IMG/VR virus record: IMGVR_UViG_3300037067_014938 | Span: 17,435-81,434 of that record | Reading direction: 5' to 3' (one strand) | DNA: 64,000 nt | Source of the DNA: a virus | Lineage: Duplodnaviria > Heunggongvirae > Uroviricota > Caudoviricetes | Part shown: one piece after another, positions 1 to 64,000 of the stretch | Layout of the letters: the number at the start of each line of letters is the position of its first letter | How positions within the stretch are numbered: the stretch's first letter is position 1 | The notes under the pieces: model-generated | Databases searched by the model: none | What the model was told of the DNA's origin: nothing | Seen by the model: the letters and a program-made list of their open reading frames with translations, nothing else | Position numbers and translations under genes: made by a program

Positions 1-81
1 AAGATATATGATATCCATATTAAATCGTACACCGGTATACAAAAAACTTTAGATAATCTCAGAGGATTAAGAGATATTTAT

Positions 82-552
82 GTGATCCTTACTACATCAA
101 ATATGAAATTACGAACTCAATTGTATGATCAATGCACTTCTTATGGATTTCATATCCTTAATATTTTTGAAGAAGAACTATCCAATTTAAAAATTGGAAA
201 CGGTAATTTTATTTTTAAAAGTTCTATAAGCAGATTAGCAACTATAGGAAATAATAACGTTGTCTCTACTGGGTGCATAATTAACCATCATAATGAAATA
301 GGAAATAACAATCTTTTTGGCCCCGGCTGCTTATTGTCCGGTACGGTAAAAATAGGAAGTAACTGTTTGATTGGTTCTGGTGTTGTCTTTGAACCACATG
401 TAGTTATAGGAGATTCCGTAAAAATTTGTTCAAATGTCACGATAAAGGGGAACATTTCAGCCAATTTTTCTGTTAAATCTACTATGGACATGCGATGGCC
501 AGAGGTGTATCAAGGTGCGTTAATAAGAGTAGAAAATCACAAAAAGGAGTAA
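82..552 (+). CDS. Hexapeptide-repeat (left-handed beta-helix) acyl/acetyltransferase, NeuD/PglD-like
   Basis: Repeated [LIV]-G-x-x-x-x hexapeptide units, e.g. IGNNNVVSTGCIINHHNEIGNNNLFGPGCLLSGTVKIGSNCLIGSGVVFEPHVVIGDSVKI. Confidence 0.55.
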   Translation: MILTTSNMKLRTQLYDQCTSYGFHILNIFEEELSNLKIGNGNFIFKSSISRLATIGNNNVVSTGCIINHHNEIGNNNLFGPGCLLSGTVKIGSNCLIGSGVVFEPHVVIGDSVKICSNVTIKGNISANFSVKSTMDMRWPEVYQGALIRVENHKKE

Positions 553-556
553 TATA

Positions 557-958
557 ATGGAACGTTTGAATCAAGTAACATTAATCGGAAACATTGGAAT
601 GGTATCCAAGAAAGATACCCATACTTACTTTTCTTTAGCTCTTGATGATTCGTATAAGAAGAAAGATTCAAATGAATGGGTTAATAGAGTAATTTGGGTT
701 AACTGTTCTACTTTCTTCAAGGGTACAATTGAAAAAATTGAAAAAGTAGGATTAGCTGTTGGTGATGCTGTTTTAGTAACTGGAAGACTCGCACAGATGA
801 AGAGTAAAGAAGGACAGTTATCTTTGTCTGTCACTGTTGACAAGGTAGTTGTTTTAAAGAAGAAAGTATCTTCTGAAACTAAGCCTTCAGATGAAGCAGA
901 AGAACAACTGGAACCTGAGACAACTGTTACACCCGATCCCGATGAGTTGCCATTCTAA
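557..958 (+). CDS. ssb: Single-stranded DNA-binding protein
   Basis: OB-fold N-terminus (QVTLIGNIG...RVIWVNCSTF) and an acidic C-terminal tail ending DPDELPF, like the canonical SSB DDDIPF tail. An RBS (AAAGGAG) lies upstream. Confidence 0.8.
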   Translation: MERLNQVTLIGNIGMVSKKDTHTYFSLALDDSYKKKDSNEWVNRVIWVNCSTFFKGTIEKIEKVGLAVGDAVLVTGRLAQMKSKEGQLSLSVTVDKVVVLKKKVSSETKPSDEAEEQLEPETTVTPDPDELPF

Positions 959-2814
959 TGTTTATATGGAAACAACCGACATATATTATTGTTGATTCTA
1001 TAGATAAATTGGAACAACTTAGACTTGTTCTAAAAAAAGCTATAGATAACAATGAACCTATTGCTATTGATTTAGAAACTACGGGTCCAACTAGGGCAAC
1101 TTGGTTGGACCCGTATAATGGGTCTATATTAGGTATTTCATTAGCATTTAATCCTAATGAAGGATATTATATCCCAATAGAACATGTTGGATATAAAACA
1201 ATTAGTCTTGAAGTAGTAAAAAAATATCTTCAATATTTATTAGAATTGGGTGGTTTATATTTAGGACATAATATTAAATTTGATTATAAGTTTTTATGTC
1301 AATCTGGAATAAATTTATACCCTAGATTTTGGGATACTATGTTGGCTCTTAGATTATTAAATGGGGATAGAAGAAAACCGTCTGGTTTGAAAGCAGTGAT
1401 TCAGCAATATGTTGAATTACCCACGGCTGCAGTTTCATTTGAAGAAGCGGCTGGTGAAAATCCAGCTGAAGAAGACCCAGCAAAATTTGGCATTTATGCC
1501 ATAAATGACGTTATATATACTTTGTATCTTTACAAATCTTTAAAACCCAGAATTGATAAAGAGTATATGAAGTTATTTTATGAAGCAGAAATGCCATTGA
1601 TTCCTATACTGGCACATATGGAGCTACTGGGTATCCTAATTGATGTTGAATACTATGGTAAAATACAGATTCCATTAGAAAAATGTAGAGATAAAATTGA
1701 AAGTTATTTTCAAATATCTTATAACACAAATATAAATTCCCCGTTACAATTAGGGGCTTTATTGGATAAAATGAGACATGGTTCTGGAATAACTTTGGGT
1801 AAAACAGCAAAGGAAAATATTACCACTGATGAAGAAGCCTTAAAAACAATTGAACGAACAGTAGATAAAAAACATCCTTTATACAAATTAGTAAAACATA
1901 TATTAACCTACAGAGCAATAAATAAAACACTTAATACATATGTAACTAAATTTCCTAAACTGTGCCATATAAAATATTTTCCAGATGGTTCTAATCAAAG
2001 TGTTTTACATACTGAGTTTGATCAAATGGTTAATAGTGGACGATTATCTTCTTCACCAAATGTACAAAATATAACAAAAGACGGCGGAATATTTAGTGTT
2101 CGCAAAGGATTTATTGCAAGACCCGGATATGCACTTGTTGAAGCTGACTGGTCTGGTTGTGAGTTACGTTTAGTAGCTATAGATTCCAAAGAACCTAAAA
2201 TGTTGCAAGCGTTTAAAGATAATCCCCGTGATGCAGACTTGCATCAAATTACAGCAGATGCTATAAAAACAGATAGATTTACGGGGAAAACTATTAACTT
2301 CTCCATCTTATACGGTGCTACTAAGTACAGTATATCAAGAACATTAAATCGTTCAAAAGAAGAAGCACAAACGTATTTAGATCTTTTTAATCAAATTTAT
2401 CCGGGTATAGCAGAATGGAAAAAGACTATACAAGAACAAATCTGTATGTCAAGATGCACCAACACCTTATATGGTAGAAAACGCTATCTTCCAGACGATA
2501 TTTCTATTAAACCAAAAACTTATTATGAACAGAGGATGCTTGAAGCAAAAGTACGTGAATTAACAAATCATATAATTCAGGGGACATCGGCAGACTTATT
2601 AAAACTTAGTATGGTAAAAATTGTAAAAGAGTTTGCAAAACGTAAACTTAATGCACATATATTAAGTACTACACATGATTCAATAGTAGTTGAATGTAAA
2701 AAAGGACTTGAAAAAGAGATTTCTGAAATATTAAAGGATATCATGGAAGTCACAATAGACGATATATTACTTCCAATAGATATCTCTATTAAAAGTAGTT
2801 TTGCAAAAGGATAA
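958..2814 (+). CDS. Family A DNA polymerase with N-terminal 3'-5' proofreading exonuclease and no 5'-3' exonuclease domain
   Basis: Exo I motif IAIDLETTG. Pol motif A EADWSGCELRLVA, motif B RFTGKTINFSILYGATKY, motif C HDSIVVEC. Confidence 0.9.
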   Translation: MFIWKQPTYIIVDSIDKLEQLRLVLKKAIDNNEPIAIDLETTGPTRATWLDPYNGSILGISLAFNPNEGYYIPIEHVGYKTISLEVVKKYLQYLLELGGLYLGHNIKFDYKFLCQSGINLYPRFWDTMLALRLLNGDRRKPSGLKAVIQQYVELPTAAVSFEEAAGENPAEEDPAKFGIYAINDVIYTLYLYKSLKPRIDKEYMKLFYEAEMPLIPILAHMELLGILIDVEYYGKIQIPLEKCRDKIESYFQISYNTNINSPLQLGALLDKMRHGSGITLGKTAKENITTDEEALKTIERTVDKKHPLYKLVKHILTYRAINKTLNTYVTKFPKLCHIKYFPDGSNQSVLHTEFDQMVNSGRLSSSPNVQNITKDGGIFSVRKGFIARPGYALVEADWSGCELRLVAIDSKEPKMLQAFKDNPRDADLHQITADAIKTDRFTGKTINFSILYGATKYSISRTLNRSKEEAQTYLDLFNQIYPGIAEWKKTIQEQICMSRCTNTLYGRKRYLPDDISIKPKTYYEQRMLEAKVRELTNHIIQGTSADLLKLSMVKIVKEFAKRKLNAHILSTTHDSIVVECKKGLEKEISEILKDIMEVTIDDILLPIDISIKSSFAKG

Positions 2815-2816
2815 TT

Positions 2817-3362
2817 ATGCCAATGTGTATCATATATGTTTCAGGTGCAATGTCTAATAATTTTAGAAACTCTGATAAAACTAGGCAGAATAATATTAGA
2901 TATGCTCAAAAAATTGCATCAAAATTATGGAAAATTAAAAATGTATACATTATTTGTCCACATCTTAATTCACCTTGGGCCACTAAAAAACAATTCTTTA
3001 ATACAGGAATGACCTATAATGAATTGATATCCAAAGACTTAGAATTAATTGAAAAATGTGACTGCATATTTATGTTACGAAATTGGAAAGACTCTAAGGG
3101 AGCTATTTTAGAACATGATTATGCAGGAGTTATTGGAATACCTATTTTCTATTTTGACCAGATAGATAAATTGGAAGAATTTGTTTCTAAAAGAAAAACT
3201 GTTAAATGTCATTTATGCCTCACTGTAGGTAAAATTAAAACTTTCAAAGTAGGTCCAAAAAAGCATAAATTATGCGATAAATGTATAGGAATACTTAATA
3301 CAGTAAAGGAATCAGGTGTTAAAGAAACATTTGAAAAATATTTAATTTTACCAAAACTGTGA
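2817..3362 (+). CDS. Nucleoside 2-deoxyribosyltransferase-like / DUF4406-like protein with C-terminal zinc ribbon
   Basis: N-terminus CIIYVSGAMS followed by CDCIFMLRNWKDSKGAILEHDYAGVIGIPIFY, resembling the DUF4406/NDT fold. A C-terminal CxxC...CxxC cluster is present. Assignment by pattern memory only. Confidence 0.4.
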   Translation: MPMCIIYVSGAMSNNFRNSDKTRQNNIRYAQKIASKLWKIKNVYIICPHLNSPWATKKQFFNTGMTYNELISKDLELIEKCDCIFMLRNWKDSKGAILEHDYAGVIGIPIFYFDQIDKLEEFVSKRKTVKCHLCLTVGKIKTFKVGPKKHKLCDKCIGILNTVKESGVKETFEKYLILPKL

Positions 3363-3643
3363 GGTTAGCAATGGATAAAGTATTAAAAAAAGTATTTAAA
3401 TTCAATATCCGTGACCCACTTATACAAGAATTACTTATTAGTTTTACACGTTATCAAAATATGGAAAAAACATTAAAGTTAATTAATGGTCAAGTTTCAG
3501 CAACAAGAAATGAGCTACAACAAAAATTAACAGCATTTCTTTTAACAAAAGGAATAAATATAGAACTTTCCGATGAAGTAGTGTTTATTCCACAGTACAA
3601 AGAAATAAAAGTATATAAACATGACACAAGAACAACGCAATAA
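3359..3643 (+). CDS. Hypothetical protein
   Basis: ORF lying between neighbouring genes. Confidence 0.4.
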   Translation: MRLAMDKVLKKVFKFNIRDPLIQELLISFTRYQNMEKTLKLINGQVSATRNELQQKLTAFLLTKGINIELSDEVVFIPQYKEIKVYKHDTRTTQ

Positions 3644-4274
3644 GTTAGTTATTAACGGTATAGAAGTAGTAAATAAGATTTATAGTTGGTTTATTTATAG
3701 ATATAACCTATACTCTTATATGTCTAAAGAAGACTTAGAAGATATGAAACAAGATGCAATAGTAGAAATGCTATACGTTGTTGATAACAAGTTTGATGAG
3801 ACCAAAAAGAATAAATTATCTACTTATTTGACGCCAAGAATAACAGGATTTTTTAAAGATCACATAAAGAAACTTTTGCAACGAAAAGATATAGATATAT
3901 CATTAGTATTGATTAATGATGCTGTGCCAGATCAGTTAACTGATAACTTATGTTCTTTTATTAATATAGATAATTTAAAAATTGAGCAATTACAAAATAT
4001 GCTATCTTGTTTAGGTATATCCGATCCCGATATAATAAATGATATACTTAATGAGTCATGCAAATATCCAGAATTAAATGAGATACTACAGGCTATGACC
4101 TGTATAACACATAATACAAAAGTTATTATTTTATCCTACTATTTACTTGATAAATCAATTGTAGAGATAGCCAGACTTTTAGATCTGAATCCGGATACGG
4201 GGTTTATTTACAGGGTAAAACGACAGGGGATACAACAACTCAAAGAAGAGTTAAAATTAAGAGGCATCTTATGA
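3621..4274 (+). CDS. Sigma-70/ECF-like RNA polymerase sigma factor
   Basis: Region-2-like segment (TYLTPRITGFFKDHIKK) and a C-terminal region-4 helix-turn-helix (SYYLLDKSIVEIARLLDLNPDTGFIYRVKRQGIQQLKE). Confidence 0.55.
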   Translation: MTQEQRNKLVINGIEVVNKIYSWFIYRYNLYSYMSKEDLEDMKQDAIVEMLYVVDNKFDETKKNKLSTYLTPRITGFFKDHIKKLLQRKDIDISLVLINDAVPDQLTDNLCSFINIDNLKIEQLQNMLSCLGISDPDIINDILNESCKYPELNEILQAMTCITHNTKVIILSYYLLDKSIVEIARLLDLNPDTGFIYRVKRQGIQQLKEELKLRGIL

Positions 4275-4636
4275 TAGTTACTAAAAAAGGCATAAAAACC
4301 ACGGAATTTTGGATGACTATTGGAACAATAGTTATCCCTCTAATAGCAAAACTAACGGGAGTAAATATATCCAATGAAGCCCTCGTTGCTATAATTGCGT
4401 GGGTGGCTGCTAGGTCAACCCAAAAATATTTTGGAGTCGTCGATCAACAGTTAGGAACTCCAGCATGGCAAACAAGTGAATTTTGGGTAACCATGATTTT
4501 TGCTATCGCGAAGTCAGTATTTCCAGATTTACCAGAAGAAGCTTTCTATGGTGTATTAACAGGTGTTGGGTTACGTTCTGCTGTAAAGATTAAAGATAAC
4601 AAGATAGTTGATAAACTTCCAGAAAATATAAAATAA
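4271..4636 (+). CDS. Small membrane protein (2 TM segments; holin-like candidate)
   Basis: Two hydrophobic segments with internally repeated TEFWMTIG / TSEFWVTMIF. Confidence 0.35.
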   Translation: MIVTKKGIKTTEFWMTIGTIVIPLIAKLTGVNISNEALVAIIAWVAARSTQKYFGVVDQQLGTPAWQTSEFWVTMIFAIAKSVFPDLPEEAFYGVLTGVGLRSAVKIKDNKIVDKLPENIK

Positions 4637-4650
4637 AAAAGAAAGGTAAT

Positions 4651-4971
4651 ATGAAAAAGGGGAAAAAGGAATCTGCTGAAACGGAGATTAAAAAATTGAA
4701 AGAAATAGTTGTAGCTCTTAAGGAAGATAGGGACTATTTCAAAAAAAGAGCAGAAAGATTAGAAGGAGAACATGTAATGGGTTGGGAAGAGGGTTACTAT
4801 AAGACTTTTGGTGTTAGCAATTCCGCTGAATTAGGATTAGGATTAAAACTTGGAGATCGAGTTAGAATTATTGGAAAAGTAACAGCCACTAAAACTAAAG
4901 TAGACCATGAAACAAAAAGGCAAAGTTCCGAAATTGAAGTAGAGTTAATGGGTATTAAAAAGGAGGGATAA
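4651..4971 (+). CDS. Hypothetical protein
   Basis: ORF with an RBS. It is charged and may form a coiled coil. Confidence 0.4.
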   Translation: MKKGKKESAETEIKKLKEIVVALKEDRDYFKKRAERLEGEHVMGWEEGYYKTFGVSNSAELGLGLKLGDRVRIIGKVTATKTKVDHETKRQSSEIEVELMGIKKEG

Positions 4972-4972
4972 T

Positions 4973-5248
4973 ATGCCATATATTAAGGAAGAATCTCGGA
5001 AAGGCTATAATGATCTAGTTGATCAAATAGTTAAAATCCTAAGTAAAGATGACTTTGTCAATGGGGCTGGAGATATTAATTATGTTATCACCAGACTCAT
5101 ATGGAAAGTGTTTGAATCAGATAAGTGTTATAATATGGCAAATAGTTTAACAGGTGTATTAAGTTGTGTTCAGGCTGAGTTCTATCGCAGAATAGTTGCT
5201 CCATATGAAGATAAGAAGAAAGAGGAAAATGGGGATATAAAGCTATGA
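4973..5248 (+). CDS. Hypothetical protein
   Basis: ORF with RBS AAGGAGGG upstream. Confidence 0.4.
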   Translation: MPYIKEESRKGYNDLVDQIVKILSKDDFVNGAGDINYVITRLIWKVFESDKCYNMANSLTGVLSCVQAEFYRRIVAPYEDKKKEENGDIKL

Positions 5249-5433
5249 TTACATCATTTTGGTCATTCATGGTTGGGTGTATATGCATCTTATTTGGTCT
5301 TGTTATACTATTATATTGCGGATGTACCATTGCTTACTGGATTTTGGAAAATGCTACAGGAGATAGAGAATTATCTTTAAAAGAGATAATTCAATCACAA
5401 TGGACCACAATAAAACAACTAAGGATTTTCTAA

Positions 5434-6129
5434 ATGGAACTTAAAATTCTTTCTGGTAAAAAAGCAAAAGAATTAGCAATACAGCATTGTCCTGTGATAA
5501 TTCAAGAATGGAAGTCCATAAAAGATTTTCCTACTCAGTTTGTTGTTGATACTCCGGAGAATATGGAACGAAATTTACCTTGGCTTATTTCTCAGCCTGA
5601 GTTACTTTTCAAAGTATCAGAAAATGATGAGTACTACTTTATTTATTATATTATTTTCCATCCTTTTGACTGGAGTGATTCAGGAATTCCTTTAATAAAA
5701 AAATTAGATTCTCATACCTTTGATACAGAGTCAATTTTATTGAGAATAAGTAAACATTCCGGATATAACTATATAGCGACAAGATATCATAATCAGCTAC
5801 TTTTTTCAGATGCCGGTGTATCACCAGTAGTGTATGTTGAAGCTGAAGGGCATGGAATTATTCCAGAGGAAAATTATGATGACCAAGAGGATATAAATCT
5901 TGCTGTATACAGGGCGGAGTGTATTATATTCACAGACATAACGCAGTTAAAAACGTCACAATTGACATTTATAAAAGATGCTTTGATGAAAGCCGGGGTA
6001 GACACCCCAGAAGAGCAGGGTGACGGCTTATGGTTATTGTCACCATTTGGTACACAACATAAAAGAGATGATATGTTCAATCATCCGGATAAACTATTTC
6101 AAAAAGCATTAGAAACAGGAAGAATATAA
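5434..6129 (+). CDS. Hypothetical protein
   Basis: 231-aa ORF on the same strand as its neighbours with no recognisable motif. Confidence 0.45.
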   Translation: MELKILSGKKAKELAIQHCPVIIQEWKSIKDFPTQFVVDTPENMERNLPWLISQPELLFKVSENDEYYFIYYIIFHPFDWSDSGIPLIKKLDSHTFDTESILLRISKHSGYNYIATRYHNQLLFSDAGVSPVVYVEAEGHGIIPEENYDDQEDINLAVYRAECIIFTDITQLKTSQLTFIKDALMKAGVDTPEEQGDGLWLLSPFGTQHKRDDMFNHPDKLFQKALETGRI

Positions 6130-6130
6130 T

Positions 6131-6442
6131 ATGGCATTTAAAAAAACAAATGGCGAAATTGGGGTAGATCCACCAGATCTTCCTACAGTAAAAGTTAATC
6201 TCAATCCAAATAAAAGAATAATAGAGGTATATTTGGATAATGGAGTCATATTTTCATATGAGGTTGATTCACCAGGGAAAGTAAGGGAACATACCTCTGC
6301 AATAATTAAAACCGGATATCGTCACAATGATGGTTTAATATTTGAGCACTATCCCCCACATAGAATATTAAAAGTAAAGAGTAACAATATACCCACTAAG
6401 TATCCCGATACTATAAGTATCCCGAAAGTGGAACTTAATTAA
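6131..6442 (+). CDS. Hypothetical protein
   Basis: ORF immediately downstream of the previous gene. Confidence 0.4.
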   Translation: MAFKKTNGEIGVDPPDLPTVKVNLNPNKRIIEVYLDNGVIFSYEVDSPGKVREHTSAIIKTGYRHNDGLIFEHYPPHRILKVKSNNIPTKYPDTISIPKVELN

Positions 6443-6462
6443 TAATCAAAAAGGAGTAGTTT

Positions 6463-6996
6463 ATGTTTTTAAGGGTAGTTTCATTAATTATTTGTGCATT
6501 AATGTTAGTTGGTCCAGTAATGGCAATTGATAATGTTGCCGGTGGAGCAGGTGCTTTTATGATTATGCAAAAAGGATTTAATCCTACATTTGCGTATGCT
6601 GTGAAAACCTCTATACCAACATATACTTTCAAGTACAGTAATCCAACGTCCGATTCCTTAGTTAATAAACCAGACCCAACTTTGTTTGCTGTAACAGAAG
6701 TAAGTTATGTCTATAGCGAATTTGATGTAGAGGAACGTGGTGAAATGGAAGCTCAACTAATGGTGGAAAAACTGCGTAAAACTTTAGGGTTTGCAGAAAT
6801 GTACCTTGATTTTGGTGCTTCTGTATGGAGATTTGTTTCAACGGACATGCCAAATGTTATCCGAACAGGCTATTGTACCGGATTTGGTATTGAACCAATT
6901 TCAGGTCTCAATGTCGATGCAGTCGGGCATGTAATCCCAATTACAGACGCCCCGGATATGTTTATGACGGGCGTTGCTGTTTACTACCACTTCTAA
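6463..6996 (+). CDS. Secreted protein with N-terminal signal peptide
   Basis: Signal-like N-terminus MFLRVVSLIICALMLVGPVMA. RBS AAAGGAG upstream. A hairpin terminator follows. Confidence 0.5.
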   Translation: MFLRVVSLIICALMLVGPVMAIDNVAGGAGAFMIMQKGFNPTFAYAVKTSIPTYTFKYSNPTSDSLVNKPDPTLFAVTEVSYVYSEFDVEERGEMEAQLMVEKLRKTLGFAEMYLDFGASVWRFVSTDMPNVIRTGYCTGFGIEPISGLNVDAVGHVIPITDAPDMFMTGVAVYYHF

Positions 6997-6998
6997 TT

Positions 6999-7021
6999 TA
7001 GGGGGGATTTTCCCCCCTAAT
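6999..7021 (+). terminator. Rho-independent terminator hairpin
   Basis: Perfect inverted repeat AGGGGGG-ATTTT-CCCCCCT directly after the stop of the 6463..6996 gene. Confidence 0.6.
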
Positions 7022-7187
7022 AACCATAGGGAAACGCAGAGGATACCATGAAATACAGACTCAAACTAGCCCTTTCGACCATTGCCGTCACATCTTTGAT
7101 TCCACTACTTTCAGGTGCGTTAACGGTAATAATCATTTCATTCTTGAAGTGACCAAAGTGAGACAGGGCAATGCAGCCACGACAATC

Positions 7188-7502
7188 ATGCCAGAATCTA
7201 ATCAAATAAGCTATGAATCAATAATAGCTGAAATAGCCCATATTTCAGGTGTTAAAAAAGACACTGTAAGAGAAGTTATGTCCGCTTCAGTGGACATAAT
7301 AACTACTGCTGTATTAATGGGTAAGAAAGTGCATATTCCAGGTCTTGGAACGTTCTTTACTATTATAAAAAAAGAAAGAGTGTCTCATAATGCGTATACA
7401 CGTGGACAAACATACGAGCCAGAAGTAACTTTCCCAAAATTTAGATATGCACAAAATTTTAAAAAAAGTGTAATAAGTATCAAACCAGAAAGAAAAGTAT
7501 AA
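7188..7502 (+). CDS. HU/IHF-family DNA-binding protein
   Basis: ISYESIIAEIA...GKKVHIPGLGTFFTIIKKERVSHNAYTRGQTYEPEVTFPKFRYAQNFK matches the HU fold signature (arm with GxG...R.NP.TG....P.F). Start chosen at the internal Met (track ORF 7149..7502). Confidence 0.7.
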   Translation: MPESNQISYESIIAEIAHISGVKKDTVREVMSASVDIITTAVLMGKKVHIPGLGTFFTIIKKERVSHNAYTRGQTYEPEVTFPKFRYAQNFKKSVISIKPERKV

Positions 7503-8014
7503 TGTATATAGGAATAGACCCAGGATTATCAACAACCTGTGTTGTTGTATTAGATAACAATGGAAATACTCTTCATAAAGATTCTTGGGGTTCAGAGGCT
7601 AAAAGAAACTGGAAAGGGACACAAAGAGACCATCCAGCCAAACGTTATTTAGCCTACCATAATGCTCTATATAGATTTGTAACTCGGAATAAAATAACTA
7701 CAGCTACTATTATTATGGAAGAATCTATTGCTGGTTTGATGGGTAATGGAAGAAAATTAGTAGAATTAAAGGGGGTGTATCTTATTGCTTTAGCTCGTAG
7801 AGTAGATGTTAATAAAATATTTATTATCTCCCCCACTGCAATCAAAAAATATTTTACTGGTTATGGGGCAGCAAGTAAAGAAGAAATGATTGAACGATGT
7901 AATCAATTAGGTTATCAAGTTTCTACCGAGCACGAGGCTGATGCAACCGCAATGGCTTATTGTGGCCTTCACTTCCCACAAATGCTACTTCCGAAAAATC
8001 TTCAAAGTCGATAA
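7502..8014 (+). CDS. ruvC: RuvC-like Holliday junction resolvase
   Basis: N-terminus YIGIDPGLSTTCVVVLD (RuvC catalytic Asp motif) and C-terminal EHEADATAMAY. Confidence 0.75.
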   Translation: MYIGIDPGLSTTCVVVLDNNGNTLHKDSWGSEAKRNWKGTQRDHPAKRYLAYHNALYRFVTRNKITTATIIMEESIAGLMGNGRKLVELKGVYLIALARRVDVNKIFIISPTAIKKYFTGYGAASKEEMIERCNQLGYQVSTEHEADATAMAYCGLHFPQMLLPKNLQSR

Positions 8015-8550
8015 TTCTATTATCCAAAGTCTTATATTTCATTTTTCCACTTAAAATTTGTCCTAAGTCTCTCTGGAATTTTGGAGTAGACAAAATTATT
8101 AATTTATAAATATTAGTCATTTCTTTTTTATTGCACATATTTTTCAAACCTTTCCATAGTCCAGGAATAAACAATTTCCACTTGATTTTGTTTTTCAAAA
8201 TCATTCGTGCCTGTTATAAATTGTACCTTACTATTTTCATCAAATAAAACTACAGTTGCATCTTGTGGTAACTTCTTTAATTGTGAAATCAAATCTTTAA
8301 CTATCATTTGTCCTCCTTTATTCTAAGGAATACAGGAAACATTAAATCCCCATCTGGAGATTTTTCCCGATATTGGATTTCAGCCATTTTACCTAACAGA
8401 TTAGTTTTGTCCTTCCAAAATGCCTTTCTTTGAGCTATGGTAAAACCCTCGCTAACAGAAAAAGCAGTCTTATTGGACAAGAAAAATAAAAATGCACCAA
8501 GCGTTCCTTTCATAACTCCCAAACCTTCTGCATAACCCACAATTTTAAAA

Positions 8551-9090
8551 CTATCCGACATGTTGCACTCCACATAATATTTCAAGTTCATCCAGGTTAG
8601 AAAATTTTTCTAATTTATCCAAACCATAAAATCCGGCCTTTGTTCCTCTCATTCTTGCACGGTAATCCACAACTAAATCTAAATTAGAGTATTTTTTTAA
8701 TATGGCTATTGAAGCCAGACCACAAACAATGACTCTGTCGGGTCCATCCTTGATGCAGATTATTTGTGCTGTTTTAGGCTTAACACTCACCAATGGATAA
8801 AGTCCTTTTTCTACCGTCTTAACTCCTATACCCAAATGTGGTATATCCGGAGTGTTATAACTCCGAGAATTTCCAATTGTCCAGTTTATTATTGGAGTAC
8901 CCAACATAATCTCCAATGCCCGTTCTCCAATTAAACCAGTAGTTAGCCGCTTAACTAACTTATTTCCGTCAATTGCGTAATGCCATTCTTTTATCTTAGC
9001 ATCAGCTAAGGCTATAACAAATCCATTAATTTTGTCTATGCTACTTTTGTCTATCAAAACTACTTTAGATATAACAAAGTTATAACTCAT
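8551..9090 (-). CDS. Hypothetical protein
   Basis: 179-aa ORF with no recognised motif. Confidence 0.4.
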   Translation of the reverse strand: MSYNFVISKVVLIDKSSIDKINGFVIALADAKIKEWHYAIDGNKLVKRLTTGLIGERALEIMLGTPIINWTIGNSRSYNTPDIPHLGIGVKTVEKGLYPLVSVKPKTAQIICIKDGPDRVIVCGLASIAILKKYSNLDLVVDYRARMRGTKAGFYGLDKLEKFSNLDELEILCGVQHVG

Positions 9091-9544
9091 TTTTTATCCA
9101 TTCTTCCACAGATTCTTTAGTCCAGCCATATCTCTTATGAAATAAGACCTCAATAATTACCATTTCTTTTGTATCCAAATCCAAGTATGCCCCTACCACT
9201 ATTTCTGGGTCATTATCCAATTTTATATAGTGTTCTGTGTTAGCTAGACTATTTGGCATTTTTTCAAATGAAAGTCGGAATAACTCTATTTCATTAATCT
9301 CAGCCAATTTATAACTAGCATCTTCTGGTAAAGATAAAATACTGCCGTCACTTGCTTTCTTATGGTGCTTTTTCCACATACTTAAGCATATAGCATAACG
9401 TTGATCAGTTGGATATTTTTGCATATCTGGATAATTCATACATCTACCCATATATTCTTTCTTTGTTTCATTTCTTTTTGGTTTTGGCATCTTTAATTTC
9501 CTTTTTGGAAGATGGAATAACACTAATACCTTTTTTACGTTCAA
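9080..9544 (-). CDS. Hypothetical protein
   Basis: 154-aa ORF. Confidence 0.4.
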   Translation of the reverse strand: MNVKKVLVLFHLPKRKLKMPKPKRNETKKEYMGRCMNYPDMQKYPTDQRYAICLSMWKKHHKKASDGSILSLPEDASYKLAEINEIELFRLSFEKMPNSLANTEHYIKLDNDPEIVVGAYLDLDTKEMVIIEVLFHKRYGWTKESVEEWIKNEL

Positions 9545-9559
9545 CTATCTTAGCCATGA

Positions 9560-9865
9560 CTACCTCCCAATATGATAAAATACTTTAAAACATGGATCAT
9601 GTATAGGAATTGTAATTGATTCACCATCTAACGTCATTCTAACTGAATCTAAAACTTTATTATCTTTAACATCACAACTCAACATACCTTCAAGGTATCC
9701 TTCAGCACGGCCTTGCATATATGCTCGCATGGTCCCGTGCTGGAAATCAACTGCATCATCAGCAGTTTTAATTAAATTAAAAAATATAATCGACAGCATC
9801 ACCATAGTTATAATACAAATTATAGTTATAGTTACTCCAACTAATAATGATATTGTTAACTTCAT
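9560..9865 (-). CDS. Small membrane protein
   Basis: N-terminal TM segment MKLTISLLVGVTITIICIITMVMLSIIFF. RBS AGGAGGAAGCT upstream. Confidence 0.45.
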   Translation of the reverse strand: MKLTISLLVGVTITIICIITMVMLSIIFFNLIKTADDAVDFQHGTMRAYMQGRAEGYLEGMLSCDVKDNKVLDSVRMTLDGESITIPIHDPCFKVFYHIGR

Positions 9866-9932
9866 AGCTTCCTCCTGTACGTTGAATTCCCCGCGACGCT
9901 GGGAGCGGCCAGCAGACAGAGTAAAAGCGTTT

Positions 9933-10199
9933 TCATTTGGCCTCCTTCACGTCCAACGAAAAGTCAAAATGGGCATCGGGATATTGGTTATATAAAGCAC
10001 TCTGCACATCATAGACTTTGCTATGCTGTTCAAAAGATTCTGTATTGACCACCGTTCGGACATGGGTAATGACAATGACCTCGACAATGCAGTCCACCAC
10101 CCCCGGTACTTGCATCATCTGATTGTGAATATCCGCCAATTCCTTTTTCGTCATCACCCCTCCTTCATCTTTTCGATGAGATTGAAGACGGCACGCCAA
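9933..10199 (-). CDS. Hypothetical protein in GC-rich moron (likely start at MTKKELADIHNQ, about 73 aa)
   Basis: Local GC is about 50% against about 30% background. The internal Met is preceded by an RBS. Confidence 0.4.
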   Translation of the reverse strand: MACRLQSHRKDEGGVMTKKELADIHNQMMQVPGVVDCIVEVIVITHVRTVVNTESFEQHSKVYDVQSALYNQYPDAHFDFSLDVKEAK

Positions 10200-10522
10200 G
10201 GGTCTTTGTGGTGCCTTCCGTATATCGTAGGATATTTGATTGTCGTTTCACCATAAACACCGGATGATGCCGCATATCCCACATTTGGTTTGATGGAAAC
10301 AAAGCTTAGATTGATCCAGAACCGCAACCCCGGCCACCGCTTTTCCGCCAACGACTCGGCGAAGGTGAGTAATGTACCGACATGGGGATTACTAAATCCA
10401 TCATCATCGAATATGTAAGGGCCAGGGATGCCCCATTTCATCAACGATTCCATTGCTTCGGTACACATTTCTGATTTCGTCATGACTTGGCCCCCTTCTC
10501 CCAGCACTTCTTGCAGAGCCAT
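10154..10522 (-). CDS. Hypothetical protein in GC-rich moron (likely start at MTKSEMCTEAME)
   Basis: GC-rich ORF. It has the same MTK(K/S)E start context as its neighbour. Confidence 0.4.
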   Translation of the reverse strand: MALQEVLGEGGQVMTKSEMCTEAMESLMKWGIPGPYIFDDDGFSNPHVGTLLTFAESLAEKRWPGLRFWINLSFVSIKPNVGYAASSGVYGETTIKYPTIYGRHHKDPWRAVFNLIEKMKEG

Positions 10523-11152
10523 ATCCCGGCTATTTTGATATAGCCCGGCTCCCCGCAGGCACAGTTACTTGACATCGGAATCCTCCTTTTTCAGGTCGGC
10601 GATACTTGTCATCTGTTCTTCAATCGAGAATGCAAATATGCAAAAGCCGAACAGGATCACCGCGTACACTTTCTCCCGTCTGTCCATCATTCCCTTCTTT
10701 CTTATCTCGGCGGATCAACCACAATAACCACAAGCAGATCAATAGTAATAACCCGCTGCATATAAACAAATCATCTTCCATCTCCGCCTCCCACTTGGGT
10801 GTCTTTGACCTCGGTGAATTTTGACATCTCTTAAGCCCTAAATCTTCGTTTTTGAATCGCGACAGTTTGTCGGGAAAAATGTCACGATTTTTATTCTCCA
10901 AAAAATTCTTTCCATGCTAACCACATCCAAAACAACACATACAACGGTCATGAAAATAGCTTTAAAATTAACACTTTTTGCTTTAAACCTGTCTACTAAA
11001 TTTTTAATAAATCTCATGGCTTATACCTTCTTGGTAGTCTACGCTTCCCACATACGGAACATCTTTGTCCATACCCCACACGATGACGATCACAAGAGGG
11101 GCACCAAAGTAACCCGGATTTAGGGTCCCGTTTTTTATCTCTATTTGTTGTT

Positions 11153-11461
11153 TCATACTTTAGGTATTGAAATAGTTGCCATACCAAATTTTAAACCGGC
11201 AAATCCATATGTTATGGAATTATTTGCAACCCTTAATTTATAATCTGCTGTATTAATAGAGTAATGAGGTTTAGAAACAAGATATGAAGTATATACAGTT
11301 TCTAGATCTTCTTGCAAAATGGACACCTTAATGGATGTCTTATTACTTGATATTAAGACATGGTCTTTCTTAGCCCACTTAGGCAATGGTACGACTATGA
11401 CAAAGTCATTTCCTACTTCAGTGACCATAACATCTTGACCCATTCTTCCTGTCATTTTCAT
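11153..11461 (-). CDS. Hypothetical protein
   Basis: 102-aa ORF upstream of the tRNA pair. Confidence 0.4.
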   Translation of the reverse strand: MKMTGRMGQDVMVTEVGNDFVIVVPLPKWAKKDHVLISSNKTSIKVSILQEDLETVYTSYLVSKPHYSINTADYKLRVANNSITYGFAGLKFGMATISIPKV

Positions 11462-11483
11462 TTTATCCCCTTCGTTATTTTAA

Positions 11484-11556
11484 AGCTCTCGGCAGGAATC
11501 GAACCCGCGACCAATTGCTTACAGGGCAATTGCTCTACCAACTGAGCTACGAGAGC
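11484..11556 (-). tRNA. tRNA-Thr (anticodon UGU), anticodon loop CCTGTAA with C at position 33
   Basis: Cloverleaf folded by hand: acceptor GCTCTCG/CGAGAGC, D-arm GCTCAGTTGGTAGAGC, anticodon stem ATTGC/GCAAT, T-arm GCGGG-TTCGATT-CCTGC. No CCA is encoded. Confidence 0.6.
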
Positions 11557-11557
11557 A

Positions 11558-11628
11558 CTGCTCCCGAACGAGTCGAACGTTCATAAATGGATTCAAAGTC
11601 CACTGCACTGCCATTGTGCTAGAGAGCA
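11558..11628 (-). tRNA. tRNA-Gln (anticodon UUG)
   Basis: Acceptor TGCTCTC/GGGAGCA, D-arm GCAC-AATGGCA-GTGC, anticodon stem GTGGA/TCCAT with loop CTTTGAA, T-arm GAACG-TTCGACT-CGTTC. Confidence 0.6.
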
Positions 11629-12167
11629 ATAATTTTATCTATTATATGTTCATGATTTTTTATTACTTTTCTTATTCTATTTATAACTTCAGCCTTTGCT
11701 TCTTCTTCTGTCCAAAAAGAAGATTTACCAAATGCACCACCAGTAAGAATTTCATTTTTATAATGGATTGTAGTATCACAACCAAATGAGGATCTAGGAT
11801 AGCCATTATCAATTTTCTTATTAAGTATAATAGGATAAAATTTATTATCCATAAATACTATCCCATTACATAATGCTCTATATACACCTGGATCATCAGT
11901 ATCATTGCCATACTCCCATGATTCTAGCACACGCCAAATATATCTGGGAAATAAATTTATAATCTTAGGTTCTGGAGATTTCGAAGCCGCTAATAATTTG
12001 TCTGCATCAACTTTTTGTATGCTATCACGCACATATTTTACAATCTTCTGCTGTACACCAATTTTATACTTTTTTTCAAAATTTCTTGAAGAAACTTGAT
12101 AAGTTCCATAATAGCCAATAGAAGTAACTACAATTATTAAAACTAACACGATATTAAATTTTTTCAT
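11619..12167 (-). CDS. Membrane-anchored hypothetical protein
   Basis: N-terminal TM segment MKKFNIVLVLIIVVTSIGYYG. Confidence 0.4.
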   Translation of the reverse strand: MKKFNIVLVLIIVVTSIGYYGTYQVSSRNFEKKYKIGVQQKIVKYVRDSIQKVDADKLLAASKSPEPKIINLFPRYIWRVLESWEYGNDTDDPGVYRALCNGIVFMDNKFYPIILNKKIDNGYPRSSFGCDTTIHYKNEILTGGAFGKSSFWTEEEAKAEVINRIRKVIKNHEHIIDKIIAL

Positions 12168-12394
12168 AATTTGAATCCTGCCAATTTAATCTTATCTTCT
12201 TCAGTCTCATCATTATATTCTATATTACACTTTTGACAAGACCTTCCACCATCCACCCACTTATATGGGATAGCTTTTTCTCTAATTTTGCCACAAAAGT
12301 TGCAAAAATACTTTTTCTTTGGTTTTATATATCCTGAGTGCCACGGACCTGTTAATCCTCTTGGCCGATTTAAACCTGTAATAAATATGCACAT
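12164..12394 (-). CDS. Small zinc-ribbon protein
   Basis: CNFCGK...CQKC arrangement. Confidence 0.4.
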   Translation of the reverse strand: MCIFITGLNRPRGLTGPWHSGYIKPKKKYFCNFCGKIREKAIPYKWVDGGRSCQKCNIEYNDETEEDKIKLAGFKL

Positions 12395-12637
12395 AAAATT
12401 TTTGGACCGCTCGGTGGGTGTATCCGATGCCCATACTCATTGAGTCCGAACGGCCCTCTCCTTCAATATCCCAATTGTTTAATTTCTTTCATTCTAGCTG
12501 CTAATTCAAGAGCCTTCATAACTTCAGCTGCTTCCATCAATGTTGAAGCACGCATTACACAAATTTCTTTTTGTGTTGCAATCTCAGTAATTACAAGCCA
12601 ACCTTCGGTATTACTTGTGAGAGTATAATGATACATT

Positions 12638-12757
12638 TTACCATCCTTTTTGTTTCAGAGGAACAGCTGATTGTGTTTTATCACGCCGACCTTTTTTCTT
12701 CGTTTTTTCTTTAACGGGTTGTTTCTTTTTTTCTTTTTTTGGTGACTTATCTCCCAT
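12638..12757 (-). CDS. Small lysine-rich basic peptide (MGDKSPKKEKKKQPVKEKTKKKGRRDK...)
   Basis: Read by hand (below the track's 60-aa cut-off). Resembles a second peptide at 13972..14040 (MGKATPKTKKQKPTNKTKKSGK). Confidence 0.3.
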   Translation of the reverse strand: MGDKSPKKEKKKQPVKEKTKKKGRRDKTQSAVPLKQKGW

Positions 12758-12781
12758 TATTTTTTCACCTTCTTTCTTTTA

Positions 12782-12854
12782 TGGAGGTGATCGGAATCGA
12801 ACCGATAACCTTCGACTTGCAAAGCCGATGCTCTCCCAATTGAGCTACACCCCC
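12782..12854 (-). tRNA. tRNA-Ala (anticodon UGC) with G3:U70 identity pair
   Basis: Acceptor GGGGGTG/CACCTCC (G3-U70), D-arm GCTC-AATTGGGA-GAGC, anticodon stem TCGGC/GTCGA with loop TTTGCAA, T-arm ATCGG-TTCGATT-CCGAT. Confidence 0.7.
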
Positions 12855-12862
12855 AAATTTAG

Positions 12863-12953
12863 TGCCCCCGGAGGGAGTTGAACCACTCATAAGGACTCTC
12901 CGTTTCCTATAATGGATGTGCACGTCTCGTCCTTCCAATTAGACGACAGGGGC
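12863..12953 (-). tRNA. tRNA-like element (type II length, 91 nt); anticodon arm does not fold canonically by hand
   Basis: Acceptor GCCCCTG/CGGGGGC, D-arm GTCT-AATTGGAA-GGAC and T-loop GGTTCAACTCC are present, but the central 46 nt form no canonical anticodon stem. Could be a pseudogene or an unusual tRNA. Confidence 0.35.
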
Positions 12954-13333
12954 ATTATTCATAATCAAAACAAACTAATTGTCCATTTAAAAAACCAAAG
13001 TTATGTGGATTTTTTTCTATCACATCTGGAATAGCACTTAATGCCATATGAGCTATTTTAATACTCAATTTAAAATCAGTGTCTAATATTTCAGTACATC
13101 TTGGCATTACATTTAATAAACCAAAAGGTAGATGAAATATAATAGGACAAAGAAAAGGACATTCTTTTTTATAATGTTTCCATACATTATATTCAACTAT
13201 ATTTGCAATTAGACTCTTTAAAATGCAACAAAACCATCCCCAATAATAATTTCTATTATCCAAACGTGGAAACTTAAAAGCATAATTTTTAGTTAAAATT
13301 GCATAGCGTGTGCAGCCTAAAGATGTAGTCATA

Positions 13334-13879
13334 CTAACAACCCAAATTTTTAATCTGACCCTTTGTTTGTCTTGCGGATAACTTTGCAATATTGTAATCA
13401 AGTACATCAGACAGGGTACTATTGCAGTATGTGGCAGTTACTGTTGCTACTGCAAGTACAGAAATAATAACATTCTTAATTATTTCTTTCTGTCCTACTC
13501 CCATAGCCATATGAAGAATCCCAAGTAAATTAATCCACGCTATTACAATAGCTTCCGTTGATTTACGTTCAGATGGTAATGCCACTCCTTCAATACTTGG
13601 TACATCTGTCACATCAATTTTTCCATCAGTTAACATCCAATATTCTTTTTCATAGCCTAATGCACCAATATACCAAAGTACATCACCTAATTCATTTTTA
13701 ATTGCTTCTGCCAATTCAGGAGTTGGTTCAGATAAATCAGCTCGCATAAGTTTTTTCAATTTATTTAATAATTCACCCATCTCACCAAATAAACCCGTTA
13801 CTGCGTATAACTCATTGGAACCTACGTTAGGATATTCAGCTGTAGTTCTACTTTTCTCTAAAAATTCTTTAAATTCCAT
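13334..13879 (-). CDS. MazG-like nucleoside triphosphate pyrophosphohydrolase
   Basis: LYAVTGLFGEMGELLNKL ... ELGDVLWYIGALG matches the MazG EExxE / ELGDxLW signature. Confidence 0.65.
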   Translation of the reverse strand: MEFKEFLEKSRTTAEYPNVGSNELYAVTGLFGEMGELLNKLKKLMRADLSEPTPELAEAIKNELGDVLWYIGALGYEKEYWMLTDGKIDVTDVPSIEGVALPSERKSTEAIVIAWINLLGILHMAMGVGQKEIIKNVIISVLAVATVTATYCNSTLSDVLDYNIAKLSARQTKGQIKNLGC

Positions 13880-14096
13880 TAATCTCTCCTTTTAAGAAAT
13901 TAAGGTTGGTAGTGTGTAACCATACTTGCACTTTCGATTCATTATGGCCACTCTTGCCAACCGAAATTTAGCTACTTACCAGACTTCTTCGTCTTATTAG
14001 TCGGTTTCTGTTTCTTCGTCTTCGGAGTTGCCTTACCCATTGTCTATCACCACCTTAGAGTTTAGTTTAAATGTTCCTAAAAATTATAACAAGAAA

Positions 14097-14399
14097 TCAC
14101 TGAAATTGTTCCTCAAAATCTGAAATTAATGGCAATAAATCATTAAATTTTTTCTTATGCACCCGGCATAAGGTCCTTAACGTGCTACATGGCTTGAGAT
14201 TAAAACCAAAAGTTATATCCTCAATTGGAAAAAACCGCCAACCATCCGAATGCTTTGTAAGTATATAACCATTCTCTTCAGTTCTCCAGTACCTAACAAT
14301 CTCCGCTGTTTCCAATAAATAATGTCTTGAATCGCTATCACTTAGTTTGTGGGACTTCCCCTTCGCGTGGGACGGTTGGTGGTACTGTTTTATTGGCAT
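14097..14399 (-). CDS. Hypothetical protein
   Basis: 100-aa ORF. Confidence 0.35.
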   Translation of the reverse strand: MPIKQYHQPSHAKGKSHKLSDSDSRHYLLETAEIVRYWRTEENGYILTKHSDGWRFFPIEDITFGFNLKPCSTLRTLCRVHKKKFNDLLPLISDFEEQFQ

Positions 14400-15918
14400 G
14401 TAGAATAGCCCTTCTAATAAGCATTACTGTTTTCTGTGTAGTTTGTTCCAAATTAGAACTATCCTTTATCTCTCCCCCATATATTATAAAAGAATCCAAT
14501 GGGATATATCGGGAAAACATTCCAAAATATACATCTTTATCAATTAACACATTAATATTATTTCTAGCAAAATAAGCATAAACAGAGTCTTTATTATGCA
14601 TTTGATACAACCGTGCTATATCCGTATTCATTAAACCATCTAAGTTTACAATATGGTGTTTTCCATTGTCCAAATAAGAAAATTCACCGGAATTAAATGC
14701 TCCAATTTTCCAATCAAGTGGGTATTCCTTTTCATCCAAAAGCTTAACTGCCTTAATTTGGTCTAAAGATCTATCAGATGCGTCCCATGAATTAAACGCG
14801 GGATTATAAACATGGTTTGTTTGACCAGTAGGAACCACCCATAATAAAGACAATGTTAACATGCCTATTAATGTTACCATTAATACACGTTTTCCTCTAG
14901 AAGAAAGAGAGGTATACAACAACACTATTATGTAACCAAATATTAAACAATACTGGGCTAAATACCAAGTGGCAAAATGAAATCTTAGCAACACATGAAA
15001 AAATGCATGAATAATTAATCCAATAAGTAACAAAAGCATCACACGATTAAACCTATTAAGGCACATTCCAAGCATGACTAACAAAACTGCAGAGAAACCA
15101 CCCGCATAAAGAATAAAAGAGTTAAAATAATCAAAAGATTCTCCAAACTTCAATATAAACGTCTGGAAACTAATAACCTCTTCCCATCTGATATCGGGAT
15201 AAATAAACGCGGAAGTCTGAAACCACATTCCTCCAGTTAGTTTAAAGAAAATTAGGGTTAGAGGTATGGGTAAAATACATCCGGCTAACCATGTAAGATT
15301 AAGTTTGGACCATCCATTAGCATACGGTTTTTCAACAAAAAAGAGCCAAACAAAAAATGGGATTACTAACAATGCCATGTCTGTTCGGGACAACAGGACT
15401 AAAGCAGTTGTTATTGCTAACCATCCTGCATTTTTTATAGTACCTTCAGAAGTATACTTTATAAACGCAAGGGTGAACAAACCTAATAATCCAATTGTTA
15501 ACCCAGTTTCCATTCCAGATAGCATGATTAAAAACATTGTAGGAATAAAATGAGCTATAAATGAAGCAATAAATCCATATTTCTCATTTTCAAAAATCCG
15601 AGATAAAGTAATTCCCCATATGTAGAAACTACCAATAAATAAAACCATACAAAACAGATATACCTGCAGTAATGTAATTGTTCCACCAGTAAATATTGAC
15701 ATTATCTCAAGTAACCAATACCATAACGGGTGGTATCCAGTTGTAGGAATATTATCTCCTACAGATGGAGAAAAAATAGACCCATTATTGACCATACTTA
15801 TATAGTAGAAGGTATCATCATAAAATATACGTGTAAATTTTTCCCCTGGTATGGTAAATATACCAAAGATTGTCGTAACTAAAACAGTTACAATTAATAA
15901 CTTAAATTTCAGACTCAT
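14338..15918 (-). CDS. Polytopic integral membrane protein, possible GT-C-type glycosyltransferase / polymerase-like
   Basis: 526 aa with at least 10 predicted TM helices and a DD pair in the first loop (RIFYDDTFYY). The functional assignment is speculative. Confidence 0.35.
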   Translation of the reverse strand: MSLKFKLLIVTVLVTTIFGIFTIPGEKFTRIFYDDTFYYISMVNNGSIFSPSVGDNIPTTGYHPLWYWLLEIMSIFTGGTITLLQVYLFCMVLFIGSFYIWGITLSRIFENEKYGFIASFIAHFIPTMFLIMLSGMETGLTIGLLGLFTLAFIKYTSEGTIKNAGWLAITTALVLLSRTDMALLVIPFFVWLFFVEKPYANGWSKLNLTWLAGCILPIPLTLIFFKLTGGMWFQTSAFIYPDIRWEEVISFQTFILKFGESFDYFNSFILYAGGFSAVLLVMLGMCLNRFNRVMLLLLIGLIIHAFFHVLLRFHFATWYLAQYCLIFGYIIVLLYTSLSSRGKRVLMVTLIGMLTLSLLWVVPTGQTNHVYNPAFNSWDASDRSLDQIKAVKLLDEKEYPLDWKIGAFNSGEFSYLDNGKHHIVNLDGLMNTDIARLYQMHNKDSVYAYFARNNINVLIDKDVYFGMFSRYIPLDSFIIYGGEIKDSSNLEQTTQKTVMLIRRAILHANKTVPPTVPREGEVPQTK

Positions 15919-16433
15919 TACTCAACTCCTTTTTCCAAAATAAAAACTAACTTCTTTTGCCGTCCCCATTCCACGGCTTGTTGCATAGTTTGAAAGCAAA
16001 TATCCATATCAAGTCCTTTAATTGCTTTGCCCGTGTCCATACATAATCCTATTCCTAAACCAGGAATATAAACTTTAGAACCAAGGGGTATTAAAGCGGG
16101 GTCAACGGCTACAGAAAATACACCTATATTGTCTACTTGTATATATCCTACAGACATTACAGGATCACCACTTTTAGTTATACTTGAATATGGTTTACCA
16201 ATAGCATAACCTGTAGTAGTTAATTCAATTGCCTGAAAAGACTGAATTTCCACTTGCATGGTTTCAACATTTACTATAGGCCTTGTCATGAATATTATAA
16301 GTAAGCATAAAGTCACTATACTACATAACAAAGCTATGTGAGATATCCAATGCCACGTTGTTTTTGATCTATCATGCATCATTACACCCCATATAAGTTC
16401 CTTCTTCAAATGAGACATAAAAGTGTCCATCAA
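15918..16433 (-). CDS. 3D-domain protein (MltA/YuiC-like peptidoglycan-acting enzyme) with N-terminal TM anchor
   Basis: VAVDPALIPLGSKVYIPGLGIGLCMDTGKAIKGLDMDICF carries the three conserved Asp residues of the 3D domain. Confidence 0.6.
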   Translation of the reverse strand: MMDTFMSHLKKELIWGVMMHDRSKTTWHWISHIALLCSIVTLCLLIIFMTRPIVNVETMQVEIQSFQAIELTTTGYAIGKPYSSITKSGDPVMSVGYIQVDNIGVFSVAVDPALIPLGSKVYIPGLGIGLCMDTGKAIKGLDMDICFQTMQQAVEWGRQKKLVFILEKGVE

Positions 16434-16924
16434 TAGATTTAAATACTTGTGAATGTCTAATTGAAGAATTAGAATAATAAATTAATGAATTTTTTATATT
16501 ATCTATACTACGAGTATTTGTAACTTTTAATAGTGATCTAAAGAAATCAACGCTGTCTACTAGTAAACCTCCCGTTCCCTGCAACTTAGTATTATCCTGA
16601 TTTATGAATAAGATTGTACAAAAAAACTCACCTTTATTGCTTAAATAAAAATTAATATCTTTAATAGTCATTAATTCAAACTGTTCATTATTATTCATTC
16701 ACTTTTTTCCTTTAATAAATTCCAGGTACAATCCCATAAAAGCCAGTCAAGAACTGACATTGCTAATACTTCATGGGGTAAATATTCAAGATCCTGAATT
16801 GCACATTCCAAACAATCTTTCTTAGCTAAGATACAAAATCCGCATGAAAAATAAACGTCATTGTATAATACATTTGTCCATTTTTTAATGGATTCTTTTC
16901 GTGCTTGTTCAAACTTTTTCTTGT

Positions 16925-17245
16925 TCATGGTTTGATCTCCGGTAGGGTATATGGCACCGAACTTGTGCAAGCATCATTCCAAGTCTGAATAACAATACCA
17001 TCCTCACGCAACGTCGGATATGGCCCTTCCCGTTTCACCGCCGGCAGGGTATCGGCCTGTATGAACGTCTTGAAACTATCGACCTGGGCTTCCACGGCCT
17101 TGAGGCGACGGTCGAGGGCGATAATTCTTTTTTCATAGAGTTTGGCTCCGGCACCAACCAAAAGTACAATCAGTACACCCGCTACTACGATAACCGTATC
17201 CGCCCACGCTCGTTTCATGGCCTCCTCCTGTAAACCGTATCGCAC
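16925..17245 (-). CDS. Membrane protein in GC-rich moron (likely start MKRAWADTVIVVAG)
   Basis: TM segment followed by a coiled-coil-like region (RLKAVEAQVDSFK). GC-rich. Confidence 0.4.
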   Translation of the reverse strand: MRYGLQEEAMKRAWADTVIVVAGVLIVLLVGAGAKLYEKRIIALDRRLKAVEAQVDSFKTFIQADTLPAVKREGPYPTLREDGIVIQTWNDACTSSVPYTLPEIKP

Positions 17246-17559
17246 TTTTGGTAATCATCATAAACAGTATCTACCCCTATGGTATCTAACTTGTCGCCCT
17301 CACTCCACAATTCTATCCACAACAGAGTATCTACCACCGTCGTACATTTGACAATGGTATCGACCACGACGGGGAATATCCAGGTCGTGTCATATACTAT
17401 ACTATCAGCCGGGTAAACGCCGCGATCTTGATCGGGTCGCTCATCAGGGTAATGCTTCCAAACCTGCACCGTATCGCACTTGACGAAGTAGTGAGTGGGG
17501 AGCAATTCCCCCGCTCCCAGCGACGCGGCCAGCAGACAGAGTATAATAAGCGTTTTCAT
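17215..17559 (-). CDS. Lipoprotein with internal (C/V)DT(V/I) repeats, GC-rich moron
   Basis: Signal peptide MKTLIILCLLAASLGAG. Repeats CDTVQVW, VDTIVKC, VDTLLW, VDTIGVDTVYDD, CDTVYRR. Confidence 0.5.
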   Translation of the reverse strand: MKTLIILCLLAASLGAGELLPTHYFVKCDTVQVWKHYPDERPDQDRGVYPADSIVYDTTWIFPVVVDTIVKCTTVVDTLLWIELWSEGDKLDTIGVDTVYDDYQKCDTVYRRRP

Positions 17560-17582
17560 GGCTTGGACTCCTTTTTATCAAA

Positions 17583-17654
17583 TGGTCTTGCAGGGAATTG
17601 AACCCTGATTTTCGGGTTGAAAACCCAATATCCTATCCATTAGATGACAAGACC
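17583..17654 (-). tRNA. tRNA-Glu (anticodon UUC)
   Basis: Acceptor GGTCTTG/CAAGACC, D-arm ATCT-AATGGATA-GGAT, anticodon stem TTGGG/CCCGA with loop TTTTCAA, T-arm CAGGG-TTCAATT-CCCTG. Confidence 0.7.
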
Positions 17655-18210
17655 CTGTTTTTGGAATCGCTGGGCCGGTGCCCCATAACTCTCCGGCATC
17701 CTTACGATGGGTACGTTATACGATATTTGCAAATAGCGTCCAAGCGATCCCACTTAGACATCATCTTCTTTTTTATCAAAGTTTGATACGCAAATTAAAT
17801 ATATAAAACCAAATATACATATTAATGAAAAAGAAATAATGAACAAAGTTAATAAGCCAAAAATAATGGCTAAAATCCATAAAATAATAGAAATAGTTAT
17901 TAGCCATTCAAAATAATTATAAACTGAATCGAATATTTTACCCATTTAATCACTCTGGTTCCTTAAATCCGGGTCGTTTATACAATACTTTAAATCCAGC
18001 TGCTTTATATAGATCTATTGTCGTTTTTGCTTTGTCAAAATCTTTTTCTTTCATAGTCAGCCATTCAGCAGCACAAGGACTTCTCATTCCTTCTTTTTTA
18101 CACTCTGGGCATAAGTTGTTCCAAGATACATTCTTCTGCATCTTTTTCTGAATCACAGATGAAGACTTTATAAGAATCACTTGGAAGACAAACAGCAACC
18201 CATTTATCCA

Positions 18211-18483
18211 TTATACACGACCTATGGAGGGGTTGGCCCCTCCAATCTCAAAATTAGGTGCAAAAATTCTTCTATCTGCCACATAAGTCCATTCAGTATC
18301 AGTGCTCTCTCTAACTATTAAAGCCCCAAGTTCTATTAGTCGTAAACAAATCTCTGCTCTTAAAGTTCTAATTTTTTTAGAACCTGCATATAAAGTAAAA
18401 TCATCCGCCTGTCTCCGAATAACCATATTTGTTTTCTGCAAAGAATTTAATAAATTTCTTTCTTCCTTACTTAAGTCTAACAT
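18211..18483 (-). CDS. Small protein with C-terminal GGANPSIGRV motif (member of the minus-strand paralog cluster)
   Basis: Carries the GxxSPS-type motif encoded by the recurring GGTTGGCCCCTCCAAT DNA element. Confidence 0.4.
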   Translation of the reverse strand: MLDLSKEERNLLNSLQKTNMVIRRQADDFTLYAGSKKIRTLRAEICLRLIELGALIVRESTDTEWTYVADRRIFAPNFEIGGANPSIGRV

Positions 18484-18714
18484 TTAGTCCTCCTCATCCC
18501 TGTATCCAAAGCTTTCATCTGTGATAGAATCAAATATTTTATTAAATAATTCCGGATGACCCGCTCTGGTAACTAAACAATTTACAAACATTTCATACCT
18601 GCGTCTGAGTATAGTCATACAATTTGAACTACAGAAGTCATATTCTGAATAACCATCACCGCCACAGCTTGAACAATGAGGGAATTGTTTACCACAAACT
18701 CTACATTTTGGCAC
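18484..18714 (-). CDS. Small zinc-ribbon protein
   Basis: CRVCGK...CSSCGG...CSSNC arrangement. Confidence 0.4.
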   Translation of the reverse strand: MPKCRVCGKQFPHCSSCGGDGYSEYDFCSSNCMTILRRRYEMFVNCLVTRAGHPELFNKIFDSITDESFGYRDEED

Positions 18715-19066
18715 TATAATCTCCTGCCATAATATAAAGCATTAATGTAATCATTGCTAACTGTTTAGTTAATTTCCTATTAAAATATTTTCGGATATTT
18801 ATTATTTTAGGAACCCATGCTATAAAACGAACATGTCGGGGTACATCTAAACCTAAACCAAAATAACAAATTTTTTTACTTTTTCTTTCCATACAAAAGG
18901 CATAACCTTGAGAATAGGTAAATTGTGGATGTTCTGCATACCAGTAAACAACAAAAGAGTACTTATTCTGAAATTCCACAATGGGAAACTCAAACTCCTT
19001 ATCTGCCCAAGTTTTCCACGGACCGGAAAGACGCACTATAACCGAATGCTTAGCCATAAAAACCAC
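18701..19066 (-). CDS. Hypothetical protein
   Basis: 121-aa ORF. Confidence 0.35.
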   Translation of the reverse strand: MVFMAKHSVIVRLSGPWKTWADKEFEFPIVEFQNKYSFVVYWYAEHPQFTYSQGYAFCMERKSKKICYFGLGLDVPRHVRFIAWVPKIINIRKYFNRKLTKQLAMITLMLYIMAGDYSAKM

Positions 19067-19099
19067 AACAGAAATTTTCCAAAAAGGTTCCCAATTTCT

Positions 19100-19387
19100 T
19101 CAATTTTTGTTAAGTAACCTCAAAATAAATGCCACCTGGGTCAACTTTCTCAAAAGAGGTTCCGATGAATCAATATAGCATCGAATAAACTCATCAATTT
19201 TAAAGTCATGATACCAAACAATTCCTTGATTAGACCTTACAATAAGAGAACAATAATCCGTAGTTAATTTCCAACTAAATGAATAGTCCGTTGAATGAGA
19301 TATTTCCTGCGTAATATCAATATTGTCCTTATCAACTATTATTTTCATTGTAGGGACTGGCCCCTCACACACTGTAAAAGGATACAA
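19100..19387 (-). CDS. Small paralog-family protein (C-terminus AFILRLLNKN)
   Basis: Belongs to the tandem small-ORF array. Confidence 0.4.
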   Translation of the reverse strand: MYPFTVCEGPVPTMKIIVDKDNIDITQEISHSTDYSFSWKLTTDYCSLIVRSNQGIVWYHDFKIDEFIRCYIDSSEPLLRKLTQVAFILRLLNKN

Positions 19388-19647
19388 ATCAACACACCTT
19401 TGGAGAATGCATCAAAAGTATTAAAAAAATCCCTCATATCCCGGATATTAAAAAAAGTTTTTCTTATTAATGTTCCTACTCTATAAATAGACAATATTGC
19501 CATATTTGTTTCTGGATAATAGACTATCTTATCCGATGGGGAATAATCTTCAAACGGCCCATCAGTTGGGCGGATGTCAATATACTTATGGGAGGGCTGG
19601 CCCTTCCAATCTTGCCCTTGTGTCGTAACTAGTATTGCAATTCCCAC
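19345..19647 (-). CDS. Small paralog-family protein (WKGQPS motif)
   Basis: Contains QGQDWKGQPSH encoded by the GGGCTGGCCCTTCCAAT element. Confidence 0.4.
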   Translation of the reverse strand: MGIAILVTTQGQDWKGQPSHKYIDIRPTDGPFEDYSPSDKIVYYPETNMAILSIYRVGTLIRKTFFNIRDMRDFFNTFDAFSKGVLICILLQCVRGQSLQ

Positions 19648-19839
19648 TTAACCCCTCCCACTCAGTATACAAAGAAATATTTTAACTAAAATCATATCAA
19701 TAGCCCACCTAGCGTCTTCATGTTTATTTAAATAATCCATATATAATTTGAGATCATACTCATATCTAACCCACGAGGCATTTCCTTCTTTATCGTAAAT
19801 TATTATATCATCATTTTCCACCACTATTTCTATTTGCAT
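19648..19839 (-). CDS. Small paralog-family protein (C-terminus ILVKIFLCILSGRG)
   Basis: N-terminus MQIEIVV and a C-terminal hydrophobic ILxxR-type tail. Confidence 0.4.
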   Translation of the reverse strand: MQIEIVVENDDIIIYDKEGNASWVRYEYDLKLYMDYLNKHEDARWAIDMILVKIFLCILSGRG

Positions 19840-20099
19840 AGTGCCCTCATCAGAATATAGATTATAAACTGATCAAAATAATTATCATGTTTCGCGGAAT
19901 AAAGTAATTCTTTCATTGATTTAGGCCATAATGGTTTAGCTCTTTTAGTATATAAACATACTCTATCTTTTTTTGGATAATATGTCAAATAACAAGGAGT
20001 TCGACCATATCCATATTTTATGAAAGGGCTGACCCTTCCAAAAGAAATCTCATTTTTAATAATATTAATATGGCTATTTTTTGTTTCTATTGTAATCAT
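19830..20099 (-). CDS. Small paralog-family protein (FGRVSPF motif)
   Basis: N-terminus MITIETK. Contains the GRVSPF motif. Confidence 0.4.
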   Translation of the reverse strand: MITIETKNSHINIIKNEISFGRVSPFIKYGYGRTPCYLTYYPKKDRVCLYTKRAKPLWPKSMKELLYSAKHDNYFDQFIIYILMRALCK

Positions 20100-20310
20100 C
20101 TCTATTCGCCAGTATCAATAATAAGGTTCTAAAAATCGAAGCTTTATTGAAGGAACTGACCCTTCCATAAAGTAACCTTATATGCTCTTTATTAATAAAA
20201 GTATAACTTGCATGATATGCAATATCAACCCTTTGATCATGTACTTCTATATTTAAGGAGGGGGACCACCATTGTACAGTTGTTGCTGTTACACTTGTAT
20301 TATTTGTCAT
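20074..20310 (-). CDS. Small paralog-family protein (C-terminus TLLLILANRDD)
   Basis: Contains the C-terminal LLxILAxR motif plus WWSPSL and YGRVSSF motifs. Confidence 0.45.
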   Translation of the reverse strand: MTNNTSVTATTVQWWSPSLNIEVHDQRVDIAYHASYTFINKEHIRLLYGRVSSFNKASIFRTLLLILANRDDYNRNKK

Positions 20311-20552
20311 TCCGTTCTATCCGCTAAAATCTCTAATAAAGTTATAATAACTCCAGCCGAGTTTTTATTTCTGTAATTCAGCCGACTGCGACCATACAAA
20401 TATTCTATATACACATTGTCATGGTTTACGTTTATTATTAATTCCCTGCTGTACCCATAGACACCATAGGTATCGGTATCAGTACCTATGGAGGTACTCA
20501 TTGTTCCAAATGCCGGGCAGCGAGTATTTGTAACAAAGTGTTTATTAACCAT
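20307..20552 (-). CDS. Small paralog-family protein (C-terminus ITLLEILADRTE)
   Basis: C-terminal LLxILAxR motif. Confidence 0.45.
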   Translation of the reverse strand: MVNKHFVTNTRCPAFGTMSTSIGTDTDTYGVYGYSRELIINVNHDNVYIEYLYGRSRLNYRNKNSAGVIITLLEILADRTE

Positions 20553-20683
20553 ACTTTTGGGTATAACTCCTTTGGAAAGGGTGAACCATACAAAAAATGT
20601 ATCCCTCTATCAACAATCTCTATGGAAGGGCCAGTATTAATTCGTAATTGCTGAATTATTCTTTTTCTTCGTAAATTTTTCAA
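20498..20683 (-). CDS. Small paralog-family protein (C-terminus TLLQILAARHLEQ)
   Basis: C-terminal LLxILAxR motif and YGSPFP motif. Confidence 0.45.
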   Translation of the reverse strand: MKNLRRKRIIQQLRINTGPSIEIVDRGIHFLYGSPFPKELYPKVWLINTLLQILAARHLEQ

Positions 20684-20924
20684 TTAACTTCCTGATTTCC
20701 CAAAATCTTATTAGTTTTTATTTTCATGGCACACTTGCATAATTAAAATCTAGCAACAAATGGTGGGGCTGGAGAATATTTCCAGGAGTCCAACCATAAA
20801 CGCCGCATACTTTTGGGAACTTCCTTCACGCAATAAGATAAATCTATTGAACATTGCGTTATGGAATTTATTTCTTTAATAATTAATCTGGCGGAGGAGC
20901 CAGAATCTTTTAATACTAACTTAA

Positions 20925-21332
20925 TCATACTCCTCCAAGATTATTAGTAATAATCGCACAATATATCCCATAAAATGGGTTATCAAACCCTAATGCATAA
21001 TGTTCATGAATCTGAATCATACTGGCCCACCCAATGGACGGGCTGGCCCGTCCAATATCCGTAAAACAAACAAATATGGAATAATTGACATAATATTTCG
21101 TATGCCTACAAAAATGCTTAAAAAACCCTTTTCCTCCACACGTAAACAGAGTATCCTCATAAACACCCGAAATTGCCTTAAAGGTTATTTTTTTGGTCTT
21201 TAACGAATATTGCAAAATATAACCAGTTTTATAACAACTATTCTCCTGATAATACGTCATTTGCTTAAGATCTAAATCAGTTTCTGTATTAATTCTGAAT
21301 ATAATCATTAATTTCTTTTTCCATTTTTTCAA
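20925..21332 (-). CDS. Paralog-family protein with duplicated DIGRASPSIGWAS motif
   Basis: Motif encoded by the doubled GGGCTGGCCCGTCCAAT element. Confidence 0.4.
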   Translation of the reverse strand: MKKWKKKLMIIFRINTETDLDLKQMTYYQENSCYKTGYILQYSLKTKKITFKAISGVYEDTLFTCGGKGFFKHFCRHTKYYVNYSIFVCFTDIGRASPSIGWASMIQIHEHYALGFDNPFYGIYCAIITNNLGGV

Positions 21333-21630
21333 TCACTACTTTTCTACGTCGAGTCATTATTATCAATCTACGTGAATACAGCATATTTCGTAAACTATTT
21401 GATGTATTAATAAATACACGTTTTAATTTCTTAAAAAAATTCATACATTGGGCGGCTGGCTCTTCCATTGGATGGGCCTGCCCACCCATAGCTATCACAA
21501 CACCAATTGGCCAATTTTGTTCCGCACCAAATAAAAAATAGTGAAAGTGGGAACAATTGTTAATAAAACCTACAGTTTTTAGGGTCAAGTGGGAAGAAAA
21601 AAGTATAGACCACGAAGCAATTTTAGCCAA
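21289..21630 (-). CDS. Paralog-family protein (GGQAHPMEEPAAQ motif)
   Basis: Contains the doubled GGCTGGCTCTTCCATTGGATGGGCCTGCCCACCC element. Confidence 0.35.
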   Translation of the reverse strand: MAKIASWSILFSSHLTLKTVGFINNCSHFHYFLFGAEQNWPIGVVIAMGGQAHPMEEPAAQCMNFFKKLKRVFINTSNSLRNMLYSRRLIIMTRRRKVVIEKMEKEINDYIQN

Positions 21631-21940
21631 AGTGGGAGGATCAGAAGGTAAAATGGAGATGACACTACAGGTTGTGGTTTATTGTCACGGTGAGTCATAC
21701 AGATAGTGGTCGTGCGGAGTCGGCTAAGTTGTTGTGGGACAGGAAGTTGGAGGGGCGAAAATGCAAGAAAGCTAACGCTATAGACCAAAGCCTTTGTTAA
21801 ATCATTGTCCTACAATAACATACGCCCCACTGTTCAGATGGTGGACACCTCATTGTACGGAAACTGAACAGTTTGATAATGGTCATTCTCACATAAAGTG
21901 AAGGTTTATATATTTGCTATAACCTGTTGCTATTCAATGA

Positions 21941-21966
21941 CTTATACGGCTCTCACACGCCCAAAA
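21941..21966. repeat. Direct repeat CTTATACGGCTCTCACACGCCCAAAA (copy 1) in a 1.1-kb ORF-free region
   Basis: An exact 26-bp copy is found at 22135..22160. A degenerate third copy (TATTCAATAGGTTATACGAT) lies at 22701..22720. Confidence 0.6.
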
Positions 21967-22134
21967 TAAGCTAAACTCCCATATAACCTTTTAACCTCTC
22001 TTATTATACTCATAATATAGTATATCAGAATAGAATGTGAAGGAGATAGTTATATTTATTTTATTTTTTTATACAGAAAGAAAGTCATTAAAGAAGCAGT
22101 TAATAAATTTATTATAACTTATTATGGTTCAAGC

Positions 22135-22160
22135 ACTTATACGGCTCTCACACGCCCAAA
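22135..22160. repeat. Direct repeat CTTATACGGCTCTCACACGCCCAAAA (copy 2)
   Basis: Identical to 21941..21966, with similar upstream context TATTCAATGA / TTCAAGCA. Confidence 0.6.
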
Positions 22161-22446
22161 AACAGATAAACCAATACGTCATATCCCTATATCACACAAT
22201 GACTTAAATATATAACCAATCAAGCCATAAACCAAAAAAGCAATTCAATTTCCATACTCCTGTTAGTTAGTCCTTCCTTATTAAAAGAGTATAATTTTAT
22301 CTCTTTTATACAGTATAAAAGCGGAATAGTCATATTAATACAGTTAATAAAGGCTAACTAACAATAGTATTCCAATTTACTTCTTTTATTTTGATTGTGG
22401 GTTGGCAAGTCCATAGTCGAGTTAATGACTATTCACTAACATCGGT

Positions 22447-22482
22447 CAAAACCGGATAAAAAAGGTCTTGTTTCCAGGTTGG
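22447..22482. repeat. Left flanking imperfect direct repeat of the GC-rich island (AAAAAAGGTCTTGTTTCC core)
   Basis: Similar to 24190..24225 (CGAAAACAGGACAAAAAAGGTCTTATTTCCGGTTAG). Both are followed by TATATAAG / TAATATAA boxes. Confidence 0.5.
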
Positions 22483-22939
22483 CCGATGCCATATATAAGG
22501 AGAGGATAGTACGATAATCGAATCGGCAAGGTTATATTCTTTTTTATCTTTTTGTTATACATAGACTTAAGCTATAACTAATCCAATGTATAGAGTAATA
22601 AAAGAAGCAAGTTAATATATATTTTACCTATTGTGCCATATAGACTTAAGTATTGATAGTGATAATCATACCTTTCAAGTTAAGAATTTTATTCTTTTGT
22701 TATTCAATAGGTTATACGATTTTTTGATCTTTTTAGTGTATGTCGGATTGAGATTTTGATTTTTCTTAATCCTATGTAGGGCAATGACTTATGGCAATTC
22801 AATCAACTATATGGATTCGATTATCTATGATTAACTTGTTGATTGACAATAGGTTACGAAGGCTTGACATTTCGTTCCGACCTGCCGTTCTTGTTGATGT
22901 CGGCGGGACGGTTCCGCCAAAAGGAAAAACGGCTTATAC

Positions 22940-23065
22940 GCGGGGAGATATTATGACAGCGAAGCAATTGGACGAGATGCTGCGGTTCGAGGAAAATTAC
23001 GAATTTTATATCGACAAGGGTTACATTGTGGGTTACTACGCTGACGACAATATAATCGACTATAT
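22940..23065 (+). CDS. Small peptide (MTAKQLDEMLRFEENYEFYIDKGYIVGYYADDNIIDYIVR) in GC-rich island
   Basis: RBS GGGGAGATATT upstream. Internal-Met start within track ORF 22791..23075. Confidence 0.35.
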
Positions 23066-23231
23066 TGTGAGGTGATAACATGACACTACAAAAGCAACTA
23101 CGGATTAACGCTACAATCCGACTACATGGGCAAAAAGGCTATACAAAAGACTGTATCTATTGTGGCGGTATATGTCCGATTTACGGAAATGTGTCAAAAG
23201 GCTTTTGCTTTTCCTTTTGTGAGCTGTTATA

Positions 23232-23534
23232 ATGTCAAGACATAGACTGAACATAGAACGGAGAAAAGCCTTTTTCGGTCTTTTGGATTATCAGACATAT
23301 ACAAGGTTGAATAAACCGAAAAGACACACCGAAAAGGATAACGATATACGACAAGGCAAAAGGGCCGATTGTATCACGTATCGACCTTATATGACGTACC
23401 GAAAAGGCAAAAAGATAAGATACTTGACAAGGCCGTCCAAAACGGTATTAGACCGTATAGAAGTCGAAAAAAGAGGATTAAACATAGAAGCAAAAGCAAA
23501 AGCCGACAAACAAAAGGCAATTGCGGAGTTTTAA
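23232..23534 (+). CDS. Highly basic small protein in GC-rich island
   Basis: GC about 50%. Arg/Lys-rich 100-aa ORF. Confidence 0.4.
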   Translation: MSRHRLNIERRKAFFGLLDYQTYTRLNKPKRHTEKDNDIRQGKRADCITYRPYMTYRKGKKIRYLTRPSKTVLDRIEVEKRGLNIEAKAKADKQKAIAEF

Positions 23535-23556
23535 CCTTTTTAACAGGAGTAATACC

Positions 23557-24141
23557 ATGCAAAATGAAACGAAAAACACTTATGGACTTGCCAAAGGTCA
23601 AGCGGCTTTCGGCGATATTGTGACCGACGGCAAGGTCATTTGGAAGTCGGAACGGCAAGCGGCTTTTTCGTTCATTGCCGACGCGAAAAGCTTGACGGTT
23701 TACAAGGTTAAACCGGCAGGCGATGTCAAACAAGCCAAGTCATCCGGCCTGATTTTTATGGCCGCAGGCTTAACGGAAGCGGTTTTGCCCTTCCGGGGTA
23801 CGGTCGCCGATACGGTGAAAGCCCTCGAATTGCTCAAGACTGATTCCGTCAAGTCGTATGACATTACCAAAAAAGACGGGAGTTTGAAGACGGCAGTAGT
23901 TCGGACGTTCGACGCGAAATCGGGCGAATTTACGTTTGATATTCGCAACATCGGCAAGGCGATGGCGTTCAGGTGGGCGATCAAAAAAGCCGACCTTATC
24001 GACGGGCTTAACAAGTCAAAAACCGATGACGCATGGACGGTCGAAAGTCTCTCCGCCCGGTACGCTGAAGTCGAACCGAAAGGTGGAGCCGTGACCAAAG
24101 CCGTCAATACGGCAATGGCCGAGGCAATGTCCGAGTTTTAA
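23557..24141 (+). CDS. Hypothetical protein (194 aa) in GC-rich island
   Basis: RBS AGGAG upstream of the MQNETKNTYG start. A GC-rich hairpin terminator follows. Confidence 0.5.
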   Translation: MQNETKNTYGLAKGQAAFGDIVTDGKVIWKSERQAAFSFIADAKSLTVYKVKPAGDVKQAKSSGLIFMAAGLTEAVLPFRGTVADTVKALELLKTDSVKSYDITKKDGSLKTAVVRTFDAKSGEFTFDIRNIGKAMAFRWAIKKADLIDGLNKSKTDDAWTVESLSARYAEVEPKGGAVTKAVNTAMAEAMSEF

Positions 24142-24151
24142 CCGATTTTAG

Positions 24152-24180
24152 GCCGCCAACTAATTCCGGTTGGCGGCCTA
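24152..24180 (+). terminator. Rho-independent terminator hairpin GGCCGCCAAC-TAATTCCG-GTTGGCGGCC
   Basis: Perfect 10-bp GC-rich stem followed by TACCTTTTGG. Confidence 0.6.
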
Positions 24181-24189
24181 CCTTTTGGT

Positions 24190-24225
24190 CGAAAACAGGA
24201 CAAAAAAGGTCTTATTTCCGGTTAG
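24190..24225. repeat. Right flanking imperfect direct repeat of the GC-rich island
   Basis: Matches 22447..22482. A second shared segment is GTGATTATTCACTAA versus ATGACTATTCACTAA. Confidence 0.5.
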
Positions 24226-24646
24226 TTAGTGATTATTCACTAATCTACTAATATAACCATTTTGGTTATAGTAGATTCAAGTGAGTGAATACTAACTAAC
24301 CCTAATCCGGGCCTCGCGTATATAAGAATTGGCGTTTAGAAAGTTTGCCAGGATTTTATGGGAGAATTTTTCTTTTTTTGATACAGAACAGAAGAGATGG
24401 GGTGATTTATGAGCAATGGCAAAGTAATGAGATTTATACTAACCGACCCCGATACAGGGGAAGTTACGTATAATGAGGCTTCTTTTTCCGAAGAAGATGC
24501 ACAAGTGCAATATCGGTACTATGTGGATGAAGTAAAACTTCAGTGTAAACAGCCAATGAGTTACGAGGAATATAAGAAGATGTTACTTGGATGATTACGA
24601 GGGATTTTATGGGAGAATTTTTCTTTTTTCATACAAGGAGTAAAGT

Positions 24647-25039
24647 ATGATAACACGAGAATTTATCAGGCGGAATCGCCATATCCTATTTGTATTTGGT
24701 GACAACGATACAAGAACAGGGTTTGGTGGTATGGCCAAGGATTTTAGAGGGGAAGTTAATGCAATAGGCATTAGAACCAAAAAATATCCCGGAATGGATA
24801 AATCTCATTTTTATACAGATGATGAATTATCAGCAAATCAATCAAAAATCACTAATGATATCAAGAATGTACTTAATTCATCAATAAATTACTCTTATAT
24901 TTATTTGCCATCACTAATAGGTTTAGGTAAAGCAAATATGGCCACTCGTTGTCCCAAAACGCATACATTTTTACGCCAAGAAATGTTGCGTATTGAGGTT
25001 ATATTGAAAAACTCAGGCAAGAAAGTGGTTTGGTTCTAA
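24647..25039 (+). CDS. Hypothetical protein with Rossmann-like FVFGDNDTRTGFGGMA motif (SLOG/LOG-like fold possible)
   Basis: ILFVFGDNDTRTGFGGMAKDFRGEVNAIGIRTKK. Fold assignment is uncertain. Confidence 0.35.
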   Translation: MITREFIRRNRHILFVFGDNDTRTGFGGMAKDFRGEVNAIGIRTKKYPGMDKSHFYTDDELSANQSKITNDIKNVLNSSINYSYIYLPSLIGLGKANMATRCPKTHTFLRQEMLRIEVILKNSGKKVVWF

Positions 25040-25479
25040 CAAGGAGTAAAACATGGGCATTGTGAGAATCGAGATTGAATTTATGCGTTCGGAAGAAAGT
25101 ATAATTGAAACAATCGAACAAGGATCACTTGAAGAATCCGATTGGGGTTATTTGTGCCAAGATTTTCTACATGAATTGAGGACTGAGCCAAAAAATCGGG
25201 AAGCTTTGCTCAAAAAGCATTTCTCCTATGTTCTAAAACATGAAATGTCCACTACTATGGGATATAGCGTCTTGTATTAATATGTCCAGTTTTTTAATTC
25301 TTACATTAATTGGTGTAGTAATAGGTTCATCAATTAAGGCAATAATGAATCTCAATACACCAGTTTTGGTTCCTGTAAAGAAGAATTTTGAGAAAGTTGC
25401 CAAGAAAAAATTGGAGAAAAATCAGGTTATTCAACCTGCTGATATACAAGACGCAATAGAGAACTTCTAATTTGTTGAA

Positions 25480-25791
25480 TTGGACAATGTAACAATGATT
25501 TGTGTAAAATGTGGGAATGATAAATGTGATGAAACACATTTGCTTTGTGAAAATTGTTCCGAAGTTGAACTTCCTACGGAATTAGAAAGAAAACAAATCA
25601 TTAAAACTCTCAAAAAATATCAGAAGAAACTATCAAGAAATGGCGAATCATCATTTTATACAGACTATTTATTAAATCATTTACAAAGCAATGAAGGGAA
25701 TAACGATAGAATAATTATATATAATATTCTTTTTGCTAAGGAATTTATAGCAACATGTGAAATACCTATGGAAACTGATGAGGAATTCTAA
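25480..25791 (+). CDS. Zinc-ribbon protein
   Basis: CVKCGNDKCDETHLLCENC arrangement. Confidence 0.4.
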   Translation: MDNVTMICVKCGNDKCDETHLLCENCSEVELPTELERKQIIKTLKKYQKKLSRNGESSFYTDYLLNHLQSNEGNNDRIIIYNILFAKEFIATCEIPMETDEEF

Positions 25792-26392
25792 TAGATGTGC
25801 AGAAAAGAAATTCACCAATAAAATAAAAAAGAGGTAACTATGACAAACGAAGCTTGGCTGCAACTCGAAAAGCGGATGTCAAAATTTTCGTGAAAAATTA
25901 CGAAAAGATGGAATTCTTTCCTACGTCTGCTCGGAAGCAAAGATTCTGGGATATAAGGGACTTCGGCATTATTGGAAAACTATGAAGAATCCCGGATATC
26001 ACATGGAGGAGACAGAATGAATCTGATGTCGGGCAAATTCGGGGACAGATTTGGATGGGCGATTATAATTATCACAGTTGCTTATCTAATCTGGCAACTT
26101 TTTTGGAGGCAAATATGACACAACATACAATAAAGGGGAAAGATATGAGACCAAATGGTGCCAGAAATTTGACGGCTGAAGAATCTGTTGAAGGACATTA
26201 CATTAAAGTCGTCAAAAAGATTTGTGAAACTTGTGGGCATGGACAATTCACAATTTCTCCAGAAAATGGAAAATGTCACAGATTTCCAAAGACAGAAGAT
26301 GTTGAAAGAACCCATTTTTGTGGAGAATGGAAAAAACGGCCGCGTTGAACACCATTTCAACGTGCATAATAGTAATAATAAAGGAGCGGGCT

Positions 26393-26587
26393 ATGAAAAT
26401 CAAAATGAAAGTTGCCAAAAAATCCTCTTGGTACACTCCCGTTAAAAAAGCTCCAAGTGGGGTTGACCATTCCATAATAGGGTCGTTACAAGGTCATACC
26501 TACGCCGCTGGCCCTGAAAGTGACCGGGGGAAATATGCTTGCTTTGTGTTTAGCAGGCACAATCGTAAGTTTTTTGAGAGAGTATAA
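26393..26587 (+). CDS. Small basic hypothetical protein
   Basis: RBS AAAGGAG upstream of MKIKMKVAKK. Internal-Met start of track ORF 26318..26587. Confidence 0.35.
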   Translation: MKIKMKVAKKSSWYTPVKKAPSGVDHSIIGSLQGHTYAAGPESDRGKYACFVFSRHNRKFFERV

Positions 26588-26593
26588 AGCAAC

Positions 26594-26767
26594 GCCGTCT
26601 AATTGCCAATAACGGTGCTAATCTGGGGCAAACGCCATCAAGTGTAACACATAGGGAGCGGGAACTGCCTGTCTCAGAGCTGTAGGTTCCTAATTAGACG
26701 GCACTAAAAATTCCGCTCGAAACGGGTGAGGGGAAATAGGAAACAGACCGACTATTCTCCTCACCCA
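26594..26767 (+). ncRNA. Candidate structured noncoding RNA in intergenic region
   Basis: Long-range inverted repeat GCCGTCTAATTG...CTAATTAGACGGC encloses about 80 nt. A hairpin GGTGAGGGGAAAT...TCTCCTCACC follows. No ORF is present. Confidence 0.3.
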
Positions 26768-26786
26768 AAAATAATGGGAAAAAATC

Positions 26787-27158
26787 GTGAAAGGTATCTT
26801 TGACAAGATTTCAAAAGAATGGTTTTTTATATGCTGTATTGTCTTCTTTATTATAGGGTTGACCCAAAGTGATAAAACTTGTTATATTTGCTCTGTTATA
26901 TGCTTCTGTACTGGTATAATTCTTAGGGAAATAAGAAAAAAAGATATTAATGCTTTAATCTCAATACAAACTATAAGTGAAGAATCATTAAAAATTCTCA
27001 AGAAAATGGGTCATGATGGAATTGACCGGGAAATACGACCTAATGATGAGTTAAAAGAACTTGTGGGGAGTATTCGCCGTCAAATGTCCATTGCAAAAGC
27101 TAAAAATACTCCGATAAATCCTCAGCATATTATTGAAAAAATTGATGGAGTAATATAA
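26787..27158 (+). CDS. Membrane protein
   Basis: N-terminal TM segment FFICCIVFFIIGL. Confidence 0.4.
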   Translation: MKGIFDKISKEWFFICCIVFFIIGLTQSDKTCYICSVICFCTGIILREIRKKDINALISIQTISEESLKILKKMGHDGIDREIRPNDELKELVGSIRRQMSIAKAKNTPINPQHIIEKIDGVI

Positions 27159-27341
27159 AATGAAGTATTTAAAATTACATAAAGGTGATTATGATAAGGG
27201 CGGTACGTGGCATTTCCATCTTGGAAATGACTGGGTTTATTTTTCGGCCCAGATTCTTACTCCGGTATATGGATATACTTGGTGGCATCTTGATTTTAGC
27301 ATAAATTTGGTCTTTTTGAATATAAACTTTGACCTCCCAAT

Positions 27342-27746
27342 TTGGAAAGGGGCAACAAAATGATATATTTAACAATTAAACGGGATTATATCAAGCACAT
27401 TGATGGTAATACTTCTGGTGATGGCTTTGTTCGGGTAGAAAAATCTTCAGATGGCCGTGAATGTGCAATGTTCCAAGGCGTTTTACGCACAATAGAGGAA
27501 ATTGCAATTTTAGGTTTAGCCGAAAAACTTGGTGGATTTTTATGGGCCGAAGAAAACGGTTATATTGTTCTTGAATTTGAAGATTCCGCAAAAGCTGCTA
27601 AGTTTGTAGGAAGATTAGGCGGAATTATAGATTCTGAATATGACTTTACCTATATTAAGGCCCCTATTCCAAAAGGTACAAAATTATCTGTTTCTTTTAT
27701 TTCTGCGGACTTGGATGAAGAAGATGACCCTACTTTCTGTAGTTAG
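27342..27746 (+). CDS. Hypothetical protein
   Basis: 134-aa ORF. Confidence 0.4.
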   Translation: MERGNKMIYLTIKRDYIKHIDGNTSGDGFVRVEKSSDGRECAMFQGVLRTIEEIAILGLAEKLGGFLWAEENGYIVLEFEDSAKAAKFVGRLGGIIDSEYDFTYIKAPIPKGTKLSVSFISADLDEEDDPTFCS

Positions 27747-27937
27747 TGCGAAAGATTTCGAAAAAGAGTAATTAAAAAACTACTTCAACTTTATGAAAAT
27801 GATTTCTGAAAATGGTCTAAGAATTTTGCGAGGAAAACGTAGGTATAGCTGTACCATTTGGATGCCTCAAGGTGTTTCTGAAATGCAAACAGATTGCATT
27901 GCACCAGTTGTAGATAAAGATGGATTTCCACATCAAT

Positions 27938-28011
27938 GCCCCCGTAGCTCAATTGGATAGAGCAGATGCCTTCTAAGCAAAAGGTAGCAAGTTCGAATCT
28001 TGCCGGGGGTA
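27938..28011 (+). tRNA. tRNA-Arg (anticodon UCU); weak anticodon stem
   Basis: Acceptor GCCCCCG/CGGGGGT, D-arm GCTC-AATTGGATA-GAGC, loop CTTCTAA, T-arm GCAAG-TTCGAAT-CTTGC. The anticodon stem has only 3 clean pairs. Confidence 0.55.
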
Positions 28012-28015
28012 TTTT

Positions 28016-28076
28016 GAATATAGCATAATTGGTAATGCAGCAGTCTGTAGAAAGGTTCGAGTCCTTCCTCAACCAT
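28016..28076 (+). pseudogene. tRNA-like fragment (D-arm GCAT-AATTGGTA-ATGC plus T-loop GGTTCGAGTCC) without an acceptor stem
   Basis: No complementary 5'/3' acceptor strands and no anticodon arm could be formed by hand. Confidence 0.3.
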
Positions 28077-28991
28077 TTAAACTATGAATAAATATTTAAC
28101 TTTATTACTTCTTTACTATGCTTGTTGGCCAGAAGGTGAAATCCCTCCTTATTATATAAGGGATAATTTACTTGTATATGTTGCACAATATACAAAAACA
28201 GCAATTTATTATCAAGATCAATTGTTTAATTGCAAAGAAAATAGGCTGTTTTGTAGGTTGTTGAATAAAAAAGATTAAAATGTGTATATTTCATAAATGG
28301 TGCAATCTCATAAGATTTGGTTTATACCGGCCGAATTCCCTGGAAAACACGGCCCGTTATAAAGTATGCAACAAGTGTTATAAATTAAAATGGAAAAGAA
28401 GAAAATATTATCCTAAGGAAATGCTATGATTAGAGGGTTTGCGGCATCACGAGAAGTTGTAATAAATGGTATTAGACTATCTCCTAAAAAGAGTTAAGAT
28501 ATTATTAATCATTCTCCCGATGGTTTTAATTGGGGTTATCACGGTTTCGGCCTGCCCAGTTAGCCCTTGCATTATTATTGGAATTTCGCGATGAAGCATT
28601 TGCCAGAAAATATTATATGAGAATAAATAATATTAATATAATTTACAATTATGCAGGTTATAAATTAGATATATTTGCACGTCATGCTGATCTTCCTTAT
28701 TTACCTTTAAAAATAGCTATAAGTAAGAAATCTTCTATTATTACTACATATGAAGATATAGTTTTTTCAAATTGAATTGGATATAATCAAATTACTTCTT
28801 TTAATGTTAGCATCATATGAATAACTTATTACTCTTATACTTTTTTGGAGATGCTACGGGTCTTTTAGACACAATAAAATTTAATCAATTCAAAAAAGAA
28901 AGATGGAAAGATATGCTTTTTGAACATATGGGACATCCAGTATACTGGAAAGAAGTAAAAAATTGGGTTTATATATTTAACAAATTGACAA

Positions 28992-29870
28992 ATGAACAGT
29001 TATCCTAAAGTATATGCTCTTGGGCATAGAGCAGTAACTGGCTTAAATGGTTCTCAAGTTATAATTGAAGAAAAGGTAGACGGAAGTCAATTCTCTTTTG
29101 GTCGTTATAATAATACTTTACGTGTAAAGTCTCATAATAAAGAAATGGTTCCTGATGCTCCAGAAAAAATGTTTAAAAAAGCCGTTGATTTTGTAGCAAC
29201 GCTGGATTTAATGAATGGTTGGACATATCGGGGGGAAGTTTTAGATAAACCTAAACACCATCTCTTAACTTACAGCCGAGTTCCAAATGGCAATGTAATT
29301 TTATTTGATATAAATGTTGCACCAGAAAATTATTTATCGTATAATGACAAAGATATAGAAGCAATACGACTTGGTTTAGAAATTGTGCCTCGATTATATG
29401 AGGGAATTTTTGCTTTTGATATTCCTTCTTTAATGGCTTTTCTTGAGAGAGAATCTATATTAGGTGGGACGAAAATTGAAGGAATTGTAATTAAAAATTA
29501 TAATTTATTTGGTCCGGATGGAAAACCCTTGATGGGAAAATTTGTATCTGAGAAATTCAAAGAAGATGCAAAAAAACAGTGGAAAAATAATAATCCAGGG
29601 GGGAAAGACGTAATTGATAATTTAATTCAGGTATTTAAAACCGAAATAAGATGGGAAAAAGCTATACTTCATCTTCGCGAAGAGGGTAAAGTAACTGACG
29701 ATCCGAAAGATATTGGTCTAATTATAAAAACAGTCATGCAAGATATTAAAGACGAATGTCGGGATGATATTGAGGGGATGTTATATTCTTGGGCGATAGA
29801 TAAAGTTCTTCGCGGATGTATAAGAGGGTTGCCTGAATGGTACAAGAAGAAATTGATAGAAAAACAATAA
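28992..29870 (+). CDS. ATP-dependent RNA ligase, Rnl2-like nucleotidyltransferase
   Basis: Motif I EEKVDGSQFSFG (KxDG), followed by RGEVL, ILFDI, EGIVIK and GKFVSEKFK, in the order of RNA/DNA ligase motifs I-V. Confidence 0.6.
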   Translation: MNSYPKVYALGHRAVTGLNGSQVIIEEKVDGSQFSFGRYNNTLRVKSHNKEMVPDAPEKMFKKAVDFVATLDLMNGWTYRGEVLDKPKHHLLTYSRVPNGNVILFDINVAPENYLSYNDKDIEAIRLGLEIVPRLYEGIFAFDIPSLMAFLERESILGGTKIEGIVIKNYNLFGPDGKPLMGKFVSEKFKEDAKKQWKNNNPGGKDVIDNLIQVFKTEIRWEKAILHLREEGKVTDDPKDIGLIIKTVMQDIKDECRDDIEGMLYSWAIDKVLRGCIRGLPEWYKKKLIEKQ

Positions 29871-30018
29871 TAATTTTATTTTTATTTCAAATAGCTAAAT
29901 ATTTACGGTCGGGAAAACATATGGTAGGAATAATGAATGACAGAGGTATAGAAAATTGTTTTTCTAATTGTCGTGAAAATGCAACGCTGAATAATTTTAC
30001 GGATAACAGAATAAAAAG

Positions 30019-30306
30019 ATGTATTCAACAATTGTTGAAATAAATGATTTGTTACTTATATATTTACTTATGGGGTACTTTAGGTGGTATAATGAAGAAA
30101 AAAGTTTTAATATAGATATAGATTATCTTAAAGCATTTCATGGAGCAACGCCTCCCAAAGCTATAGAAGAAATTTTTGAAGCTTTTGATTGGCTTTTAAA
30201 GGCTGTAAAAATATATCCGTGGCATGAATTCTCAATGGCGGGTCGTGTAGTATTAAAACTTGCCGGAGTGGTGGAATTGGTAGACACCAGGGACTTAGTA
30301 CAATGA
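30019..30306 (+). CDS. Hypothetical protein; shares an exact 42-bp segment with ORF 40154..40618
   Basis: IDIDYLKAFHGATP is encoded by identical DNA at 30112..30153 and 40346..40387. The 3' end overlaps the tRNA-Leu 5' exon. Confidence 0.35.
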   Translation: MYSTIVEINDLLLIYLLMGYFRWYNEEKSFNIDIDYLKAFHGATPPKAIEEIFEAFDWLLKAVKIYPWHEFSMAGRVVLKLAGVVELVDTRDLVQ

Positions 30307-30566
30307 GCACTTAGATTGGAAACTTCTAAGTGAATAGGGCCTAATTCGGTGAATCCTGTAAAGTGGTAACGCCGAGCTAAATTTCAAGTAAATAATTTTA
30401 CTTGAATAAATGTGTAGAGACTATACAGCCCTTACCTAAACCAAAAGGCATGGTAAAGACATAGTCCAGACCACAAACTTGTTTGCTATCAAGGTGATGA
30501 AAATCATAGTGGTAAGAAAATCCCTTGCCTAAATTAGGCGTGCCGGTTCAAGTCCGGCCTCCGGCA
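30262..30566 (+). tRNA. tRNA-Leu (anticodon UAA), type II, interrupted by a group I intron in the anticodon loop
   Basis: Exon 1 (30262..30296): GCCGGAG-TG-GTG-GAATTGGTAGA-CAC-C-AGGGA-CTT. Exon 2 (30517..30566): AAAA-TCCCT-TGCCTAAATTAGGCG-T-GCCGG-TTCAAGT-CCGGC-CTCCGGC-A. The spliced tRNA is 85 nt and resembles bacterial tRNA-Leu. Confidence 0.75.
30297..30516 (+). ncRNA. Group I intron (IC3-like, 220 nt) inserted between U34 and A35 of tRNA-Leu(UAA)
   Basis: Starts after exon U and ends with omega G (GGTAAG|AAAA). Core segments AACGCCGAGC and GTGTAGAGACTATACAGCCCTTACCTAAACCAAAAGGCATGG match the P7/P3/P8 core of Azoarcus/Anabaena tRNA introns. No internal ORF. Confidence 0.7.
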
Positions 30567-30960
30567 TTAAAATTCTGGTGGAGAGATAAATGTGGATGAT
30601 GCTACATACTCGTGATAGTACTTATTTATTTACTGCAACAATTACGGATAAAGAGTATATACTAAATATGCGTAGATATTGGCACCCCAAAGCTATACTT
30701 ATTTTGGTGGATAAATGACTATAATTGATATAGATCGTCGTATGATAAGAGTATATGTTGAAGGTAAAACTTTAACATATTCTATAATGTACCATCCAGA
30801 TGCTAATCAATTTTCTTTTTACCCTGGTGCTACTCCACAAGAGTTTTTTAGAATATGTAGAAATGCAAGTGATGTATTCCATATATTTGGTGTTCAGTTA
30901 ATCGTTGCTTTACTATTAAGTATATATGCAAATTATTAGGGTGTTTGATAAGGAGGAAAA

Positions 30961-31170
30961 ATGAAAAGGGAAGAATTGAAAGCTGGAGAAATTTATCAAG
31001 TAAATCAAGAAGGACATAAACTTCATGGTAAACCCGTGATTGCTTCTTGTTATTCCGTGTGGCTCGACAATCCCAATGATACGTTAGTCATGTGCCACGA
31101 AATTGACAAAAATGGGTTCTTTGATAGGGAACCAGTGAATATAAACAATTTAGTAAGAGTAGGAGTCTAA
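30961..31170 (+). CDS. Hypothetical protein
   Basis: RBS AAGGAGG upstream. Confidence 0.4.
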   Translation: MKREELKAGEIYQVNQEGHKLHGKPVIASCYSVWLDNPNDTLVMCHEIDKNGFFDREPVNINNLVRVGV

Positions 31171-31171
31171 G

Positions 31172-31612
31172 ATGAAAATCGAGTATTTTCGTCACGATGA
31201 TAACAACAATATCCTGGCTACGATGGTTATTGTTGAAGAAGGTCCAGATAAGGGAAAATATGGACTTTGTTTTACAAAACCAAGAGAAAATGGTGATAAA
31301 AAGATGGGCAGAGAAACTGCTAAAGAGAGATTAATTTCTGCCCCTGGAAATATTTTATCAGGTACACAACTTGGTAAATTATTATATAAAATGTTGGTTA
31401 AGCAAAAAGAAATTTTTCTACCCTTAGCTGAATACACTGGTGGTAACTTTTTTGTTACCGTTAAAGAAGTTAAAGGGATTATCTTCAATCATTCACGAAA
31501 ATCCGTTGATTTGGTTTCCAATGGAGATAATGGTGAGGAAATTAGAAGTTGGATTGGAACAGTTTTATCTATGAGCGTATTAGATTTCAAGGTCGGAATT
31601 AAACAATATTAA
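31172..31612 (+). CDS. Hypothetical protein
   Basis: 146-aa ORF. Confidence 0.4.
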   Translation: MKIEYFRHDDNNNILATMVIVEEGPDKGKYGLCFTKPRENGDKKMGRETAKERLISAPGNILSGTQLGKLLYKMLVKQKEIFLPLAEYTGGNFFVTVKEVKGIIFNHSRKSVDLVSNGDNGEEIRSWIGTVLSMSVLDFKVGIKQY

Positions 31613-31622
31613 GGAGGAACAA

Positions 31623-32420
31623 GTGAAGAGAATTTTGATTTCGTTTGTGGCCATTTTTTCATTCGTAATGGCCGGGTGCGGAACCCAAATTGACTCTGGT
31701 TACAAAGGAGTCAAATATTACAAATTTGGAGATGGCACCCAAATGGGAAAAGTTTACAATGAAGGGTTTCAATGGCATCTACCTTGGAACAGTTTTTATA
31801 CGTACAAAGTCCAAGTGAACGAAGCCAAAGAAAAACTTCATATTCTGGCTGTAAATGGAGTCTCTTTGGATATTGATATGGGGGTTTGGTTTTATCCCGA
31901 TGTTAGCAAATTAGACTCCTTACAAATTACGGTCGGCCCGGATTATGCCAATTCGGTTGTTCTTCCAGCTTTGCGAGAAGAATCCCGCAAAAAGGTAGGA
32001 AAATACACACCGGAAGATACATATTCCGCCAAACGAGATTTAATTGGTGAAGAAATTTTGGCCGGGATGCGGGAACTTTGTGGAAAAAAGTTTATTATTG
32101 TTGACAAAATTCTCATCCGGGACGTAAATCTTCCCGAAAAAATCAAAGCGGCTATTGATGCCAAAATCACCGCCGATCAAGAGCAGCAACAAATGGAGTT
32201 TACACTGTTGAAAGAAGCGAAGGAAGCCGAACGTAAACGAATCGAAGCCGGTGGTATTGCTGATTTTCAGCGAATCGTTTCGCAAGGAATTACGCCGTCG
32301 TTGCTCGAATGGAAGGGGATTGAAGCTACGGAAAAGTTAGTTGCTTCGCCAAACGCCAAGATTATTGTAATTGGCAACGGCAAAGACAATCTCCCGGTGC
32401 TTTTGAACGGTGGCAATTAG
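31623..32420 (+). CDS. SPFH/Band-7 (prohibitin/HflC-like) lipoprotein in GC-rich moron
   Basis: Lipobox FVMAGCG. C-terminal region EAKEAERKRIEAGGIADFQRIVSQGI...AKIIVIGNG is typical of the SPFH domain. Local GC about 45%. Confidence 0.55.
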   Translation: MKRILISFVAIFSFVMAGCGTQIDSGYKGVKYYKFGDGTQMGKVYNEGFQWHLPWNSFYTYKVQVNEAKEKLHILAVNGVSLDIDMGVWFYPDVSKLDSLQITVGPDYANSVVLPALREESRKKVGKYTPEDTYSAKRDLIGEEILAGMRELCGKKFIIVDKILIRDVNLPEKIKAAIDAKITADQEQQQMEFTLLKEAKEAERKRIEAGGIADFQRIVSQGITPSLLEWKGIEATEKLVASPNAKIIVIGNGKDNLPVLLNGGN

Positions 32421-32435
32421 GGCCATTTTGGGATT

Positions 32436-32915
32436 TTGGAGGATAGGATAATGCACTATTTACTGATAGTATTTACCAACAAGCCGACGGATTTGAATAT
32501 CACGAACATCATGGAACCATTCTGCGAACATGATGGGGATAATCCCGACGGAAAATGGGACTTCTGGCAAATCGGTGGACGTTGGACGGGCCTGTTTGAT
32601 GGATACGAACCGGATAAAGACCCCGACAATTCCGAACCATGTTGGCTTTGTGGTGCGACTGGAAAGCGTACCGACATGGAAGTTGTAAACGGGTGCAACA
32701 GATGTAACGGAACCGGGACGGCAATCAAATGGCCGACGAAATGGAAACGGCACGACGGCGACATTATGAAGGCCAGTACGGTTAAGACGTGGCCGGAATA
32801 CATCGGTGAAACACCATATATTGACGGCCAGGGTGGATGGCACGATAATGGCGTGGTCGAATATGCCAAGGCCAATCCTAATCTTTTTGCCGTCGTCGTG
32901 GATTTTCATACATGA
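32436..32915 (+). CDS. Hypothetical Cys-rich protein in GC-rich moron
   Basis: GC about 50%. Contains CWLCGATGKR...CNRCNGTG. The overlapping antisense ORFs are judged spurious. Confidence 0.4.
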   Translation: MEDRIMHYLLIVFTNKPTDLNITNIMEPFCEHDGDNPDGKWDFWQIGGRWTGLFDGYEPDKDPDNSEPCWLCGATGKRTDMEVVNGCNRCNGTGTAIKWPTKWKRHDGDIMKASTVKTWPEYIGETPYIDGQGGWHDNGVVEYAKANPNLFAVVVDFHT

Positions 32916-33005
32916 AAAATTAAAGGGGAAAATGATATGTAGAACATCCGGTGATGGTTATCTATTTTAACCCCCGACCGACCCGTGACTTTCCCCTATA
33001 AAAAT

Positions 33006-33078
33006 GGGACTGTAGCTCAATTGGTAGAGCAATTGCCCTTTAAGCAATAGGTCGATGGTTCGACTCCATCCAGTATAC
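33006..33078 (+). tRNA. tRNA-Lys (anticodon UUU), loop CCTTTAA with C33; acceptor stem has mismatches
   Basis: D-arm GCTC-AATTGGTA-GAGC, anticodon stem ATTGC/GCAAT, T-arm GATGG-TTCGACT-CCATC. Acceptor GGGACTG/CAGTATA has 5 of 7 pairs. Confidence 0.5.
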
Positions 33079-33602
33079 ACGCAACCTATCCTCTTGTGAC
33101 TTAAAATTATTTATTATAACAGCACGAGAAGCTGCTCTTTTTTATAGATTCCCTGGTATAACAATTGGAAAACTATTACTCCTGATTTTGGCAGAAAAAT
33201 GAACGAAATTGGTCTGATATTTATAATCCTTTTTTTGATTACTTTGTATGTTAACTCCTTATATTTCGCGAGAAAAATAATACTGTGAAAAAGATTCAAA
33301 GAGAGAATGTAACAATTTACTGACTTACTCAAAGACGGCAAGTAGGTGTCAATGTGGTCGCCCTAATGTGGCTTACAATCAAAAATGCTTCTCATGTGGA
33401 AAAATTAATAATAATAGTTATATTGTGGGAAAAAGATGAACATGGATTTTATAGACTTTATTAGATTTACAGCTTGGGTATATGCCATACTGATACCACT
33501 ATGGGCTATAGCTGGATGTGCGGTCCAACATTTTGACGAACAAAGAGAACTTGCAACTGAACAAATAAAGAATCTGTGAGAAAGAAAACGCCGAAGAATT
33601 AA

Positions 33603-33675
33603 AAGGGCCATAGCTCAATCGGCAGAGCATCTTCCTTACACGGAGACGGTTAGTGGTTCAAATCCACTTGGCCCT
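33603..33675 (+). tRNA. tRNA-Val (anticodon UAC)
   Basis: Acceptor AGGGCCA/TGGCCCT, D-arm GCTC-AATCGGCA-GAGC, anticodon stem TCTTC/GGAGA with loop CTTACAC, T-arm AGTGG-TTCAAAT-CCACT. Confidence 0.65.
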
Positions 33676-34097
33676 ATTACATTTCTTTTATTTCTGCTTG
33701 CTGTTGCATTTACTCTTGGTATGTGGGTGATAATACTCTTCCTTCCCATTGATAAAATACCCATACCTATAAACGCATATACAAAAATTGGGATATTCTG
33801 TATATTTATGTTTACAATAATTGGAATAGATGTCTCACTTTTTAGAATCACGAGAATGAACTTTAATGAAAGATGAATTAATTTTTATACTTATTACTTA
33901 TTGTATTCATATAAAATATGGTTTCACAACTAATATACATTATCATATAAAATGGTTACCCACTCATATTGAGGCATGTGATTTGTATGACTCATATATT
34001 TATAATACTCGTGCATTCCACAAAGAATTGTATAAGTTTAAAATGAAGCTATTGAGGAATGTTAGTTGATTTGCATGCAATCGGCTAATCAAAAAAT

Positions 34098-34171
34098 GGC
34101 CTCGTAACTCAGTTGGTTAGAGTACATGCCTTATAAGCATGAAGTCGTTGGTTCAAGTCCAACCGGGGCTA
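34098..34171 (+). tRNA. tRNA-Ile (anticodon UAU)
   Basis: Acceptor GGCCTCG/CGGGGCT, D-arm ACTC-AGTTGGTTA-GAGT, anticodon stem CATGC/GCATG with loop CTTATAA, T-arm GTTGG-TTCAAGT-CCAAC. Confidence 0.6.
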
Positions 34172-34175
34172 TTTT

Positions 34176-34436
34176 ATGATATATATTAGAATAGCACATA
34201 AAGCAGTTGATATTAGTGAAAATAAAGATTTTTGTGTTGATCTATATTGTCAAGATGATACAAAAACGTTATACGACATTGGTACAAAAGGTAGAATTAG
34301 TTGTGATATACCTCGTGTTATAAAATATGGCAATGAATTATTAGCTTCAAGAAAAACATTCTTTAATGAATTTCCAACTTTATATAGTGTTAAATTATTA
34401 CTTTTAATACTGGCAGAATTTCCTCTTATTCAATAA
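34176..34436 (+). CDS. Small paralog-family protein (C-terminus VKLLLLILAEFPLIQ)
   Basis: N-terminus MIYIRIA and the C-terminal LLxILAE motif. Confidence 0.45.
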   Translation: MIYIRIAHKAVDISENKDFCVDLYCQDDTKTLYDIGTKGRISCDIPRVIKYGNELLASRKTFFNEFPTLYSVKLLLLILAEFPLIQ

Positions 34437-34833
34437 TCGGAGCTTCAAATGAGAATGTTCTTATTACGATACTTTGATAATTTTATGCCTTGGGTAACTG
34501 CTGGAATATTCATAAATTATGGAAATGCTTTATGGAATAATTTTTCTTATTCTTTATTAGCCATTTGGTTTATTGCAATCGGAAGTGGATTACTTGGTTT
34601 TAGTCTAGCTATTATATTAATTTCAAATGATTTAAAGCTTGTTTACTTCATTTATAAAAAACAAAAAAAGTTACAAAAATGAAAATTCAAATCATTTTTA
34701 ATAATATAAGAATAACTGGAAACGAAGGGCCGGGTTGGGTAGAACTCCCTGGAAATATTGCTTTTGGCACATCTCTTAGTCAATATATAGAATATTTGAT
34801 GAGTTCACATCAGGAGGAAATTTTGCCTGCACA

Positions 34834-36153
34834 ATGTATAAAAGTTCTTTTATGGATATTAGGAGAAAAATAATGCCACATGTTTTATATAAGAATAATC
34901 CAACTGCCTATAGAAAAAGCAACCAAGTGTTCATTAATAAAGTACCTATTGCCTATATTTGGGCAGATTTTAACACCCTCGAACAATCGGCAAAGAATCA
35001 AATTTATGAAATGATAAAGCATCCCAGACTTTGGCCTCATTTAGCCATAATGCCTGATGTCCATGCGGGAATAGGTGCTACAATTGGTTCTGTAATTCCC
35101 TTACGTAATGCAATTATTCCATCTGCCGTTGGAACTGACATTGGTTGTGGAGTAATGGCTCTTAAAACAAATCTTACGGTAAACGAAGTAACTCCTAAAT
35201 TTAAAGAAATTCATATGGGGATTAAGAGAAGTATTCCGCTTGGATTTAATGATCGAAATATGAATCCAAGAAATCAAAAATTAATGAAAGAATTAGTTCC
35301 AGATGTTTTACACGCTCAGATTTTTGATTACGAGCAAAATAAGGAACTTTGGAATAGCCATAAGGGAATCGCTCCGCAAATGGGAACATTAGGTAGTGGA
35401 AATCATTTTATAGAGTTGTGCAAAGATAAAGATAATGTGGTATGGGCTGTTGTTCATTCCGGTTCTAGAAATATTGGTTATAAGATTGCAGAAAGATATA
35501 CTAAATTAGCAAAAGAAGAAGGTCATTCTTTTGGTGATTTGTCATATTTTGATGCTGACTCGGAAAGAGGCGAAGAATATTTAAAGCATATGCGATTTGC
35601 GGTGGATTTTGCTTATTATAATAGAAAATTTATGATTCATGAAATAACTTTAATGTTTAAGTCCTTATTTCCAAATCTCATAGGTCAGATAGAATTAAAT
35701 ATTCCGCATAATTTTGTAGCAGAAGAGTTTCATTATGGAGAATGGCTTTGGATTCATAGAAAAGGTGCTGTAAAAGTGCCTAATCTTTTAGTTCCACATT
35801 GGTTTACGAGAGGAATTATCCCAGGGTCAATGGGTTCTTCAACTTATATTGTAGAGGGTAGAGGAAATGAAGAGTCCTTTAATTCTTGCTCTCATGGTGC
35901 TGGTAGAGTTATGTCTCGTTCTATGGCCAAAGGGAAAGTCAATAGGAAAACAGGGGAGCAAAAAACCGAAGGTGTATTAAAACTGGAAGATTTTAAAGCA
36001 AAAATGGCAGGAATTTATTCTGAGGATATTGATTCGCAACATATAGATGAATCTCCAGATGCGTATAAGGATATAGATAAGGTAATGGAAAATCAGAAAG
36101 AATTAGTCGTAATTCTGGAAAAATTAGAACCTATATTTAATATTAAGGGATGA
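34834..36153 (+). CDS. rtcB: RtcB-family 3'-phosphate RNA ligase
   Basis: DIGCGVMA, GSGNHFIEL, HSGSRNIG, PHNFV and SCSHGAGR motifs in RtcB order. 439 aa. Confidence 0.8.
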   Translation: MYKSSFMDIRRKIMPHVLYKNNPTAYRKSNQVFINKVPIAYIWADFNTLEQSAKNQIYEMIKHPRLWPHLAIMPDVHAGIGATIGSVIPLRNAIIPSAVGTDIGCGVMALKTNLTVNEVTPKFKEIHMGIKRSIPLGFNDRNMNPRNQKLMKELVPDVLHAQIFDYEQNKELWNSHKGIAPQMGTLGSGNHFIELCKDKDNVVWAVVHSGSRNIGYKIAERYTKLAKEEGHSFGDLSYFDADSERGEEYLKHMRFAVDFAYYNRKFMIHEITLMFKSLFPNLIGQIELNIPHNFVAEEFHYGEWLWIHRKGAVKVPNLLVPHWFTRGIIPGSMGSSTYIVEGRGNEESFNSCSHGAGRVMSRSMAKGKVNRKTGEQKTEGVLKLEDFKAKMAGIYSEDIDSQHIDESPDAYKDIDKVMENQKELVVILEKLEPIFNIKG

Positions 36154-36154
36154 T

Positions 36155-36799
36155 ATGTTTCATTTAACAAGTTATAATCTTCATCATGCTGGAGTAGATA
36201 TTATTTATAATGATGATAATTCTGACTGTGATTGTGAGGATATTTGTCGTTGTAGCAGAATAGTAAATGAACAAGTTGAATCTGTAGATTTGAATGAAAT
36301 TGTTCAAAATCTTTGTGAGAAAGATCCTGTTATTATCAAATATTGTGTTGATAGAATATTAAGAATATTTAAAGCGTACAATCCTGAAAATTACGATATT
36401 TCTATAGAAGGGGGATATTACGGGCAAGAAATAGGTAAGGTAACTCTTACAAATGAAGCGGCTAAATTAATAGATTGTGCGTTTGATAATTTATTGGCAT
36501 TAAATACGGATAAAGAAAAGTTACTTTTCGTGCTTGGTTTAGAATATGCATTTATTACTTCCTTATTAAGGAGGGGAAAATTTGAAGTTAAAGAAATTTC
36601 ATTAAAAGAGATATCTGAAAAAAGTAACAAATTAGTTATTAAAAAAGTTGAAAAATACGATTTAATACCAGATATCCCCATAGGCATTGTAACACAAAGA
36701 AATAATGAGTATATTATCATAGATGGGCATCATAGGATTATCTCTTTGCAACAGATGAAAAATCCTCCTAAAATAATAAAGGTATATTATGTCAAATGA
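36155..36799 (+). CDS. Hypothetical protein with C-terminal ParB/sulfiredoxin-like DGHHR motif
   Basis: C-terminal segment IIIDGHHRIISLQQ. Confidence 0.35.
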   Translation: MFHLTSYNLHHAGVDIIYNDDNSDCDCEDICRCSRIVNEQVESVDLNEIVQNLCEKDPVIIKYCVDRILRIFKAYNPENYDISIEGGYYGQEIGKVTLTNEAAKLIDCAFDNLLALNTDKEKLLFVLGLEYAFITSLLRRGKFEVKEISLKEISEKSNKLVIKKVEKYDLIPDIPIGIVTQRNNEYIIIDGHHRIISLQQMKNPPKIIKVYYVK

Positions 36800-37133
36800 A
36801 ATCAAGAGTATTATTGATGAAATTGCTAAAAAAGCTGGTGAATCTATAAGAGCAGGAATGGCTTTGCCTCAAGATGAGTTTTATGAAGAAGAAGAAAAAC
36901 AATTAACCGAAGCAGTAAAACCATTTATAGAAGAAGCTTTTAATACCGGACGAAATATTACGGATTTATGTTCAGAAGTAACTGTTAGGGGTGGAGTAGC
37001 TTATGTAGAAAAAGTAGCCGTTGGAACTGAAGTTAAATTAACTGACTACGACGGGGAACAAATTGGAGAACCAACTGTTACATATGTGTATGGAAATAAA
37101 AATGATGAAGTAGTTTTATTGAGAGAAGAATGA
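36789..37133 (+). CDS. Hypothetical acidic protein
   Basis: 114-aa ORF overlapping its neighbours by a few nt. Confidence 0.4.
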   Translation: MSNEIKSIIDEIAKKAGESIRAGMALPQDEFYEEEEKQLTEAVKPFIEEAFNTGRNITDLCSEVTVRGGVAYVEKVAVGTEVKLTDYDGEQIGEPTVTYVYGNKNDEVVLLREE

Positions 37134-37310
37134 CTATTCAAGTTAAAAATGCCCATTTATATATGAGTGGGTTAGATCAATCTACGGAATATGTTATTCG
37201 TAATGAGGACCATTGTATCGGCGTAGCAAGGATAAATTATTCTTATGAAGTTACCATAGTTTATATATCAGCATTATTAATATTTATTTTGAGTAATAGA
37301 AAGGAAAAAA

Positions 37311-37571
37311 ATGTCATCATTTAATACTCCAGTTTATGTATCATGCTCTGTTTGTGGACCAAAATTATTCGTCTTTACTTCTAACGGAAAAAGAAAAATT
37401 AATTATACTTTTATGGCAACTGTAAAGGAATGGGATTTTGGAATTCCAGAATGTCCACATTGTAGAGGAACTAAAAATAATATAACTTTAATAGAACGTA
37501 ACAATAATGGTGTTATAACAAAAGAAATAGTTTCAACACCACGTTTAAAATTGGAGGCAATAGAATGTTAA
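37311..37571 (+). CDS. Zinc-ribbon protein
   Basis: CSVCGP...CPHCRG. Confidence 0.4.
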   Translation: MSSFNTPVYVSCSVCGPKLFVFTSNGKRKINYTFMATVKEWDFGIPECPHCRGTKNNITLIERNNNGVITKEIVSTPRLKLEAIEC

Positions 37572-37834
37572 TAGAAAGTTTTTTTGATTTAGTCAATAAG
37601 CATAAAGGCAAAGAAGTTAATATCCATTACAAAAATGGAACAAAAGACACGGGGAAATTAGTCCTTGATAAGTCCTCCGACGGTCAAGATATCGACATTA
37701 CCGTTAATGGTGGAACATATCCTAAAACATTGTATAGAAAAACTTATGATACTTGTTTAGGTGAGACGGAAATAACAGTTAGAAGATACCTTCAAATCAC
37801 TAAAATAATACCACGTAAAACAAAAAAGGAGAAA

Positions 37835-37978
37835 TGATGGAAGAGAACGAAGTAAAAACTTCCAGCATTAATGTCTCAGGTTTCACCGAAAAGGAGAAAC
37901 AAGACATTAAGATCGCGGCAGTAAAGGCCAATAAAACTCTTGGCCAGTATTGTCACGACATGCTGGTAAAGGTCTAAA
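37835..37978 (+). CDS. Small ribbon-helix-helix-like protein (47 aa)
   Basis: Read by hand as MMEENEVKTSSINVSGFTEKEKQDIKIAAVKANKTLGQYCHDMLVKV, which resembles a CopG/Arc-type strand-helix-helix. RBS AAGGAG upstream. Confidence 0.3.
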
Positions 37979-37990
37979 CAATCGCCGTCT

Positions 37991-38021
37991 CCCGTCCTTT
38001 TTAGGGGCCTTAACTGGCCCC
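37991..38021 (+). terminator. Hairpin TTTTT-AGGGGCC-TTAACT-GGCCCCT-AAAAA (possible bidirectional terminator)
   Basis: Perfect 7-bp GC stem flanked by T-run and A-run. Confidence 0.4.
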
Positions 38022-38030
38022 TAAAAATAT

Positions 38031-38219
38031 ATGCAAATTATTGTTTTATTTAATTCAATTAATATTATTGAAGATGGATTTTATGTTTCTTGTACTAAAT
38101 CAACCTGTAACTTATTAACAGAATTACCTTGGTACAAGGTACATTGGGATAGATTAAATTCAGAACGTATAACAGTAGTTAAAATTTTACTTTTGATATT
38201 AAGCGATCGAAATGATTAA
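38031..38219 (+). CDS. Small paralog-family protein (C-terminus VKILLLILSDRND)
   Basis: N-terminus MQIIVLF and the C-terminal motif. Its stop overlaps the next gene's start (ATGA). Confidence 0.45.
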   Translation: MQIIVLFNSINIIEDGFYVSCTKSTCNLLTELPWYKVHWDRLNSERITVVKILLLILSDRND

Positions 38220-38595
38220 AGCAATAAAATTAAAAGGAATCCAAGTTACTTCGGAGTTATTTGTTTCTAATTCTTCTCAGATTAAACCTTGTATACAAGA
38301 AGTGGTTTATGCTGATGACTCAAAAATAAAATCATTCAATAATTTAAAAATTATTTCATTCAAAGATAAACGATTCATTGCATTATTTTCGGATATTACA
38401 CCCAATGGCATATGGATTTATCTTGATAAAGATTATAAACGTACTACAAATTTATGGACATTACTTTGTTTTAAAAGAAAAGAATATCACAAAATATACA
38501 TCTTTTTTAGTTTGGCTTTTAGACAGATGGTTTACAAAGAAACTGAATCTCTTAATAAGATTCCAGTTCAAATTACACTATCATTTAAATTATGA
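38212..38595 (+). CDS. Hypothetical protein
   Basis: 127-aa ORF. Confidence 0.4.
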   Translation: MIKAIKLKGIQVTSELFVSNSSQIKPCIQEVVYADDSKIKSFNNLKIISFKDKRFIALFSDITPNGIWIYLDKDYKRTTNLWTLLCFKRKEYHKIYIFFSLAFRQMVYKETESLNKIPVQITLSFKL

Positions 38596-38795
38596 TATAT
38601 TATACTACTGATAGACCTGAAGGATTATACATTAAACATAAAAAATATAAATATTTTTATACTAGCATAAAGGATACAAAATATTGGATTAAACGTTATA
38701 TTAAATTTTCTGGCATCTCTTCAATTGATATACAAACTAATATTAATTCAGCTGTAATTGCATTATTAGTATTTATATTATTAGAAAGGAAATAA
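38592..38795 (+). CDS. Small paralog-family protein (C-terminus IALLVFILLERK)
   Basis: C-terminal motif. Confidence 0.45.
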   Translation: MIYYTTDRPEGLYIKHKKYKYFYTSIKDTKYWIKRYIKFSGISSIDIQTNINSAVIALLVFILLERK

Positions 38796-38796
38796 A

Positions 38797-39150
38797 ATGA
38801 TTGCTAAAGAAAATATTTGTCCACGATGCGGTTCTGAGAATACAGGACTTAGAGAACACGGGGCAAATAAATATGCTGTTTCATCGTCTACAATAGACAT
38901 TGATAGATATCAGGAAGAGTGGTTCTGTTATGATTGTAATGAACCATTCTTTCAATTATTTGCAGCTATATTCGTAGGACAATCTTTAATCTCTTATACA
39001 GGAAAAGATATCATTTGGAGTGACTCTGTTCAAGAAAAACAAAATATATGTTTATCTTTATTGAACAGAATTAAAATGGGAGATTCTAAAGAAGCAGAAG
39101 AATTACTTGTAAAGTTACAGAAGATTTTTGAAAAAGAAGTTAAAGTTTGA
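38797..39150 (+). CDS. Zinc-ribbon protein
   Basis: CPRCGSEN...CYDCNEPF. Confidence 0.4.
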   Translation: MIAKENICPRCGSENTGLREHGANKYAVSSSTIDIDRYQEEWFCYDCNEPFFQLFAAIFVGQSLISYTGKDIIWSDSVQEKQNICLSLLNRIKMGDSKEAEELLVKLQKIFEKEVKV

Positions 39151-39173
39151 ACCATGGTGCTTTACTCCTATAA

Positions 39174-39458
39174 ATGGGTGGTAATAAGAAATTATTGCCA
39201 CCCCCTATAAATATGCATCTTGAAGTTATAAAATATTATAGATTTCACAGTAAACTAGAAGCTAGTAAGTACTGTTTAGTAATAAGTACTCCTTTTTTAT
39301 GTTATAGTCGTGTAATATTTCATATTTTAACAGGAAATGGAAGAGAATCAAGTCCGAGTAGAAATCCTTTTAATTATATGCGGAAACGACCCAATGAGAA
39401 AGAACGTAATACTGTTTCTATAATAGCTTGTTTACTTTTTGTGTTGGCAGAGAGATAA
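39174..39458 (+). CDS. Small paralog-family protein (C-terminus IIACLLFVLAER)
   Basis: C-terminal motif. Confidence 0.4.
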   Translation: MGGNKKLLPPPINMHLEVIKYYRFHSKLEASKYCLVISTPFLCYSRVIFHILTGNGRESSPSRNPFNYMRKRPNEKERNTVSIIACLLFVLAER

Positions 39459-39653
39459 GTTTATGTTAGACAGAATATCCAAAAAACTCGACTTCTTCAT
39501 AATTATAAAATACTTTAATTTATTAACAGGTTTTACATTTATTGGATTTTTTGCATACTATTTATGGATTTTTAATCCAAAAGATGGTATAACTTGTATT
39601 AAAATATTATTTATACTTCCTTTATTTTTATTTGCAGCATACTTTGCTTTTAA

Positions 39654-39935
39654 ATGGTACTTTCATTTGAGGAAAAGATGTTAGTAGTATATCATGAAGT
39701 ACCAGGATGTTTTACCGTAGATGACCGGTTAGTTTTTGATACTAATATAGGTAATAGGTGTGACCATAAAATACCTCTGGGTAAAATGCTTTCTCCAATA
39801 GAATATCTTCACAAGTTTAAGACAAGTTACCCAAGAGATTTTATATGTGTAAAAGCAATACTTTTATTTATTTTATATAATCGGCGTGTAGCTCAGTTGG
39901 TTCAGAGCACTCGGCCTGGGACCGAGAGGTCGTAA
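39654..39935 (+). CDS. Small paralog-family protein (C-terminus AILLFILYNRR); runs into tRNA-Pro
   Basis: C-terminal motif is immediately followed by the tRNA-Pro 5' end. The ORF tail past the motif is probably not real coding. Confidence 0.4.
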   Translation: MVLSFEEKMLVVYHEVPGCFTVDDRLVFDTNIGNRCDHKIPLGKMLSPIEYLHKFKTSYPRDFICVKAILLFILYNRRVAQLVQSTRPGTERS

Positions 39936-39956
39936 GTTCGAATCTTACCACGCCGA
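39882..39956 (+). tRNA. tRNA-Pro (anticodon UGG), loop CCTGGGA with C33
   Basis: Acceptor CGGCGTG/CACGCCG, D-arm GCTC-AGTTGGTTCA-GAGC, anticodon stem CTCGG/CCGAG, T-arm GTAAG-TTCGAAT-CTTAC. Confidence 0.65.
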
Positions 39957-39957
39957 T

Positions 39958-40176
39958 ATGAGAATAACAATTTATACACGTTTATTAGAAATAAATTTAG
40001 ATGGTCAACTTGTATTTTATATTCCAACTGGAAATGGAACAGAATTAAATGATAGTTGTAATCCAATAAATTTTCTTAGGGCATCTTCTGAATGTTCAGG
40101 AGAGCACATTTCAAGAGCAATTGTAGCATTCTTATTGTTTCTTTTAGCAGAGGATGATTATGTTGGGAAAAAATAA
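39958..40176 (+). CDS. Small paralog-family protein (C-terminus AIVAFLLFLLAEDDYVGKK)
   Basis: N-terminus MRITIY and the C-terminal motif. Confidence 0.45.
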   Translation: MRITIYTRLLEINLDGQLVFYIPTGNGTELNDSCNPINFLRASSECSGEHISRAIVAFLLFLLAEDDYVGKK

Positions 40177-40618
40177 TAAAATGAGTTTGCAAGAAATTTT
40201 AGCAAAGGCTAAGGAATTTAATCCTCTTTGTGAATTTGACACTTCATATTATATCTTATTATATCTAATATTAAGGAAGATGGATTGTTCAGTAAAAGAT
40301 GCCATACATCTTACATTGGGAGAGGCTCGAAGATCAGAAACACCAATAGATATAGATTATCTTAAAGCATTTCATGGAGCAACGCCTATTTTTATAAAAG
40401 AATCTATGGAAGCAGGTATAACTTTCATAAGTTCTTGTCCTTTACCCGATCCCAAAGCTATAGAAAATTTAATTAAAAAGTATGGAAAACCTAAAAGTGC
40501 CATATTGAATTTAGTATGGCTTGAAGTAGGTTTGAATCTATCACATAATGGTAGAATTGATCCACAAAAAGAATATATTAAATTAATGTCAACTATAATC
40601 AAGAAATCCGGAGGTTAA
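40154..40618 (+). CDS. Hypothetical protein sharing the exact 42-bp IDIDYLKAFHGATP segment with 30019..30306
   Basis: Identical DNA at 40346..40387. Confidence 0.4.
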   Translation: MIMLGKNNKMSLQEILAKAKEFNPLCEFDTSYYILLYLILRKMDCSVKDAIHLTLGEARRSETPIDIDYLKAFHGATPIFIKESMEAGITFISSCPLPDPKAIENLIKKYGKPKSAILNLVWLEVGLNLSHNGRIDPQKEYIKLMSTIIKKSGG

Positions 40619-40622
40619 AGTA

Positions 40623-41105
40623 ATGCCATTTTTTGAAGTTAAAAAGAACGATGATGGAAGAATAGGTATTAATGATGAGTATCAAAGTCTTATAGTTTTA
40701 AGTTATAGCGACTTTTTGGATACTAATGGGGAAACTATGAAAGTTACCTCAAGAAAGGATTTTCTTATTTTATTCTCACTTGTAAAGCAAATGGCAGAAA
40801 AATGTAAAGAAGAAATCTATTCTAATTATCGTAAGTTATCCGGAAAGTCACTTTTAAATGAAGTTACTGAAATAAATTTCAAAACTTCAAATCGAGAAGA
40901 TGCCGGAAATTACAGTGTTACTATAGCAGAAAAAAATAAAAGTGAGATTATAGGAGATATAATAGTTTATTTTATGGTGGGGAAAGATGGAAAATTAAAA
41001 TGGGGGGTATTTTCGGACGATCCTAAACGAAGTTTAATAATTGTTAACACAATGCTTTCTGCAGTATTAATGAAATATGTTTCAGTGTTAACCGGCTCAA
41101 GATAA
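40623..41105 (+). CDS. Hypothetical protein
   Basis: 160-aa ORF. Confidence 0.4.
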   Translation: MPFFEVKKNDDGRIGINDEYQSLIVLSYSDFLDTNGETMKVTSRKDFLILFSLVKQMAEKCKEEIYSNYRKLSGKSLLNEVTEINFKTSNREDAGNYSVTIAEKNKSEIIGDIIVYFMVGKDGKLKWGVFSDDPKRSLIIVNTMLSAVLMKYVSVLTGSR

Positions 41106-41239
41106 GGAAAAAATAATGGACTTTATAGGGGAAATGTTAGACGCTTTTTCAGATAAATTGGATACACCTGTCGAAAATCTCGATGCAACTTTGCGTATTC
41201 AATTTAGGATAACGTTAAATGGTGCTTTGATGTCGTTGT

Positions 41240-41620
41240 GTGCACACTCTAAAAAGGACGAAAGTGATGAAAGTCTTAGTAACTGATACTAAAATAGAAG
41301 TTGATTTAACTGATGCAACTGACCTTCAAAAGCAATATTGGTCATTAATGAGTCAGTTAATAGAAAATGGATTGGGTAATCCAACTATTATTTTAAATCT
41401 TTTATGTACTATGAGTACGGGTCTAACACTTAATGAAGTAACTAATCCGTCGGAAGTGACTATTTCAACCATTTTAGCAAGTATACACTTCTTGTTACAT
41501 TTAGGTGGTGGACCAAAATTAGACGAAAATAATTTGCCGGGTTCCATTGGGCCAGAATCTTCTGGTGGAACTCTGGATGACTTCTTTAAAGATTTGGGAG
41601 ATCCAGATGGAAACAAATAA
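41240..41620 (+). CDS. Hypothetical protein
   Basis: 126-aa ORF. Confidence 0.4.
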   Translation: MHTLKRTKVMKVLVTDTKIEVDLTDATDLQKQYWSLMSQLIENGLGNPTIILNLLCTMSTGLTLNEVTNPSEVTISTILASIHFLLHLGGGPKLDENNLPGSIGPESSGGTLDDFFKDLGDPDGNK

Positions 41621-42758
41621 TGCTTTTAATTATTTATTTATTCTTTTTTCATTTTATGTCCAACGTTATTATGAAAGAACGAGAGCAAATCAACAACCCT
41701 CTATATGGAATAATTATTCTCAATATATGGCAGAAAGGAGACTATTTGAAAAACGCTTAGTGAACATATGTGATAGTTTATCTTTAAATTTATTTGATTT
41801 ATCCATGGCCATTCCAACAAATATTATAGACAAGGCAGTTTTTTATAAACTCAAAAGTGGCCCATGTATGTCAATGTATCAAATTTTAAGACAAAGAAGA
41901 GGATTTGGACTTAGCACTATAATAAAAGATTATACAATTCCTGATCTTATAATTAATAATGAGATTAATCCTCAAATAATTGAATTACTTATTAGCCTAC
42001 AAGATACACGCGTAATTCATTGGGAAACATTTCGAACATTATTATTTAATAAAGAAGATTTTAATCTTTTAAGAAAAACATGGGAGACCACTCATCCGAA
42101 CAAAAATTTAGAACAAGAATTATTTGATTTGACAGGAAATCCGATATGGTTAGGTAATTTTGAACAAAAGCATTTTACTATAAGTGTTGATGAAATAAAT
42201 AAACTATTATCTTTTATTTTGAGCAAGAAATTCTTATTTACATCTAACGCTTATACTGAAACCAAGATATTGGTTCAATTATTAAATAAATTAGAAATAA
42301 AAGATGAAAAAGATTTTTTAAAATTAAATGAATTATATAAACTAACAATATCTTTATCGGGATATACAATTTCTTTACGAGAGATGCTTTGTTCAAAAAT
42401 TCTTGATGCATATTACCAGATTTACTTTTCAACAGAAAGAATGAAAAAGTTTAATCTGGTTTTAAAATTCCTTCGAAAAGAAAAAACATCTGATATTTGG
42501 ACAATGGTATTATCCACTATATTCAATGTGTATTACAAAGATGTGCAGGTACAAATAAAACGCACTAGTTATAGTGGAAAAACTCCTATAGAAATCCCAG
42601 CAAAAATTTTTGTAGAGAAAAAGTCTAATTTAGATGAATTATTGGATTTTTATAAGAATTTAGACCCATTGAAATATGTTAAAGCACTTCCTTATAGGGC
42701 AAGCATTTTTAAAGAAGCAATAGACAATCCAAACACAGTAATTGAGGAGAAAAAGTAA
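41607..42758 (+). CDS. Hypothetical protein upstream of and co-oriented with the MoxR-VWA pair
   Basis: Start chosen at METNNAFNY. Its stop overlaps the MoxR start (TAATG). Confidence 0.4.
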   Translation: METNNAFNYLFILFSFYVQRYYERTRANQQPSIWNNYSQYMAERRLFEKRLVNICDSLSLNLFDLSMAIPTNIIDKAVFYKLKSGPCMSMYQILRQRRGFGLSTIIKDYTIPDLIINNEINPQIIELLISLQDTRVIHWETFRTLLFNKEDFNLLRKTWETTHPNKNLEQELFDLTGNPIWLGNFEQKHFTISVDEINKLLSFILSKKFLFTSNAYTETKILVQLLNKLEIKDEKDFLKLNELYKLTISLSGYTISLREMLCSKILDAYYQIYFSTERMKKFNLVLKFLRKEKTSDIWTMVLSTIFNVYYKDVQVQIKRTSYSGKTPIEIPAKIFVEKKSNLDELLDFYKNLDPLKYVKALPYRASIFKEAIDNPNTVIEEKK

Positions 42759-44089
42759 TGAACATTAACCAGGTCCCAGAGATAATCAACATCTGTTATA
42801 AAGCCAAGAGAGTACCCTTCTTTTGGGGTATGGCCGGTGTTGGAAAAAGTGAAATGGTTGCTCAAAGCACCCAAGAATTGAGTAAAACTATTGGTCACAA
42901 ATTCGACTTGGTAGATTTACGTTTGGGATGTATGGAAGTTGGTGATCTTATTGGGTTACCAAGAGACAGGGAAGTCAGTCCTGGGATTTGGGCAACAATA
43001 TGGACTCGTCCTCAATGGTTTCCATTTGATCCATTGAAATGTCCGAATTGTGGCCATATTAAAATGGCTACATCTGAGCCTCATCGGGATGGCGAAATAT
43101 GCGAATATAAGGGCTGTAAAGGAAAAATGAAATGGGAACCTTCCTTTGGAATCGTTTTTCTTGATGAGTTTAATAGAGCTGGAACTACAGATGTATTACA
43201 AGCCATGTTCCAATTCGTTTTGGGCAACAAAGAAATAGTAGATGACAAAATGGTAATTAGAAGGCATCTGCATACCCATTTGTTACCTGATGGTTGGAGC
43301 GTTATTTGTGCGGGAAATCCTGATACTGCGGATTATAATGTTCAGGGTTTAGATGCTGCCATGTTAGACAGATTAATTCACATAGTGATAGACTTGGAAC
43401 CCGATCTGGTCTTGAGATGGCAAAAAGAAAACTTAGATTGCAAAGAAATTTATGAATTTTGCAAGACTATGCCAGCAGTTTTAGGAAAGAATATTCCTAT
43501 TAAATTACCTATAACTCCTTCTCCAAGAAGTTGGGATATCATCAACACCCTGATTAGCAACATGACACATGACCAAATAAAATCTTTGGGTGCTGAATTA
43601 TTTGGAGGGATTATTGGTCCCCAAAATGCTAACAGTTTTATTAAATACCTCCAAGATTCTTTGTTAAGACCTCTCGACGCGGAAAGTGTCTTAAATGCAA
43701 AGAATCCGGATGAGATTGAAGAAATGCTTAAGAAGTTCATAAATCCGGATAAGCAACATTTGGAATTGCTTGATCTGACTACTGAAAAAATTGTAGAAAA
43801 GTTGTCGAGTGATACCTTTCATGCAACAAAAAGGCATGCGGCAAACTTTGTTGAATATCTGAGATTCTTGCCACATGATATGACGCTGCAAGCTTTCACA
43901 GAGTTCATGAAAAATTGTAAGATTGAAGACAATTGTATGAAAATTGTTGAAGCCTTGCAAAATATGAAAGAAGACACTCTCATAATGAACATGCTGTTAT
44001 CCGCCGGAGCTAAAAAAGAAGAAATTTTACCAGCGGTAGAAAAGATCAAAGAAATCAAAAAGGCAGCCAGCGTAAGGGAAAAGGAGTAA
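42758..44089 (+). CDS. MoxR-like AAA+ ATPase with a zinc-ribbon insertion
   Basis: Walker A GMAGVGKSE, Walker B IVFLDEFNRAG (the DEFNRA signature of MoxR/CbbQ/RavA). CPNCGH...CEYKGCKG is inserted between them. Confidence 0.75.
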   Translation: MNINQVPEIINICYKAKRVPFFWGMAGVGKSEMVAQSTQELSKTIGHKFDLVDLRLGCMEVGDLIGLPRDREVSPGIWATIWTRPQWFPFDPLKCPNCGHIKMATSEPHRDGEICEYKGCKGKMKWEPSFGIVFLDEFNRAGTTDVLQAMFQFVLGNKEIVDDKMVIRRHLHTHLLPDGWSVICAGNPDTADYNVQGLDAAMLDRLIHIVIDLEPDLVLRWQKENLDCKEIYEFCKTMPAVLGKNIPIKLPITPSPRSWDIINTLISNMTHDQIKSLGAELFGGIIGPQNANSFIKYLQDSLLRPLDAESVLNAKNPDEIEEMLKKFINPDKQHLELLDLTTEKIVEKLSSDTFHATKRHAANFVEYLRFLPHDMTLQAFTEFMKNCKIEDNCMKIVEALQNMKEDTLIMNMLLSAGAKKEEILPAVEKIKEIKKAASVREKE

Positions 44090-44093
44090 TTAT

Positions 44094-45383
44094 ATGAGCT
44101 TTTTAAGAAACCTTTTTAGTAATAAATTCTACAAAGGTTTAACTGAGTTAAGCTCCAAATACCCCTTTTATGGTGCATTGGCCTCACAATGCACCATAGA
44201 ATCAAATGAGCAAATAAAAACAATCTCTGTACAAGAAAAAGAAGGAGAAATAACAATAACTTATTGTTTGAGTTGGTTTGAAAAACTAACTCCTGAACAA
44301 GCAAGTGAAACCATCCGTCATTCTCTTACCCATATACTATTTAATCACTTGGAAATAGCCAATGAAAAAGAGAATGAAAATGTGCGTCTTGAAGTAGCAA
44401 AAGATTTGGCTGTAAATTCTTACATGCAAAAGAATTTACTTCCTCAAGGATTTCTTACTCCAGATGCATTTGGATGGCCAACAGGGCTTTCTACACAAGA
44501 ATATTACCATTTACTTCAAAAAATAAAATTTGGGCAGGATAAAGATAAGGGGAAAGAACAAGGACAGGGTGGAGGGCAAGGACAAGGGCAAGGTGAAAGA
44601 CAGGGCGAAGAACAAGGTGAAGGACAAGGGCAAGGTGAAGGACAGGGCGAAGGACAACAAGGTGATAAACCAGGAGATAACCATGGAAAAATGAGCCGAA
44701 AAAGCTCTCAAGCGGCCATGCAACAAAAAATAAGTGGTATGACTCAACGAGCGGTTCAAAAAGGTGGTAGAACAGGTTCTCCTTCCGGGTCTTTAATGGA
44801 TAAGTTATTTGAATTTCTTTTGGGAACTGGAGAGTTACCTTGGAATATTATTTTAAGAAGATTTGTAGCTAATTCAGCTAAAGCTTTAAGAGAACCAACA
44901 TGGAAACGCCCTAACAGAAGATTTGGGGAATTCCAGAAAGGCAATAAGAAAAAACCTATATTAAGAATTTTCTTAGCTGTTGATGAATCTGGTTCCGTTG
45001 GAGATAGAGAATGGAAAACCTTTTTAGATGAAATAGAAGGAATTCTATTGTCTAAAAAAGGAGAATTAATTGTATGCAAGTTTACCACAAAAGTAGAAGA
45101 TACCTTTATATATGATAAGAGATCAAGTTCTAAAATACGTGTGATGCAACGGTATAATGGAGGAACTTTATTTCAACCATTTCTCGATGAGGCAAAAAAA
45201 CATCGTGTTGACTGCGTAATTTGTTTTACTGATGGTTATAACGCCGACGATAATAATATCTCTTATCCTAATTGGGACAGAGTATTATGGGTATTAACAC
45301 CAAATCACAATAAACCAACTGTTGGAAAATCTATTATTTTAACAGACTTAAGTAAAGAAATGAATAATACGATGCAAATATGA
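44094..45383 (+). CDS. VWA-domain protein (DUF2201-like partner of MoxR) with N-terminal metallopeptidase-like domain and Gly/Gln/Glu-rich linker
   Basis: MIDAS motif FLAVDESGSVGD. N-terminal IRHSLTHILFNH is an HExxH-like motif lacking the Glu. Low-complexity linker GKEQGQGGGQGQGQGERQGEEQGEGQGQGEGQGEGQQ. Confidence 0.7.
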   Translation: MSFLRNLFSNKFYKGLTELSSKYPFYGALASQCTIESNEQIKTISVQEKEGEITITYCLSWFEKLTPEQASETIRHSLTHILFNHLEIANEKENENVRLEVAKDLAVNSYMQKNLLPQGFLTPDAFGWPTGLSTQEYYHLLQKIKFGQDKDKGKEQGQGGGQGQGQGERQGEEQGEGQGQGEGQGEGQQGDKPGDNHGKMSRKSSQAAMQQKISGMTQRAVQKGGRTGSPSGSLMDKLFEFLLGTGELPWNIILRRFVANSAKALREPTWKRPNRRFGEFQKGNKKKPILRIFLAVDESGSVGDREWKTFLDEIEGILLSKKGELIVCKFTTKVEDTFIYDKRSSSKIRVMQRYNGGTLFQPFLDEAKKHRVDCVICFTDGYNADDNNISYPNWDRVLWVLTPNHNKPTVGKSIILTDLSKEMNNTMQI

Positions 45384-45539
45384 AAATTTAGTATATATTT
45401 CAGGAAAGCATTATAGTGGTTGTCCTGTAAAAGAACTTAAAACTTTAATACAAGAAAGATATCCTGATATATATGTAGATGATGATATGGCATATTTTGT
45501 GTGTTTATTATTAGCTATTTTAGGAGAAAGAAAAAAATG
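45364..45539 (+). CDS. Small paralog-family protein (C-terminus MAYFVCLLLAILGERKK); no canonical ATG near the frame start
   Basis: Read by hand. The frame is open from 45364. The C-terminal motif overlaps the RBS/start of the next gene. Confidence 0.3.
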
Positions 45540-45878
45540 AAAATGTTTTATCAGACAGGACAAAAAGTTGAAGATGGTGATCTAACGCGAGTAAAAACTA
45601 TACACAATGTCTTCAATTTACTTTTAGTTAAAGTAATAGATGGAAAATATTTTGTTCATATCCTTTGTGAAAAAGAACTTCTTCCATTAGAAACCTCACC
45701 ATATTTTTCTCCCATTAAAGAAGGTTTTGCAAAGTTAGTTAATATACGGTTGATTTTCAGAAAACAGGAATTAAATATACTGGCTACGACACAAGTGGAG
45801 TTAATTAAAGAAAGGCTTAGTAAACAATTCAGACTTGAACCATCAAAAGAAATATTGAATAAATGGCACAATTCATAA
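45535..45878 (+). CDS. Hypothetical protein
   Basis: Starts at MKMFYQTGQ. Track ORF is 45501..45878. Confidence 0.4.
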
Positions 45879-47038
45879 TTTATATTTCAATTGTTATAAT
45901 AATTTCGGTTGCATTATATTACATATTTCACAATTTTAACAACATTAAATTAGAGGACTTTCATGAGACAAATTTAGTGATTCAATCTGATGAGTATTTA
46001 ATTCCAACTCTTTCTGAACCCTATTTAACTTTAGATAAGTATACAGGACAAGCAAAGACTGTTGAGTATTTAAAAGGGCATATTGAATTAGCTAAGTCCC
46101 AAGGAAAGTCACTACCCCATACGATACTTTGGGGAAGTGGTGGACTTGGAAAATCCACATTAGTTAGAGCTATTGCTAATCATATTGGAGGAAGATTTTT
46201 TGAAATTATTCCTGCAAACCTACGTAACACTAAAGAACTTTTTGCAGTTTTATTCAAAAAGCAGTGTGTTCAATGTGGCAGATTAAATCCATTTAGTGCA
46301 AACAAATGTCTTAATTGTAAGACAGATATTTCTTCAAGATTTACTCCGATACATCAATTTCAAGATTATGATATCTTATTTTTTGAAGAGTGTCACGGAT
46401 TAAAAAGTGAGATTGAAGAAGCAATATATTCATTAATGCAAGATGGATATATAATGATAAGATATCTTGGAGTTGACCAAAAAGTATTTTTTCCTAAGAT
46501 TACTATTATGGGTGCAACCACTCAATTAGGAGATTTAACTAAACCATTTCGAGATAGATTTGGATTACAATTACATTTAATTCCTTATACTCAAGAGGAA
46601 ATGAAAGTAATTATAACTCAATATGTGATGCATAAGAATTATTCAATTATAGATGATGCTTTAGAATTAACTGCTAAAATATCACATGGTGTTCCAAGAA
46701 TAGCTAAAAAATATATTATAGATGCCATGACAATTTTGACAAAAGATGATAAAGTTATTACTTCAGTACAAATCAATAAGATATTAATTTTATTAAACAT
46801 AAATGAAGATGGTTTAAATGAATTACATATAGCTGGAATGAAAATAATATATAAACGAATGTTAGCCTCTAAGAATGGCGGAGCTGGAGTTAGTTCTATC
46901 GCGTCCGCTGTGGGTATTCCGGTTGAAATATGGCAAGAAGTCTATGAACCAGCATTGGTTTATTTGGGTTATTTAGAATACGGCAGTCGAGGAAGAAGAT
47001 TAAGTGGTAACGCAATCACAAAATACTTCTCCAAGTAA
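45863..47038 (+). CDS. ruvB: RuvB-like Holliday junction branch-migration ATPase with zinc-ribbon insertion and N-terminal hydrophobic segment
   Basis: Walker A WGSGGLGKSTL, Walker B YDILFFEECHGL, sensor IMGATTQLGDLTKPFRDRFGL and arginine finger HGVPRIAKKY all match RuvB. CVQCGR...CLNCK is inserted between Walker A and B. Confidence 0.75.
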   Translation: MAQFIIYISIVIIISVALYYIFHNFNNIKLEDFHETNLVIQSDEYLIPTLSEPYLTLDKYTGQAKTVEYLKGHIELAKSQGKSLPHTILWGSGGLGKSTLVRAIANHIGGRFFEIIPANLRNTKELFAVLFKKQCVQCGRLNPFSANKCLNCKTDISSRFTPIHQFQDYDILFFEECHGLKSEIEEAIYSLMQDGYIMIRYLGVDQKVFFPKITIMGATTQLGDLTKPFRDRFGLQLHLIPYTQEEMKVIITQYVMHKNYSIIDDALELTAKISHGVPRIAKKYIIDAMTILTKDDKVITSVQINKILILLNINEDGLNELHIAGMKIIYKRMLASKNGGAGVSSIASAVGIPVEIWQEVYEPALVYLGYLEYGSRGRRLSGNAITKYFSK

Positions 47039-47373
47039 AGAATTAATAATATATTTTATATATTTTTTATACCGTGGTTATTCTGGGTATGTTTATATTA
47101 ATTATAAATATTTGGAATATACAATAAAATATGTTTCTTCCAAAACAGTTCGCCATGATAAACGCAGCGGACATAATCTTATTAATATTCTAATAAAATT
47201 ATGCAAAGATATCTAATTATATTGTTACTTATACAGCTATATTATAATAAAATTAATATAAAATCAGGAATATTAGTGAGAGTAAAATGTTATTTAGAGC
47301 CAAATTGTATAAATTGTCCATGCAGATCACACACAATTATTAGACACATTTTAACTCAAAGGAAGTAATTAGT

Positions 47374-47643
47374 ATGTTGGTAGAACAACGCGTCAATCGT
47401 ACTGAGGCTGTACAAGAAATTTTGGCCTCACATGGAAGAATGTTCACGGTAGTCTGGAAAACCAAAGGTGGTAAAACCAGACGCCTGAACGGAAAGTTGG
47501 CAAAAAGAACTTACCAACGAAAAGTTCAGGACAAAATCTATGGGTATGTCACTCTGATGATTCCTGGAGGACAATTCAGAAGAGTGGATACCCGGACGAT
47601 CAGTAAACTTTCAATCAATCAGAGGGTGCTTCGTGTCGTGTAA
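47374..47643 (+). CDS. Hypothetical basic protein
   Basis: RBS AAAGGAAG upstream. A hairpin terminator follows. Confidence 0.45.
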   Translation: MLVEQRVNRTEAVQEILASHGRMFTVVWKTKGGKTRRLNGKLAKRTYQRKVQDKIYGYVTLMIPGGQFRRVDTRTISKLSINQRVLRVV

Positions 47644-47646
47644 GCC

Positions 47647-47672
47647 AAGGGGGGAAAAATCCCCCCTTATCT
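47647..47672 (+). terminator. Rho-independent terminator GGGGGGA-AAA-TCCCCCC followed by a T-rich tract
   Basis: Perfect G/C hairpin of the same style as 6999..7021. Confidence 0.55.
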
Positions 47673-48023
47673 TAATTTTAGTAGCTTTCACATTAAATTT
47701 TCGTTATTTTGAGGAACCTATTTTTATGGAATTAAAAGAAACAGAGTTATGTCTTATTATTAAATATTATAAATCAATCTTTTTACCAAAAAGCCCAAAG
47801 GGTTGTGATTGTCACAATTGTAGAAAATATAAGGCTAAATTGAAAAAACTATGGACAAAAATATACTAATTTACATTCTTTTAACTCAGATCAGTCAAGG
47901 TGGGTCTTTTAACAATACAATTTTTTACCTAACATATTCTCTTCCAGAAAGATGTTATTATTGTAATGGTGAAAGATGTAAATATTTTCAAATTAAAGAT
48001 GTTGAGAATGAAAAGGAAAAATT

Positions 48024-48599
48024 ATGGCACTTTATTACAAAGCATTAGAAAAAACCATTAGTAACGAGGGTAATTATTCAGACCACCCAAATGACAAAGG
48101 TGGAGAAACTTATAAAGGGATATCCAGAATCTTTAATCCAGATTGGGAAGGTTGGTCAATTGTTGATTCAGAAAAACATAATGCTAACTTCCCCGATTGT
48201 TTGCAGTTTGATGGAGACCTTGAAAGGATGGTTTCAGATTTTTATGAAACTAACTTCTGGGAACCTCTTCACGGAGAAGAAATTGAGGATCAGGATTTGG
48301 CCAATAAATTATTTGATATATCGGTAAATACTGGTTTAACCGATGGGATTGTTATTCTACAACACGCTTTAATGGCGTTAAATACAAACGGAGAATTATA
48401 TCCTGAGATTATAATGGCAGATGGAAAATTTGGACCTAAAACCTTAGCCGCCATTAAGTCTCTTGAAATGAGACGTGAAACTCGATATTTAATCAAAGCA
48501 ATGGGTATTCTGCAAGGATACGGGTACATTATGAATGCTATGCATAATATAAATCAAACTGTTTTTATTCGCGGATGGCTTAATCGTATAAGTCTATGA
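48024..48599 (+). CDS. GH108-family lysozyme with C-terminal peptidoglycan-binding domain (endolysin candidate)
   Basis: N-terminal SNEGNYSDHPNDKGGETYKGI (GH108 EGGY...DxGG.T..GI motif) and C-terminal DGKFGPKTLAAIK (PG_binding_3-like). Confidence 0.65.
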   Translation: MALYYKALEKTISNEGNYSDHPNDKGGETYKGISRIFNPDWEGWSIVDSEKHNANFPDCLQFDGDLERMVSDFYETNFWEPLHGEEIEDQDLANKLFDISVNTGLTDGIVILQHALMALNTNGELYPEIIMADGKFGPKTLAAIKSLEMRRETRYLIKAMGILQGYGYIMNAMHNINQTVFIRGWLNRISL

Positions 48600-48811
48600 C
48601 AATAGGTATTAATAAAAATGGTGTACATTTATTTAATCCACATAGTAGGGGGTTTGATAGTAAAGGATTTATTGGATCACAATTTGATCTTCATAGATAT
48701 ATTTTTTATATTATAAATGAATCAATGGATGCAAAAAATGGAATGTGGTTTAGTCGATATAAAGAAATAGCAGTAACTAAAATATTATTATCTATTTTAG
48801 CAGCAAGATGA
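48596..48811 (+). CDS. Small paralog-family protein (C-terminus VTKILLSILAAR)
   Basis: C-terminal motif. Stop overlaps the next start (ATGA). Confidence 0.45.
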   Translation: MTIGINKNGVHLFNPHSRGFDSKGFIGSQFDLHRYIFYIINESMDAKNGMWFSRYKEIAVTKILLSILAAR

Positions 48812-49050
48812 AAATATTAATAGATCAAAATCAAATTATAATTAAAAACCCTCCTAACCTTTGTATTATAGAGGATGATAGATTTTTACAATCATTAAAT
48901 TTGTATATAAATTTTATAGGTTGTGGACCTTCTTCAATATTTAAAGATCACGAAGAATATCCAGTTGTTATTATAATTAAAATATTATTATTAATAATAG
49001 GACAAAGAAATGAAAAAATACTTCGCAGTAGGAAATCACAAATTAAGTAA
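48808..49050 (+). CDS. Small paralog-family protein (C-terminal region IKILLLIIGQRNEK)
   Basis: N-terminus MKILID and the C-terminal motif. Confidence 0.45.
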   Translation: MKILIDQNQIIIKNPPNLCIIEDDRFLQSLNLYINFIGCGPSSIFKDHEEYPVVIIIKILLLIIGQRNEKILRSRKSQIK

Positions 49051-49609
49051 AAAAATAATGATCTTTAATATGACTCCGGCAGCTACTTGTCCAAGTAGAG
49101 CACTTGGGTTGTGCCAGTTGCACAACCCGGATTTTTGTTATGCTATGAAGGCTGAAAAAATGTATCCGAAATGTCTCCCACATCGTATGGAACAACAAGA
49201 ATTATGGGATTCTTTATCGGCTGAGGATTTTGTTGAATTATTCTTAAGAGAGCGTGGAAAAAAAGATGTTAAATATTTAAGATTTAATGAATCAGGTGAC
49301 TTTGTTAATCAAGATAGCTTAGACAAAGCTGAAAAAGTTGCGGAACTTTTAATAGAAAAAGGAGTTACAGTATATTGTTATACGGCCAGAAAAGACTTAG
49401 ATTATTCTAGTATAAAGCATTTGATAATTAATGGTTCTGGCTGGATGGAAGATAATGAATGTGATGTTGTATATTTTAATAATGATTTATTAGATAAAGG
49501 AAGTTTTGCTTGTCCAAAGAGTATCGGAAAAAGCAAAGAAGAATGTGGTGAGACTTGTACGGCCTGTATGCAAAAAACAGGCAAAAAAATATTATTTTTG
49601 ATTCATTAA
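49010..49609 (+). CDS. Cys-rich hypothetical protein (possible Gp37/Gp68-DUF5131-like)
   Basis: N-terminal TPAATCPSRALGLCQLHNPDFCYA Cys cluster. Assignment is tentative. Confidence 0.35.
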   Translation: MKKYFAVGNHKLSKKIMIFNMTPAATCPSRALGLCQLHNPDFCYAMKAEKMYPKCLPHRMEQQELWDSLSAEDFVELFLRERGKKDVKYLRFNESGDFVNQDSLDKAEKVAELLIEKGVTVYCYTARKDLDYSSIKHLIINGSGWMEDNECDVVYFNNDLLDKGSFACPKSIGKSKEECGETCTACMQKTGKKILFLIH

Positions 49610-49777
49610 AATGAAAACTTGTAAAATAAAAGTTATTCAACCGGGCACAGTTTTATCAGTTACTTATAATAATGAAGTAACAGCTATCAGAATTAGCGAA
49701 GGTATTATTTTCCCTGGTCCCTTAGGTGAAGATTTCAGGAACGATAGATCATGTAATTATTATACGGCACGGGTAAA

Positions 49778-49993
49778 ATGAAAGTAATAATTAATACTCA
49801 AATTTATCACGAAGAAAACACAATAGAAATATGCTATAATATAGAAATATGCTATAATGGTGAAGTATCATATATCGATGAAGAAGAGATAATTCCCAAT
49901 GTAGACTATTGCTTTAATATAGGTGATGAAGTTGATGATTATTTTTATGCAAGAATAATCAGAATATTATTACTAACATTGGCATACAAATGA
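49778..49993 (+). CDS. Small paralog-family protein (C-terminus RIIRILLLTLAYK)
   Basis: N-terminus MKVIIN and the C-terminal motif. Confidence 0.45.
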   Translation: MKVIINTQIYHEENTIEICYNIEICYNGEVSYIDEEEIIPNVDYCFNIGDEVDDYFYARIIRILLLTLAYK

Positions 49994-50349
49994 TAGAAAT
50001 AAAAGCTAAATGCTGTGGAACTTGTAGTAACTGTATCCTTCTCCAAATCCAAGCGGAATCTCCACCCGCTCCTGTTTTAGGAGAATTTAAAATCGGTGCT
50101 TATATTCAAGATTGTTATGCTACTCAAAGTATATGCTATAATTTCAAGAATAAAAGATGGGAATATTATGAACGGGATGAGCATGACGATGATTTTCGTC
50201 CAAAGTTTTATAATACACAATTATTTAATTTAATTCAGAAACTAAAAGGAGCAGAAAAATTTTCTGACACTTATCCTGCTTTACCAACAGGATTAATAGT
50301 CACAATATTATTATTTATCTTAGTAAGGAGGAGTGGTCGAGTGGATTAA
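49990..50349 (+). CDS. Paralog-family protein (C-terminus VTILLFILVRRSG) running into tRNA-Ser
   Basis: N-terminus MIEIKA. The C-terminal motif directly abuts the tRNA-Ser 5' end. Confidence 0.4.
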   Translation: MIEIKAKCCGTCSNCILLQIQAESPPAPVLGEFKIGAYIQDCYATQSICYNFKNKRWEYYERDEHDDDFRPKFYNTQLFNLIQKLKGAEKFSDTYPALPTGLIVTILLFILVRRSGRVD

Positions 50350-50414
50350 GACAACAGTCCTGAAAACTGTTGTGCTGCAAGGCACCATAGGTTCGAATCC
50401 TATCTCCTCCGCCA
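50327..50414 (+). tRNA. tRNA-Ser (anticodon UGA), type II, CCA encoded; loop CCTGAAA with C33
   Basis: Acceptor GGAGGAG/CTCCTCC, discriminator G plus CCA. D-arm GTC-GAGTGGATTAAG-GAC, anticodon stem ACAGT/ACTGT, variable arm TGTGCTGCAAGGCACC, T-arm ATAGG-TTCGAAT-CCTAT. Confidence 0.65.
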
Positions 50415-50420
50415 TATTAT

Positions 50421-50747
50421 ATGATACAAATTAGTGTTGAAAATATTAAAAATTCTGGGCCGGATATGCATGATAAAGAAATTAATACATCTATACAAGA
50501 CAGATACCCTATATCAGCGGGATGGAATGTGTACTACCCCCCTAATTGTACAGAAAATGGCTGGCTTGTTAACTATAATGTTATAACTAAGCAATGGGAA
50601 TTAATAAATATTATAGATGGACAAAAAATAGTACTTTATAGAAAATTTAATTCAATGCATGAATTAATAACTCATGCATGGCCTACCATAGCTGTAGTAG
50701 CAATTTTATTTAAAATTTTTGTATATAGAAATGCTAATACAAATTAA
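50421..50747 (+). CDS. Hypothetical protein
   Basis: 108-aa ORF. Confidence 0.35.
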   Translation: MIQISVENIKNSGPDMHDKEINTSIQDRYPISAGWNVYYPPNCTENGWLVNYNVITKQWELINIIDGQKIVLYRKFNSMHELITHAWPTIAVVAILFKIFVYRNANTN

Positions 50748-51046
50748 ACCATTTCATACGCATACCGATGCATTTGCTTTAGAATGTGAAAGTATACCCG
50801 TACCAGAACATATTTTAAATGATCCCAATACAATAGGCATATGTTGGTATGGAAGGCATAATAAAAATAAAAATTATAAATTTGGAGAAATACTTTGTTT
50901 TAGTCTAAAATTTAAACGATATGAATTTTATAACATCAGCGGCGATGTTACAGAATTGTTAACATTGGGTACTTGGTCAGAAGTAATAAATGGATTGGTC
51001 CACGAATTTATCATAAATTTCTTTTTAGTTAGATTGTTAATACCAC

Positions 51047-52108
51047 TTATTTTAGATAAACAATAATGTTTTCATCCAACCATTTTTCAGCTTCATTTTT
51101 AGTTATTCCAAGATGCCAAGAAACCAAATCAATTACTTTTCCGCCTTTACTGCAACCAAAACAAAAAAACATATTTTTCTCCCCTCCAATCCACAAAGAT
51201 TGTTTATCTTCTTTTCCGTCCTTGTGATGGGGACATTTAATCCACAATCCATTAAGTTTTGTCTTTATACTATACCCCTTAAATAATTCCCGACCTACAA
51301 TCTTAATATCCAGCTGGTTATATGCACACACGTGCGTAATTTTTTTTATTTTTTCCCCCTCTTTACCGAATTTGCGGTTGGAGAATTGCCGGGAATTTTG
51401 TACAAGATTTTTTATTATTTGACTCGCAGATTTTTCCGCCAAGAAAAAAGAATTAACATCAATTTTTAATTTTGTCATTGAAGGAAAATGTAAAATAAAT
51501 GTTTTTTTAGAAATTCCTACAAGCTCTTTAGCCAGCCATAGGGCACCCCTTTGACCAGAGGAGTCGCTATCAAAAAGTATATAGCAATATTTTCCATTAA
51601 ATAATTCTTTTATGGATTCTTTAATTTTTAAACTCATTACTGCACAAGCTTTAAATCCATATTGCTCTAACGTAATAGCATCAAGTGGGCTTTCCACTAT
51701 GAAGATACTATTATTTTTTAATACATCAGCATTAAATAATGTATCCTTTGGTTGATGAGGTAAGGTTTTGTGGGGAACTTCTTCCGAGGTCAAAGACCTT
51801 CCAGCTATATTATGGTATTCACCATTCATTATCACAGGCATTATAATGCAACCCTCAAAATAGTCTGTATTGCGTGAAGTAACTAATCCATATTGAATAG
51901 CATCAGACAACCAACCTTCTTTTGAAGACCGTTCAAAAATTATATTGCCAATAGCAAATCCAAGTTTAAATCTTTCGATAGTCTCTAAATTCAACCCACG
52001 TTTATTTAATAAGTATAAAGTTCCAATAGTGCTCTGCCTGAGTTGTTCCACATAAATTTCACATGTTCTCTGCAATACCAAACTTTTTGTCATTAAGCAT
52101 GACCCCAA
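51047..52108 (-). CDS. DnaG-type DNA primase with TOPRIM domain and C-terminal CHC2 zinc finger (permuted order)
   Basis: TOPRIM motifs IFIVESPLDAITL and YILFDSDSSGQRGA, followed by C-terminal CPHHKDGKEDKQSLWIGGEKNMFFCFGCSKGG, which is the CHC2 Zn-binding motif normally found at the DnaG N-terminus. Confidence 0.65.
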   Translation of the reverse strand: MGSCLMTKSLVLQRTCEIYVEQLRQSTIGTLYLLNKRGLNLETIERFKLGFAIGNIIFERSSKEGWLSDAIQYGLVTSRNTDYFEGCIIMPVIMNGEYHNIAGRSLTSEEVPHKTLPHQPKDTLFNADVLKNNSIFIVESPLDAITLEQYGFKACAVMSLKIKESIKELFNGKYCYILFDSDSSGQRGALWLAKELVGISKKTFILHFPSMTKLKIDVNSFFLAEKSASQIIKNLVQNSRQFSNRKFGKEGEKIKKITHVCAYNQLDIKIVGRELFKGYSIKTKLNGLWIKCPHHKDGKEDKQSLWIGGEKNMFFCFGCSKGGKVIDLVSWHLGITKNEAEKWLDENIIVYLK

Positions 52109-52715
52109 CTAAAAAATCCAAGTCTTTTTTTACTTCCTGCTTCAATTCAACATTTAATATAAATTCAATAGGTCGCCTTGTAACAACACAAGGAAAATAT
52201 TTGTTGTTTATTTTTAAATAATATAGTGGTCTTTCAGAACATTTTAAACCTGAAATTCTGGTAGCTATTGCAGATCCTAAAATTAAAATTATTTTTGGAT
52301 TAACAATAGTAATTTCTTCTTTCAATCTATCCAAACAAGCATGAGTAGAAGCTCCAATATTCAGTTTTGTAGCTCCCGGACAAAGAAGAGCATTGGTATA
52401 GTATACCTCGTTGTACAATGGTATAACACGGTTTATATATGATACTAACCCAAAGACTTTCTTGCCCTGATTATCCATAAATGGCTTACCTGTAATACTA
52501 TCATAATTTGATGGACTTTCTCCGATAATCATCAATCTTGGATTTAATGGGCCACTACCAAAAACCTTTGAATTTTCCTTATCCTTACTTATGTTACCAT
52601 GCAAACTGCATAATGTGCATCCCTTATACCGGGTTATTAAATCAGATAATGGATTATCTTCATTTTCCTCTATATAAGAGGACGGACAATCTACAAACTG
52701 TTTATAAAACAACAT
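52059..52715 (-). CDS. Uracil-DNA glycosylase superfamily protein (family 4/5-like)
   Basis: LMIIGESPSNYDSITGKPFMDNQGKK matches the GE(A/S)PG...G.PF.G..G motif. Confidence 0.55.
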   Translation of the reverse strand: MLFYKQFVDCPSSYIEENEDNPLSDLITRYKGCTLCSLHGNISKDKENSKVFGSGPLNPRLMIIGESPSNYDSITGKPFMDNQGKKVFGLVSYINRVIPLYNEVYYTNALLCPGATKLNIGASTHACLDRLKEEITIVNPKIILILGSAIATRISGLKCSERPLYYLKINNKYFPCVVTRRPIEFILNVELKQEVKKDLDFLVGVMLNDKKFGIAENM

Positions 52716-53539
52716 TAGTTAATTCCTAATTGTTTTAATTTCCCACTAAATGCACTTCGTTCTGATTTACCAAAATTTTTAAATCTTCCCTGCCCCACTG
52801 ACAACTCATATCTTATTCTGTCTTTTACTTTGTTATCTCCAGATAGATATTCATTAAGAATGACAAGTTCCGGCCCTGAAATACTTAAACTCTCAAAAAT
52901 ATAATCATTAAAAGCTTCCCAAGTATAGGGAAAATATTTTTTAACAAACTCTGCAATAACTTTAGCATAAACTCTTATTTCAAATTGAGCATTTGTATCC
53001 AAACGCTGTAATAAAAAATTCATAATATTCCTGAGATCACACTTCCATATCATTTCTGTATAAGTGGACACCGGAAGCACCATACGAGCCTGTTCTCTAA
53101 CAATTTCTTCATGCAGCATCCCTTCATAATCAAGAGAAGTTAATTCATATGAATCATCAATATTATAACCTATAACACCACCATCGTTCTTTCGGAAAAC
53201 CTCTGGACGATAAAATTCAGTTTCAAGTTTTGAATATCTTCCTGATATCTCTGAAATATTCGCTGTCCGATGTCTATGCCATTGCCTAAAAACAAAAATT
53301 GGGGCTTTAACGTGAAATTTCATTTCAGCCATTTCAAATGGAGACAAATGCCCTTGACGTATTAAATATCTTATAAGCTTGCGAGTTTCTTGTTTATTAG
53401 GGGCTTTTTTCAATTTATTAGATGCATAAGAAACTCTAGCGGCATTTACAATATCTAAATCCGTCCCCATTACATCTAATAATGTAATGCTTCCGTGATC
53501 GAGAACATCTATCAACTTACCCAATTTTAAGTTTTTCAT
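52715..53539 (-). CDS. thyX: Flavin-dependent thymidylate synthase ThyX
   Basis: ThyX signature FRQWHRHRTANISEISGRYS (RHRxxxxxxxS). Confidence 0.8.
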   Translation of the reverse strand: MKNLKLGKLIDVLDHGSITLLDVMGTDLDIVNAARVSYASNKLKKAPNKQETRKLIRYLIRQGHLSPFEMAEMKFHVKAPIFVFRQWHRHRTANISEISGRYSKLETEFYRPEVFRKNDGGVIGYNIDDSYELTSLDYEGMLHEEIVREQARMVLPVSTYTEMIWKCDLRNIMNFLLQRLDTNAQFEIRVYAKVIAEFVKKYFPYTWEAFNDYIFESLSISGPELVILNEYLSGDNKVKDRIRYELSVGQGRFKNFGKSERSAFSGKLKQLGIN

Positions 53540-54515
53540 AAATCTCTTTCCTTAATACTTCATTATCTGATAAAAATCTAATTACATTATCTACACCTTG
53601 GCCTAATCTCGTTTCATTATAGTTATACCATGCACCTTTTTTAGCAATAATTCCTTGTTCAACAGCAATATCAAAAATTTCGTGAGTGCGGTTAATACCC
53701 TTCCCAAAAGAGATATGAAAAATTGCTTCCTCAAATGGTTTATATGTTCTATTCTTAACTACTCTAGCCTTTACTTCAATAGACTCTGCCTCAATACTTT
53801 CCTTTTGAGAAGATGTTTTTCTAACATCTATTCGAGAACCACAAAAGTATTTAAAACCTGTTCCACCAGTAGTAGTTTCAGGACTACCCCATTTTATAGC
53901 AAGCTTATATGTAATCTGATTAATGTATAGAACTACCACTTTGGTTCTACCAACAACTGGACGAAGTTTTCTAAGATGCTGTCTGTTTAATTTAGCCATT
54001 AATCCCATCTGAGCATCCCCAGGATCACCCTCCATTTCTGACCTTGGTACTAACCCTGCTACTGAATCCACAACTATAATAGATACATCGGGCATTTCCG
54101 CGAGATTTTCAATTATATCGAATGCCTGTTCGGCACAATCTGGTTGTGCAACTATTAGTTTAGAAAGATCAACACCACATGCTTTAGCATATTTGGGATC
54201 AAATGAATTCTCTAAATCAACCAAAACTGCTGTGCCTAACTTTTGAGCGGAAGCAATTGCGTGTAAAGCTACTGTACTTTTACCAGAACTTTCAGGACCA
54301 AAGATTTCATTAAATGAACCACGTACAAAACCACCACCAAGAGCCTTATCCAAAGTTAAAGATCCGGTAGACAAACGTTCCCTTATCACAAATAAATCTG
54401 ATGAACTAGAATCCAATTGACAAATTAAAATATCCGGATGAACTCCTCTTAAAATCTCAACTGCTTCAACAACACTTTCCGGTTTTTTATCCTTTTCTGT
54501 CATTTTTTGCCTCAA
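53517..54515 (-). CDS. recA: RecA/UvsX-family recombinase
   Basis: Walker A FGPESSGKST, IVVDSVAGLVPRSEMEG, and loop 2 GDAQMGLMAKLNRQ. Confidence 0.85.
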   Translation of the reverse strand: MRQKMTEKDKKPESVVEAVEILRGVHPDILICQLDSSSSDLFVIRERLSTGSLTLDKALGGGFVRGSFNEIFGPESSGKSTVALHAIASAQKLGTAVLVDLENSFDPKYAKACGVDLSKLIVAQPDCAEQAFDIIENLAEMPDVSIIVVDSVAGLVPRSEMEGDPGDAQMGLMAKLNRQHLRKLRPVVGRTKVVVLYINQITYKLAIKWGSPETTTGGTGFKYFCGSRIDVRKTSSQKESIEAESIEVKARVVKNRTYKPFEEAIFHISFGKGINRTHEIFDIAVEQGIIAKKGAWYNYNETRLGQGVDNVIRFLSDNEVLRKEIYEKLKIG

Positions 54516-54608
54516 TAATAGTTGTAGTAGCTGTTAATTTATCCCCTGAGACAAGTTCAACTCTTACTTCTTTTCCACCAAATCTATCAACATCTCTTTC
54601 TCTCATAT

Positions 54609-57600
54609 TTATGACTCCTTTATTTTTGAAATAAGCCCATCATTGTAAACTTCTAACGTGCTCTGAGCAATACCTTTCAACTCTGGTATATGGGTTATTA
54701 ACAATATTTTTTGAAAAATTGTTCCCAGTTGGTTGAAAATGGACTTGATTATTGACAAATATTGGTCGTCAAAAACCCCCATTCCCTCATCAACAATGAA
54801 CAGCTCCACATGAGTCCCAGTGCGAAAAGACAGAAGATTGGCTAGTGCGGCCCTCAAAACCAAGGAAACTATCGCCAGCTCAGCCCCAGACGCCTCCAAT
54901 ATGTCCCGTCGACCTTTCTCGTCTACAAGATATATCATTACATCATCTACTTTATGATTATTAGACATTACTTTAAAAGGCTCAATAGATATAGTGAAAG
55001 GATTTTTGGATTCAGATAAAGAGTTATTTATAAACTTTTCAACAAATGGAATTACAATATTCTCAATTAATGAAAATACAATTCCAGTTGAACCAACAAT
55101 ATCTTCATATTTATCATATACGCTTATACAACCTTTTACATAAGTAAGGGCTTTTGAAGTTTCTTTAAAGTTATCAGATGCCTCTTTTATAGAGTTTAAA
55201 ATATTAATAGTCTTGTTATACTTGCTGGTTTCTTGCTGTAATTCAACTTCTAATTCAGATGCTTGCGTTTGCAACAGAGTTAAGTCTTGTTTTTTAAGAT
55301 AAGTATCCACTAATATGGTGTTAATAGCTTCCTTTTTAGTCTGGAGAATTTTTTTATCCTCTAACTTGTTTAGAATTATTTTTTCATATACAGCTATAAG
55401 AGATTCAGTATCTTGCTTGATTTTATCAAAGGATTCAAGTCTACTTTTTATTGACACAAGCTCTCTTTCATCTTCTTGTTCCTTCGCTAGTTTTTTAGCT
55501 AATGATATATGTGCATCTGGATTATATTCTAATAATGCAATATCCATTTCAAATTTAGAAATGACTTTTTGTGTCTCTACTCCATCTTTTTGAGAAGTCT
55601 TTTTTACTTCATCTAGATTATTTTTGAGTTTTAAGAAAGTATCTCTAAGTCCTTGTTTATTAGTTTTAATAGCAGTATTTAACGGACAATCAGGTTTGGG
55701 ACAATCTAATAATTTTACACCATCAAATTGTGCTCTAATCATGTTCATTTGATCAACAATAGTTTTAATTCGTTCCTTGTATAGAAATTGTTGGTTTCTC
55801 TGATCTCGTGTAACATTTCTTAATGCTTCGGTTAATGTAATAAATTTTTCTTTTTTCTGCAAAAAGACTTGTAATTCTTTTTGATGTGTATCTATCTCCG
55901 CAAGTTTAAGCTCTATCTCTTGTATAACTCCTTTATAAGAAGAAAGTTCATTTAATTCTTTGGTCTTTTCATTTATCTTTGTTTTAAGTCCTTCAACATC
56001 AAGATTGCACATTTCAATTTGTTTTGAGGTATTTCTCATCTCATCTACAAGATTATCTACTTGTGCAATGTTTCCTATTAATTTTGTTAATTTTTTATTG
56101 GCTACATCTTTTCTTCTTGTAAGTTCGTTTATATTTGATTCTATAATACTTTTATCAGAGTGCAATTGCTCTTCATCTACAGTTTTCTTTTTTTGTTCAT
56201 ATACAGATAGTTTTCCATTCAATTGTTGCACTCTATCTTTTAATAATTTCTTTCTAGTTGAAACAATTTCTCTGCGTAAAGTTAGAGCATTAATATTTAA
56301 ACAATCAATTATAACTTGTTTTCTTTCATTAGGTCTTTTCTTTAATAATAAGTCAACGCCATTTTGCGGCGAGTAAACAGTGCTAGAAAAAACATCATAA
56401 GAACCCACTAAATTATCAACTAATTTTTGTGTATGCTTTGTATCCTCCCCAGAAATATCAATCCAATCATTCTGGTCCTTGTAAAATAAGGATAATTTCC
56501 CTTGTTTCAAATTTCTAATTCGAACAAGCTTATATTGTTTTTTATTTGATATAAATTCAATAGTCACAGTAGTACTATTTTCACCATTACGAATTACCGA
56601 TTGTATATCCTTGTTTCTAAACGTCTGACCAAATAACCCCCAAACTATTGCTTCAACTAAAGAACTTTTTCCAGTTCGATTCTTTCCAAAAATACCTACA
56701 AGAGTATTAAGTTTTTCAAAATCAATAATAATATTTTTAAAACATTTAAAATTTTCAGCATCTAATTTTTTAAGTTGTAAATGTATATTTCCTGGGATAA
56801 CAATATCTTTATTATTTAATATTTCTATTTCTATACCAGATGCAACTGTTTTGACCCTATTCGAAAGTTTATGTTCCTTAATATATTCATCAATGATGTC
56901 TTTAATTGTGTCATGTTTGAAATCATCAATAGACAATGCTGAAGTTGATTTAATCTCTGATTGAAGATACTCAGGAATTATTTGAACATTTGTTGCTGTC
57001 TTTAAACATTCAATTATTTCTTCACTACTAATAACCGTATATTTATCTTTTTGTATAGCATATTTTATTCTAACATAACTATCTGTATAATTTTTTCTTG
57101 CAAGAAAATCTTTTATATACTGGAGAGGATTGACAATGTTTGATATATCACCAAAGTCTTCAGTTATAAATTGAAACCTCTTGTGCACATTAATAAATTT
57201 GGGGGCTAACTTTCCAGAAGAATCTTCCCATAAAACCCATCCGGTATCCTGGGTATCAATATACGTCAAAGGAACAGGACAACCACTGTAAACTACATTT
57301 TCTATTATACTCTGGCGATTATGCAAATGTCCAGCGAATACATAGTCAAATTTGTCCCAAATATGTTTTGGGATATAAACGTCATAATTTACCAATAAAT
57401 GATTTATATCAACTGGTTTATTATCAATAATCCTTGCACCTTCTAAAATAGTATGACAAATTAAAATATTTTTTTTCTCATTAGAAAGTGTAAAGACCGT
57501 GTCAATACTAAGATTATCAAATATAGTAACTGTACTATTTAGTTTATATTTTGACATTTCCTTTTTAGAGGGATAAGGGAAAAAATGGAGTCTATACTGT

Positions 57601-57941
57601 CCTATATCTAAGAAACTTCCGAGAGATGTATATACATCCACTAAATTATCCTGCTCAAACACTGCCGACAATGAATCCGGTTTTAATTCAGACATACTTG
57701 CATCGTGATTTCCAGGTATAGCAATTATTTTATTACTACTTTTTATTCCAGAAAATAATTTTCTAGCTAACAATACTTGTTGTGGGGATAGTCTACCTCT
57801 ATGGACAAACATATCCCCACAAAAAATTACATAGTCAACATTATTTTCATTAACTGATTTAATAATGTCATCAATTATAACTTCAAATTCTTCTGCTCTA
57901 TTTTCAGATATATGCAAATCTGCTATTTGACAAATTCTCAT
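54609..57941 (-). CDS. Fused SbcD(Mre11)-SbcC(Rad50)-like nuclease-ATPase, single 1110-aa polypeptide
   Basis: N-terminal calcineurin-like phosphoesterase (ICQIADLHI...VIFCGDMFVHR...IPGNHD). Rad50 Walker A GKNRTGKSSLVEAI. Long coiled coils with a central CPKPDCP hook-like motif. C-terminal signature/Walker B ELAIVSLVLRAA...LFIVDEGMGVFD. Confidence 0.75.
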   Translation of the reverse strand: MRICQIADLHISENRAEEFEVIIDDIIKSVNENNVDYVIFCGDMFVHRGRLSPQQVLLARKLFSGIKSSNKIIAIPGNHDASMSELKPDSLSAVFEQDNLVDVYTSLGSFLDIGQYRLHFFPYPSKKEMSKYKLNSTVTIFDNLSIDTVFTLSNEKKNILICHTILEGARIIDNKPVDINHLLVNYDVYIPKHIWDKFDYVFAGHLHNRQSIIENVVYSGCPVPLTYIDTQDTGWVLWEDSSGKLAPKFINVHKRFQFITEDFGDISNIVNPLQYIKDFLARKNYTDSYVRIKYAIQKDKYTVISSEEIIECLKTATNVQIIPEYLQSEIKSTSALSIDDFKHDTIKDIIDEYIKEHKLSNRVKTVASGIEIEILNNKDIVIPGNIHLQLKKLDAENFKCFKNIIIDFEKLNTLVGIFGKNRTGKSSLVEAIVWGLFGQTFRNKDIQSVIRNGENSTTVTIEFISNKKQYKLVRIRNLKQGKLSLFYKDQNDWIDISGEDTKHTQKLVDNLVGSYDVFSSTVYSPQNGVDLLLKKRPNERKQVIIDCLNINALTLRREIVSTRKKLLKDRVQQLNGKLSVYEQKKKTVDEEQLHSDKSIIESNINELTRRKDVANKKLTKLIGNIAQVDNLVDEMRNTSKQIEMCNLDVEGLKTKINEKTKELNELSSYKGVIQEIELKLAEIDTHQKELQVFLQKKEKFITLTEALRNVTRDQRNQQFLYKERIKTIVDQMNMIRAQFDGVKLLDCPKPDCPLNTAIKTNKQGLRDTFLKLKNNLDEVKKTSQKDGVETQKVISKFEMDIALLEYNPDAHISLAKKLAKEQEDERELVSIKSRLESFDKIKQDTESLIAVYEKIILNKLEDKKILQTKKEAINTILVDTYLKKQDLTLLQTQASELEVELQQETSKYNKTINILNSIKEASDNFKETSKALTYVKGCISVYDKYEDIVGSTGIVFSLIENIVIPFVEKFINNSLSESKNPFTISIEPFKVMSNNHKVDDVMIYLVDEKGRRDILEASGAELAIVSLVLRAALANLLSFRTGTHVELFIVDEGMGVFDDQYLSIIKSIFNQLGTIFQKILLITHIPELKGIAQSTLEVYNDGLISKIKES

Positions 57942-57943
57942 TA

Positions 57944-58531
57944 TTAAATAACCTTAGTTACCAAGTTATACTTTAATGCCTCTTTAGGAGTTACATACCA
58001 GTCAGTTGTTAAAAATTTCCCAGTAAATTCTTTAAAGGATAACGTTGTCTGAGAAGCTACATCAGTAAGTAATCTATCGTATAAATCTTTAGTCCGTCTA
58101 ACAATATCCCCATGTTCCTTCATTCCGATATCAAAAGGAACTGCCCATACCGGATAATGGTACATCAACTCACCATATTTGCTAACTATGCGTTCATCTC
58201 CTACTGATGCAAGTAAAGCACCCGCTGAATAAGCTATACCTGTTATTTCTGTTATGATAGGACAAGAAAGTTTATTAAACTCGTATATTAAAGATAATAA
58301 ATCATTTACATCTCCCCCAATGGTAGAAATTTTGATTGTAATAGGTTCCGATTCAGATTCATCTATCAAAAAAGGAAGAAAAGAAATAATTCCAGAAGAG
58401 ATATAGCTATCAATTATATCATAAATATGTATTATTCTATGTGTTACATCAATCCTACTTGAAGCAGGGTGACCGGACCTTTTTGTAATTAATATAATAT
58501 TGGGCGTGTTGTCTTCCTGGTTGTAAGGCAT
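57944..58531 (-). CDS. ClpP-family serine protease (possible prohead protease)
   Basis: GIAYSAGALLASVGD and MYHYP resemble the ClpP GxASMG / MIHQP motifs. Start moved to MPYNQ (track ORF 57944..58690) to avoid the overlap with dnaB. Confidence 0.5.
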   Translation of the reverse strand: MPYNQEDNTPNIILITKRSGHPASSRIDVTHRIIHIYDIIDSYISSGIISFLPFLIDESESEPITIKISTIGGDVNDLLSLIYEFNKLSCPIITEITGIAYSAGALLASVGDERIVSKYGELMYHYPVWAVPFDIGMKEHGDIVRRTKDLYDRLLTDVASQTTLSFKEFTGKFLTTDWYVTPKEALKYNLVTKVI

Positions 58532-58550
58532 GGTATCTCCATTTTTTAGT

Positions 58551-59867
58551 TTATTTTTCAGCGTGTCCTTCAATAAATTTACCCACATTTGCATGATTCG
58601 TAAATGATAAAATTTTATTTGTTTCCCCATACCTATTTTTAGCCACAATAATTTGGGTATATACTTTACTGAAACCCTTTTCAGCATCATATTTGTCGGG
58701 ACAATGCAACAAAAGAGTTACAGCAGCGTCCTGTCCCGTAGATTTGCAATCTCGCAAATCATTAACAGTAACCGGTAGCCCAGACTTCCTTTCATCCGGA
58801 TTAGTATTTAACTGTTGCAAAACTAAAATAGCCACATCAAATTGTTTTGCTGCACGTATTAATTTCTTAGAAGAAAGACCAATTTCCTGTTCTCTATTGG
58901 TAGCCCGTGAAACTCTATCCGTTATAAGATTGATATGATCTATTACAATTAAACCTAAATCACTAAACTTCGCTTTAGCAAATTGAATAAACATAACAAT
59001 ATCATTTATATCGTTTGTTTCTGCTTCAACTAATAATTTATCCTCCTGTTTTAATAATGTTCCAACATCTTGTATCTTTTTCATTTGTACGTCAGTAATA
59101 TTTCCTATCAAAATACTGTGAATTGGTACTCCAGATTTCAGAGAGATTAATCTGGCGAATAACTTATCATCGGAATCCTCCAACATAAAATACAAAATTC
59201 GTTTGCCAGTTCCCATTATTGAGTTCGAAATCTGAATAGCCAATTGTGTTTTACCATCTGAGGTGCTGCCGCCCAAAACCCATATATTTTTTCTTTCAAG
59301 TCCTAATGTAAGTTCATCCAAACTTCTAAATCCAGTAGGCATTTCAATAGACTTAGAAATATTTGATTTAGCCTCTTTAAATCGTGTTACTCTCTCAACC
59401 AGAGAAGTTATAAAGGAAGATTCTATATCCGCTGTATTTTTTATTGACTGTTGCTCTTTTAATCCTACTTTATTAATTCCTTTTGTAAGTTCATCTATGA
59501 TTCTAATTGATGAGGTCTTATTATTTAAATAAACTCCGATTGTATCAAGTAATTTTTGGATTCGACGGAGTCTTGCTTGTTCTATAAGTTCTTCATAGAC
59601 TAGTGAAATATTATCAACTGGCTTTAAAGATTCAATCCATTCAATTAAACCAAGAGCATTTTTATCCTCTTTATATTTAAATTTTAAATCATTCCAAGTG
59701 ACTATATCTTCTTCTATAACTGAAGAGGCAATTATGGCATAAAATTCAAAATATATGGGATAGATAAAATCATCAGGAATTATATGATTTTCTATTTCAG
59801 TTAACTGTTTTGGATTAACCATTAAACTAACCAAGAATATTCCGTCCAAATCAGATTTCAAATACAT
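58551..59867 (-). CDS. DnaB-family replicative helicase
   Basis: PTGFRSLDELTLG, Walker A GGSTSDGKTQLA, Walker B LIVIDHINLI, LVLQQLNTNPDER and DLRDCKSTGQDAAV match DnaB helicase motifs. Confidence 0.8.
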   Translation of the reverse strand: MYLKSDLDGIFLVSLMVNPKQLTEIENHIIPDDFIYPIYFEFYAIIASSVIEEDIVTWNDLKFKYKEDKNALGLIEWIESLKPVDNISLVYEELIEQARLRRIQKLLDTIGVYLNNKTSSIRIIDELTKGINKVGLKEQQSIKNTADIESSFITSLVERVTRFKEAKSNISKSIEMPTGFRSLDELTLGLERKNIWVLGGSTSDGKTQLAIQISNSIMGTGKRILYFMLEDSDDKLFARLISLKSGVPIHSILIGNITDVQMKKIQDVGTLLKQEDKLLVEAETNDINDIVMFIQFAKAKFSDLGLIVIDHINLITDRVSRATNREQEIGLSSKKLIRAAKQFDVAILVLQQLNTNPDERKSGLPVTVNDLRDCKSTGQDAAVTLLLHCPDKYDAEKGFSKVYTQIIVAKNRYGETNKILSFTNHANVGKFIEGHAEK

Positions 59868-59876
59868 AAATATCCT

Positions 59877-61730
59877 CTACCTAATTTCACATGCCCCACC
59901 ACCACAAGCCACAGTTTCTATATGGGTTGTAGTGTCTATTTCTTCTTTTAACAAAGATAAGTCTAATTTCTTTACTTTAGAAATCAATTCATCATATTTT
60001 TCCTTCGTTATTTCTTCAAAAGGTGGCTGAATATATAACTTATTATCATATGGTAAAACTGTAATAGATGTATAACAATCTTTATTATCCCACATCCATT
60101 TTCCTACTTCATCCCATTCATTTTCTTTTATACTGACAGTACAAGACACATTATTATTATTATGCCCTTTTCTATGACCTCCTTGAATCCATTTTTTATA
60201 GACTATTTTAACTCTTGTTAATAAATCCAATGCTTTTTCCGTTCTAAAGACAGCTCCAAAAGGTGCTTCTATGGGTAAAGAAATAACCGCTTGCATTGTT
60301 GGATTAAAATAATCATCCTCTAAAATCTCAGGATTATCCTTTAATAAATAACTATATAATGGTTCAATTTTATTAATTCGTATTCGTCTAATATAATATG
60401 GAGAATGCCAAGCGTGTATTCCACTTGAGCATCCAAGAACTAACGATGATGTGCCTTCTGGCTTTACCGTAGTTGTTCTACTCGCTTTTTTTATACCTAA
60501 AATTTTTGCTACACGTTCATTTTCCTGCTTTACTACTTCTGCCGCTTTTTTTATGTCCAATGGAAAAATTTTGTTAGATGCTATTCCACTTAAACTCACT
60601 CCTATTAAGGCATCTTTTTCTGTAGTTTCTTTCCATGTTTCTCTAAGATAGTGGAAGTTTGTATACGCTGCTTGCAATGTTGCAATAAACGCCGCTGCTT
60701 TTGCACGAGATTCAAATTCAACTTGTGATTCAAGATCAGTAGCATTAACTGTCACTAAGTTACAAAATTGAAAAGACTTTAATGAAATTTCCCCGCAGGG
60801 ATTACAACCAATTTCAGAATCGTTTGTAAAAAATATACCTGGTTCACCAGTACCCGAATTTCTTATAACGTCCCAAAATACTTTAAACTCATCCTCAGTT
60901 ATTTCATGTCTTAATATGACAGCCGAATTATTCGCTCTGGCTCTTTGGGGATTTTCTTCAGCCCAATTTTGAAATTTACAGGTTCTCATTTGTTCGTCAT
61001 CAAATGAAAATAATGCTATCATAGCAGAACGTCGTATTCCACCTGATAAAACTGCATCAGCTAAAAGACAGTTGATATCATGCACCTCTAAAGTAGTTAA
61101 TTTTTCGCCGTCTTTTTTTCTGTCTAACAACGTCTGTATTCTATGTAGACATGTTTTCAATGGTTCAGGACCAGGAGCAACCCCACCACTTGTTTTTAGT
61201 AGTGTGCCTCTTGATCGTATATCCGAAAAGTCAAACTCTGGACTTGACTTTCTGACACCCATATAAGAATTGATTAAAACTTTGACTGAATCCGCCCAAC
61301 CTTCAACTGAATCGGTTATTAAAAATCTTCTGGATTTTTTTGGTTTAATTATTTCTGGAAGTTCCCGAACATGATGCTTTTGTATAGAGTATCCAACTCC
61401 ACAACCACACATTAATAAAAACATTATCTCACCAAAAGCATCCGGGCTATCCATTTTTACAAATGAGCAATTATACAACCTTGTTGGATTAAGTTCAATA
61501 GCTCTACCGCCAAATTGTAAACTTCTCATAGACGGCAAAACTTTTTTTTCAAAAACATATGCATATGCTCGCTGTATTTCATCTTCTAAAGATGGAAATT
61601 TTTTTATATGCATTTGCATGTTACGAGTGACTAATTCTTCCCATGTTTCTCTTCTATTTAATTCAGGTATATACCTGCTATATTTCATATATATTGCTAG
61701 TGCACTTAAATTTCTAAGTGATTCAGTCAT
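59877..61730 (-). CDS. Class II (adenosylcobalamin-dependent) ribonucleotide reductase, NrdJ-like
   Basis: Active-site EIGCNPCGEISL motif and a C-terminal Cys pair VACGGGACEIR. 617 aa. Confidence 0.75.
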   Translation of the reverse strand: MTESLRNLSALAIYMKYSRYIPELNRRETWEELVTRNMQMHIKKFPSLEDEIQRAYAYVFEKKVLPSMRSLQFGGRAIELNPTRLYNCSFVKMDSPDAFGEIMFLLMCGCGVGYSIQKHHVRELPEIIKPKKSRRFLITDSVEGWADSVKVLINSYMGVRKSSPEFDFSDIRSRGTLLKTSGGVAPGPEPLKTCLHRIQTLLDRKKDGEKLTTLEVHDINCLLADAVLSGGIRRSAMIALFSFDDEQMRTCKFQNWAEENPQRARANNSAVILRHEITEDEFKVFWDVIRNSGTGEPGIFFTNDSEIGCNPCGEISLKSFQFCNLVTVNATDLESQVEFESRAKAAAFIATLQAAYTNFHYLRETWKETTEKDALIGVSLSGIASNKIFPLDIKKAAEVVKQENERVAKILGIKKASRTTTVKPEGTSSLVLGCSSGIHAWHSPYYIRRIRINKIEPLYSYLLKDNPEILEDDYFNPTMQAVISLPIEAPFGAVFRTEKALDLLTRVKIVYKKWIQGGHRKGHNNNNVSCTVSIKENEWDEVGKWMWDNKDCYTSITVLPYDNKLYIQPPFEEITKEKYDELISKVKKLDLSLLKEEIDTTTHIETVACGGGACEIR

Positions 61731-61998
61731 TTATGTCCCTTTCTAAGTTGAAACTGAGTTAAGTCAATTGTATTTTTTAATTGCCTTTTACCCACTCTAT
61801 AATCTGAATCCATAGCATTCTTTTTACAGATACCATATAAGTACTTTGATTTTTGAATTGGATCAGAAATTGTTTCAGGCATCAATAAAATACATTTGCA
61901 TAAAAAATCATAGGTATACTGTTTAGTCATTTTACCAAATAGGGGCCAGAAAAACTGACCCCTGTTTTGTACAGTAAAAGATATAAGTTCTTTATAAG

Positions 61999-62142
61999 TC
62001 ATTTTGTAGAAAAATGTTCCACATTTAATCTGATTTCGTTAATATCAGAAAAATTTGCTTCTGATATCCCCAATTTTTCTAACATCTCGTTAAATGATGA
62101 GTCTGATTCAAAGTCAACTCGGTATAAAGATATAGTAGGCAT
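61999..62142 (-). CDS. Small hypothetical protein (47 aa; start at MPTISLY)
   Basis: RBS GGAGAT upstream. The longer track ORF (61999..62241) would read through the tRNA-like element. Confidence 0.35.
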   Translation of the reverse strand: MPTISLYRVDFESDSSFNEMLEKLGISEANFSDINEIRLNVEHFSTK

Positions 62143-62159
62143 ACAGGATCTCCATAAAA

Positions 62160-62269
62160 TGGAGGTGGGTGGATTTGAACCACCGTGTGAGTAAAACTGC
62201 ATTGAAAATGATCTTCCCGATGGGAAGCATATCAATGCCATGATCTACTCGTCAATGCCTGTCACCCCC
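62160..62269 (-). ncRNA. tRNA-like element (110 nt) with tRNA-Ala-type acceptor GGGGGTG/CACCTCC and T-arm GGTGG-TTCAAAT-CCACC but non-canonical body; 5' end resembles a tmRNA tRNA-like domain
   Basis: The 5' sequence GGGGGTGACAGGCATTGACGAG is like tmRNA GGGGCUGAUUCUGGAUUCGACGGG. No D or anticodon arm could be folded by hand. The element overlaps the def stop. Confidence 0.35.
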
Positions 62270-62775
62270 ATATAGTCAAATGTTGATATAGTTAATGGTT
62301 TAACTCTATATTCTCTTTCTATTTTTCTACGCATTTCCCTATTTTGTCCTCTATCAATAAATAGAATACCATACAAATGGTCATATTCATGCAAAAATAC
62401 AGATGCATCAATACCTTCAAATGTTAATTCCTCAGATTCACCCTTTTCGTTTAAAAATGAGACAGATACATATAGAGGTCGTTCAATTCTTAAATGTGCT
62501 CCTGGAAAAGATAAGCATCCCTCCACAGCAGAAACTATTTTAGTACTCTTAAATGATTTTACACATGGGTTCATTATAACTTGTGTTTTACCTGCATATT
62601 TTAAAACAATTATTTGTTGAGATATACCCAGTTGTGGAGCGGCAATTCCAGCAACATCAGGAAAAAGATTTACTTTATTTTCCATTTCAAATATAATTGA
62701 ACCGGGCATATCCCCCGGCGATACAGGTACAGAGACACCCCGTAATATTGGATTATTACTTTGAAGCAGTTTCAT
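62245..62775 (-). CDS. def: Peptide deformylase
   Basis: GIAAPQLG, EGCLSFPG and HEYDHL (HExxH) motifs in PDF order. Confidence 0.85.
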   Translation of the reverse strand: MKLLQSNNPILRGVSVPVSPGDMPGSIIFEMENKVNLFPDVAGIAAPQLGISQQIIVLKYAGKTQVIMNPCVKSFKSTKIVSAVEGCLSFPGAHLRIERPLYVSVSFLNEKGESEELTFEGIDASVFLHEYDHLYGILFIDRGQNREMRRKIEREYRVKPLTISTFDYMGVTGIDE

Positions 62776-63394
62776 TTTTTGTAAACTCCCTGAATTTTTT
62801 TATCATAGGATGATCCATATAATCAGACCGATAAATAGGAAATCTTCCAGTAGGAACTAAATAGGCTATAGCTTTTCTAATAGCATTAGAAGTAGGTATT
62901 TCTATATTACCAAATATAGCGTTCCCTTCTTTATCAAGACTCACGACTTCCTTTTTTGTATTAGTGTCATAATACGTTTCTAATGGAACTTCAGCTAGCC
63001 CCTCTACATAACTACTGCCAAATTTAATGGTCGCTTTTACCCACAATTTGTGTAACAATTGCTCTGAAACTACTTCCGTTGTTATTGTAACATCCCCTTT
63101 CATGTCCGATAAGATAGTTAAATATCCATCTAAACTAAGATAAGGACTTTCAATGGTAAAGAAAATACCTTTATTAAAAGAAGCAACTTTATTCCACCCA
63201 TATTTCTTTTGGAGAGCTTTCAATTCTTCTTCTGATGCTTCTTTATGCCACACCTTTACTTTTTGCGGGATACCCTGAATATACCCGGCATATCTTTCAT
63301 CCAAATGAGCATAAGCAATGGCAAATCGTCTGGCTTCTTCTTTTTGCCATCCTTCAATTATATCATCTATCTTATTTAATTCCCATTGCTCCAT
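62756..63394 (-). CDS. Hypothetical protein
   Basis: 212-aa ORF. Confidence 0.45.
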   Translation of the reverse strand: MEQWELNKIDDIIEGWQKEEARRFAIAYAHLDERYAGYIQGIPQKVKVWHKEASEEELKALQKKYGWNKVASFNKGIFFTIESPYLSLDGYLTILSDMKGDVTITTEVVSEQLLHKLWVKATIKFGSSYVEGLAEVPLETYYDTNTKKEVVSLDKEGNAIFGNIEIPTSNAIRKAIAYLVPTGRFPIYRSDYMDHPMIKKFREFTKNETASK

Positions 63395-63667
63395 TACATC
63401 CTCACTCGTTTAAATTTTTCTATTCCACATTTTTGATTTGCCCATTTATGAAACCATAAAAAGCACATATTAAAGTCCTATTTCCTCTTGTAAGATAACG
63501 CTTAATCCCATATCTTCAATAAGCATATTTAACTCACCTCCCAATATAATAATGCCACATGGGTATAAGAATACACCAAAATATTACTACTGATAAAATC
63601 ACATATGCAAACTCATATCTTTTTAAGTGTGAAAAAATTTTTTTAAATGTCATATAAACCTATATAA

Positions 63668-63738
63668 TGGCAGGGGCGGGAATCGAACCCGCCTATCTTG
63701 CTTATGAGACAAGAGAGCATCCACTGCTCCACCCTGCT
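63668..63738 (-). tRNA. tRNA-Met/Ile2 (anticodon CAU) with unpaired A1-C72
   Basis: Acceptor AGCAGGG/CCCTGCC, D-arm GAGC-AGTGGAT-GCTC, anticodon stem CTTGT/GCAAG with loop CTCATAA, T-arm GCGGG-TTCGATT-CCCGC. Confidence 0.6.
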
Positions 63739-63779
63739 AAAATTTATAGGAGCCATCAGTAGGACTTATGAGATGCCAT

Positions 63780-64000
63780 TACGCTGTGTTTTTCAGGGAT
63801 ACTCTACGTCCTACACTACTACTATCCCTTATTCGGTCTGATAGCTCCCGAAACAAAATTTTTACGGGCTGGCAGCTTATCTTATGATAAGCCAATCTCC
63901 CACGGGGGTTCCCATATACTTTCTCAAGGTTAGCTGGAACCCTAGTATCTCCCGTGGAAATCCCCAGCCCACAGCGACTTACCGCAATTCTGAATCCGTG
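63780..64000 (-). ncRNA. Possible structured RNA at window edge, truncated
   Basis: Nested inverted repeats CACGGGGGTTCC...GGAACCCT...CTCCCGTG with no ORF. The window ends inside it. Confidence 0.2.

Follow-up and report, generated by a model that had tools for sequence, protein, structure and literature searches.

Palindromic 20-nucleotide repeats in a phage small-gene array look like a very small mobile DNA element

Analysis of a 64-kb window (the whole stretch of phage DNA studied here, 64,000 nucleotides) uncovered a 20-nt GC-rich palindrome that recurs in an array of small minus-strand genes. At least seven copies of a frame-preserving 21-base unit are located elsewhere or missing in relatives, so the element appears to be selfish or mobile DNA on a very small scale, and neither a protein motif nor an indispensable regulatory site. 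It is probably a very small, dispensable palindromic insertion element that expanded recently and locally in one phage sub-lineage.

On the minus strand, the palindrome reads TGGA-N-GGG CCAG CCC-N'-TCCA, with an 8-bp stem and a 4-nt loop. Seven strong copies, scoring 28 to 38 bits in a covariance model trained on the copies, and four partial ones lie between positions 18225 and 21488. The other 60 kb of the window, which covers 64 kb of a 117 kb genome, holds none; the next-best match of the model (17 bits) is a different hairpin. The GC-rich element that a preliminary description had placed in 18211-21630 is therefore real, its pattern matching five times at no more than two mismatches against 0.01 expected. 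The palindrome then recognized as GGGC-TG-GCCC is, however, only part of the larger hairpin, and the at least ten sites proposed need correction: those at 20571 and 20633 are no more than partial copies, and 20256 is a weak resemblance within a stretch conserved as coding sequence in a relative. The sites described as doubled proved genuine, the tandem doublets at 21040 and 21467 involving left arm plus loop only (21022-21033) and a degenerate second copy (21448-21467), respectively. Assembly collapse is excluded because independent JGI, ENA, and Logan assemblies carry identical copies. The array and the copies are as follows.

18211-21444, minus strand: array g1-g13, 13 small overlapping genes hosting all copies; public gene calls include its proteins.
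18225-18244, minus strand: copy c18230, TGGAGGGG CCAA CCCCTCCA; perfect hairpin, 35.3 bits, -15.6 kcal/mol, z -3.3; encodes the C-terminal ...GGANPS... of g13, with the next ATG (18211) 13 nt downstream.
19349-19368, minus strand: copy c19354, GTGAGGGG CCAG TCCCTACA; one bulged base, 30.1 bits, weak fold (-6.9 kcal/mol); end of g9, adjoining the g10 ATG (19348).
19589-19608, minus strand: copy c19594, TGGAAGGG CCAG CCCTCCCA; 35.8 bits; g9 N terminus, second frame (WKGQPSH).
20021-20040, minus strand: copy c20026, TGGAAGGG TCAG CCCTTTCA; 36 bits, -10.3 kcal/mol, z -3.2; within g7 (FGRVSPF).
20148-20167, minus strand: copy c20150, TGGAAGGG TCAG TTCCTTCA; 27.9 bits; within g6 (GRVSSF), in the loop preceding the tail helix, a low-confidence loop of the family model.
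20573-20590, minus strand: decayed copy in g4, TATGG-TTCA-CCCTTTCCA; left arm gone; family D1, 68%.
20623-20634, minus strand: partial copy, loop CTGG plus right arm CCCTTCCA; loop inverted; directly before the g4 family domain, without counterpart in the related phage L149.
21022-21033, minus strand: half copy read from the sequence, left arm plus loop, TGGGTGGGCCAG; in tandem with c21040 and followed by in-frame ATG ATT CAG ATT (21020), the start of a 31-aa family-like segment.
21035-21054, minus strand: copy c21040, TGGACGGG CCAG CCCGTCCA; perfect hairpin, 37.6 bits, -14.8 kcal/mol, z -3.4; within g2 (GRASPSI).
21448-21467, minus strand: degenerate tandem second copy, TGGAAGAGCCAGCCGCCCAA; ends 3 nt before the g1 ATG (21444); family D2.
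21469-21488, minus strand: copy c21467, TGGGTGGG CAGG CCCATCCA; -13.1 kcal/mol; 32.4 bits on the minus versus 25.9 on the plus strand, with a loop that fits better on the opposite strand (CCTG); probably non-coding, preceding the first array gene.

Across copies, 91% of the stem is paired, the fifth pair occurring in all four Watson-Crick combinations (G:C, C:G, A:U, and U:A), and loop orientations are mixed (CCAG, CCAA, and TCAG versus CTGG, TTGA, and CAGG). The perfect copies c18230, c21040, and L149-795 fold at -13.5 to -15.6 kcal/mol. Pairwise identity amounts to 72% in the core versus 29% in the flanks, which equals background, and the boundaries are sharp at 20 nt. The palindrome is read in three frames, yielding GGANPSI, GRASPSI, and GRVSPF in one, WKGQPSH and RGQSLQ in another, and EGLTLPL in the third, and it is intergenic in one relative (L149). 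The three frames, the intergenic copy, the sharp borders, and the stem covariation bear out the earlier proposal of conservation at the DNA level above that of the codons; the conserved unit is the nucleic acid, not the peptide. Consequently, the peptides do not form the single series (W/I)(K/G)G(Q/R)(A/V)SPS into which they had been arranged. It is very improbable that a peptide motif G-R-x-S-P-S/F was merely kept conserved in a paralogous family generated by tandem duplication. Four copies do share a frame (GGANPSI, GRASPSI, GRVSPF, and GRVSSF), and the site is comparably placed after an I-x-F/L-Y strand in g4 to g7, but the remaining copies occupy two other frames or are intergenic, g13 and g9 fall outside the family, the peptide is missing from plus-strand family members and from the orthologues in the relatives L153 and L141, and covarying stem positions are unexpected under peptide constraint. 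As a sufficient explanation, the peptide motif was refuted by the frame analysis.

The host array is co-oriented, adjoins a 1.3 kb non-coding region, and has orthologues in L149 and L153. The preliminary count of about ten consecutive minus-strand ORFs was correct as to a small-ORF array in 18211-21630, but the genes number 13 and are tightly packed and overlapping. Similarly, their description as related genes with a common LLxILAxR tail is supported by HMM searches for the following ORFs, the others being unrelated.

20498-20683 (g4), 20307-20552 (g5), 20074-20310 (g6), and 19648-19839 (g8), minus strand: LLxILAxR-tail family.
19100-19348 (g10) and 19830-20099 (g7), minus strand: weak members of the same family.

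The family thus makes up ~5 of the 13 array genes, with further members scattered on the plus strand. The tail belongs to the protein level, marks a lineage-restricted family of small proteins, and is independent of the palindrome; its synonymous codons vary freely. A search for an HNH or zinc-finger protein that could bind the element pointed only to g12, a small zinc-ribbon protein (weak match, E=0.035), which does not correlate with the element because it is equally present in hairpin-free L153.

Comparison of the window with L149 revealed exact 21-nt (7-codon) presence/absence at two sites with well-aligned flanks. At c19594, L149 has an exact 21-nt gap, and a copy found only in L149 splits the conserved tail (TLLE-GLTLPLE-ILADR); this copy is a true insertion, because all other family members lack the insert. 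The L149 remnants of c20026 and c20150 are 12 and 9 nt shorter, respectively, and the L153 orthologue lacks the c20026 stretch. L149 retains only c19354 at the orthologous position (1790-1821), where it is intergenic and differs by one compensatory G:C to A:U change. This shared copy has the weakest fold in both phages (-6.9 and -5.7 kcal/mol) and the perfect copies the strongest, as would be expected if inserts decay with age. L153 is syntenic: it has the non-coding region, every part of the array, and the genes downstream, but no palindrome copy. The view of a DNA-level functional site superimposed on coding sequence does not withstand these comparisons: the precise 21-nt presence/absence, the copy-free L153 array, and the faster change of the element among orthologues (6 of 20 positions versus 3 of ~72 in the flanks) indicate an inserted, dispensable element, not a constrained target site. 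Speaking against an insertion element, exactly 21-nt indels number only two, the others being imprecise (9, 12, and 22 nt), and the array contains many unrelated small indels. Insertion-versus-deletion polarity is established at two or three sites only. Confinement to one 3.3 kb array would be unusual for a freely mobile element and also fits a region-specific function.

One such function might reside in the RNA. The copies could be functional stem-loops of a polycistronic early transcript, acting as PeSL-like attenuators or terminators, as exonuclease barriers, or as RBS occluders that impose translational coupling where genes meet; turnover of the copies would then reflect positional flexibility instead of selfishness. 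We regard this as possible but rather unlikely. All copies are in one co-oriented overlapping array beside the non-coding region, and five full and two partial copies precede a start codon or domain start by 0 to 25 nt. By our own count, non-Watson-Crick stem positions on the mRNA-sense strand are eight G.U versus two A.C, and three stem substitutions in the relative L144 all lead to G.U pairs on that strand; together with the compensatory pair in the retained c19354, these L144 changes hint at selection on RNA structure. PeSL (promoter-early stem-loop) cassettes, which have been proposed as recombination linkers (Arbiol et al. 2010, PMC2839356; Comeau et al. 2014, PMC4122927), also have GGGG...CCCC stems with G-T pairs that act as terminators (PMC2839356). 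The Rho-independent terminators of this phage (6998-7020, 37998-38027, and 47647-47668) have similar G-run/C-run stems and short loops, but unlike them the array copies lie within genes, are polymorphic among relatives, and in no case are followed by a T-run. Further arguing against an RNA role, promoter-like sites are not consistently adjacent to the copies (28 found versus 25.8 expected), loops point either way, and the copy that is conserved folds least stably. Of the four window copies in the stretch where L149 aligns well, three are absent or eroded there, and the L153 array does without any copy.

Small GC-rich hairpins clustered in an early-looking small-gene array also recall the single-strand promoters used by the virion RNA polymerase of phage N4, or mimics of host CRISPR repeats. 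Either identity is highly unlikely. N4 promoter hairpins have a 5-7 bp stem and a 3-nt loop, unlike the 8-bp stem and 4-nt loop found here; the phage has a sigma factor, the window contains no giant polymerase gene, and the hairpins are missing from syntenic L153. A scan of 185,579 species genomes returned, among the 120 matches listed, scattered singles and no repeat array.

A link to recombination is plausible for c18230, which sits exactly at a homology breakpoint, bordering a gene slot of variable content.

17655-18210, minus strand: slot of variable gene content, bounded by the c18230 hairpin and tRNA-Glu (17583-17654).

Four related phages have four different contents in this slot, one of them being empty. 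Homology with L141-143 stops at 18243 and that with L153 at 18240; these relatives end the gene in FEIEE*/FEIGE*, and the hairpin is absent. The empty alleles at the g13 end read ATTGGAGAATAA (L153) and ATTGAGGAATAA (L141), and therefore left-arm bases overlap a pre-existing Shine-Dalgarno sequence. The recombination hotspot suggested earlier is thus plausible for this copy, whereas a constrained target site is not supported, the insert being dispensable. It is improbable that the palindromes at large are recombination sites bounding exchangeable cassettes and recognized by a specific recombinase or nuclease, in the manner of attC or homing-endonuclease sites. In favor, the window and L144 share c18230 plus 17 nt, with different genes on the downstream side, and L141 and L153 lack c18230 and have other or no slot contents. 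However, the idea fits c18230 alone: the other copies are plain 21-nt inserts in conserved genes with unchanged neighbors, the other border of the slot is a tRNA gene and not a second palindrome, and integrase, HNH, and GIY-YIG genes were not found in the window, with g12 as only a weak zinc-ribbon match.

If the palindrome is an insertion element, the unit entering the DNA would be 21 nt long, i.e., the palindrome (two 8-nt arms and a 4-nt loop) plus one duplicated flanking base. The bases directly 5′ and 3′ of the palindrome are identical in eight of nine copies and complementary in none (~1e-3 by chance, our own binomial estimate). Twenty-one nucleotides equal seven codons, stop-free in the frames used, so insertion would be tolerated within small non-essential genes, adding seven residues that depend on the insertion phase. 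Within a fast-evolving array, copies would arise, flip, duplicate in tandem, decay, and disappear over short evolutionary distances. Among window ORFs of at least ~95 aa, searches yielded no transposase, RAYT, or other dedicated enzyme, and movement is therefore deduced from presence/absence only. The phage encodes RecA, RuvC, a RuvB-like protein, and a large SbcC/Rad50-like ATPase, and its recombination/replication machinery may make new copies by copy-choice or gene conversion. Priming by short homology of the element end (ATTGGAG/TGGAG) with Shine-Dalgarno-like or TATGG sequences would explain the many copies just upstream of start codons. As identical patches in diverged DNA, copies could also provide crossover points for cassette swapping, like T4-type PeSL. 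Since the array is presumably transcribed, every copy would form an RNA hairpin as well, and a secondary role as mild attenuator or transcript stabilizer is conceivable, though not required.

The closest analogues of the element appear to be T4 PeSL stem-loops and mitochondrial GC clusters. GC clusters form tandem arrays and include an in-frame insertion in var1. Rickettsia palindromic elements are reportedly ~100-150 bp long, genome-wide in the bacterium, and placed in frame in coding genes, where they are said to be translated as an extra peptide recognizable in one frame. The phage inserts are likewise palindromic and in frame, but they consist of a 21-nt unit restricted to one array and read in three frames. 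Yeast mitochondrial mobile GC clusters (GC42; Wu and Hao 2015, PMC4478555) resemble the phage element as GC-rich palindromes that form hairpins against an AT-rich background, are polymorphic for presence at homologous positions, duplicate a short target, conserve stems better than loops, and have no known dedicated transposase. They differ in being 30-60 nt long, mostly intergenic, and mitochondrial and in duplicating AG, whereas the phage unit of 21 nt duplicates one base and is mostly coding in a single gene array. REP/REPIN sequences mobilized by RAYT transposases (PMC3116915, PMC3733652) lie outside genes, bear a GTAG or CGTC tag, are arranged as inverted pairs (REPINs), and are accompanied by a RAYT gene, none of these features being seen here. 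PeSL cassettes of T4-type phages (PMC2839356, PMC4122927) resemble the array copies as repeated GGGG...CCCC-type stem-loops with G-T pairs that cluster in hyperplastic regions rich in small orphan genes and are tied to insertion, deletion, and replacement differences among close relatives. Nevertheless, PeSLs are intergenic composites of ~100 bp with a strong sigma-70 promoter, whereas the 20-nt palindrome has no associated promoter and is mostly a discrete 21-nt insert within ORFs, in a phage that is not T4-like and has a family A polymerase. A bidirectional terminator of Solobacterium displays, by chance, an almost identical stem-loop.

The GC-rich element of the small-gene array is a 20-nt inverted repeat that reads TGGA-N-GGG CCAG CCC-N'-TCCA on the minus (coding) strand, with an 8-bp stem and a 4-nt loop. 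The pattern given for it in the preliminary description has five matches at up to two mismatches versus 0.01 expected, which establishes the element as real, but the claimed number of at least ten copies reduces to seven strong ones (named here by position: 18230, 19354, 19594, 20026, 20150, 21040, and 21467) and four sites that are only partial. A covariance model from these seven, run unfiltered over the whole window, scored them at 28 to 38 bits; no comparable match lies elsewhere in the window, the next best (17 bits) being an ordinary terminator at 37994-38031. Paired cells account for 91% of the stem cells, and stem pair 5 occurs as G:C (twice), C:G, A:U (twice), and U:A. Folding energies range from -7 to -16 kcal/mol across copies and, for the perfect ones, from -13.5 to -15.6 kcal/mol (z about -3.3). 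Assembly collapse, raised earlier as a possible source of the copies, is ruled out because the same sequence is found in independent JGI, ENA, and Logan assemblies; near-identical strains (L145-L148) carry the copies without variation.

Array and partial sites of the element
21444 down to 18211, minus strand (leftward): array g1-g13, 13 small genes, tightly packed or overlapping
In tandem with the 21467 copy: degenerate copy
In tandem with the 21040 copy: left arm and loop
In g4: two eroded copies

Conservation of the element resides at the nucleic acid level, as had been proposed. Pairwise identity between copies is 72% inside the 20 nt versus 29% directly outside, the latter equaling the background for the composition. 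Five of the seven copies are translated within ORFs, two of them at an ORF 3′ end just before the next ATG, and all three frames are used: four copies encode G-G/R-x-x-P/S-S/F in one frame, two use a second (WKGQPSH and RGQSLQ), and a copy in a relative uses the third (EGLTLPL). The only intergenic cases are the copy upstream of g1, which is probably noncoding, and the orthologue of the 19354 copy in the related contig L149. A pure peptide motif was set aside on the grounds of the three frames, the intergenic orthologue, and the stem covariation, with all four pair types at pair 5.

The LLxILAxR tail, which had been described jointly with the element, is a separate feature. Its synonymous codons vary freely, so it is a protein-level motif, and the palindrome is present in none of the plus-strand members of the tail family. 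A family profile recognized ten ORFs of the window strongly and about six weakly. The array contributes g4, g5, g6, and g8, with g10 and g7 as weak matches; the remaining members lie dispersed over the plus strand, and several of them come right after a tRNA gene.

Loci of the tail family
19648-20683, minus strand: array members
33044-33202, plus strand: family locus
34176-34436, plus strand: family locus
34679-34873, plus strand: family locus
37130-37324, plus strand: family locus
38031-38219, plus strand: family locus
39174-39458, plus strand: family locus
39946-40176, plus strand: family locus
45364-45540, plus strand: family locus
48596-48811, plus strand: family locus
48808-49050, plus strand: family locus

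These paralogues of 60 to 90 aa, at least 14 copies in 64 kb, combine an N-terminal M-x-I-x-I strand pair with a C-terminal hydrophobic helix that ends in LLxILAxR. Searched against 1.84 billion representative proteins, the family profile returned only 14 matches, twelve of them small and either this phage's own members or orthologues from close relatives. Two longer ones (380 and 2353 aa, sequences unread) were judged spurious by their length and multi-stretch matches, and the family is therefore lineage restricted. The AlphaFold model of one member has three strands and two helices (pLDDT 70) and gave no Foldseek match below E = 0.3 in viral and PDB libraries.

The window is AT rich (~33% GC) and belongs to a large tailed-phage-like genome; all window counts cover 64 of its 117 kb. 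Replication and recombination genes encode a family A DNA polymerase, SSB, DnaB, primase, RecA, RuvC, and a RuvB-like ATPase; the largest ORF specifies a 1110-aa SbcC-like protein, and ThyX, UDG, ribonucleotide reductase, a sigma factor, RtcB, RNA ligase, and 11 tRNAs are also encoded. Rfam found the 11 tRNAs and nothing else in the window. RNA ligase, RtcB, and the tRNA genes are grouped (28992-29870, 34834-36153, and the tRNA genes), which looks like a tRNA repair or replacement module and a possible counter to host anticodon nucleases. The array proteins had no informative match in PHROGs and Pfam, and individual ones are present in a large protein collection. Distant blastn of the region against phage GenBank records gave no match, nor did a neighboring 206-aa protein against viral contigs. 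The array begins next to a 1.3-kb noncoding region (21500-22790) that separates divergent gene arrays, coincides with the cumulative GC skew minimum, and is partly conserved in the relative L153. It holds a 73-nt direct repeat (21904-21976 and 22099-22171, 79% identical, common core ACTTATACGGCTCTCACACGCCCAAAA) and may serve as an origin or promoter region or mark a genome end.

Relatives were reached via neighboring and array proteins, and all are short metagenomic contigs. The 18230 copy closes g13, which ends ...FEIGGANPSIGRV* in the window, where the hairpin is TGGAGGGG CCAA CCCCTCCA. In L144 (95% identical DNA), g13 also carries a hairpin, TGGGGGGG CTGG TTCCTCCA; 6 of the 20 hairpin positions are changed versus only 3 of ~72 flanking positions, all three stem changes yield G.U pairs, and the loop looks inverted. 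L141-143 (~78% identical) and L153 have no hairpin there: the gene ends FEIEE* and FEIGE*, and window homology stops at 18243 and 18240, respectively, i.e., at the 5′ edge of the element. The sequences of these empty alleles (ATTGAGGAATAA and ATTGGAGAATAA) indicate that the left-arm bases coincide with a preexisting Shine-Dalgarno sequence. Beyond this point, the four phage types have four different contents up to tRNA-Glu, one of them being none.

Content of the hypervariable slot between the g13 end and tRNA-Glu
Window, 17655-18210: g14 and small membrane-like ORFs
L141, 506-1257: two 125-aa genes (L141-143)
L144, 397-1578: 138-aa and 182-aa genes
L153, 6661-6684: empty, 23 nt from stop codon to tRNA

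The gene after the 18230 hairpin (17950-18211, minus strand) begins MDKWVAVCLPSDSYK... and stops after 37 codons, past which a second frame runs on with a plausible zinc-finger-like ...NLCPECKKEGMRSPCAAEW...; possible explanations are a frameshift, an error of sequencing, or a pair of overlapping genes. The 18230 copy coincides with a gene-content breakpoint between relatives; at the other copies, relatives differ only in having or lacking the copy itself.

Contig L149, ~76% identical over 1.8 kb, spans g4-g12. It has a clean 21-nt gap at the 19594 site and remnants 9 and 12 nt shorter at the 20150 and 20026 copies. It keeps the 19354 copy just before the g10 ATG, where the stop of the upstream gene comes 12 nt earlier; one stem pair of this orthologue has changed from G:C to A:U and the loop-adjacent pair from G.U to G:C. 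L149 also has a perfect copy of its own, a 21-nt insert (ATTGGAAGGGTTGACCCTTCC) in the conserved g5 tail that converts TLLEILADR to TLLE-GLTLPLE-ILADR. Since the tail is uninterrupted in every other family member, this copy is a genuine insertion. Exact 21-nt indels of this kind number only two, and the polarity of insertion or deletion is secure at two or three sites. The alignment of the two arrays contains many more short indels (5 to 30 nt; L149 868-890 and other gaps), a nonpalindromic one of 21 nt at the g6 N terminus among them, and g7 of L149 is split, with its C-terminal part fused to g8; the whole array is evolving very fast. In L153 (70 to 79% identical, 9.3 kb), synteny with the window reaches from the divergent plus-strand genes across the noncoding region, the array, and tRNA-Glu as far as a 526-aa gene. 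The covariance model found no copy in its 9.3 kb (best match, 11 bits), and its g7 orthologue lacks the FGRVSPF segment; the array thus exists and is maintained without the element. A distant relative, L008 (neighboring protein 30% identical), has no analogous hairpin family.

We consider it moderately likely that we are dealing with an insertion element that is small, dispensable, and of recent expansion, and not with a site under constraint for regulation or protein binding. The latter, the function originally suggested for it, is at odds with the precise 21-nt presence/absence and with the copy-free syntenic L153. The unit of insertion is 20 + 1 nt, i.e., 21 nt or seven codons, which explains why an insertion in any phase leaves ORFs open. 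The two bases that flank the palindrome are identical in 8 of 9 copies (T..T in six and A..A in two), never complementary, and so do not extend the stem; the ninth has an internal indel. The empty and filled g5 alleles are consistent with duplication of a single T, one base being too little to prove a staggered cut. The best hairpins are those of copies without an orthologue in relatives, and the copy in common with a relative is the weakest. There are two tandem doublets. Within 0 to 25 nt downstream of five full and two partial copies comes a start codon or the beginning of a family domain now fused to an upstream ORF; these positions and the empty-site sequences suggest that Shine-Dalgarno-like TGGAG is the insertion target.

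The same proximity to gene starts would also fit the main rival reading, in which the hairpins matter as RNA, being attenuators, stabilizers, or coupling devices. It is also supported by a sense-strand surplus of G.U pairs, by the retention of the 19354 copy in L149 with a compensatory change, and by the resemblance of the stems to the phage's own terminator stems. Nevertheless, we hold it to be unlikely, given the rapid turnover of copies, the copy-free L153, and the mixed orientation of the loop relative to transcription. None of the copies has the T-run that directly follows the GC-rich hairpin in Rho-independent terminators, and a terminator scan picked up none of them. Promoters are likewise lacking at the copies: promoter-like sites were not enriched (28 versus 25.8 expected), and their distance to the hairpins is not fixed.

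No transposase-like gene or domain was detected among the window ORFs scanned. We favor a route in which the phage's own recombination/replication system would make new copies by copy-choice or gene conversion, with copying possibly primed by terminal microhomology. Copies could also serve as crossover points, of which the g13 boundary would be one example, because they are islands of identity in diverged DNA. A bolder and rather doubtful version makes the element a "nano-MITE": only two 8-bp inverted repeats and a 4-nt loop, actively moving with a 1-bp duplication, mobilized in trans by a hairpin-recognizing phage or host enzyme or by template switching at replication forks, drawn to Shine-Dalgarno-like TGGAG, and tuned by evolution to 21 nt for colonizing coding sequence.

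Among phages, the nearest precedent is the stem-loop portion of the PeSL cassettes of T4-type phages, stable G-run/C-run (GGGG...CCCC) stem-loops with G-T pairs that occur among orphan genes and are associated with indels and shuffling (PMC2839356). The G-run/C-run stem-loop recurs here (8-bp stems, 91% of cells paired). A breakpoint of gene insertion, deletion, or replacement between close relatives is seen at the 18230 copy but not at the others. In contrast to PeSL, no sigma-70-like early promoter (-35/-10) shares the cassette, and copies lie mostly in ORFs instead of between a stop codon and the next Shine-Dalgarno/ATG. Yeast mitochondria offer the closest parallel in behavior: their mobile GC clusters (PMC4478555) are hairpins rich in GC within AT-rich DNA, are polymorphic for presence or absence, duplicate a short target, and have no known enzyme. 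The phage element is a GC-rich hairpin in a 33% GC genome and shows precise 21-nt indels and a copy-free relative. As to a target duplication, its flanking base is identical in 8 of 9 copies, and one empty/filled pair would fit duplication of a single T, too short to be proof. GC clusters, however, are two to three times longer (30 to 60 nt versus 20 to 21 nt), mostly intergenic, and fungal mitochondrial, as opposed to a tailed-phage-like genome. Rickettsia palindromic elements (~100 to 150 bp, with a conserved encoded peptide) insert in frame into protein-coding genes. The phage element colonizes genes likewise, its 21-nt unit keeping ORFs open in three phases, but it is only 20 to 21 nt long and its peptide changes with the frame. 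REP/REPIN sequences have a GTAG or CGTC end tag, are extragenic, and are associated with a RAYT (IS200/IS605-like) gene (PMC3116915, PMC3733652); the copies here are flanked by ATT/TAT and intragenic, with no transposase domain in the window ORFs scanned.

Several other candidates were set aside. N4-type hairpin promoters have a 5- to 7-bp stem, a 3-nt loop, and a giant phage-encoded virion RNA polymerase; here, the stem is 8 bp and the loop 4 nt, a sigma factor is present, and the largest window ORF is SbcC-like. Derivation from a tRNA gene was rejected with matches of at most 7 nt, and a frameshift or bypass signal with ORFs open through the copies and no slippery sequences before them. A scan of species genomes gave at least 120 single matches, mostly in GC-rich genomes. 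Among the matches listed, at least 120 loci, there was no CRISPR-repeat array that would point to mimicry of a host CRISPR repeat (RNA anti-CRISPR), and no REP family. Three matches to Solobacterium MAGs in the scan are one conserved bidirectional terminator, aaaaaaaTGGATGGGTCAGCCCATCCAttt, located between convergent genes (L060 1044-1075, also L065 and L072) in a single copy per genome; its stem-loop is almost the same as the phage element, and we regard it as a chance look-alike. A degenerate-motif search of IMG/VR viral contigs, a collection without this lineage, returned only 7 single chance-like matches, none with extra copies.

If the insertion reading is true, phage accessory-gene arrays are open to colonization by palindromic inserts that are much smaller than all classical mobile elements and have a length tuned to the reading frame, offering a simple route to seven-residue insertions, fusion of neighboring genes, and crossover seeding; the PeSL idea of repeat-mediated modular shuffling would then extend beyond T4-type phages. 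The "nano-MITE", if true, would be smaller than any other mobile DNA described in a virus and would generate peptide insertions and cassette exchange in accessory genes. The data behind these readings are from a handful of metagenomic contigs, and for the phage the element may have no consequences. Host Lamassu/DdmABC defense can be triggered by hairpin-forming palindromes in phage DNA (PMC11707656), and the inserts might therefore bear a cost or face selection by host immunity. Caution is due where small phage proteins have a strongly conserved "motif" in common, since an inserted DNA element may lie behind it instead of a functional peptide.

For several family genes, the start is only a few bases away from a tRNA 3′ end (Lys, Ile, and Pro; 33006-33202, 34097-34436, and 39881-40176), and tRNA-Glu bounds the variable slot beside the array; tRNA genes may be conserved linkers for gene exchange in this phage. 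The tRNA-Lys region (33006-33078) is 89% identical over 56 nt to the tRNA-Thr region (11484-11556), as seen via contig L010 (7490-7545), and Rfam covers tRNA-Lys only at model positions 4 to 67; it may be a duplicated, diverged tRNA gene. Canonical-looking bidirectional terminators, with G-run/C-run stems between A- and T-runs, lie at 6998-7020, 24149-24180, 37998-38027, and 47647-47668. The third is immediately upstream of a family gene and is the best nonarray match of the hairpin model (17 bits).

What the first reader, a model, noticed from the sequence alone, without database searches (positions are those of the whole stretch)
22447..24340. GC-rich 1.7-kb island flanked by imperfect direct repeats: candidate moron or mobile cassette
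The segment from about 22850 to 24140 has about 50% GC against about 30% background. It encodes four small or basic proteins (a 40-aa peptide, a 50-aa CxxC zinc-ribbon protein read by hand at 23080..23232, a 100-aa Arg/Lys-rich protein, and a 194-aa protein), each with its own strong RBS, followed by a GC-rich hairpin terminator. Both flanks carry similar 35-60-bp sequences (AAAAAAGGTCTT(G/A)TTTCC(A/G)G...TTCACTAA...TATATAAG) in the same orientation. Both flanks also share GGGATTTTATGGGAGAATTTTTCTTTTTT copies (24345 and 24603) ahead of the next genes. The composition and repeat flanking suggest recent horizontal acquisition into an inter-operon hotspot, possibly by recombination between repeated promoter-like sequences.
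Basis: seen in the sequence. Interest (0 to 1): 0.65.

Follow-up and report, generated by a model that had tools for sequence, protein, structure and literature searches.

The report
Old GC-rich phage gene, swapped as alleles
The GC-rich patch is not a freshly inserted mobile cassette but a long-resident two-gene unit of an uncultivated AT-rich phage, sitting in a shuffle-prone control region where one gene is exchanged between related phages as very divergent versions and small neighbouring genes come and go at repeated regulatory sequences.

Summary
22850-24140 is the most GC-rich 1.3 kb of the window at 45.7% (window 33.6%). Only the 194-aa gene (23557-24141) reaches 51.5%, with GC3 0.61 against about 0.27. 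The terminator and both repeat families are real.

The 100-aa and 194-aa genes are ORFans found at this locus in all four sampled lineages, with the same GC-richness although synonymous divergence is near saturation (dS 1.4-1.7). So this is not a recent acquisition. The flanking AAAAAAGGTCTT repeats are two copies of a conserved 25-bp palindromic site, not insertion scars.

The locus is nevertheless a recombination hotspot:
- The 40-aa and 50-aa ORFs are absent from 90%-identical relatives and replaced by an unrelated ORF in another.
- The 61-aa and DUF7831 genes come and go at repeated leader and RBS sequences.
- Between two otherwise 94-100% identical lineages, the 194-aa gene plus its terminator differs by 20-45% (dS 1.38 against 0.09-0.21 in flanks). 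That indicates cassette-like allele replacement.

Protein functions remain unknown. It resembles morons and T4 PeSL-mediated shuffling. Interest is modest.

The parts
22422..22439 (.). 18-bp palindrome-like site TTAATGACTATTCACTAA. It is a left-flank copy of the TTAGTGA-N4-TCACTAA site.
   Evidence: the pattern TTAGTGATTRTTCACTAA with up to 3 mismatches hits 22422, 24226, 24282 and 26974 (0.38 expected). This copy is not conserved in L001.
22448..22475 (+). Left copy of the palindromic box AAACMGGAY-N7-GTCYTNTTT.
   Evidence: 89% identical to 24192-24219. It is conserved in L001 at 6911-6935. Its right half overlaps a -35-like TTTCCA (22471-22476) that lies 17 nt upstream of TATAAG (22494-22499). 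That promoter reading is my inference and was not flagged by the scan.
22540..22952 (+). Highly conserved non-coding leader or control region upstream of the first ORF.
   Evidence: It is 95-100% identical to L001 in blocks 22555-22640 and 22660-22720. It is 94% identical to L016 overall, with 3 differences in the first 215 nt, while synonymous sites of the neighbouring gene differ at pS 0.46-0.64. Indels change the reading frame between lineages, so it is not coding. There is no RNA-fold signal (z=-1.06 on +, -2.03 on -).
22953..23231 (+). Variable slot holding the 40-aa ORF (22953-23075) and the 50-aa CxxC ORF (23080-23232).
   Evidence: It is absent in L016/L017, where the leader joins directly to the MSRHR start of the 100-aa gene. 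In L001 it is replaced by an unrelated ORF of about 61 aa. No homologues were found.
23232..23534 (+). 100-aa Arg/Lys-rich ORFan gene.
   Evidence: Only 4 homologue clusters exist, all on contigs of the same phage clade. Identity is 72-93%. dN/dS is 0.07-0.30. GC3 is 0.39 and it uses AGA and ATA codons. The AF2 model is unreliable (pLDDT 53).
23515..23541 (+). Left copy of a 27-nt in-register repeat: the 3' end of the 100-aa gene, encoding ...AIAEF, followed by stop TAA and CC.
   Evidence: family D8, 22/27 matches to 24122-24148. The same ending GCRAT...GA.TTTTAACC is found on both genes in every lineage.
23557..24141 (+). 194-aa GC-rich ORFan gene, the core of the island.
24122..24148 (+). 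Right copy of the 27-nt in-register repeat: the 3' end of the 194-aa gene, encoding ...AMSEF, followed by stop TAA and CC.
24149..24180 (+). Intrinsic terminator hairpin.
   Evidence: The stem is kept through compensatory changes in L016 (C:G to T:A) and with different stem sequences in L001 and L003.
24192..24219 (+). Right copy of the palindromic box.
   Evidence: It is present in L001-L005 and L016/L017. In L001, L002 and L003 the 9-N7-9 palindrome pairs fully: exact on both strands in L001 and L002, and with one G-U wobble in L003.
24220..24301 (.). Long imperfect palindrome containing two further copies of the 18-bp TTAGTGA...TCACTAA site.
   Evidence: (I6, I12, I25). The outer arms are conserved in all lineages. 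The inner part is deleted in L016 and interrupted in L001.
24351..24378 (+). 28-nt leader, copy 1, ahead of the 61-aa gene.
   Evidence: exact repeat. L001, L003 and L016 each have a single copy, and it precedes a different gene in each.
24409..24594 (+). 61-aa gene bracketed by the two 28-nt leader copies.
   Evidence: Homologues of about 40% identity are in L001, L003 and L018. The gene is absent from L016/L017.
24602..24629 (+). 28-nt leader, copy 2, ahead of the DUF7831 gene.
   Evidence: L001 and L003 have no such copy here: the small gene overlaps the DUF7831 start codon (ATGA).
24633..25050 (+). DUF7831 gene (24647-25039) bracketed by the repeated RBS ACAAGGAGTAAA (24633-24644 and 25039-25050).
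   Evidence: Pfam PF25176, E=1e-33. L016/L017 lack this gene: the leader and RBS join directly to the homologue of window 25053-25280.

Best explanation
The segment is a long-resident, self-contained transcription unit at the head of the rightward gene block of an uncultivated phage of about 117 kb that is AT-rich and rich in tRNA genes. It lies in a shuffle-prone, divergent control region.

Anatomy, left to right:
- palindromic box and promoter-like element;
- about 410 nt of extremely conserved non-coding leader;
- a variable slot for small ORFs;
- a 100-aa basic ORFan gene;
- a 194-aa GC-rich ORFan gene;
- an intrinsic terminator.
The control region of the next unit follows immediately. It reuses the same palindromic sites and adds a 28-nt leader.

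The flanking repeats are therefore paralogous regulatory sites, most simply binding sites for one dimeric regulator that controls both units. This is inferred.

The GC-rich gene is of foreign-type composition. It entered before the sampled lineages diverged. Since then it has been passed between related phages as deeply divergent alleles, by homologous recombination in the conserved sequences on either side. This is shown by mosaic divergence.

Small neighbouring genes are gained and lost at the repeated leader and RBS sequences. This is shown by comparison with relatives.

Why the gene stays GC-rich is not settled. Selection for host-type codons that do not depend on the phage's own tRNAs is my preferred reading (inferred).
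For: Residence:
- The genes keep the same order and locus in L001 (70-79% nt identity, syntenic over window 14397-24933), in L003-L005 and in L016/L017.
- GC3 of the 194-aa gene is 0.61, 0.61, 0.51 and 0.57 in the four lineages, at dS 0.72-1.73.

Regulatory repeats:
- The box is conserved at both flanks in L001 and at the right flank in all lineages, and occurs nowhere else in the 64 kb.
- The terminator shows covariation.
- The non-coding leader is more conserved than the coding DNA.

Mosaicism, L001 lineage against L003 lineage:
- Identity is 98% in the 3' part of the 100-aa gene.
- It falls to 40-86%, mostly 56-80%, across the 194-aa gene, the terminator, the box and the palindrome.
- It returns to 94-100% downstream.
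- dS is 0.21, 1.38, 0.107 and 0.088 for the 100-aa 3' part, the 194-aa gene, the small gene and DUF7831.

Indels at repeats:
- The 40/50-aa slot differs between lineages.
- The 61-aa gene lies between the 28-nt copies.
- DUF7831 lies between the RBS repeats, and L016 lacks both the 61-aa gene and DUF7831.
- L003 has an extra 94-aa gene after the leader.

Codon usage:
- The 194-aa gene avoids codons read by the window's tRNAs. ACA, GCA, AGA, GTA, ATA, CCA and TCA make up 9/90 of its Thr, Ala, Arg, Val, Ile, Pro and Ser codons, against a median of 0.37. This is the second lowest of 90 ORFs.
- Codon-usage differences between early and late phage genes are documented (PMC5683454).
Against: - Only four lineages are known, and all but one of the related contigs were found by searching with the island's own proteins. 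Relatives that lack the island could not have been found that way. The unbiased DUF7831 scan added just one 1.4-kb contig.
- No promoter is demonstrated. The sigma-70 scan found no more promoter-like sites than in shuffled sequence.
- The box is a weak palindrome in the window's own two copies.
- The 100-aa gene of the same unit is not GC-rich and uses AGA and ATA codons, which weakens a pure expression-timing explanation.
- Polarised synonymous changes run S>W 32 against W>S 17, so GC may be slowly decaying rather than being maintained.
- No donor and no protein function were identified.
Confidence: 0.6

Rival explanations
1. First reader's model. The whole 22447-24340 segment is a recently acquired moron or mobile cassette, inserted by recombination between the AAAAAAGGTCTT repeats.
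For: The composition is atypical. Direct repeats are present on both sides. The unit has its own terminator. A truly variable GC-rich two-ORF insert does exist 6 kb away at 16940-17580 and is absent in L001, so such events do happen in this phage.
Against: The genes, their order, both repeats and the GC-richness are present in lineages separated by dS 1.4-1.7. Part of the segment between the repeats (22540-22952) is the most conserved DNA of the region and is AT-rich (27% GC). The exchange boundaries seen between lineages do not coincide with these repeats. No transposase, integrase or homing endonuclease was found.
Confidence: 0.06
2. There was no horizontal transfer. The 194-aa gene is native, and its GC-rich codons are kept by translational selection. 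It must be made early or in large amounts from host tRNAs, before the phage's own A-ending-codon tRNAs accumulate.
For: GC3 stays at 0.5-0.6 across alleles at dS>1. The W>S to S>W rates imply an equilibrium GC3 of about 0.44, well above the bulk value of 0.27 (my calculation). The gene strongly avoids ACA, AGA, ATA, CCA and GTA, which the window's tRNAs decode. It sits first after the divergent control region. Early and late codon-usage differences are known (PMC5683454).
Against: GC1, GC2 and amino-acid composition are shifted too (Ala 14%, GARP 26% against 18%). Codon selection does not explain that. The co-transcribed 100-aa gene is not adapted in this way. G-ending and NCG codons are enriched, not only C-ending ones. 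Other GC-rich patches with the same codon signature are scattered on both strands, and at least one is a recent indel. The host and its tRNA pool are unknown.
Confidence: 0.2
3. Recurrent import. The gene's real home is an unsampled, GC-richer phage or host population, and alleles are repeatedly brought from it into this AT-rich clade. That would explain both the persistent GC-richness and the deep allelic divergence.
For: The alleles are as divergent between near-identical backbones (dS 1.38) as between distant ones (1.45-1.73). All alleles are GC-rich. The codon signature is shared with other islands and is moderately similar to a Zixibacteria MAG contig (r=0.45-0.50, against -0.32 with the phage bulk).
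Against: No homologue outside this clade was found in 5.8 billion clustered proteins or 1.84 billion representatives. Every contig long enough to judge has AT-rich phage flanks.
Confidence: 0.1
4. Anti-defence locus of the anti-CRISPR/Aca type. Variable small ORFs sit behind a strong early promoter, followed by a conserved autoregulator that binds the palindromic boxes.
For: The slot for small ORFs, directly behind a highly conserved leader, is occupied differently in three lineages. A palindromic site overlaps the -35-like element and recurs at the next unit. A basic 100-aa protein is conserved next to the slot. The neighbouring gene has deep allelic diversity, as expected for arms-race genes.
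Against: No helix-turn-helix or any other domain was detected in the 100-aa or 194-aa proteins. The AF2 model of the 100-aa protein is unreliable. dN/dS is low (0.07-0.3), with no sign of positive selection. No library of anti-defence proteins was available. The small ORFs have no homologues at all.
Confidence: 0.12
5. Assembly chimera. The GC-rich segment was joined to the phage contig by mis-assembly.
For: None beyond the compositional jump.
Against: The same junctions occur in contigs from at least three JGI samples, one ENA assembly and one Logan run, including diverged versions.
Confidence: 0.01

Closest known systems
Morons (extra genes with their own promoter and terminator, inserted between genes that are adjacent in related phages; concept from lambdoid phages HK97/HK022, cited from my own knowledge)
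   Same: Atypical base composition. A dedicated terminator. A promoter-like element upstream. ORFan content. Location between functional blocks. The 40/50-aa ORFs and the insert at 16940-17580 do show the defining presence/absence pattern.
   Different: The GC-rich 194-aa gene and its 100-aa partner are present in every sampled relative, at saturating synonymous divergence. No empty site is known. They vary by allele replacement, not by presence or absence.
PeSL mobile regulatory cassettes of T4-type phages (PMC2839356; PMC4122927)
   Same: Short conserved regulatory sequences lie between the stop codon of one gene and the SD and start of the next. They include a stem-loop terminator and are repeated in an ORFan-rich variable region. 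Gene insertions, deletions and replacements between relatives map to them (61-aa gene, DUF7831, 94-aa gene, 194-aa module).
   Different: - Only 2-3 copies of each repeat occur in 64 kb, against about 50 per T4-like genome.
- No sigma-70 consensus promoter is recognisable.
- The repeats are several distinct pieces (25-bp box, 18-bp palindrome, 28-nt leader, 12-nt RBS), not one composite motif.
- The phage encodes a family A DNA polymerase, so it is not T4-like.
- Mini-circles were not tested.
Mosaic module exchange at conserved boundary sequences in tailed phages (modular theory; from my own knowledge)
   Same: A sharply bounded segment has much deeper divergence than its flanks (dS 1.38 against about 0.1). 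The breakpoints lie in conserved sequence at a gene junction and in a control region.
   Different: Nothing essential. This is an ordinary instance. The one added peculiarity is that all alleles keep a GC content 18 points above the genome.
Codon-usage differences between early and late phage genes, and phage tRNAs (PMC5683454)
   Same: A gene placed first after the control region avoids the codons served by phage-encoded tRNAs and uses a distinct codon set.
   Different: Expression timing here is only inferred from position. The co-transcribed 100-aa gene does not share the bias. Amino-acid composition is shifted as well.

Membership tests
Moron | Own transcription terminator downstream | tested here: met
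   Hairpin at 24149-24180, -27.8 kcal/mol, z=-5.1. It is retained with compensatory changes in L016, L001 and L003.
Moron | Own promoter upstream | tested here: inconclusive
   TTTCCA-17-TATAAG at 22471-22499 is only a by-eye match. The sigma-70 scan found no more promoter-like sites than in shuffled sequence. No transcript data are available.
Moron | Absent from a related phage in which the flanking genes are adjacent | tested here: not met
   The 100-aa and 194-aa genes are present in all four sampled lineages, with the caveat that sampling was biased towards carriers. The feature is met only for the 40/50-aa ORFs, which are absent in L016/L017.
Moron | Base composition different from the rest of the genome | tested here: met
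   GC is 51.5% and GC3 0.61, against 33.6% and 0.27.
PeSL regulatory cassette (T4-type phages) | Composite of a sigma-70-like early promoter plus a stem-loop, lying between a stop codon and the next SD and start codon | tested here: inconclusive
   The stem-loop, SD and start codon are present. No consensus promoter was found.
PeSL regulatory cassette (T4-type phages) | Many copies per genome, concentrated in hyperplastic regions (about 50 in phi1 and RB49; PMC2839356) | tested here: not met
   In 64 kb there are 2 copies of the box, 2 of the 28-nt leader and 3-4 of the 18-bp palindrome.
PeSL regulatory cassette (T4-type phages) | Indels and replacements between close relatives are bounded by the repeats | tested here: met
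   The 61-aa gene lies between 28-nt copies. DUF7831 lies between RBS repeats. L016 lacks both. L003 has an extra gene after the leader.
PeSL regulatory cassette (T4-type phages) | Host phage belongs to the T4 superfamily | tested here: not met
   The window encodes a family A DNA polymerase (PF00476, E=1e-72). That T4-like phages use a family B enzyme is from my own knowledge.
PeSL regulatory cassette (T4-type phages) | Excised mini-circles formed by recombination between repeats | not testable with these tools
   This needs PCR or read-level data.
Transposable or site-specific mobile element | Encodes a transposase, integrase, recombinase or homing endonuclease | tested here: not met
   None of the ORFs in 22953-24594 has a significant hit in Pfam, PHROGs, NCBIfam or PADLOC.
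Transposable or site-specific mobile element | Occupied and empty sites among relatives, with a target-site duplication | tested here: not met
   No empty site was found. The flanking repeats are conserved palindromic sites in all lineages. The 27-nt in-register repeat around the 194-aa ORF could be an old duplication, but it is also under coding constraint.
Anti-CRISPR/Aca-type anti-defence operon | Conserved helix-turn-helix autoregulator next to variable small genes | tested here: not met
   No HTH or other domain was detected in the 100-aa or 194-aa proteins. The AF2 model of the 100-aa protein has pLDDT 53.
Anti-CRISPR/Aca-type anti-defence operon | Inverted-repeat operator in the promoter | tested here: inconclusive
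   A 9-N7-9 palindrome overlaps the -35-like element. It is perfect in L001 and nearly so in L003, but weak in the window. Binding was not tested.

The most novel reading that the evidence does not exclude
The 194-aa ORFan may be an arms-race gene, for host takeover or anti-defence. On this reading:
- It is kept as several ancient alleles that move between phage backbones as an 800-bp cassette of gene, terminator and operator.
- Its GC-rich codons are actively maintained so that it can be translated from host tRNAs before the phage's own tRNA set is expressed.
- The 27-nt repeat that spans both stop codons marks the original Campbell-type insertion of a mini-circle.
Probability: 0.12. Interest if true: 0.6.

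Novelty: new member of a known kind. Interest (0 to 1): 0.33.

Why it matters
The case shows that a compositional island flanked by repeats can be misread as a recent insertion. Here the comparative data separate three different processes in one 3-kb stretch:
- old residence of a foreign-type gene;
- cassette-like exchange of deeply divergent alleles;
- gain and loss of small genes at repeated regulatory sequences.

The last process is similar to PeSL-mediated shuffling, but it occurs in a phage that is not T4-like.

The unexplained point is how a gene keeps GC3 of 0.5-0.6 in a genome at 0.27 across saturating synonymous divergence. This makes the relative roles of amelioration, codon selection and dependence on phage tRNAs testable, once the host or more genomes are known.

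Tried and rejected
Searches with no informative result:
- Nucleotide and contig searches. blastn of the region against 50,697 phage records found no match. IMG/VR scans with the 194-aa alignment and with the 50-aa ORF found nothing.
- Search for relatives lacking the island. DUF7831 scans of the viral and metagenome collections returned about 65 loci, but only one close relative (L018, 1.4 kb). The rest share only that one gene.

Ideas tested and rejected or left open:
- Structured RNA. Rfam at gathering and at E-value thresholds found only tRNAs and noise. Folding of 22500-22955 and of 21540-21930 gave no signal beyond shuffled sequence.
- A conserved small ORF (LTFRSDLP...) in the leader. 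Rejected, because indels put the conserved nucleotides in different frames in the window, L016 and L001.
- The ATTCAAT-N3-YTATAYG motif as a general phage promoter. Rejected, because it occurs only in this control region.
- Faster mutation of GC-rich DNA as the cause of the high dS. At most about a 1.4-fold effect is expected, against the 7-15-fold observed (my calculation).
- Host inference from the SPFH gene. It points weakly to Zixibacteria or Ignavibacteria (56-61% identity) and is not decisive.
- Integron attC reading of the long palindrome. Rejected by eye, because the core motifs are in the wrong orientation and there is no integrase.
Full report
CONTEXT

The window is 33.6% GC. It encodes a family A DNA polymerase, a class II ribonucleotide reductase, a DnaB-type helicase, RtcB, an SbcCD-like nuclease and 11 tRNAs. 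The 10 elongator tRNAs all have U34 anticodons. It is therefore part of a large tailed phage. The identical 194-aa protein is recorded on a 117-kb contig.

Genes run leftward from about 8 kb to 21.6 kb and rightward from about 22.9 kb to 51 kb. The GC skew switches sign near 22.2-22.4 kb. The finding therefore lies at the start of the rightward block, next to a divergent, largely non-coding region of about 1.3 kb.

CHECKING THE OBSERVATION

Composition.
- 22850-24140 is 45.7% GC, the most GC-rich 1.29-kb stretch of the window (z=3.35).
- Only the 194-aa gene (23557-24141, 51.5%) and the last 100 nt of the leader reach 50%.
- The 40/50-aa segment (39.8%) and the 100-aa gene (38.6%) are intermediate.
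- The 194-aa gene has GC3 0.61 against a mean of 0.27, the highest of about 120 ORFs.
- Four other patches in the window have the same character: 9802-10954, 16798-17816, 26229-26838 and 31774-33139.

ORFs, terminator and repeats.
- The four ORFs exist at the stated coordinates.
- The terminator at 24149-24180 is strong, and its hairpin is retained with different stem sequences in three other lineages.
- AAAAAAGGTCTTRTTTCCRG occurs exactly twice (0.05 expected).
- The 28-nt GGATTTTATGGGAGAATTTTTCTTTTTT occurs twice and exactly. Both copies are to the right of the island and bracket the 61-aa gene.

RELATIVES

The 194-aa and 100-aa proteins have no hit in Pfam, PHROGs, NCBIfam or PADLOC. They have only 5 and 4 homologue clusters among 5.8 billion proteins. 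A profile search of 1.84 billion representatives adds nothing.

The contigs that encode them define four lineages:
- the window and L006 (99.6% identical to each other);
- L016/L017 (about 90%);
- L001/L002/L018;
- L003/L004/L005.

L001 (9.3 kb) is syntenic with window 14397-24933 at 70-79% identity. In every lineage that reaches the locus, the 100-aa gene, the 194-aa gene, the terminator and the downstream control region are present in the same order. The 194-aa gene is about 50% GC in flanks of 28-38% GC.

One caveat applies. All but one of these contigs were found with the island's own proteins. The unbiased DUF7831 scans found only one further close relative, and it is too short to reach the island.

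NOT A RECENT ACQUISITION

- For the 194-aa gene, dS is 1.45 (window-L001), 1.73 (window-L003), 1.38 (L001-L003) and 0.72 (window-L016).
- dN/dS is 0.08-0.20.
- GC3 is 0.61, 0.61, 0.51 and 0.57 in the four lineages.

The gene was therefore in place, and GC-rich, before these lineages separated.

The composition is foreign-like at all codon positions (GC1 0.51, GC2 0.43; Ala 14.4% against 4.8% in bulk genes). Its RSCU is anti-correlated with bulk phage genes (r=-0.32). It correlates with the other GC-rich patches (0.40), and with a Zixibacteria MAG contig that carries the best bacterial homologue of the window's SPFH gene (0.45-0.50).

The gene almost completely avoids the codons decoded by the window's tRNAs: ACA 0/16, AGA 0/6, ATA 0/9, CCA 0/3 and GTA 1/15. 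For the seven codons ACA, GCA, AGA, GTA, ATA, CCA and TCA together, the share is 9/90 against a median of 0.37.

Polarised synonymous changes give S>W 32 and W>S 17. From these I calculate an equilibrium GC3 near 0.44. That is lower than today's value but well above the genome background. GC is therefore either being maintained in part or being replenished. I could not decide between these.

WHAT THE FLANKING REPEATS ARE

The AAAAAAGGTCTT repeat is the centre of a 25-bp palindromic box, AAACMGGAY-N7-GTCYTNTTT.
- The palindrome is perfect in the right-flank copy of L001 and L002, and pairs fully with one G-U wobble in L003. It is weaker in both window copies.
- It is conserved at the left flank in L001 and at the right flank in all lineages. 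It is found nowhere else in the window or in 60-odd unrelated loci.
- On the left, its right half overlaps a -35-like TTTCCA that lies 17 nt from TATAAG. This is my reading and is not supported by the scan.

A second palindromic site, TTAGTGA-N4-TCACTAA, occurs once on the left (22422) and twice, inverted, inside the long palindrome on the right (24226 and 24282).

The flanks are therefore two successive control regions that reuse the same sites. The simplest mechanism is co-regulation by one dimeric DNA-binding factor. That is inference only.

Between the left box and the first ORF lie about 410 nt of non-coding DNA. This stretch is more conserved than any coding sequence nearby:
- 95-100% identical to L001 in blocks;
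- 3 differences in 215 nt against L016.
Indels shift the reading frame between lineages, so it is not coding. It has no RNA-fold signal. It probably acts at the DNA level, as promoters, operators or an origin of replication.

WHERE THE LOCUS REALLY VARIES

1. The 40-aa and 50-aa ORFs (22953-23231) are missing in L016/L017, where the leader joins directly to the ATG of the 100-aa gene. In L001 they are replaced by an unrelated ORF of about 61 aa.

2. To the right of the island:
   - The 28-nt leader precedes a different gene in each lineage: the 61/76-aa family in the window and L001, a 94-aa gene in L003, and the homologue of window 25053-25280 in L016.
   - The window carries a second leader copy inserted before DUF7831, at the point where L001 and L003 have an overlapping ATGA.
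   - DUF7831 is bracketed in the window by the RBS repeat ACAAGGAGTAAA (24633 and 25039).
   - L016/L017 lack both the 61-aa gene and DUF7831.

3. The 194-aa module is mosaic. Between the L001 and L003 lineages:
   - identity is 98% in the 3' part of the 100-aa gene;
   - it is 40-86%, mostly 56-80%, across the 194-aa gene, terminator, box and palindrome (L001 about 7900-8700);
   - it is 94-100% downstream.
   The corresponding dS values are 0.21, 1.38, 0.107 and 0.088. A 7- to 15-fold excess of synonymous divergence cannot come from selection on the protein, nor from the modest mutational effect of GC-richness. It means that the module has a much deeper genealogy than its flanks. In other words, alleles are swapped by homologous recombination in the conserved sequences on either side. 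The window-L016 pair shows the same tendency more weakly.

4. The 194-aa ORF is bracketed by an in-register 27-nt repeat formed by the 3' ends of the two genes (23515-23541 and 24122-24148, 22/27 matches). Both proteins end A-[I/M]-x-[E/D/S]-F, followed by TAA and CC, in every lineage. This could be the scar of an old insertion, or a shared C-terminal motif. I cannot tell which.

FUNCTION

Nothing could be assigned.
- The 100-aa protein is strongly basic, and its model is unreliable.
- An anti-defence operon reading fits the architecture: variable small ORFs behind a conserved promoter, next to a conserved small basic protein, with palindromic operators. It has no direct support.

COMPARISON WITH KNOWN SYSTEMS

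The unit works like a moron in having its own terminator and a deviant composition. It fails the defining presence/absence test. That test is met only by the small-ORF slot, and by a separate GC-rich insert at 16940-17580 that L001 lacks.

The gain, loss and replacement of genes at short repeated regulatory sequences resembles PeSL-mediated modular shuffling in T4-type phages (PMC2839356, PMC4122927). However, copy number is low, no sigma-70 consensus is visible, the repeats are heterogeneous, and the phage is not T4-like.

Codon-usage differences between early and late phage genes are documented (PMC5683454). They offer a possible reason for the maintained GC3.

VERDICT

The 'recent mobile cassette bounded by the AAAAAAGGTCTT repeats' interpretation is not. 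The more general idea, a recombination hotspot with promoter-like repeats, is supported, with different boundaries and different variable parts. This is an ordinary kind of phage mosaicism, well resolved here. One open question remains: why the gene persists as GC-rich.

Noticed in passing
window 16940-17580: A GC-rich insert (GC3 0.52-0.57) with two ORFs (16925-17245 and 17215-17559, minus strand) lies next to tRNA-Glu. It is absent from L001, whose tRNA-Glu copy carries an 11-nt deletion and is no longer recognised by ARAGORN.
   Followed up: partly
window 21546-21637; L001 6191-6283: Three copies of AAGTGGGA on the + strand are spaced 42-43 nt apart. The spacing is the same in L001. A conserved GC-rich non-coding block follows (21640-21920), with frame-breaking indels and no RNA-fold signal. 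The GC-skew switch is at about 22.2-22.4 kb. Together these make a candidate iteron-type replication origin or early control region.
   Followed up: partly
window 21904-21976 and 22099-22171; 21932, 22127, 22702, 22797: There is a 73-nt direct repeat (79% identical). There are also four + strand copies of ATTCAAT-N3-YTATAYG, confined to this control region. The whole 64 kb has 6 matches within one mismatch against 1.5 expected, and the two outside the region look like chance.
   Followed up: partly
window 22555-22795: This non-coding stretch is 98-100% identical between lineages whose neighbouring genes differ at 46-64% of synonymous sites. It is the most constrained DNA in the region, and its function is unknown.
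   Followed up: partly
window 30112-30153 and 40346-40387: An exact 42-nt repeat (ATAGATATAGATTATCTTAAAGCATTTCATGGAGCAACGCCT) lies inside two different ORFs 10 kb apart.
   Followed up: no
window 9802-10954, 26229-26838, 31774-33139: These are further GC-rich patches. The ORFs tested in the 9.9-10.5 kb and 32 kb patches share the ACG/GCC/CCG/GTC codon signature of the 194-aa gene; the 26.2-26.8 kb patch was not tested for this. One patch holds an SPFH/Band 7 lipoprotein gene (31623-32420). Its best bacterial homologues (56-61%) are in Zixibacteria and Ignavibacteria MAGs, which is a weak host clue.
   Followed up: partly
window, the 10 elongator tRNA genes (11484-50414): Every elongator tRNA in the window has a U34 anticodon that reads an A-ending codon (Thr, Gln, Ala, Glu, Arg-AGA, Lys, Val, Ile-ATA, Pro, Ser). 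This matches the codon preference of bulk phage genes and is the opposite of the GC-rich genes.
   Followed up: partly
window 23515-23541 and 24122-24148: The 100-aa and 194-aa proteins share a C-terminal A-[I/M]-x-[E/D/S]-F ending, and the same stop context TTTTAACC, in all lineages. This could be a common docking tail or the trace of an old duplication.
   Followed up: partly
L016 and L017 1489-1535, compared with window 24602-25055: The 90%-identical relatives lack both the 61-aa gene and the DUF7831 gene. The junction lies exactly in the repeated leader and RBS sequence CATACAAGGAGTAAA.
   Followed up: yes

Follow-up and report, generated by a model that had tools for sequence, protein, structure and literature searches.

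An interrupted tRNA-Leu gene in a large phage genome

The locus described here lies in a 64-kb stretch of viral DNA, which we refer to as the window, and consists of a pre-tRNA of 305 nt (30262-30566) in which two tRNA-Leu(UAA) halves are arranged around a 220-nt insert. Its parts, together with two neighboring genes that bear on its interpretation, are as follows.

30262-30296, + strand: 5' exon, 35 nt, GCCGGAGTGGTGGAATTGGTAGACACCAGGGACTT, ending ...GACTT
30297-30516, + strand: group I intron, ORF-less and IC3-like, 220 nt, AGTACAATGAG...GTGGTAAG (RF00028, ARAGORN -i and our model R1, described below)
30517-30566, + strand: 3' exon, 50 nt, AAAATCCCTTGCC...CTCCGGCA
28992-29870: RNA ligase (PF09414), 0.4 kb upstream of the tRNA gene
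34834-36153: RtcB (PF01139, 1e-97), 4.3 kb downstream of the tRNA gene

The 5' exon supplies the 5' strand of the acceptor, the D arm, the 5' strand of the anticodon stem (30289-30293) and the loop residues C32, U33 and U34. The 3' exon, which reads AAAATCCCTTGCCTAAATTAGGCGTGCCGGTTCAAGTCCGGCCTCCGGCA in full, begins with A35, A36, A37 and A38 and continues with the 3' strand of the anticodon stem (30521-30525), a long variable arm, the T arm, the 3' strand of the acceptor and a discriminator A (A73); CCA is not encoded. Joining the halves in silico yields a type II tRNA-Leu(taa) cloverleaf of 85 nt according to ARAGORN, with the predicted spliced junction between GGGACUU and AAAAUCCC. In intron mode the same program also recognizes the unspliced gene: the intron is assigned 220 nt, with gactt before it and aaaat after it, which puts the insertion point after U34 and before A35 in a tRNA-Leu whose anticodon is UAA. 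The program gives a length of 87 nt rather than 85 on account of one additional terminal pair, a trivial difference.

An earlier note on this DNA, made from the letters and a list of open reading frames, had described halves of 35 and 50 nt exactly 220 nt apart, with the insert starting after U34 and its final G (30516) standing directly before AAAATCCCT. These coordinates and lengths proved correct to the base, and the ARAGORN intron mode that it had proposed as a check returned the same boundaries. Its assignment of the insert to the cyanobacterial and plastid tRNA-Leu(UAA) position likewise holds, the 34/35 position called by ARAGORN being the site reported for group I introns of tRNA-Leu (PMC13011429). 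The 305-nt pre-tRNA recurs unchanged in a second, independently produced ENA assembly of this phage (99.97% identity over 6.7 kb), so that the locus is not an assembly artefact. An ORF at 30019-30306 overlaps the 5' exon.

The window covers the section of a large AT-rich phage genome (30-37% G+C) devoted to replication and nucleotide metabolism. Replication genes encode PolA (family A), a primase, a DnaB-like helicase, a UvsX-like recombinase and a clamp loader, and are accompanied by genes for a fused SbcD-SbcC, a class II RNR, a thymidylate synthase, a sigma factor and a ClpP/head-maturation-protease-like protein, by those for the RNA ligase and RtcB listed above, and by many small ORFs. Attribution of the DNA to a phage, as had been claimed, is therefore well founded on replication genes with PHROG matches and on the head-maturation-protease-like protein. 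The supposed tRNA island is not: the tRNA genes, of which there are 11 in the window besides that for leucine, are instead scattered over the 64 kb among small ORFs.

Introns of this kind are classical in the tRNA-Leu(UAA) genes of cyanobacteria and plastids, and at least 41 bacterial genomes from several phyla possess one, so that the insert would be routine were the window a bacterial or plastid segment. However, no rRNA, ribosomal-protein or photosynthesis genes were seen in the window, small ORFs are dense within it, and the PHROG-matched products include the UvsX-like recombinase, the clamp loader, the primase, the SbcCD fusion and the head-maturation-protease-like protein. Furthermore, the relatives of the RNA ligase all reside on IMG/VR viral contigs. 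We regard a bacterial or plastid origin as scarcely credible. The ligase relatives share 38-51% amino acid identity and are too distant for synteny; one of them, contig L244, carries an intron-less tRNA-Leu(UAA) near its ligase.

Megablast of 28000-36000 against 50,697 deposited phage records returned no match, nor did an exact 23-nt piece of the intron core match in IMG/VR, so that neither collection contains the phage; exact protein searches recovered the phage of the window in three metagenome assemblies only. A promoter and terminator scan of 29600-31000 gave no enrichment, and the small flanking ORFs had no matches in PHROG. Among the leucine codons of 21 long ORFs, TTA accounts for 49% and TTG for 19% (68% together), and ARAGORN found no second tRNA-Leu in the 64-kb window, itself part of a larger genome. 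This codon usage, combined with the lack of another tRNA-Leu in the window, implies that the phage has a use for this tRNA and hence for its splicing.

Fold, covariation and predicted splicing of the insert

Identification of the insert as a group I intron had been proposed together with an Rfam search and a test of the P1-P9 fold, and both now lend it support. Under permissive filters, RF00028 (Intron_gpI) matches 30287-30487 with 62.7 bits, above the gathering threshold of 50; the E-value is 1e-15 when the region is searched and 1.6e-13 when the search covers the entire 64-kb window. Folded alone, the intron has an MFE z-score of -4.6, and P2, P3, P4, P5, P6 and P9b are recovered. By these E-values and this z-score, the insert lies far beyond chance expectation. 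Our own covariance model of the P3-P8 core, R1, produces a single match in the window, namely the intron, at 110.4 bits. Conversely, default ARAGORN called nothing at the locus in either the window or 30200-30620, and an Rfam scan of the whole window at the gathering threshold with fast filters reported nothing there. These missed calls are artefacts of filters and intron mode, and are not evidence of absence.

The two core segments quoted in the earlier note, AACGCCGAGC at 30368-30377 and GTGTAGAGACT...GGCATGG at 30412-30453, are present; they represent the 3' strand of P4, the beginning of P6 and the J6/7-P7-P3'-P8 region, where conservation within the family is highest. The longest ORF inside the intron encodes 23 aa, and a 30-aa minus-strand ORF (30295-30387) reaches 2 nt into the 5' exon; with no ORF above 30 aa in the intron, the claim that a homing endonuclease ORF is lacking stands. 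The elements of the intron, all on the + strand, are listed in 5' to 3' order.

30294-30297 / 30304-30307, + strand: P1, exon CUU and intron A against the internal guide UGAG, 6-nt loop GUACAA
30308-30332, + strand: P2 hairpin, 8 bp CACUUAGA/UCUAAGUG, with a small internal loop and a G-C closing pair
30336-30340 / 30428-30432, + strand: P3, AGGGC/GCCCU, with covariation
30346-30351 / 30370-30375, + strand: P4, UCGGUG/CGCCGA, enclosing P5
30355-30356 / 30365-30366, + strand: P5, short, with a conserved loop
30376-30377 / 30412-30413, + strand: base of P6, G.U and C-G, each in 21/21
30383-30392 / 30397-30406, + strand: P6 extension, 10 bp, UUCAAGUAAA/UUUACUUGAA, longer than in relatives
30417-30423 / 30462-30467, + strand: P7, G-(A bulge)-GACUA/UAGUCC, a pseudoknot with P3
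30434-30454, + strand: P8, tetraloop-receptor-like, CCUAAA...CAUGG
30470-30474 / 30509-30513, + strand: P9, ACCAC/GUGGU, forming a three-way junction with P9a and P9b
30478-30481 / 30490-30493, + strand: P9a, CUUG/CAAG, 8-nt loop, read from sequence only
30494-30507, + strand: P9b, GUGAU/AUCAU, GAAA loop, compensatory changes at all 5 pairs
30516, + strand: terminal guanosine (omega-G), 3' splice site, invariant in 21 homologues

Support for this fold comes principally from covariation. A structure-blind MAFFT alignment of the window with 20 viral pre-tRNAs was scored for 51 pairs comprising P1-P9, P7 as a pseudoknot, and the anticodon stem. In this viral set, 97.4% of cells are paired, compared with 30-37% in slid-partner controls, and 25 pairs show changes on both sides; shuffles reached the observed values in 0 of 500 trials on four of the five measures and in 1 of 500 on the fifth. 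When 99 bacterial homologues were aligned together with the window, pairing held in 92% of cells and 19 of 27 pairs were compensatory, although the underlying R1 alignment was fitted to the model and so leans towards structure. The family has approximately 50 invariant core positions, all of which are intact in the window intron.

Individual helices conform to this picture. At the 5' splice site, U30296 forms a wobble pair with G30305, and in the homologues the C-G, U-A and U.G pairs of P1 occur in 21/21 and the fourth pair, A-U or G-U, in 18/21. The GAAA tetraloop of P2 (30319-30322) is conserved, the outer 3 pairs of this helix covary, and P2 is present in the MFE fold. All 6 columns of P3 exhibit compensatory changes, being paired in 98% of the viral set and 96% of the bacterial set, and its sixth position is a C.A mismatch in the window. 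The AA of J4/5 and the P5 loop bases are conserved in the viral alignment. It is the extra-long P6 extension that brings the intron to 220 nt rather than approximately 200. The 6 pairs of P7, which would constitute the guanosine-binding helix, are 100% paired in the 21 sequences, with the innermost pair alternating between A-U (12) and U-A (9). In P8, ACC/GGU is invariant and the inner pairs covary; by analogy with the known 11-nt receptor motif this helix may provide the docking site for the L2 GAAA loop, and its receptor has A.C in the window where relatives mostly have A-U. P9 switches between C-G and U-A in 6 of 21 sequences. L9a is of a non-GNRA type in the window, while most relatives possess GNRA.

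P1 has only 4 bp, and we found no convincing P10. Both features are usual for tRNA introns, in which alignment of the exons falls to the anticodon stem (Zaug et al. 1993, as cited in PMC3984707); across the 21 viral pre-tRNAs this stem is 100% paired, and 3 of its pairs covary. Read from the sequence, the helices would fit the IC3 pattern, which comprises P2 without P2.1 or P5abc, a P9 junction and paired tetraloop/receptor contacts. Bacterial tRNA introns, 81% of which have been assigned to IC (PMC13011429), possess the core motif as well.

We consider it very probable, therefore, that 30262-30566 is a functional phage tRNA-Leu(UAA) gene bearing a 220-nt, ORF-less, IC3-like group I intron, and the intact catalytic features suggest that this intron is probably self-splicing. 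A dead relic, in which a non-splicing intron has inactivated the gene and left a pseudogene, would be compatible with the standing of this intron as the most divergent of the Leu set (approximately 70% identity), as well as with the short P1, the P3 mismatch, the A.C of the P8 receptor and the non-GNRA L9a. Yet A.C is isosteric with G.U at that position of the canonical receptor, every helix can form around the intact invariant core, and the exons specify a perfect cloverleaf complete with A73. Moreover, the gene provides the only tRNA-Leu found in the 64 kb, and UUA is the commonest leucine codon of the phage. A pseudogene is hence very unlikely in our view.

Phage RtcB and RNA ligases usually serve in tRNA repair against host anticodon nucleases. 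Their proximity to the split gene could nevertheless be taken to favor protein-dependent splicing of the archaeal or eukaryal style, with endonucleolytic removal of the insert followed by joining through RtcB or the RNA ligase. Such introns occupy the canonical 37/38 position rather than 34/35, none of the scanned ORFs was seen to encode a splicing endonuclease, and the insert has a full covarying group I fold that includes U.G at the 5' splice site and ends in G. Protein-dependent splicing is accordingly extremely improbable; given an insert at 34/35 with a complete group I fold, the nearby RtcB and RNA ligase are more plausibly involved in tRNA repair.

For a self-splicing intron, maturation may be envisaged as follows. 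The tRNA gene is presumably transcribed together with the surrounding + strand genes, and the tRNA body, including the anticodon stem, would fold and keep both exons together. The intron would fold into P1-P9, with the guide UGAG pairing to the exon end CUU and the first intron base to create the U.G wobble; L2 GAAA may contact the P8 receptor and L9b GAAA may contact P5. An attack on the 5' splice site by exogenous guanosine bound at P7 would then release the 3'-OH of U34, which in turn would attack behind the terminal G (30516) and join the exons. End processing and CCA addition would finally deliver an 85-nt tRNA predicted to read UUA and UUG.

Viral homologues and intron-less alleles

The earlier note had remarked that such an intron in a phage stands out. 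This was an overstatement, as at least 40 contigs of IMG/VR share the arrangement, as do three deposited records of huge phages; the locus is under-described rather than singular. A scan of IMG/VR with the core motif GTGTAGAGACT-N8-16-ACCTAA returned at least 120 matches, and in at least 40 viral contigs the tRNA-Leu(UAA) gene is interrupted at this position by 196-297 nt. Among the matches listed, 30 of these 40 were labeled Leu by ARAGORN and 10 'Tyr(ata)', a miscall caused by a shifted boundary. Most ARAGORN 'introns' of 400-600 nt, being without an ORF and at odd anticodon positions, were left uncounted. Neighbors of the viral split tRNA genes include rIIA, baseplate hub and tail protein genes as well as tRNA arrays of up to 22 genes.

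Among deposited genomes, LR756501 and LR756503 (735-kb uncultured phage) contain a homologous split tRNA-Leu(UAA) by blastn, scoring 56.6 bits with RF00028. In the 595-kb phage LR756511, the intron of the tRNA-Leu(UAA) gene is 700 nt long and contains a 189-aa HNH ORF (PF01844, 26.3 bits against a cut-off of 21.4). Gordonia phage Daredevil (NC_048021, about 41.6-42.0 kb), a cultured phage of G. terrae 3612 whose split gene is a predicted tRNA-Lys(UUU), reaches just 15.4 bits with Rfam and was assigned by R1 (81.2 bits) and ARAGORN -i. All four introns are unannotated in the deposited records, and introns go unmentioned in the publication on huge phages from which the LR7565xx records stem.

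Intron-less alleles are also represented. Two viral contigs, L260 and L266, have an uninterrupted tRNA that is identical to the spliced product of genes of the type found in contig L013; L266 and L013 are syntenic on both sides, and the sole gap between them is one of 197 nt, located exactly at the predicted junction. The exact 25-nt exon junction of the window occurs uninterrupted in 13 other viral contigs. For one exon type there are more than 120 intron-less counterparts, from which it is clear that the intron is dispensable. Together with the HNH-bearing LR756511, these plus and minus alleles indicate that the family passes through the usual life cycle of a homing intron, with the copy in the window at an ORF-less stage. 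The plus and minus alleles and the HNH relative also make the horizontal spread of an ORF-less tRNA-Leu(UAA) intron a testable matter.

The identities of retrieved introns were computed on 194 conserved columns. Viral Leu introns have a mean identity of 76% among themselves and 68% to bacterial Leu introns, and the nearest neighbor is a viral Leu intron for 28 of the 32. The nearest neighbors of the window intron are likewise viral Leu introns, at 68-70%, and no retrieved homologue exceeds approximately 70-73%. It is thus a divergent member of the family, for which some loss of activity is possible given this level of identity, and its long branch renders its place in a neighbor-joining tree of 138 introns unreliable.

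We prefer to see the intron as a streamlined passenger, selfish or neutral, from a phage-borne lineage whose relatives can bear an HNH homing endonuclease. It could alternatively be kept for a benefit to the phage, either as immunity to tRNA-gene-targeting homing endonucleases of co-infecting phages or by delaying the supply of tRNA-Leu(UAA) until late infection. Recurrence in rIIA-encoding T4-like contigs, in tailed phages with baseplate genes and in phages of 600-735 kb speaks for such a benefit, as does the closer resemblance of viral Leu introns to each other than to those of bacteria. The HNH endonuclease of the relative presumably cuts intron-less alleles, and the abundance of intron-minus alleles means that targets exist. 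However, this pattern is equally expected of a selfish element undergoing homing, endonuclease loss and intron loss, and the evident dispensability of the intron counts against retention for a benefit, which we judge unlikely.

We tentatively propose, with rather low confidence, that phages own a widespread tRNA-Leu(UAA) intron lineage with both endonuclease-bearing and stripped forms and with kin in other phage tRNAs, and that they act as its vehicle between bacterial phyla. Were this so, a phage vehicle would explain the patchy distribution of the ORF-less, otherwise immobile intron in cyanobacteria and elsewhere, and the 'enigmatic' tRNA introns of huge phages would at least partly belong to the same class. 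A variant of this proposal has the intron kept as immunity against the tRNA-gene-targeting endonucleases of competing phages.

Relation to known introns and to the phage literature

The same core motif, applied to one genome per GTDB species, returned at least 120 bacterial matches. The bacterial tRNA-Leu(UAA) introns, of which there are at least 41, derive from Alpha- and Gammaproteobacteria, Acidobacteriota, Bacteroidota and Firmicutes MAGs, with no cyanobacterial tRNA-Leu intron among the loci retrieved, and the motif also occurs in introns of bacterial Arg(CCU), Thr(UGU), Met(CAU) and Asn tRNAs. At least 14 of the introns are in tRNA-Arg(CCU) genes, from Rhizobiales, Bartonella, Acetobacteraceae/Rhodospirillales and one Nostoc genome. 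This spread across phyla agrees with a 2026 survey that reported 333 bacterial tRNA group I introns in 18 phyla, with those of tRNA-Leu at 34/35 (PMC13011429).

By description, the closest parallel is with the tRNA-Leu(UAA) intron of cyanobacteria (PCC 7120) and plastids, which occupies the same gene and the same 34/35 site, is ORF-less and 200-280 nt in length with the same core helices, and forms P1 on the anticodon-loop CUU with a U.G splice site and stem-held exons. The intron in the window differs from it in being phage-borne and in having viral nearest neighbors, a longer P6 and a non-GNRA L9a. The IC3 introns of Azoarcus tRNA-Ile and alphaproteobacterial tRNA-Arg(CCU) are alike in their small IC3-type architecture and share the core blocks AACGCCGAGC and GUGUAGAGACU...ACCUAA with the window, but reside in other tRNAs and at another anticodon-loop position. 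Their tertiary contacts through a tetraloop and an 11-nt receptor are of a style that we take to match the window. We offer the core resemblance to the Azoarcus tRNA-Ile intron as a lead.

This type of intron has long been known from cyanobacteria and chloroplasts; it is the phage tRNA setting that is under-described. In the literature covered by our search, outside which most subscription journals fell, no phage tRNA gene was described as containing a group I intron. As a host context, phage tRNA genes appear to be undescribed in print, yet are demonstrably common in sequence data. According to a 2014 review, every phage group I intron then known lay in a protein-coding gene, although phages possess many tRNA genes (PMC3984707), and our findings correct this textbook-level generalization: phage group I introns are not so confined. 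Devoto et al. described 'enigmatic', unclassified tRNA introns in Lak megaphages and stated that none had previously been recorded in phage tRNAs (PMC6784885), and a 2026 survey of jumbo phages noted unclassified 'intronic sequences' in tRNAs (PMC13037316). Like the intron in the window, these were missed by standard bacterial tRNA finders and have intron-plus and intron-minus alleles. They differ in occurring in Phe, Gly, Thr and Tyr tRNAs and in having no intron class assigned (PMC6784885; PMC13037316), whereas the insert studied here is unambiguously of group I. A concrete class can thus be offered for at least some of the 'enigmatic' introns of large phages (PMC6784885). Furthermore, since default ARAGORN and filtered Rfam miss the gene, counts of phage tRNA genes are too low, which also affects codon-usage arguments that rely on such repertoires. 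The family also supplies small (196-220 nt), natural and sequence-diverse IC3-like cores that would be useful for ribozyme engineering and circular-RNA work.

The classical phage introns, namely those of T4 td, nrdB and nrdD, SPO1 DNA polymerase, Twort and cyanophage psbA, are similarly group I introns of virulent phages that self-splice and are polymorphic for presence among relatives; unlike that of the window, they interrupt protein-coding genes and often carry homing endonuclease genes. The core itself is found in both settings, as IC3-like introns with the same core are present in podovirus capsid genes, scoring 112.8 bits with R1 in Pelagibacter phage HTVC120P and 103.4 bits in the uncultured phage KT997847. 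In these two phages, the intron lies not in a tRNA gene but between two annotated 'capsid protein' CDS fragments.

Neighbourhood of the tRNA-Leu(UAA) gene

Two predicted RNA repair genes and a run of tRNA genes occur in the part of the window that holds the intron-bearing tRNA-Leu(UAA).

28992-29870, RNA ligase (PF09414)
34834-36153, RtcB (PF01139, 1e-97)
30019-30306, plus strand, putative ORF of 95 aa (predicted as a gene in the independent ENA assembly of the same phage)
30112-30153 and 40346-40387, exact 42-nt direct repeat, encoding IDIDYLKAFHGATP

The RNA ligase and RtcB genes bracket six tRNA genes on the plus strand (Arg at 27937, Leu, Lys, Val, Ile(UAU) and Pro at 39881), an arrangement that looks like a tRNA supply-and-repair module countering host anticodon nucleases. 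The putative ORF covers the entire 5' exon of the tRNA-Leu(UAA), its TGA stop codon (30304-30306) falling within the internal guide sequence, the intron strand of P1; a PHROG search with this ORF gave no match. It carries one copy of the 42-nt repeat, the other lying in an ORF at 40154-40618 that is unrelated to it outside the repeat, and both repeat-bearing ORFs adjoin tRNA genes, for Leu and Pro, respectively.

A tmRNA-like element

A tmRNA-like structure was found on the minus strand.

62157-62269, minus strand, tmRNA-like element of 113 nt (Rfam tmRNA, below the gathering score)

Its acceptor stem (GGGGGUG/CACCUCC) includes a G3.U70 pair, the T arm reads GGUGG-UUCAAAU-CCACC and the discriminator base is A, while the middle of the element forms one long hairpin, without pseudoknots and without a clear tag ORF. 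The Rfam tmRNA model scored 35.6 bits against a gathering score of 47 in the whole-window scan, and gave no match when the region was scanned by itself. ARAGORN made no call here in its bacterial tRNA and tmRNA modes; a single prediction in its mitochondrial mode, on the strand opposite to the element, is taken to be spurious.

Intron-bearing tRNA genes elsewhere

Of the retrieved homologues, L188 ranked first by blastn against the window intron (73% over 175 nt); it is a contig of 3.3 kb assigned to an Anaeroplasmatales MAG. Here the tRNA-Leu 3' exon is clear, and coding-like sequence occupies the expected place of the 5' exon; the contig may come from a phage and have been misassigned to a bacterial bin, or its intron may carry an insertion near P1.

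Intron-bearing tRNAs with a UAA anticodon and exons summing to 73-78 nt occur in the IMG/VR contigs L017, L019/L032/L095, L027, L044, L058 and L080. Because their variable arm is short, these tRNAs have a type I architecture, in which they differ from bacterial tRNA-Leu; those of L019 and L044 adjoin rIIA genes. With introns allowed, ARAGORN also predicted introns of about 190-200 nt in L024, L051, L046 and other IMG/VR contigs, both in tRNAs with tca and cta anticodons, which may be suppressor tRNAs, and in Arg(tct/cct), Phe, Pro, Met, Thr, Ser and Glu tRNAs. The boundaries of these introns are predictions; for ten Leu genes ARAGORN had misplaced the boundaries by 2 nt.

Deposited phage genomes provided two further cases.

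L252 1339-1650 (about 41.8-42.1 kb), reverse strand, tRNA-Lys(UUU) with intron, Gordonia phage Daredevil NC_048021 (ARAGORN with introns allowed; R1, our covariance model of the group I P3-P8 core)
L253 595-1381 (about 409.2-409.9 kb), tRNA-Leu(UAA) with 700-nt intron, LR756511 (595-kb phage)

The Daredevil gene, unannotated and located between the integrase gene and gp53, contains a 238-nt IC3-like intron that scored 81.2 bits with R1 but only 15.4 bits with Rfam RF00028. Daredevil is a cultured actinophage, tractable for a splicing test of a phage tRNA intron. The LR756511 intron holds a 189-aa HNH endonuclease ORF (PF01844, 26.3 bits); the record itself carries no annotation.

IC3-like introns in phage capsid genes

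R1 also matched outside tRNA genes.

L251 1493-1612, IC3-like intron core, Pelagibacter phage HTVC120P
L387 1193-1308 and 1903-2017, IC3-like intron cores, KT997847

In both phages the major capsid gene is split by the same IC3-like core as the tRNA introns; the annotation shows separate CDS fragments named 'capsid protein' but not the introns. The second KT997847 match (1903-2017) lies directly 3' of the second capsid fragment, upstream of the tail tubular protein A gene.
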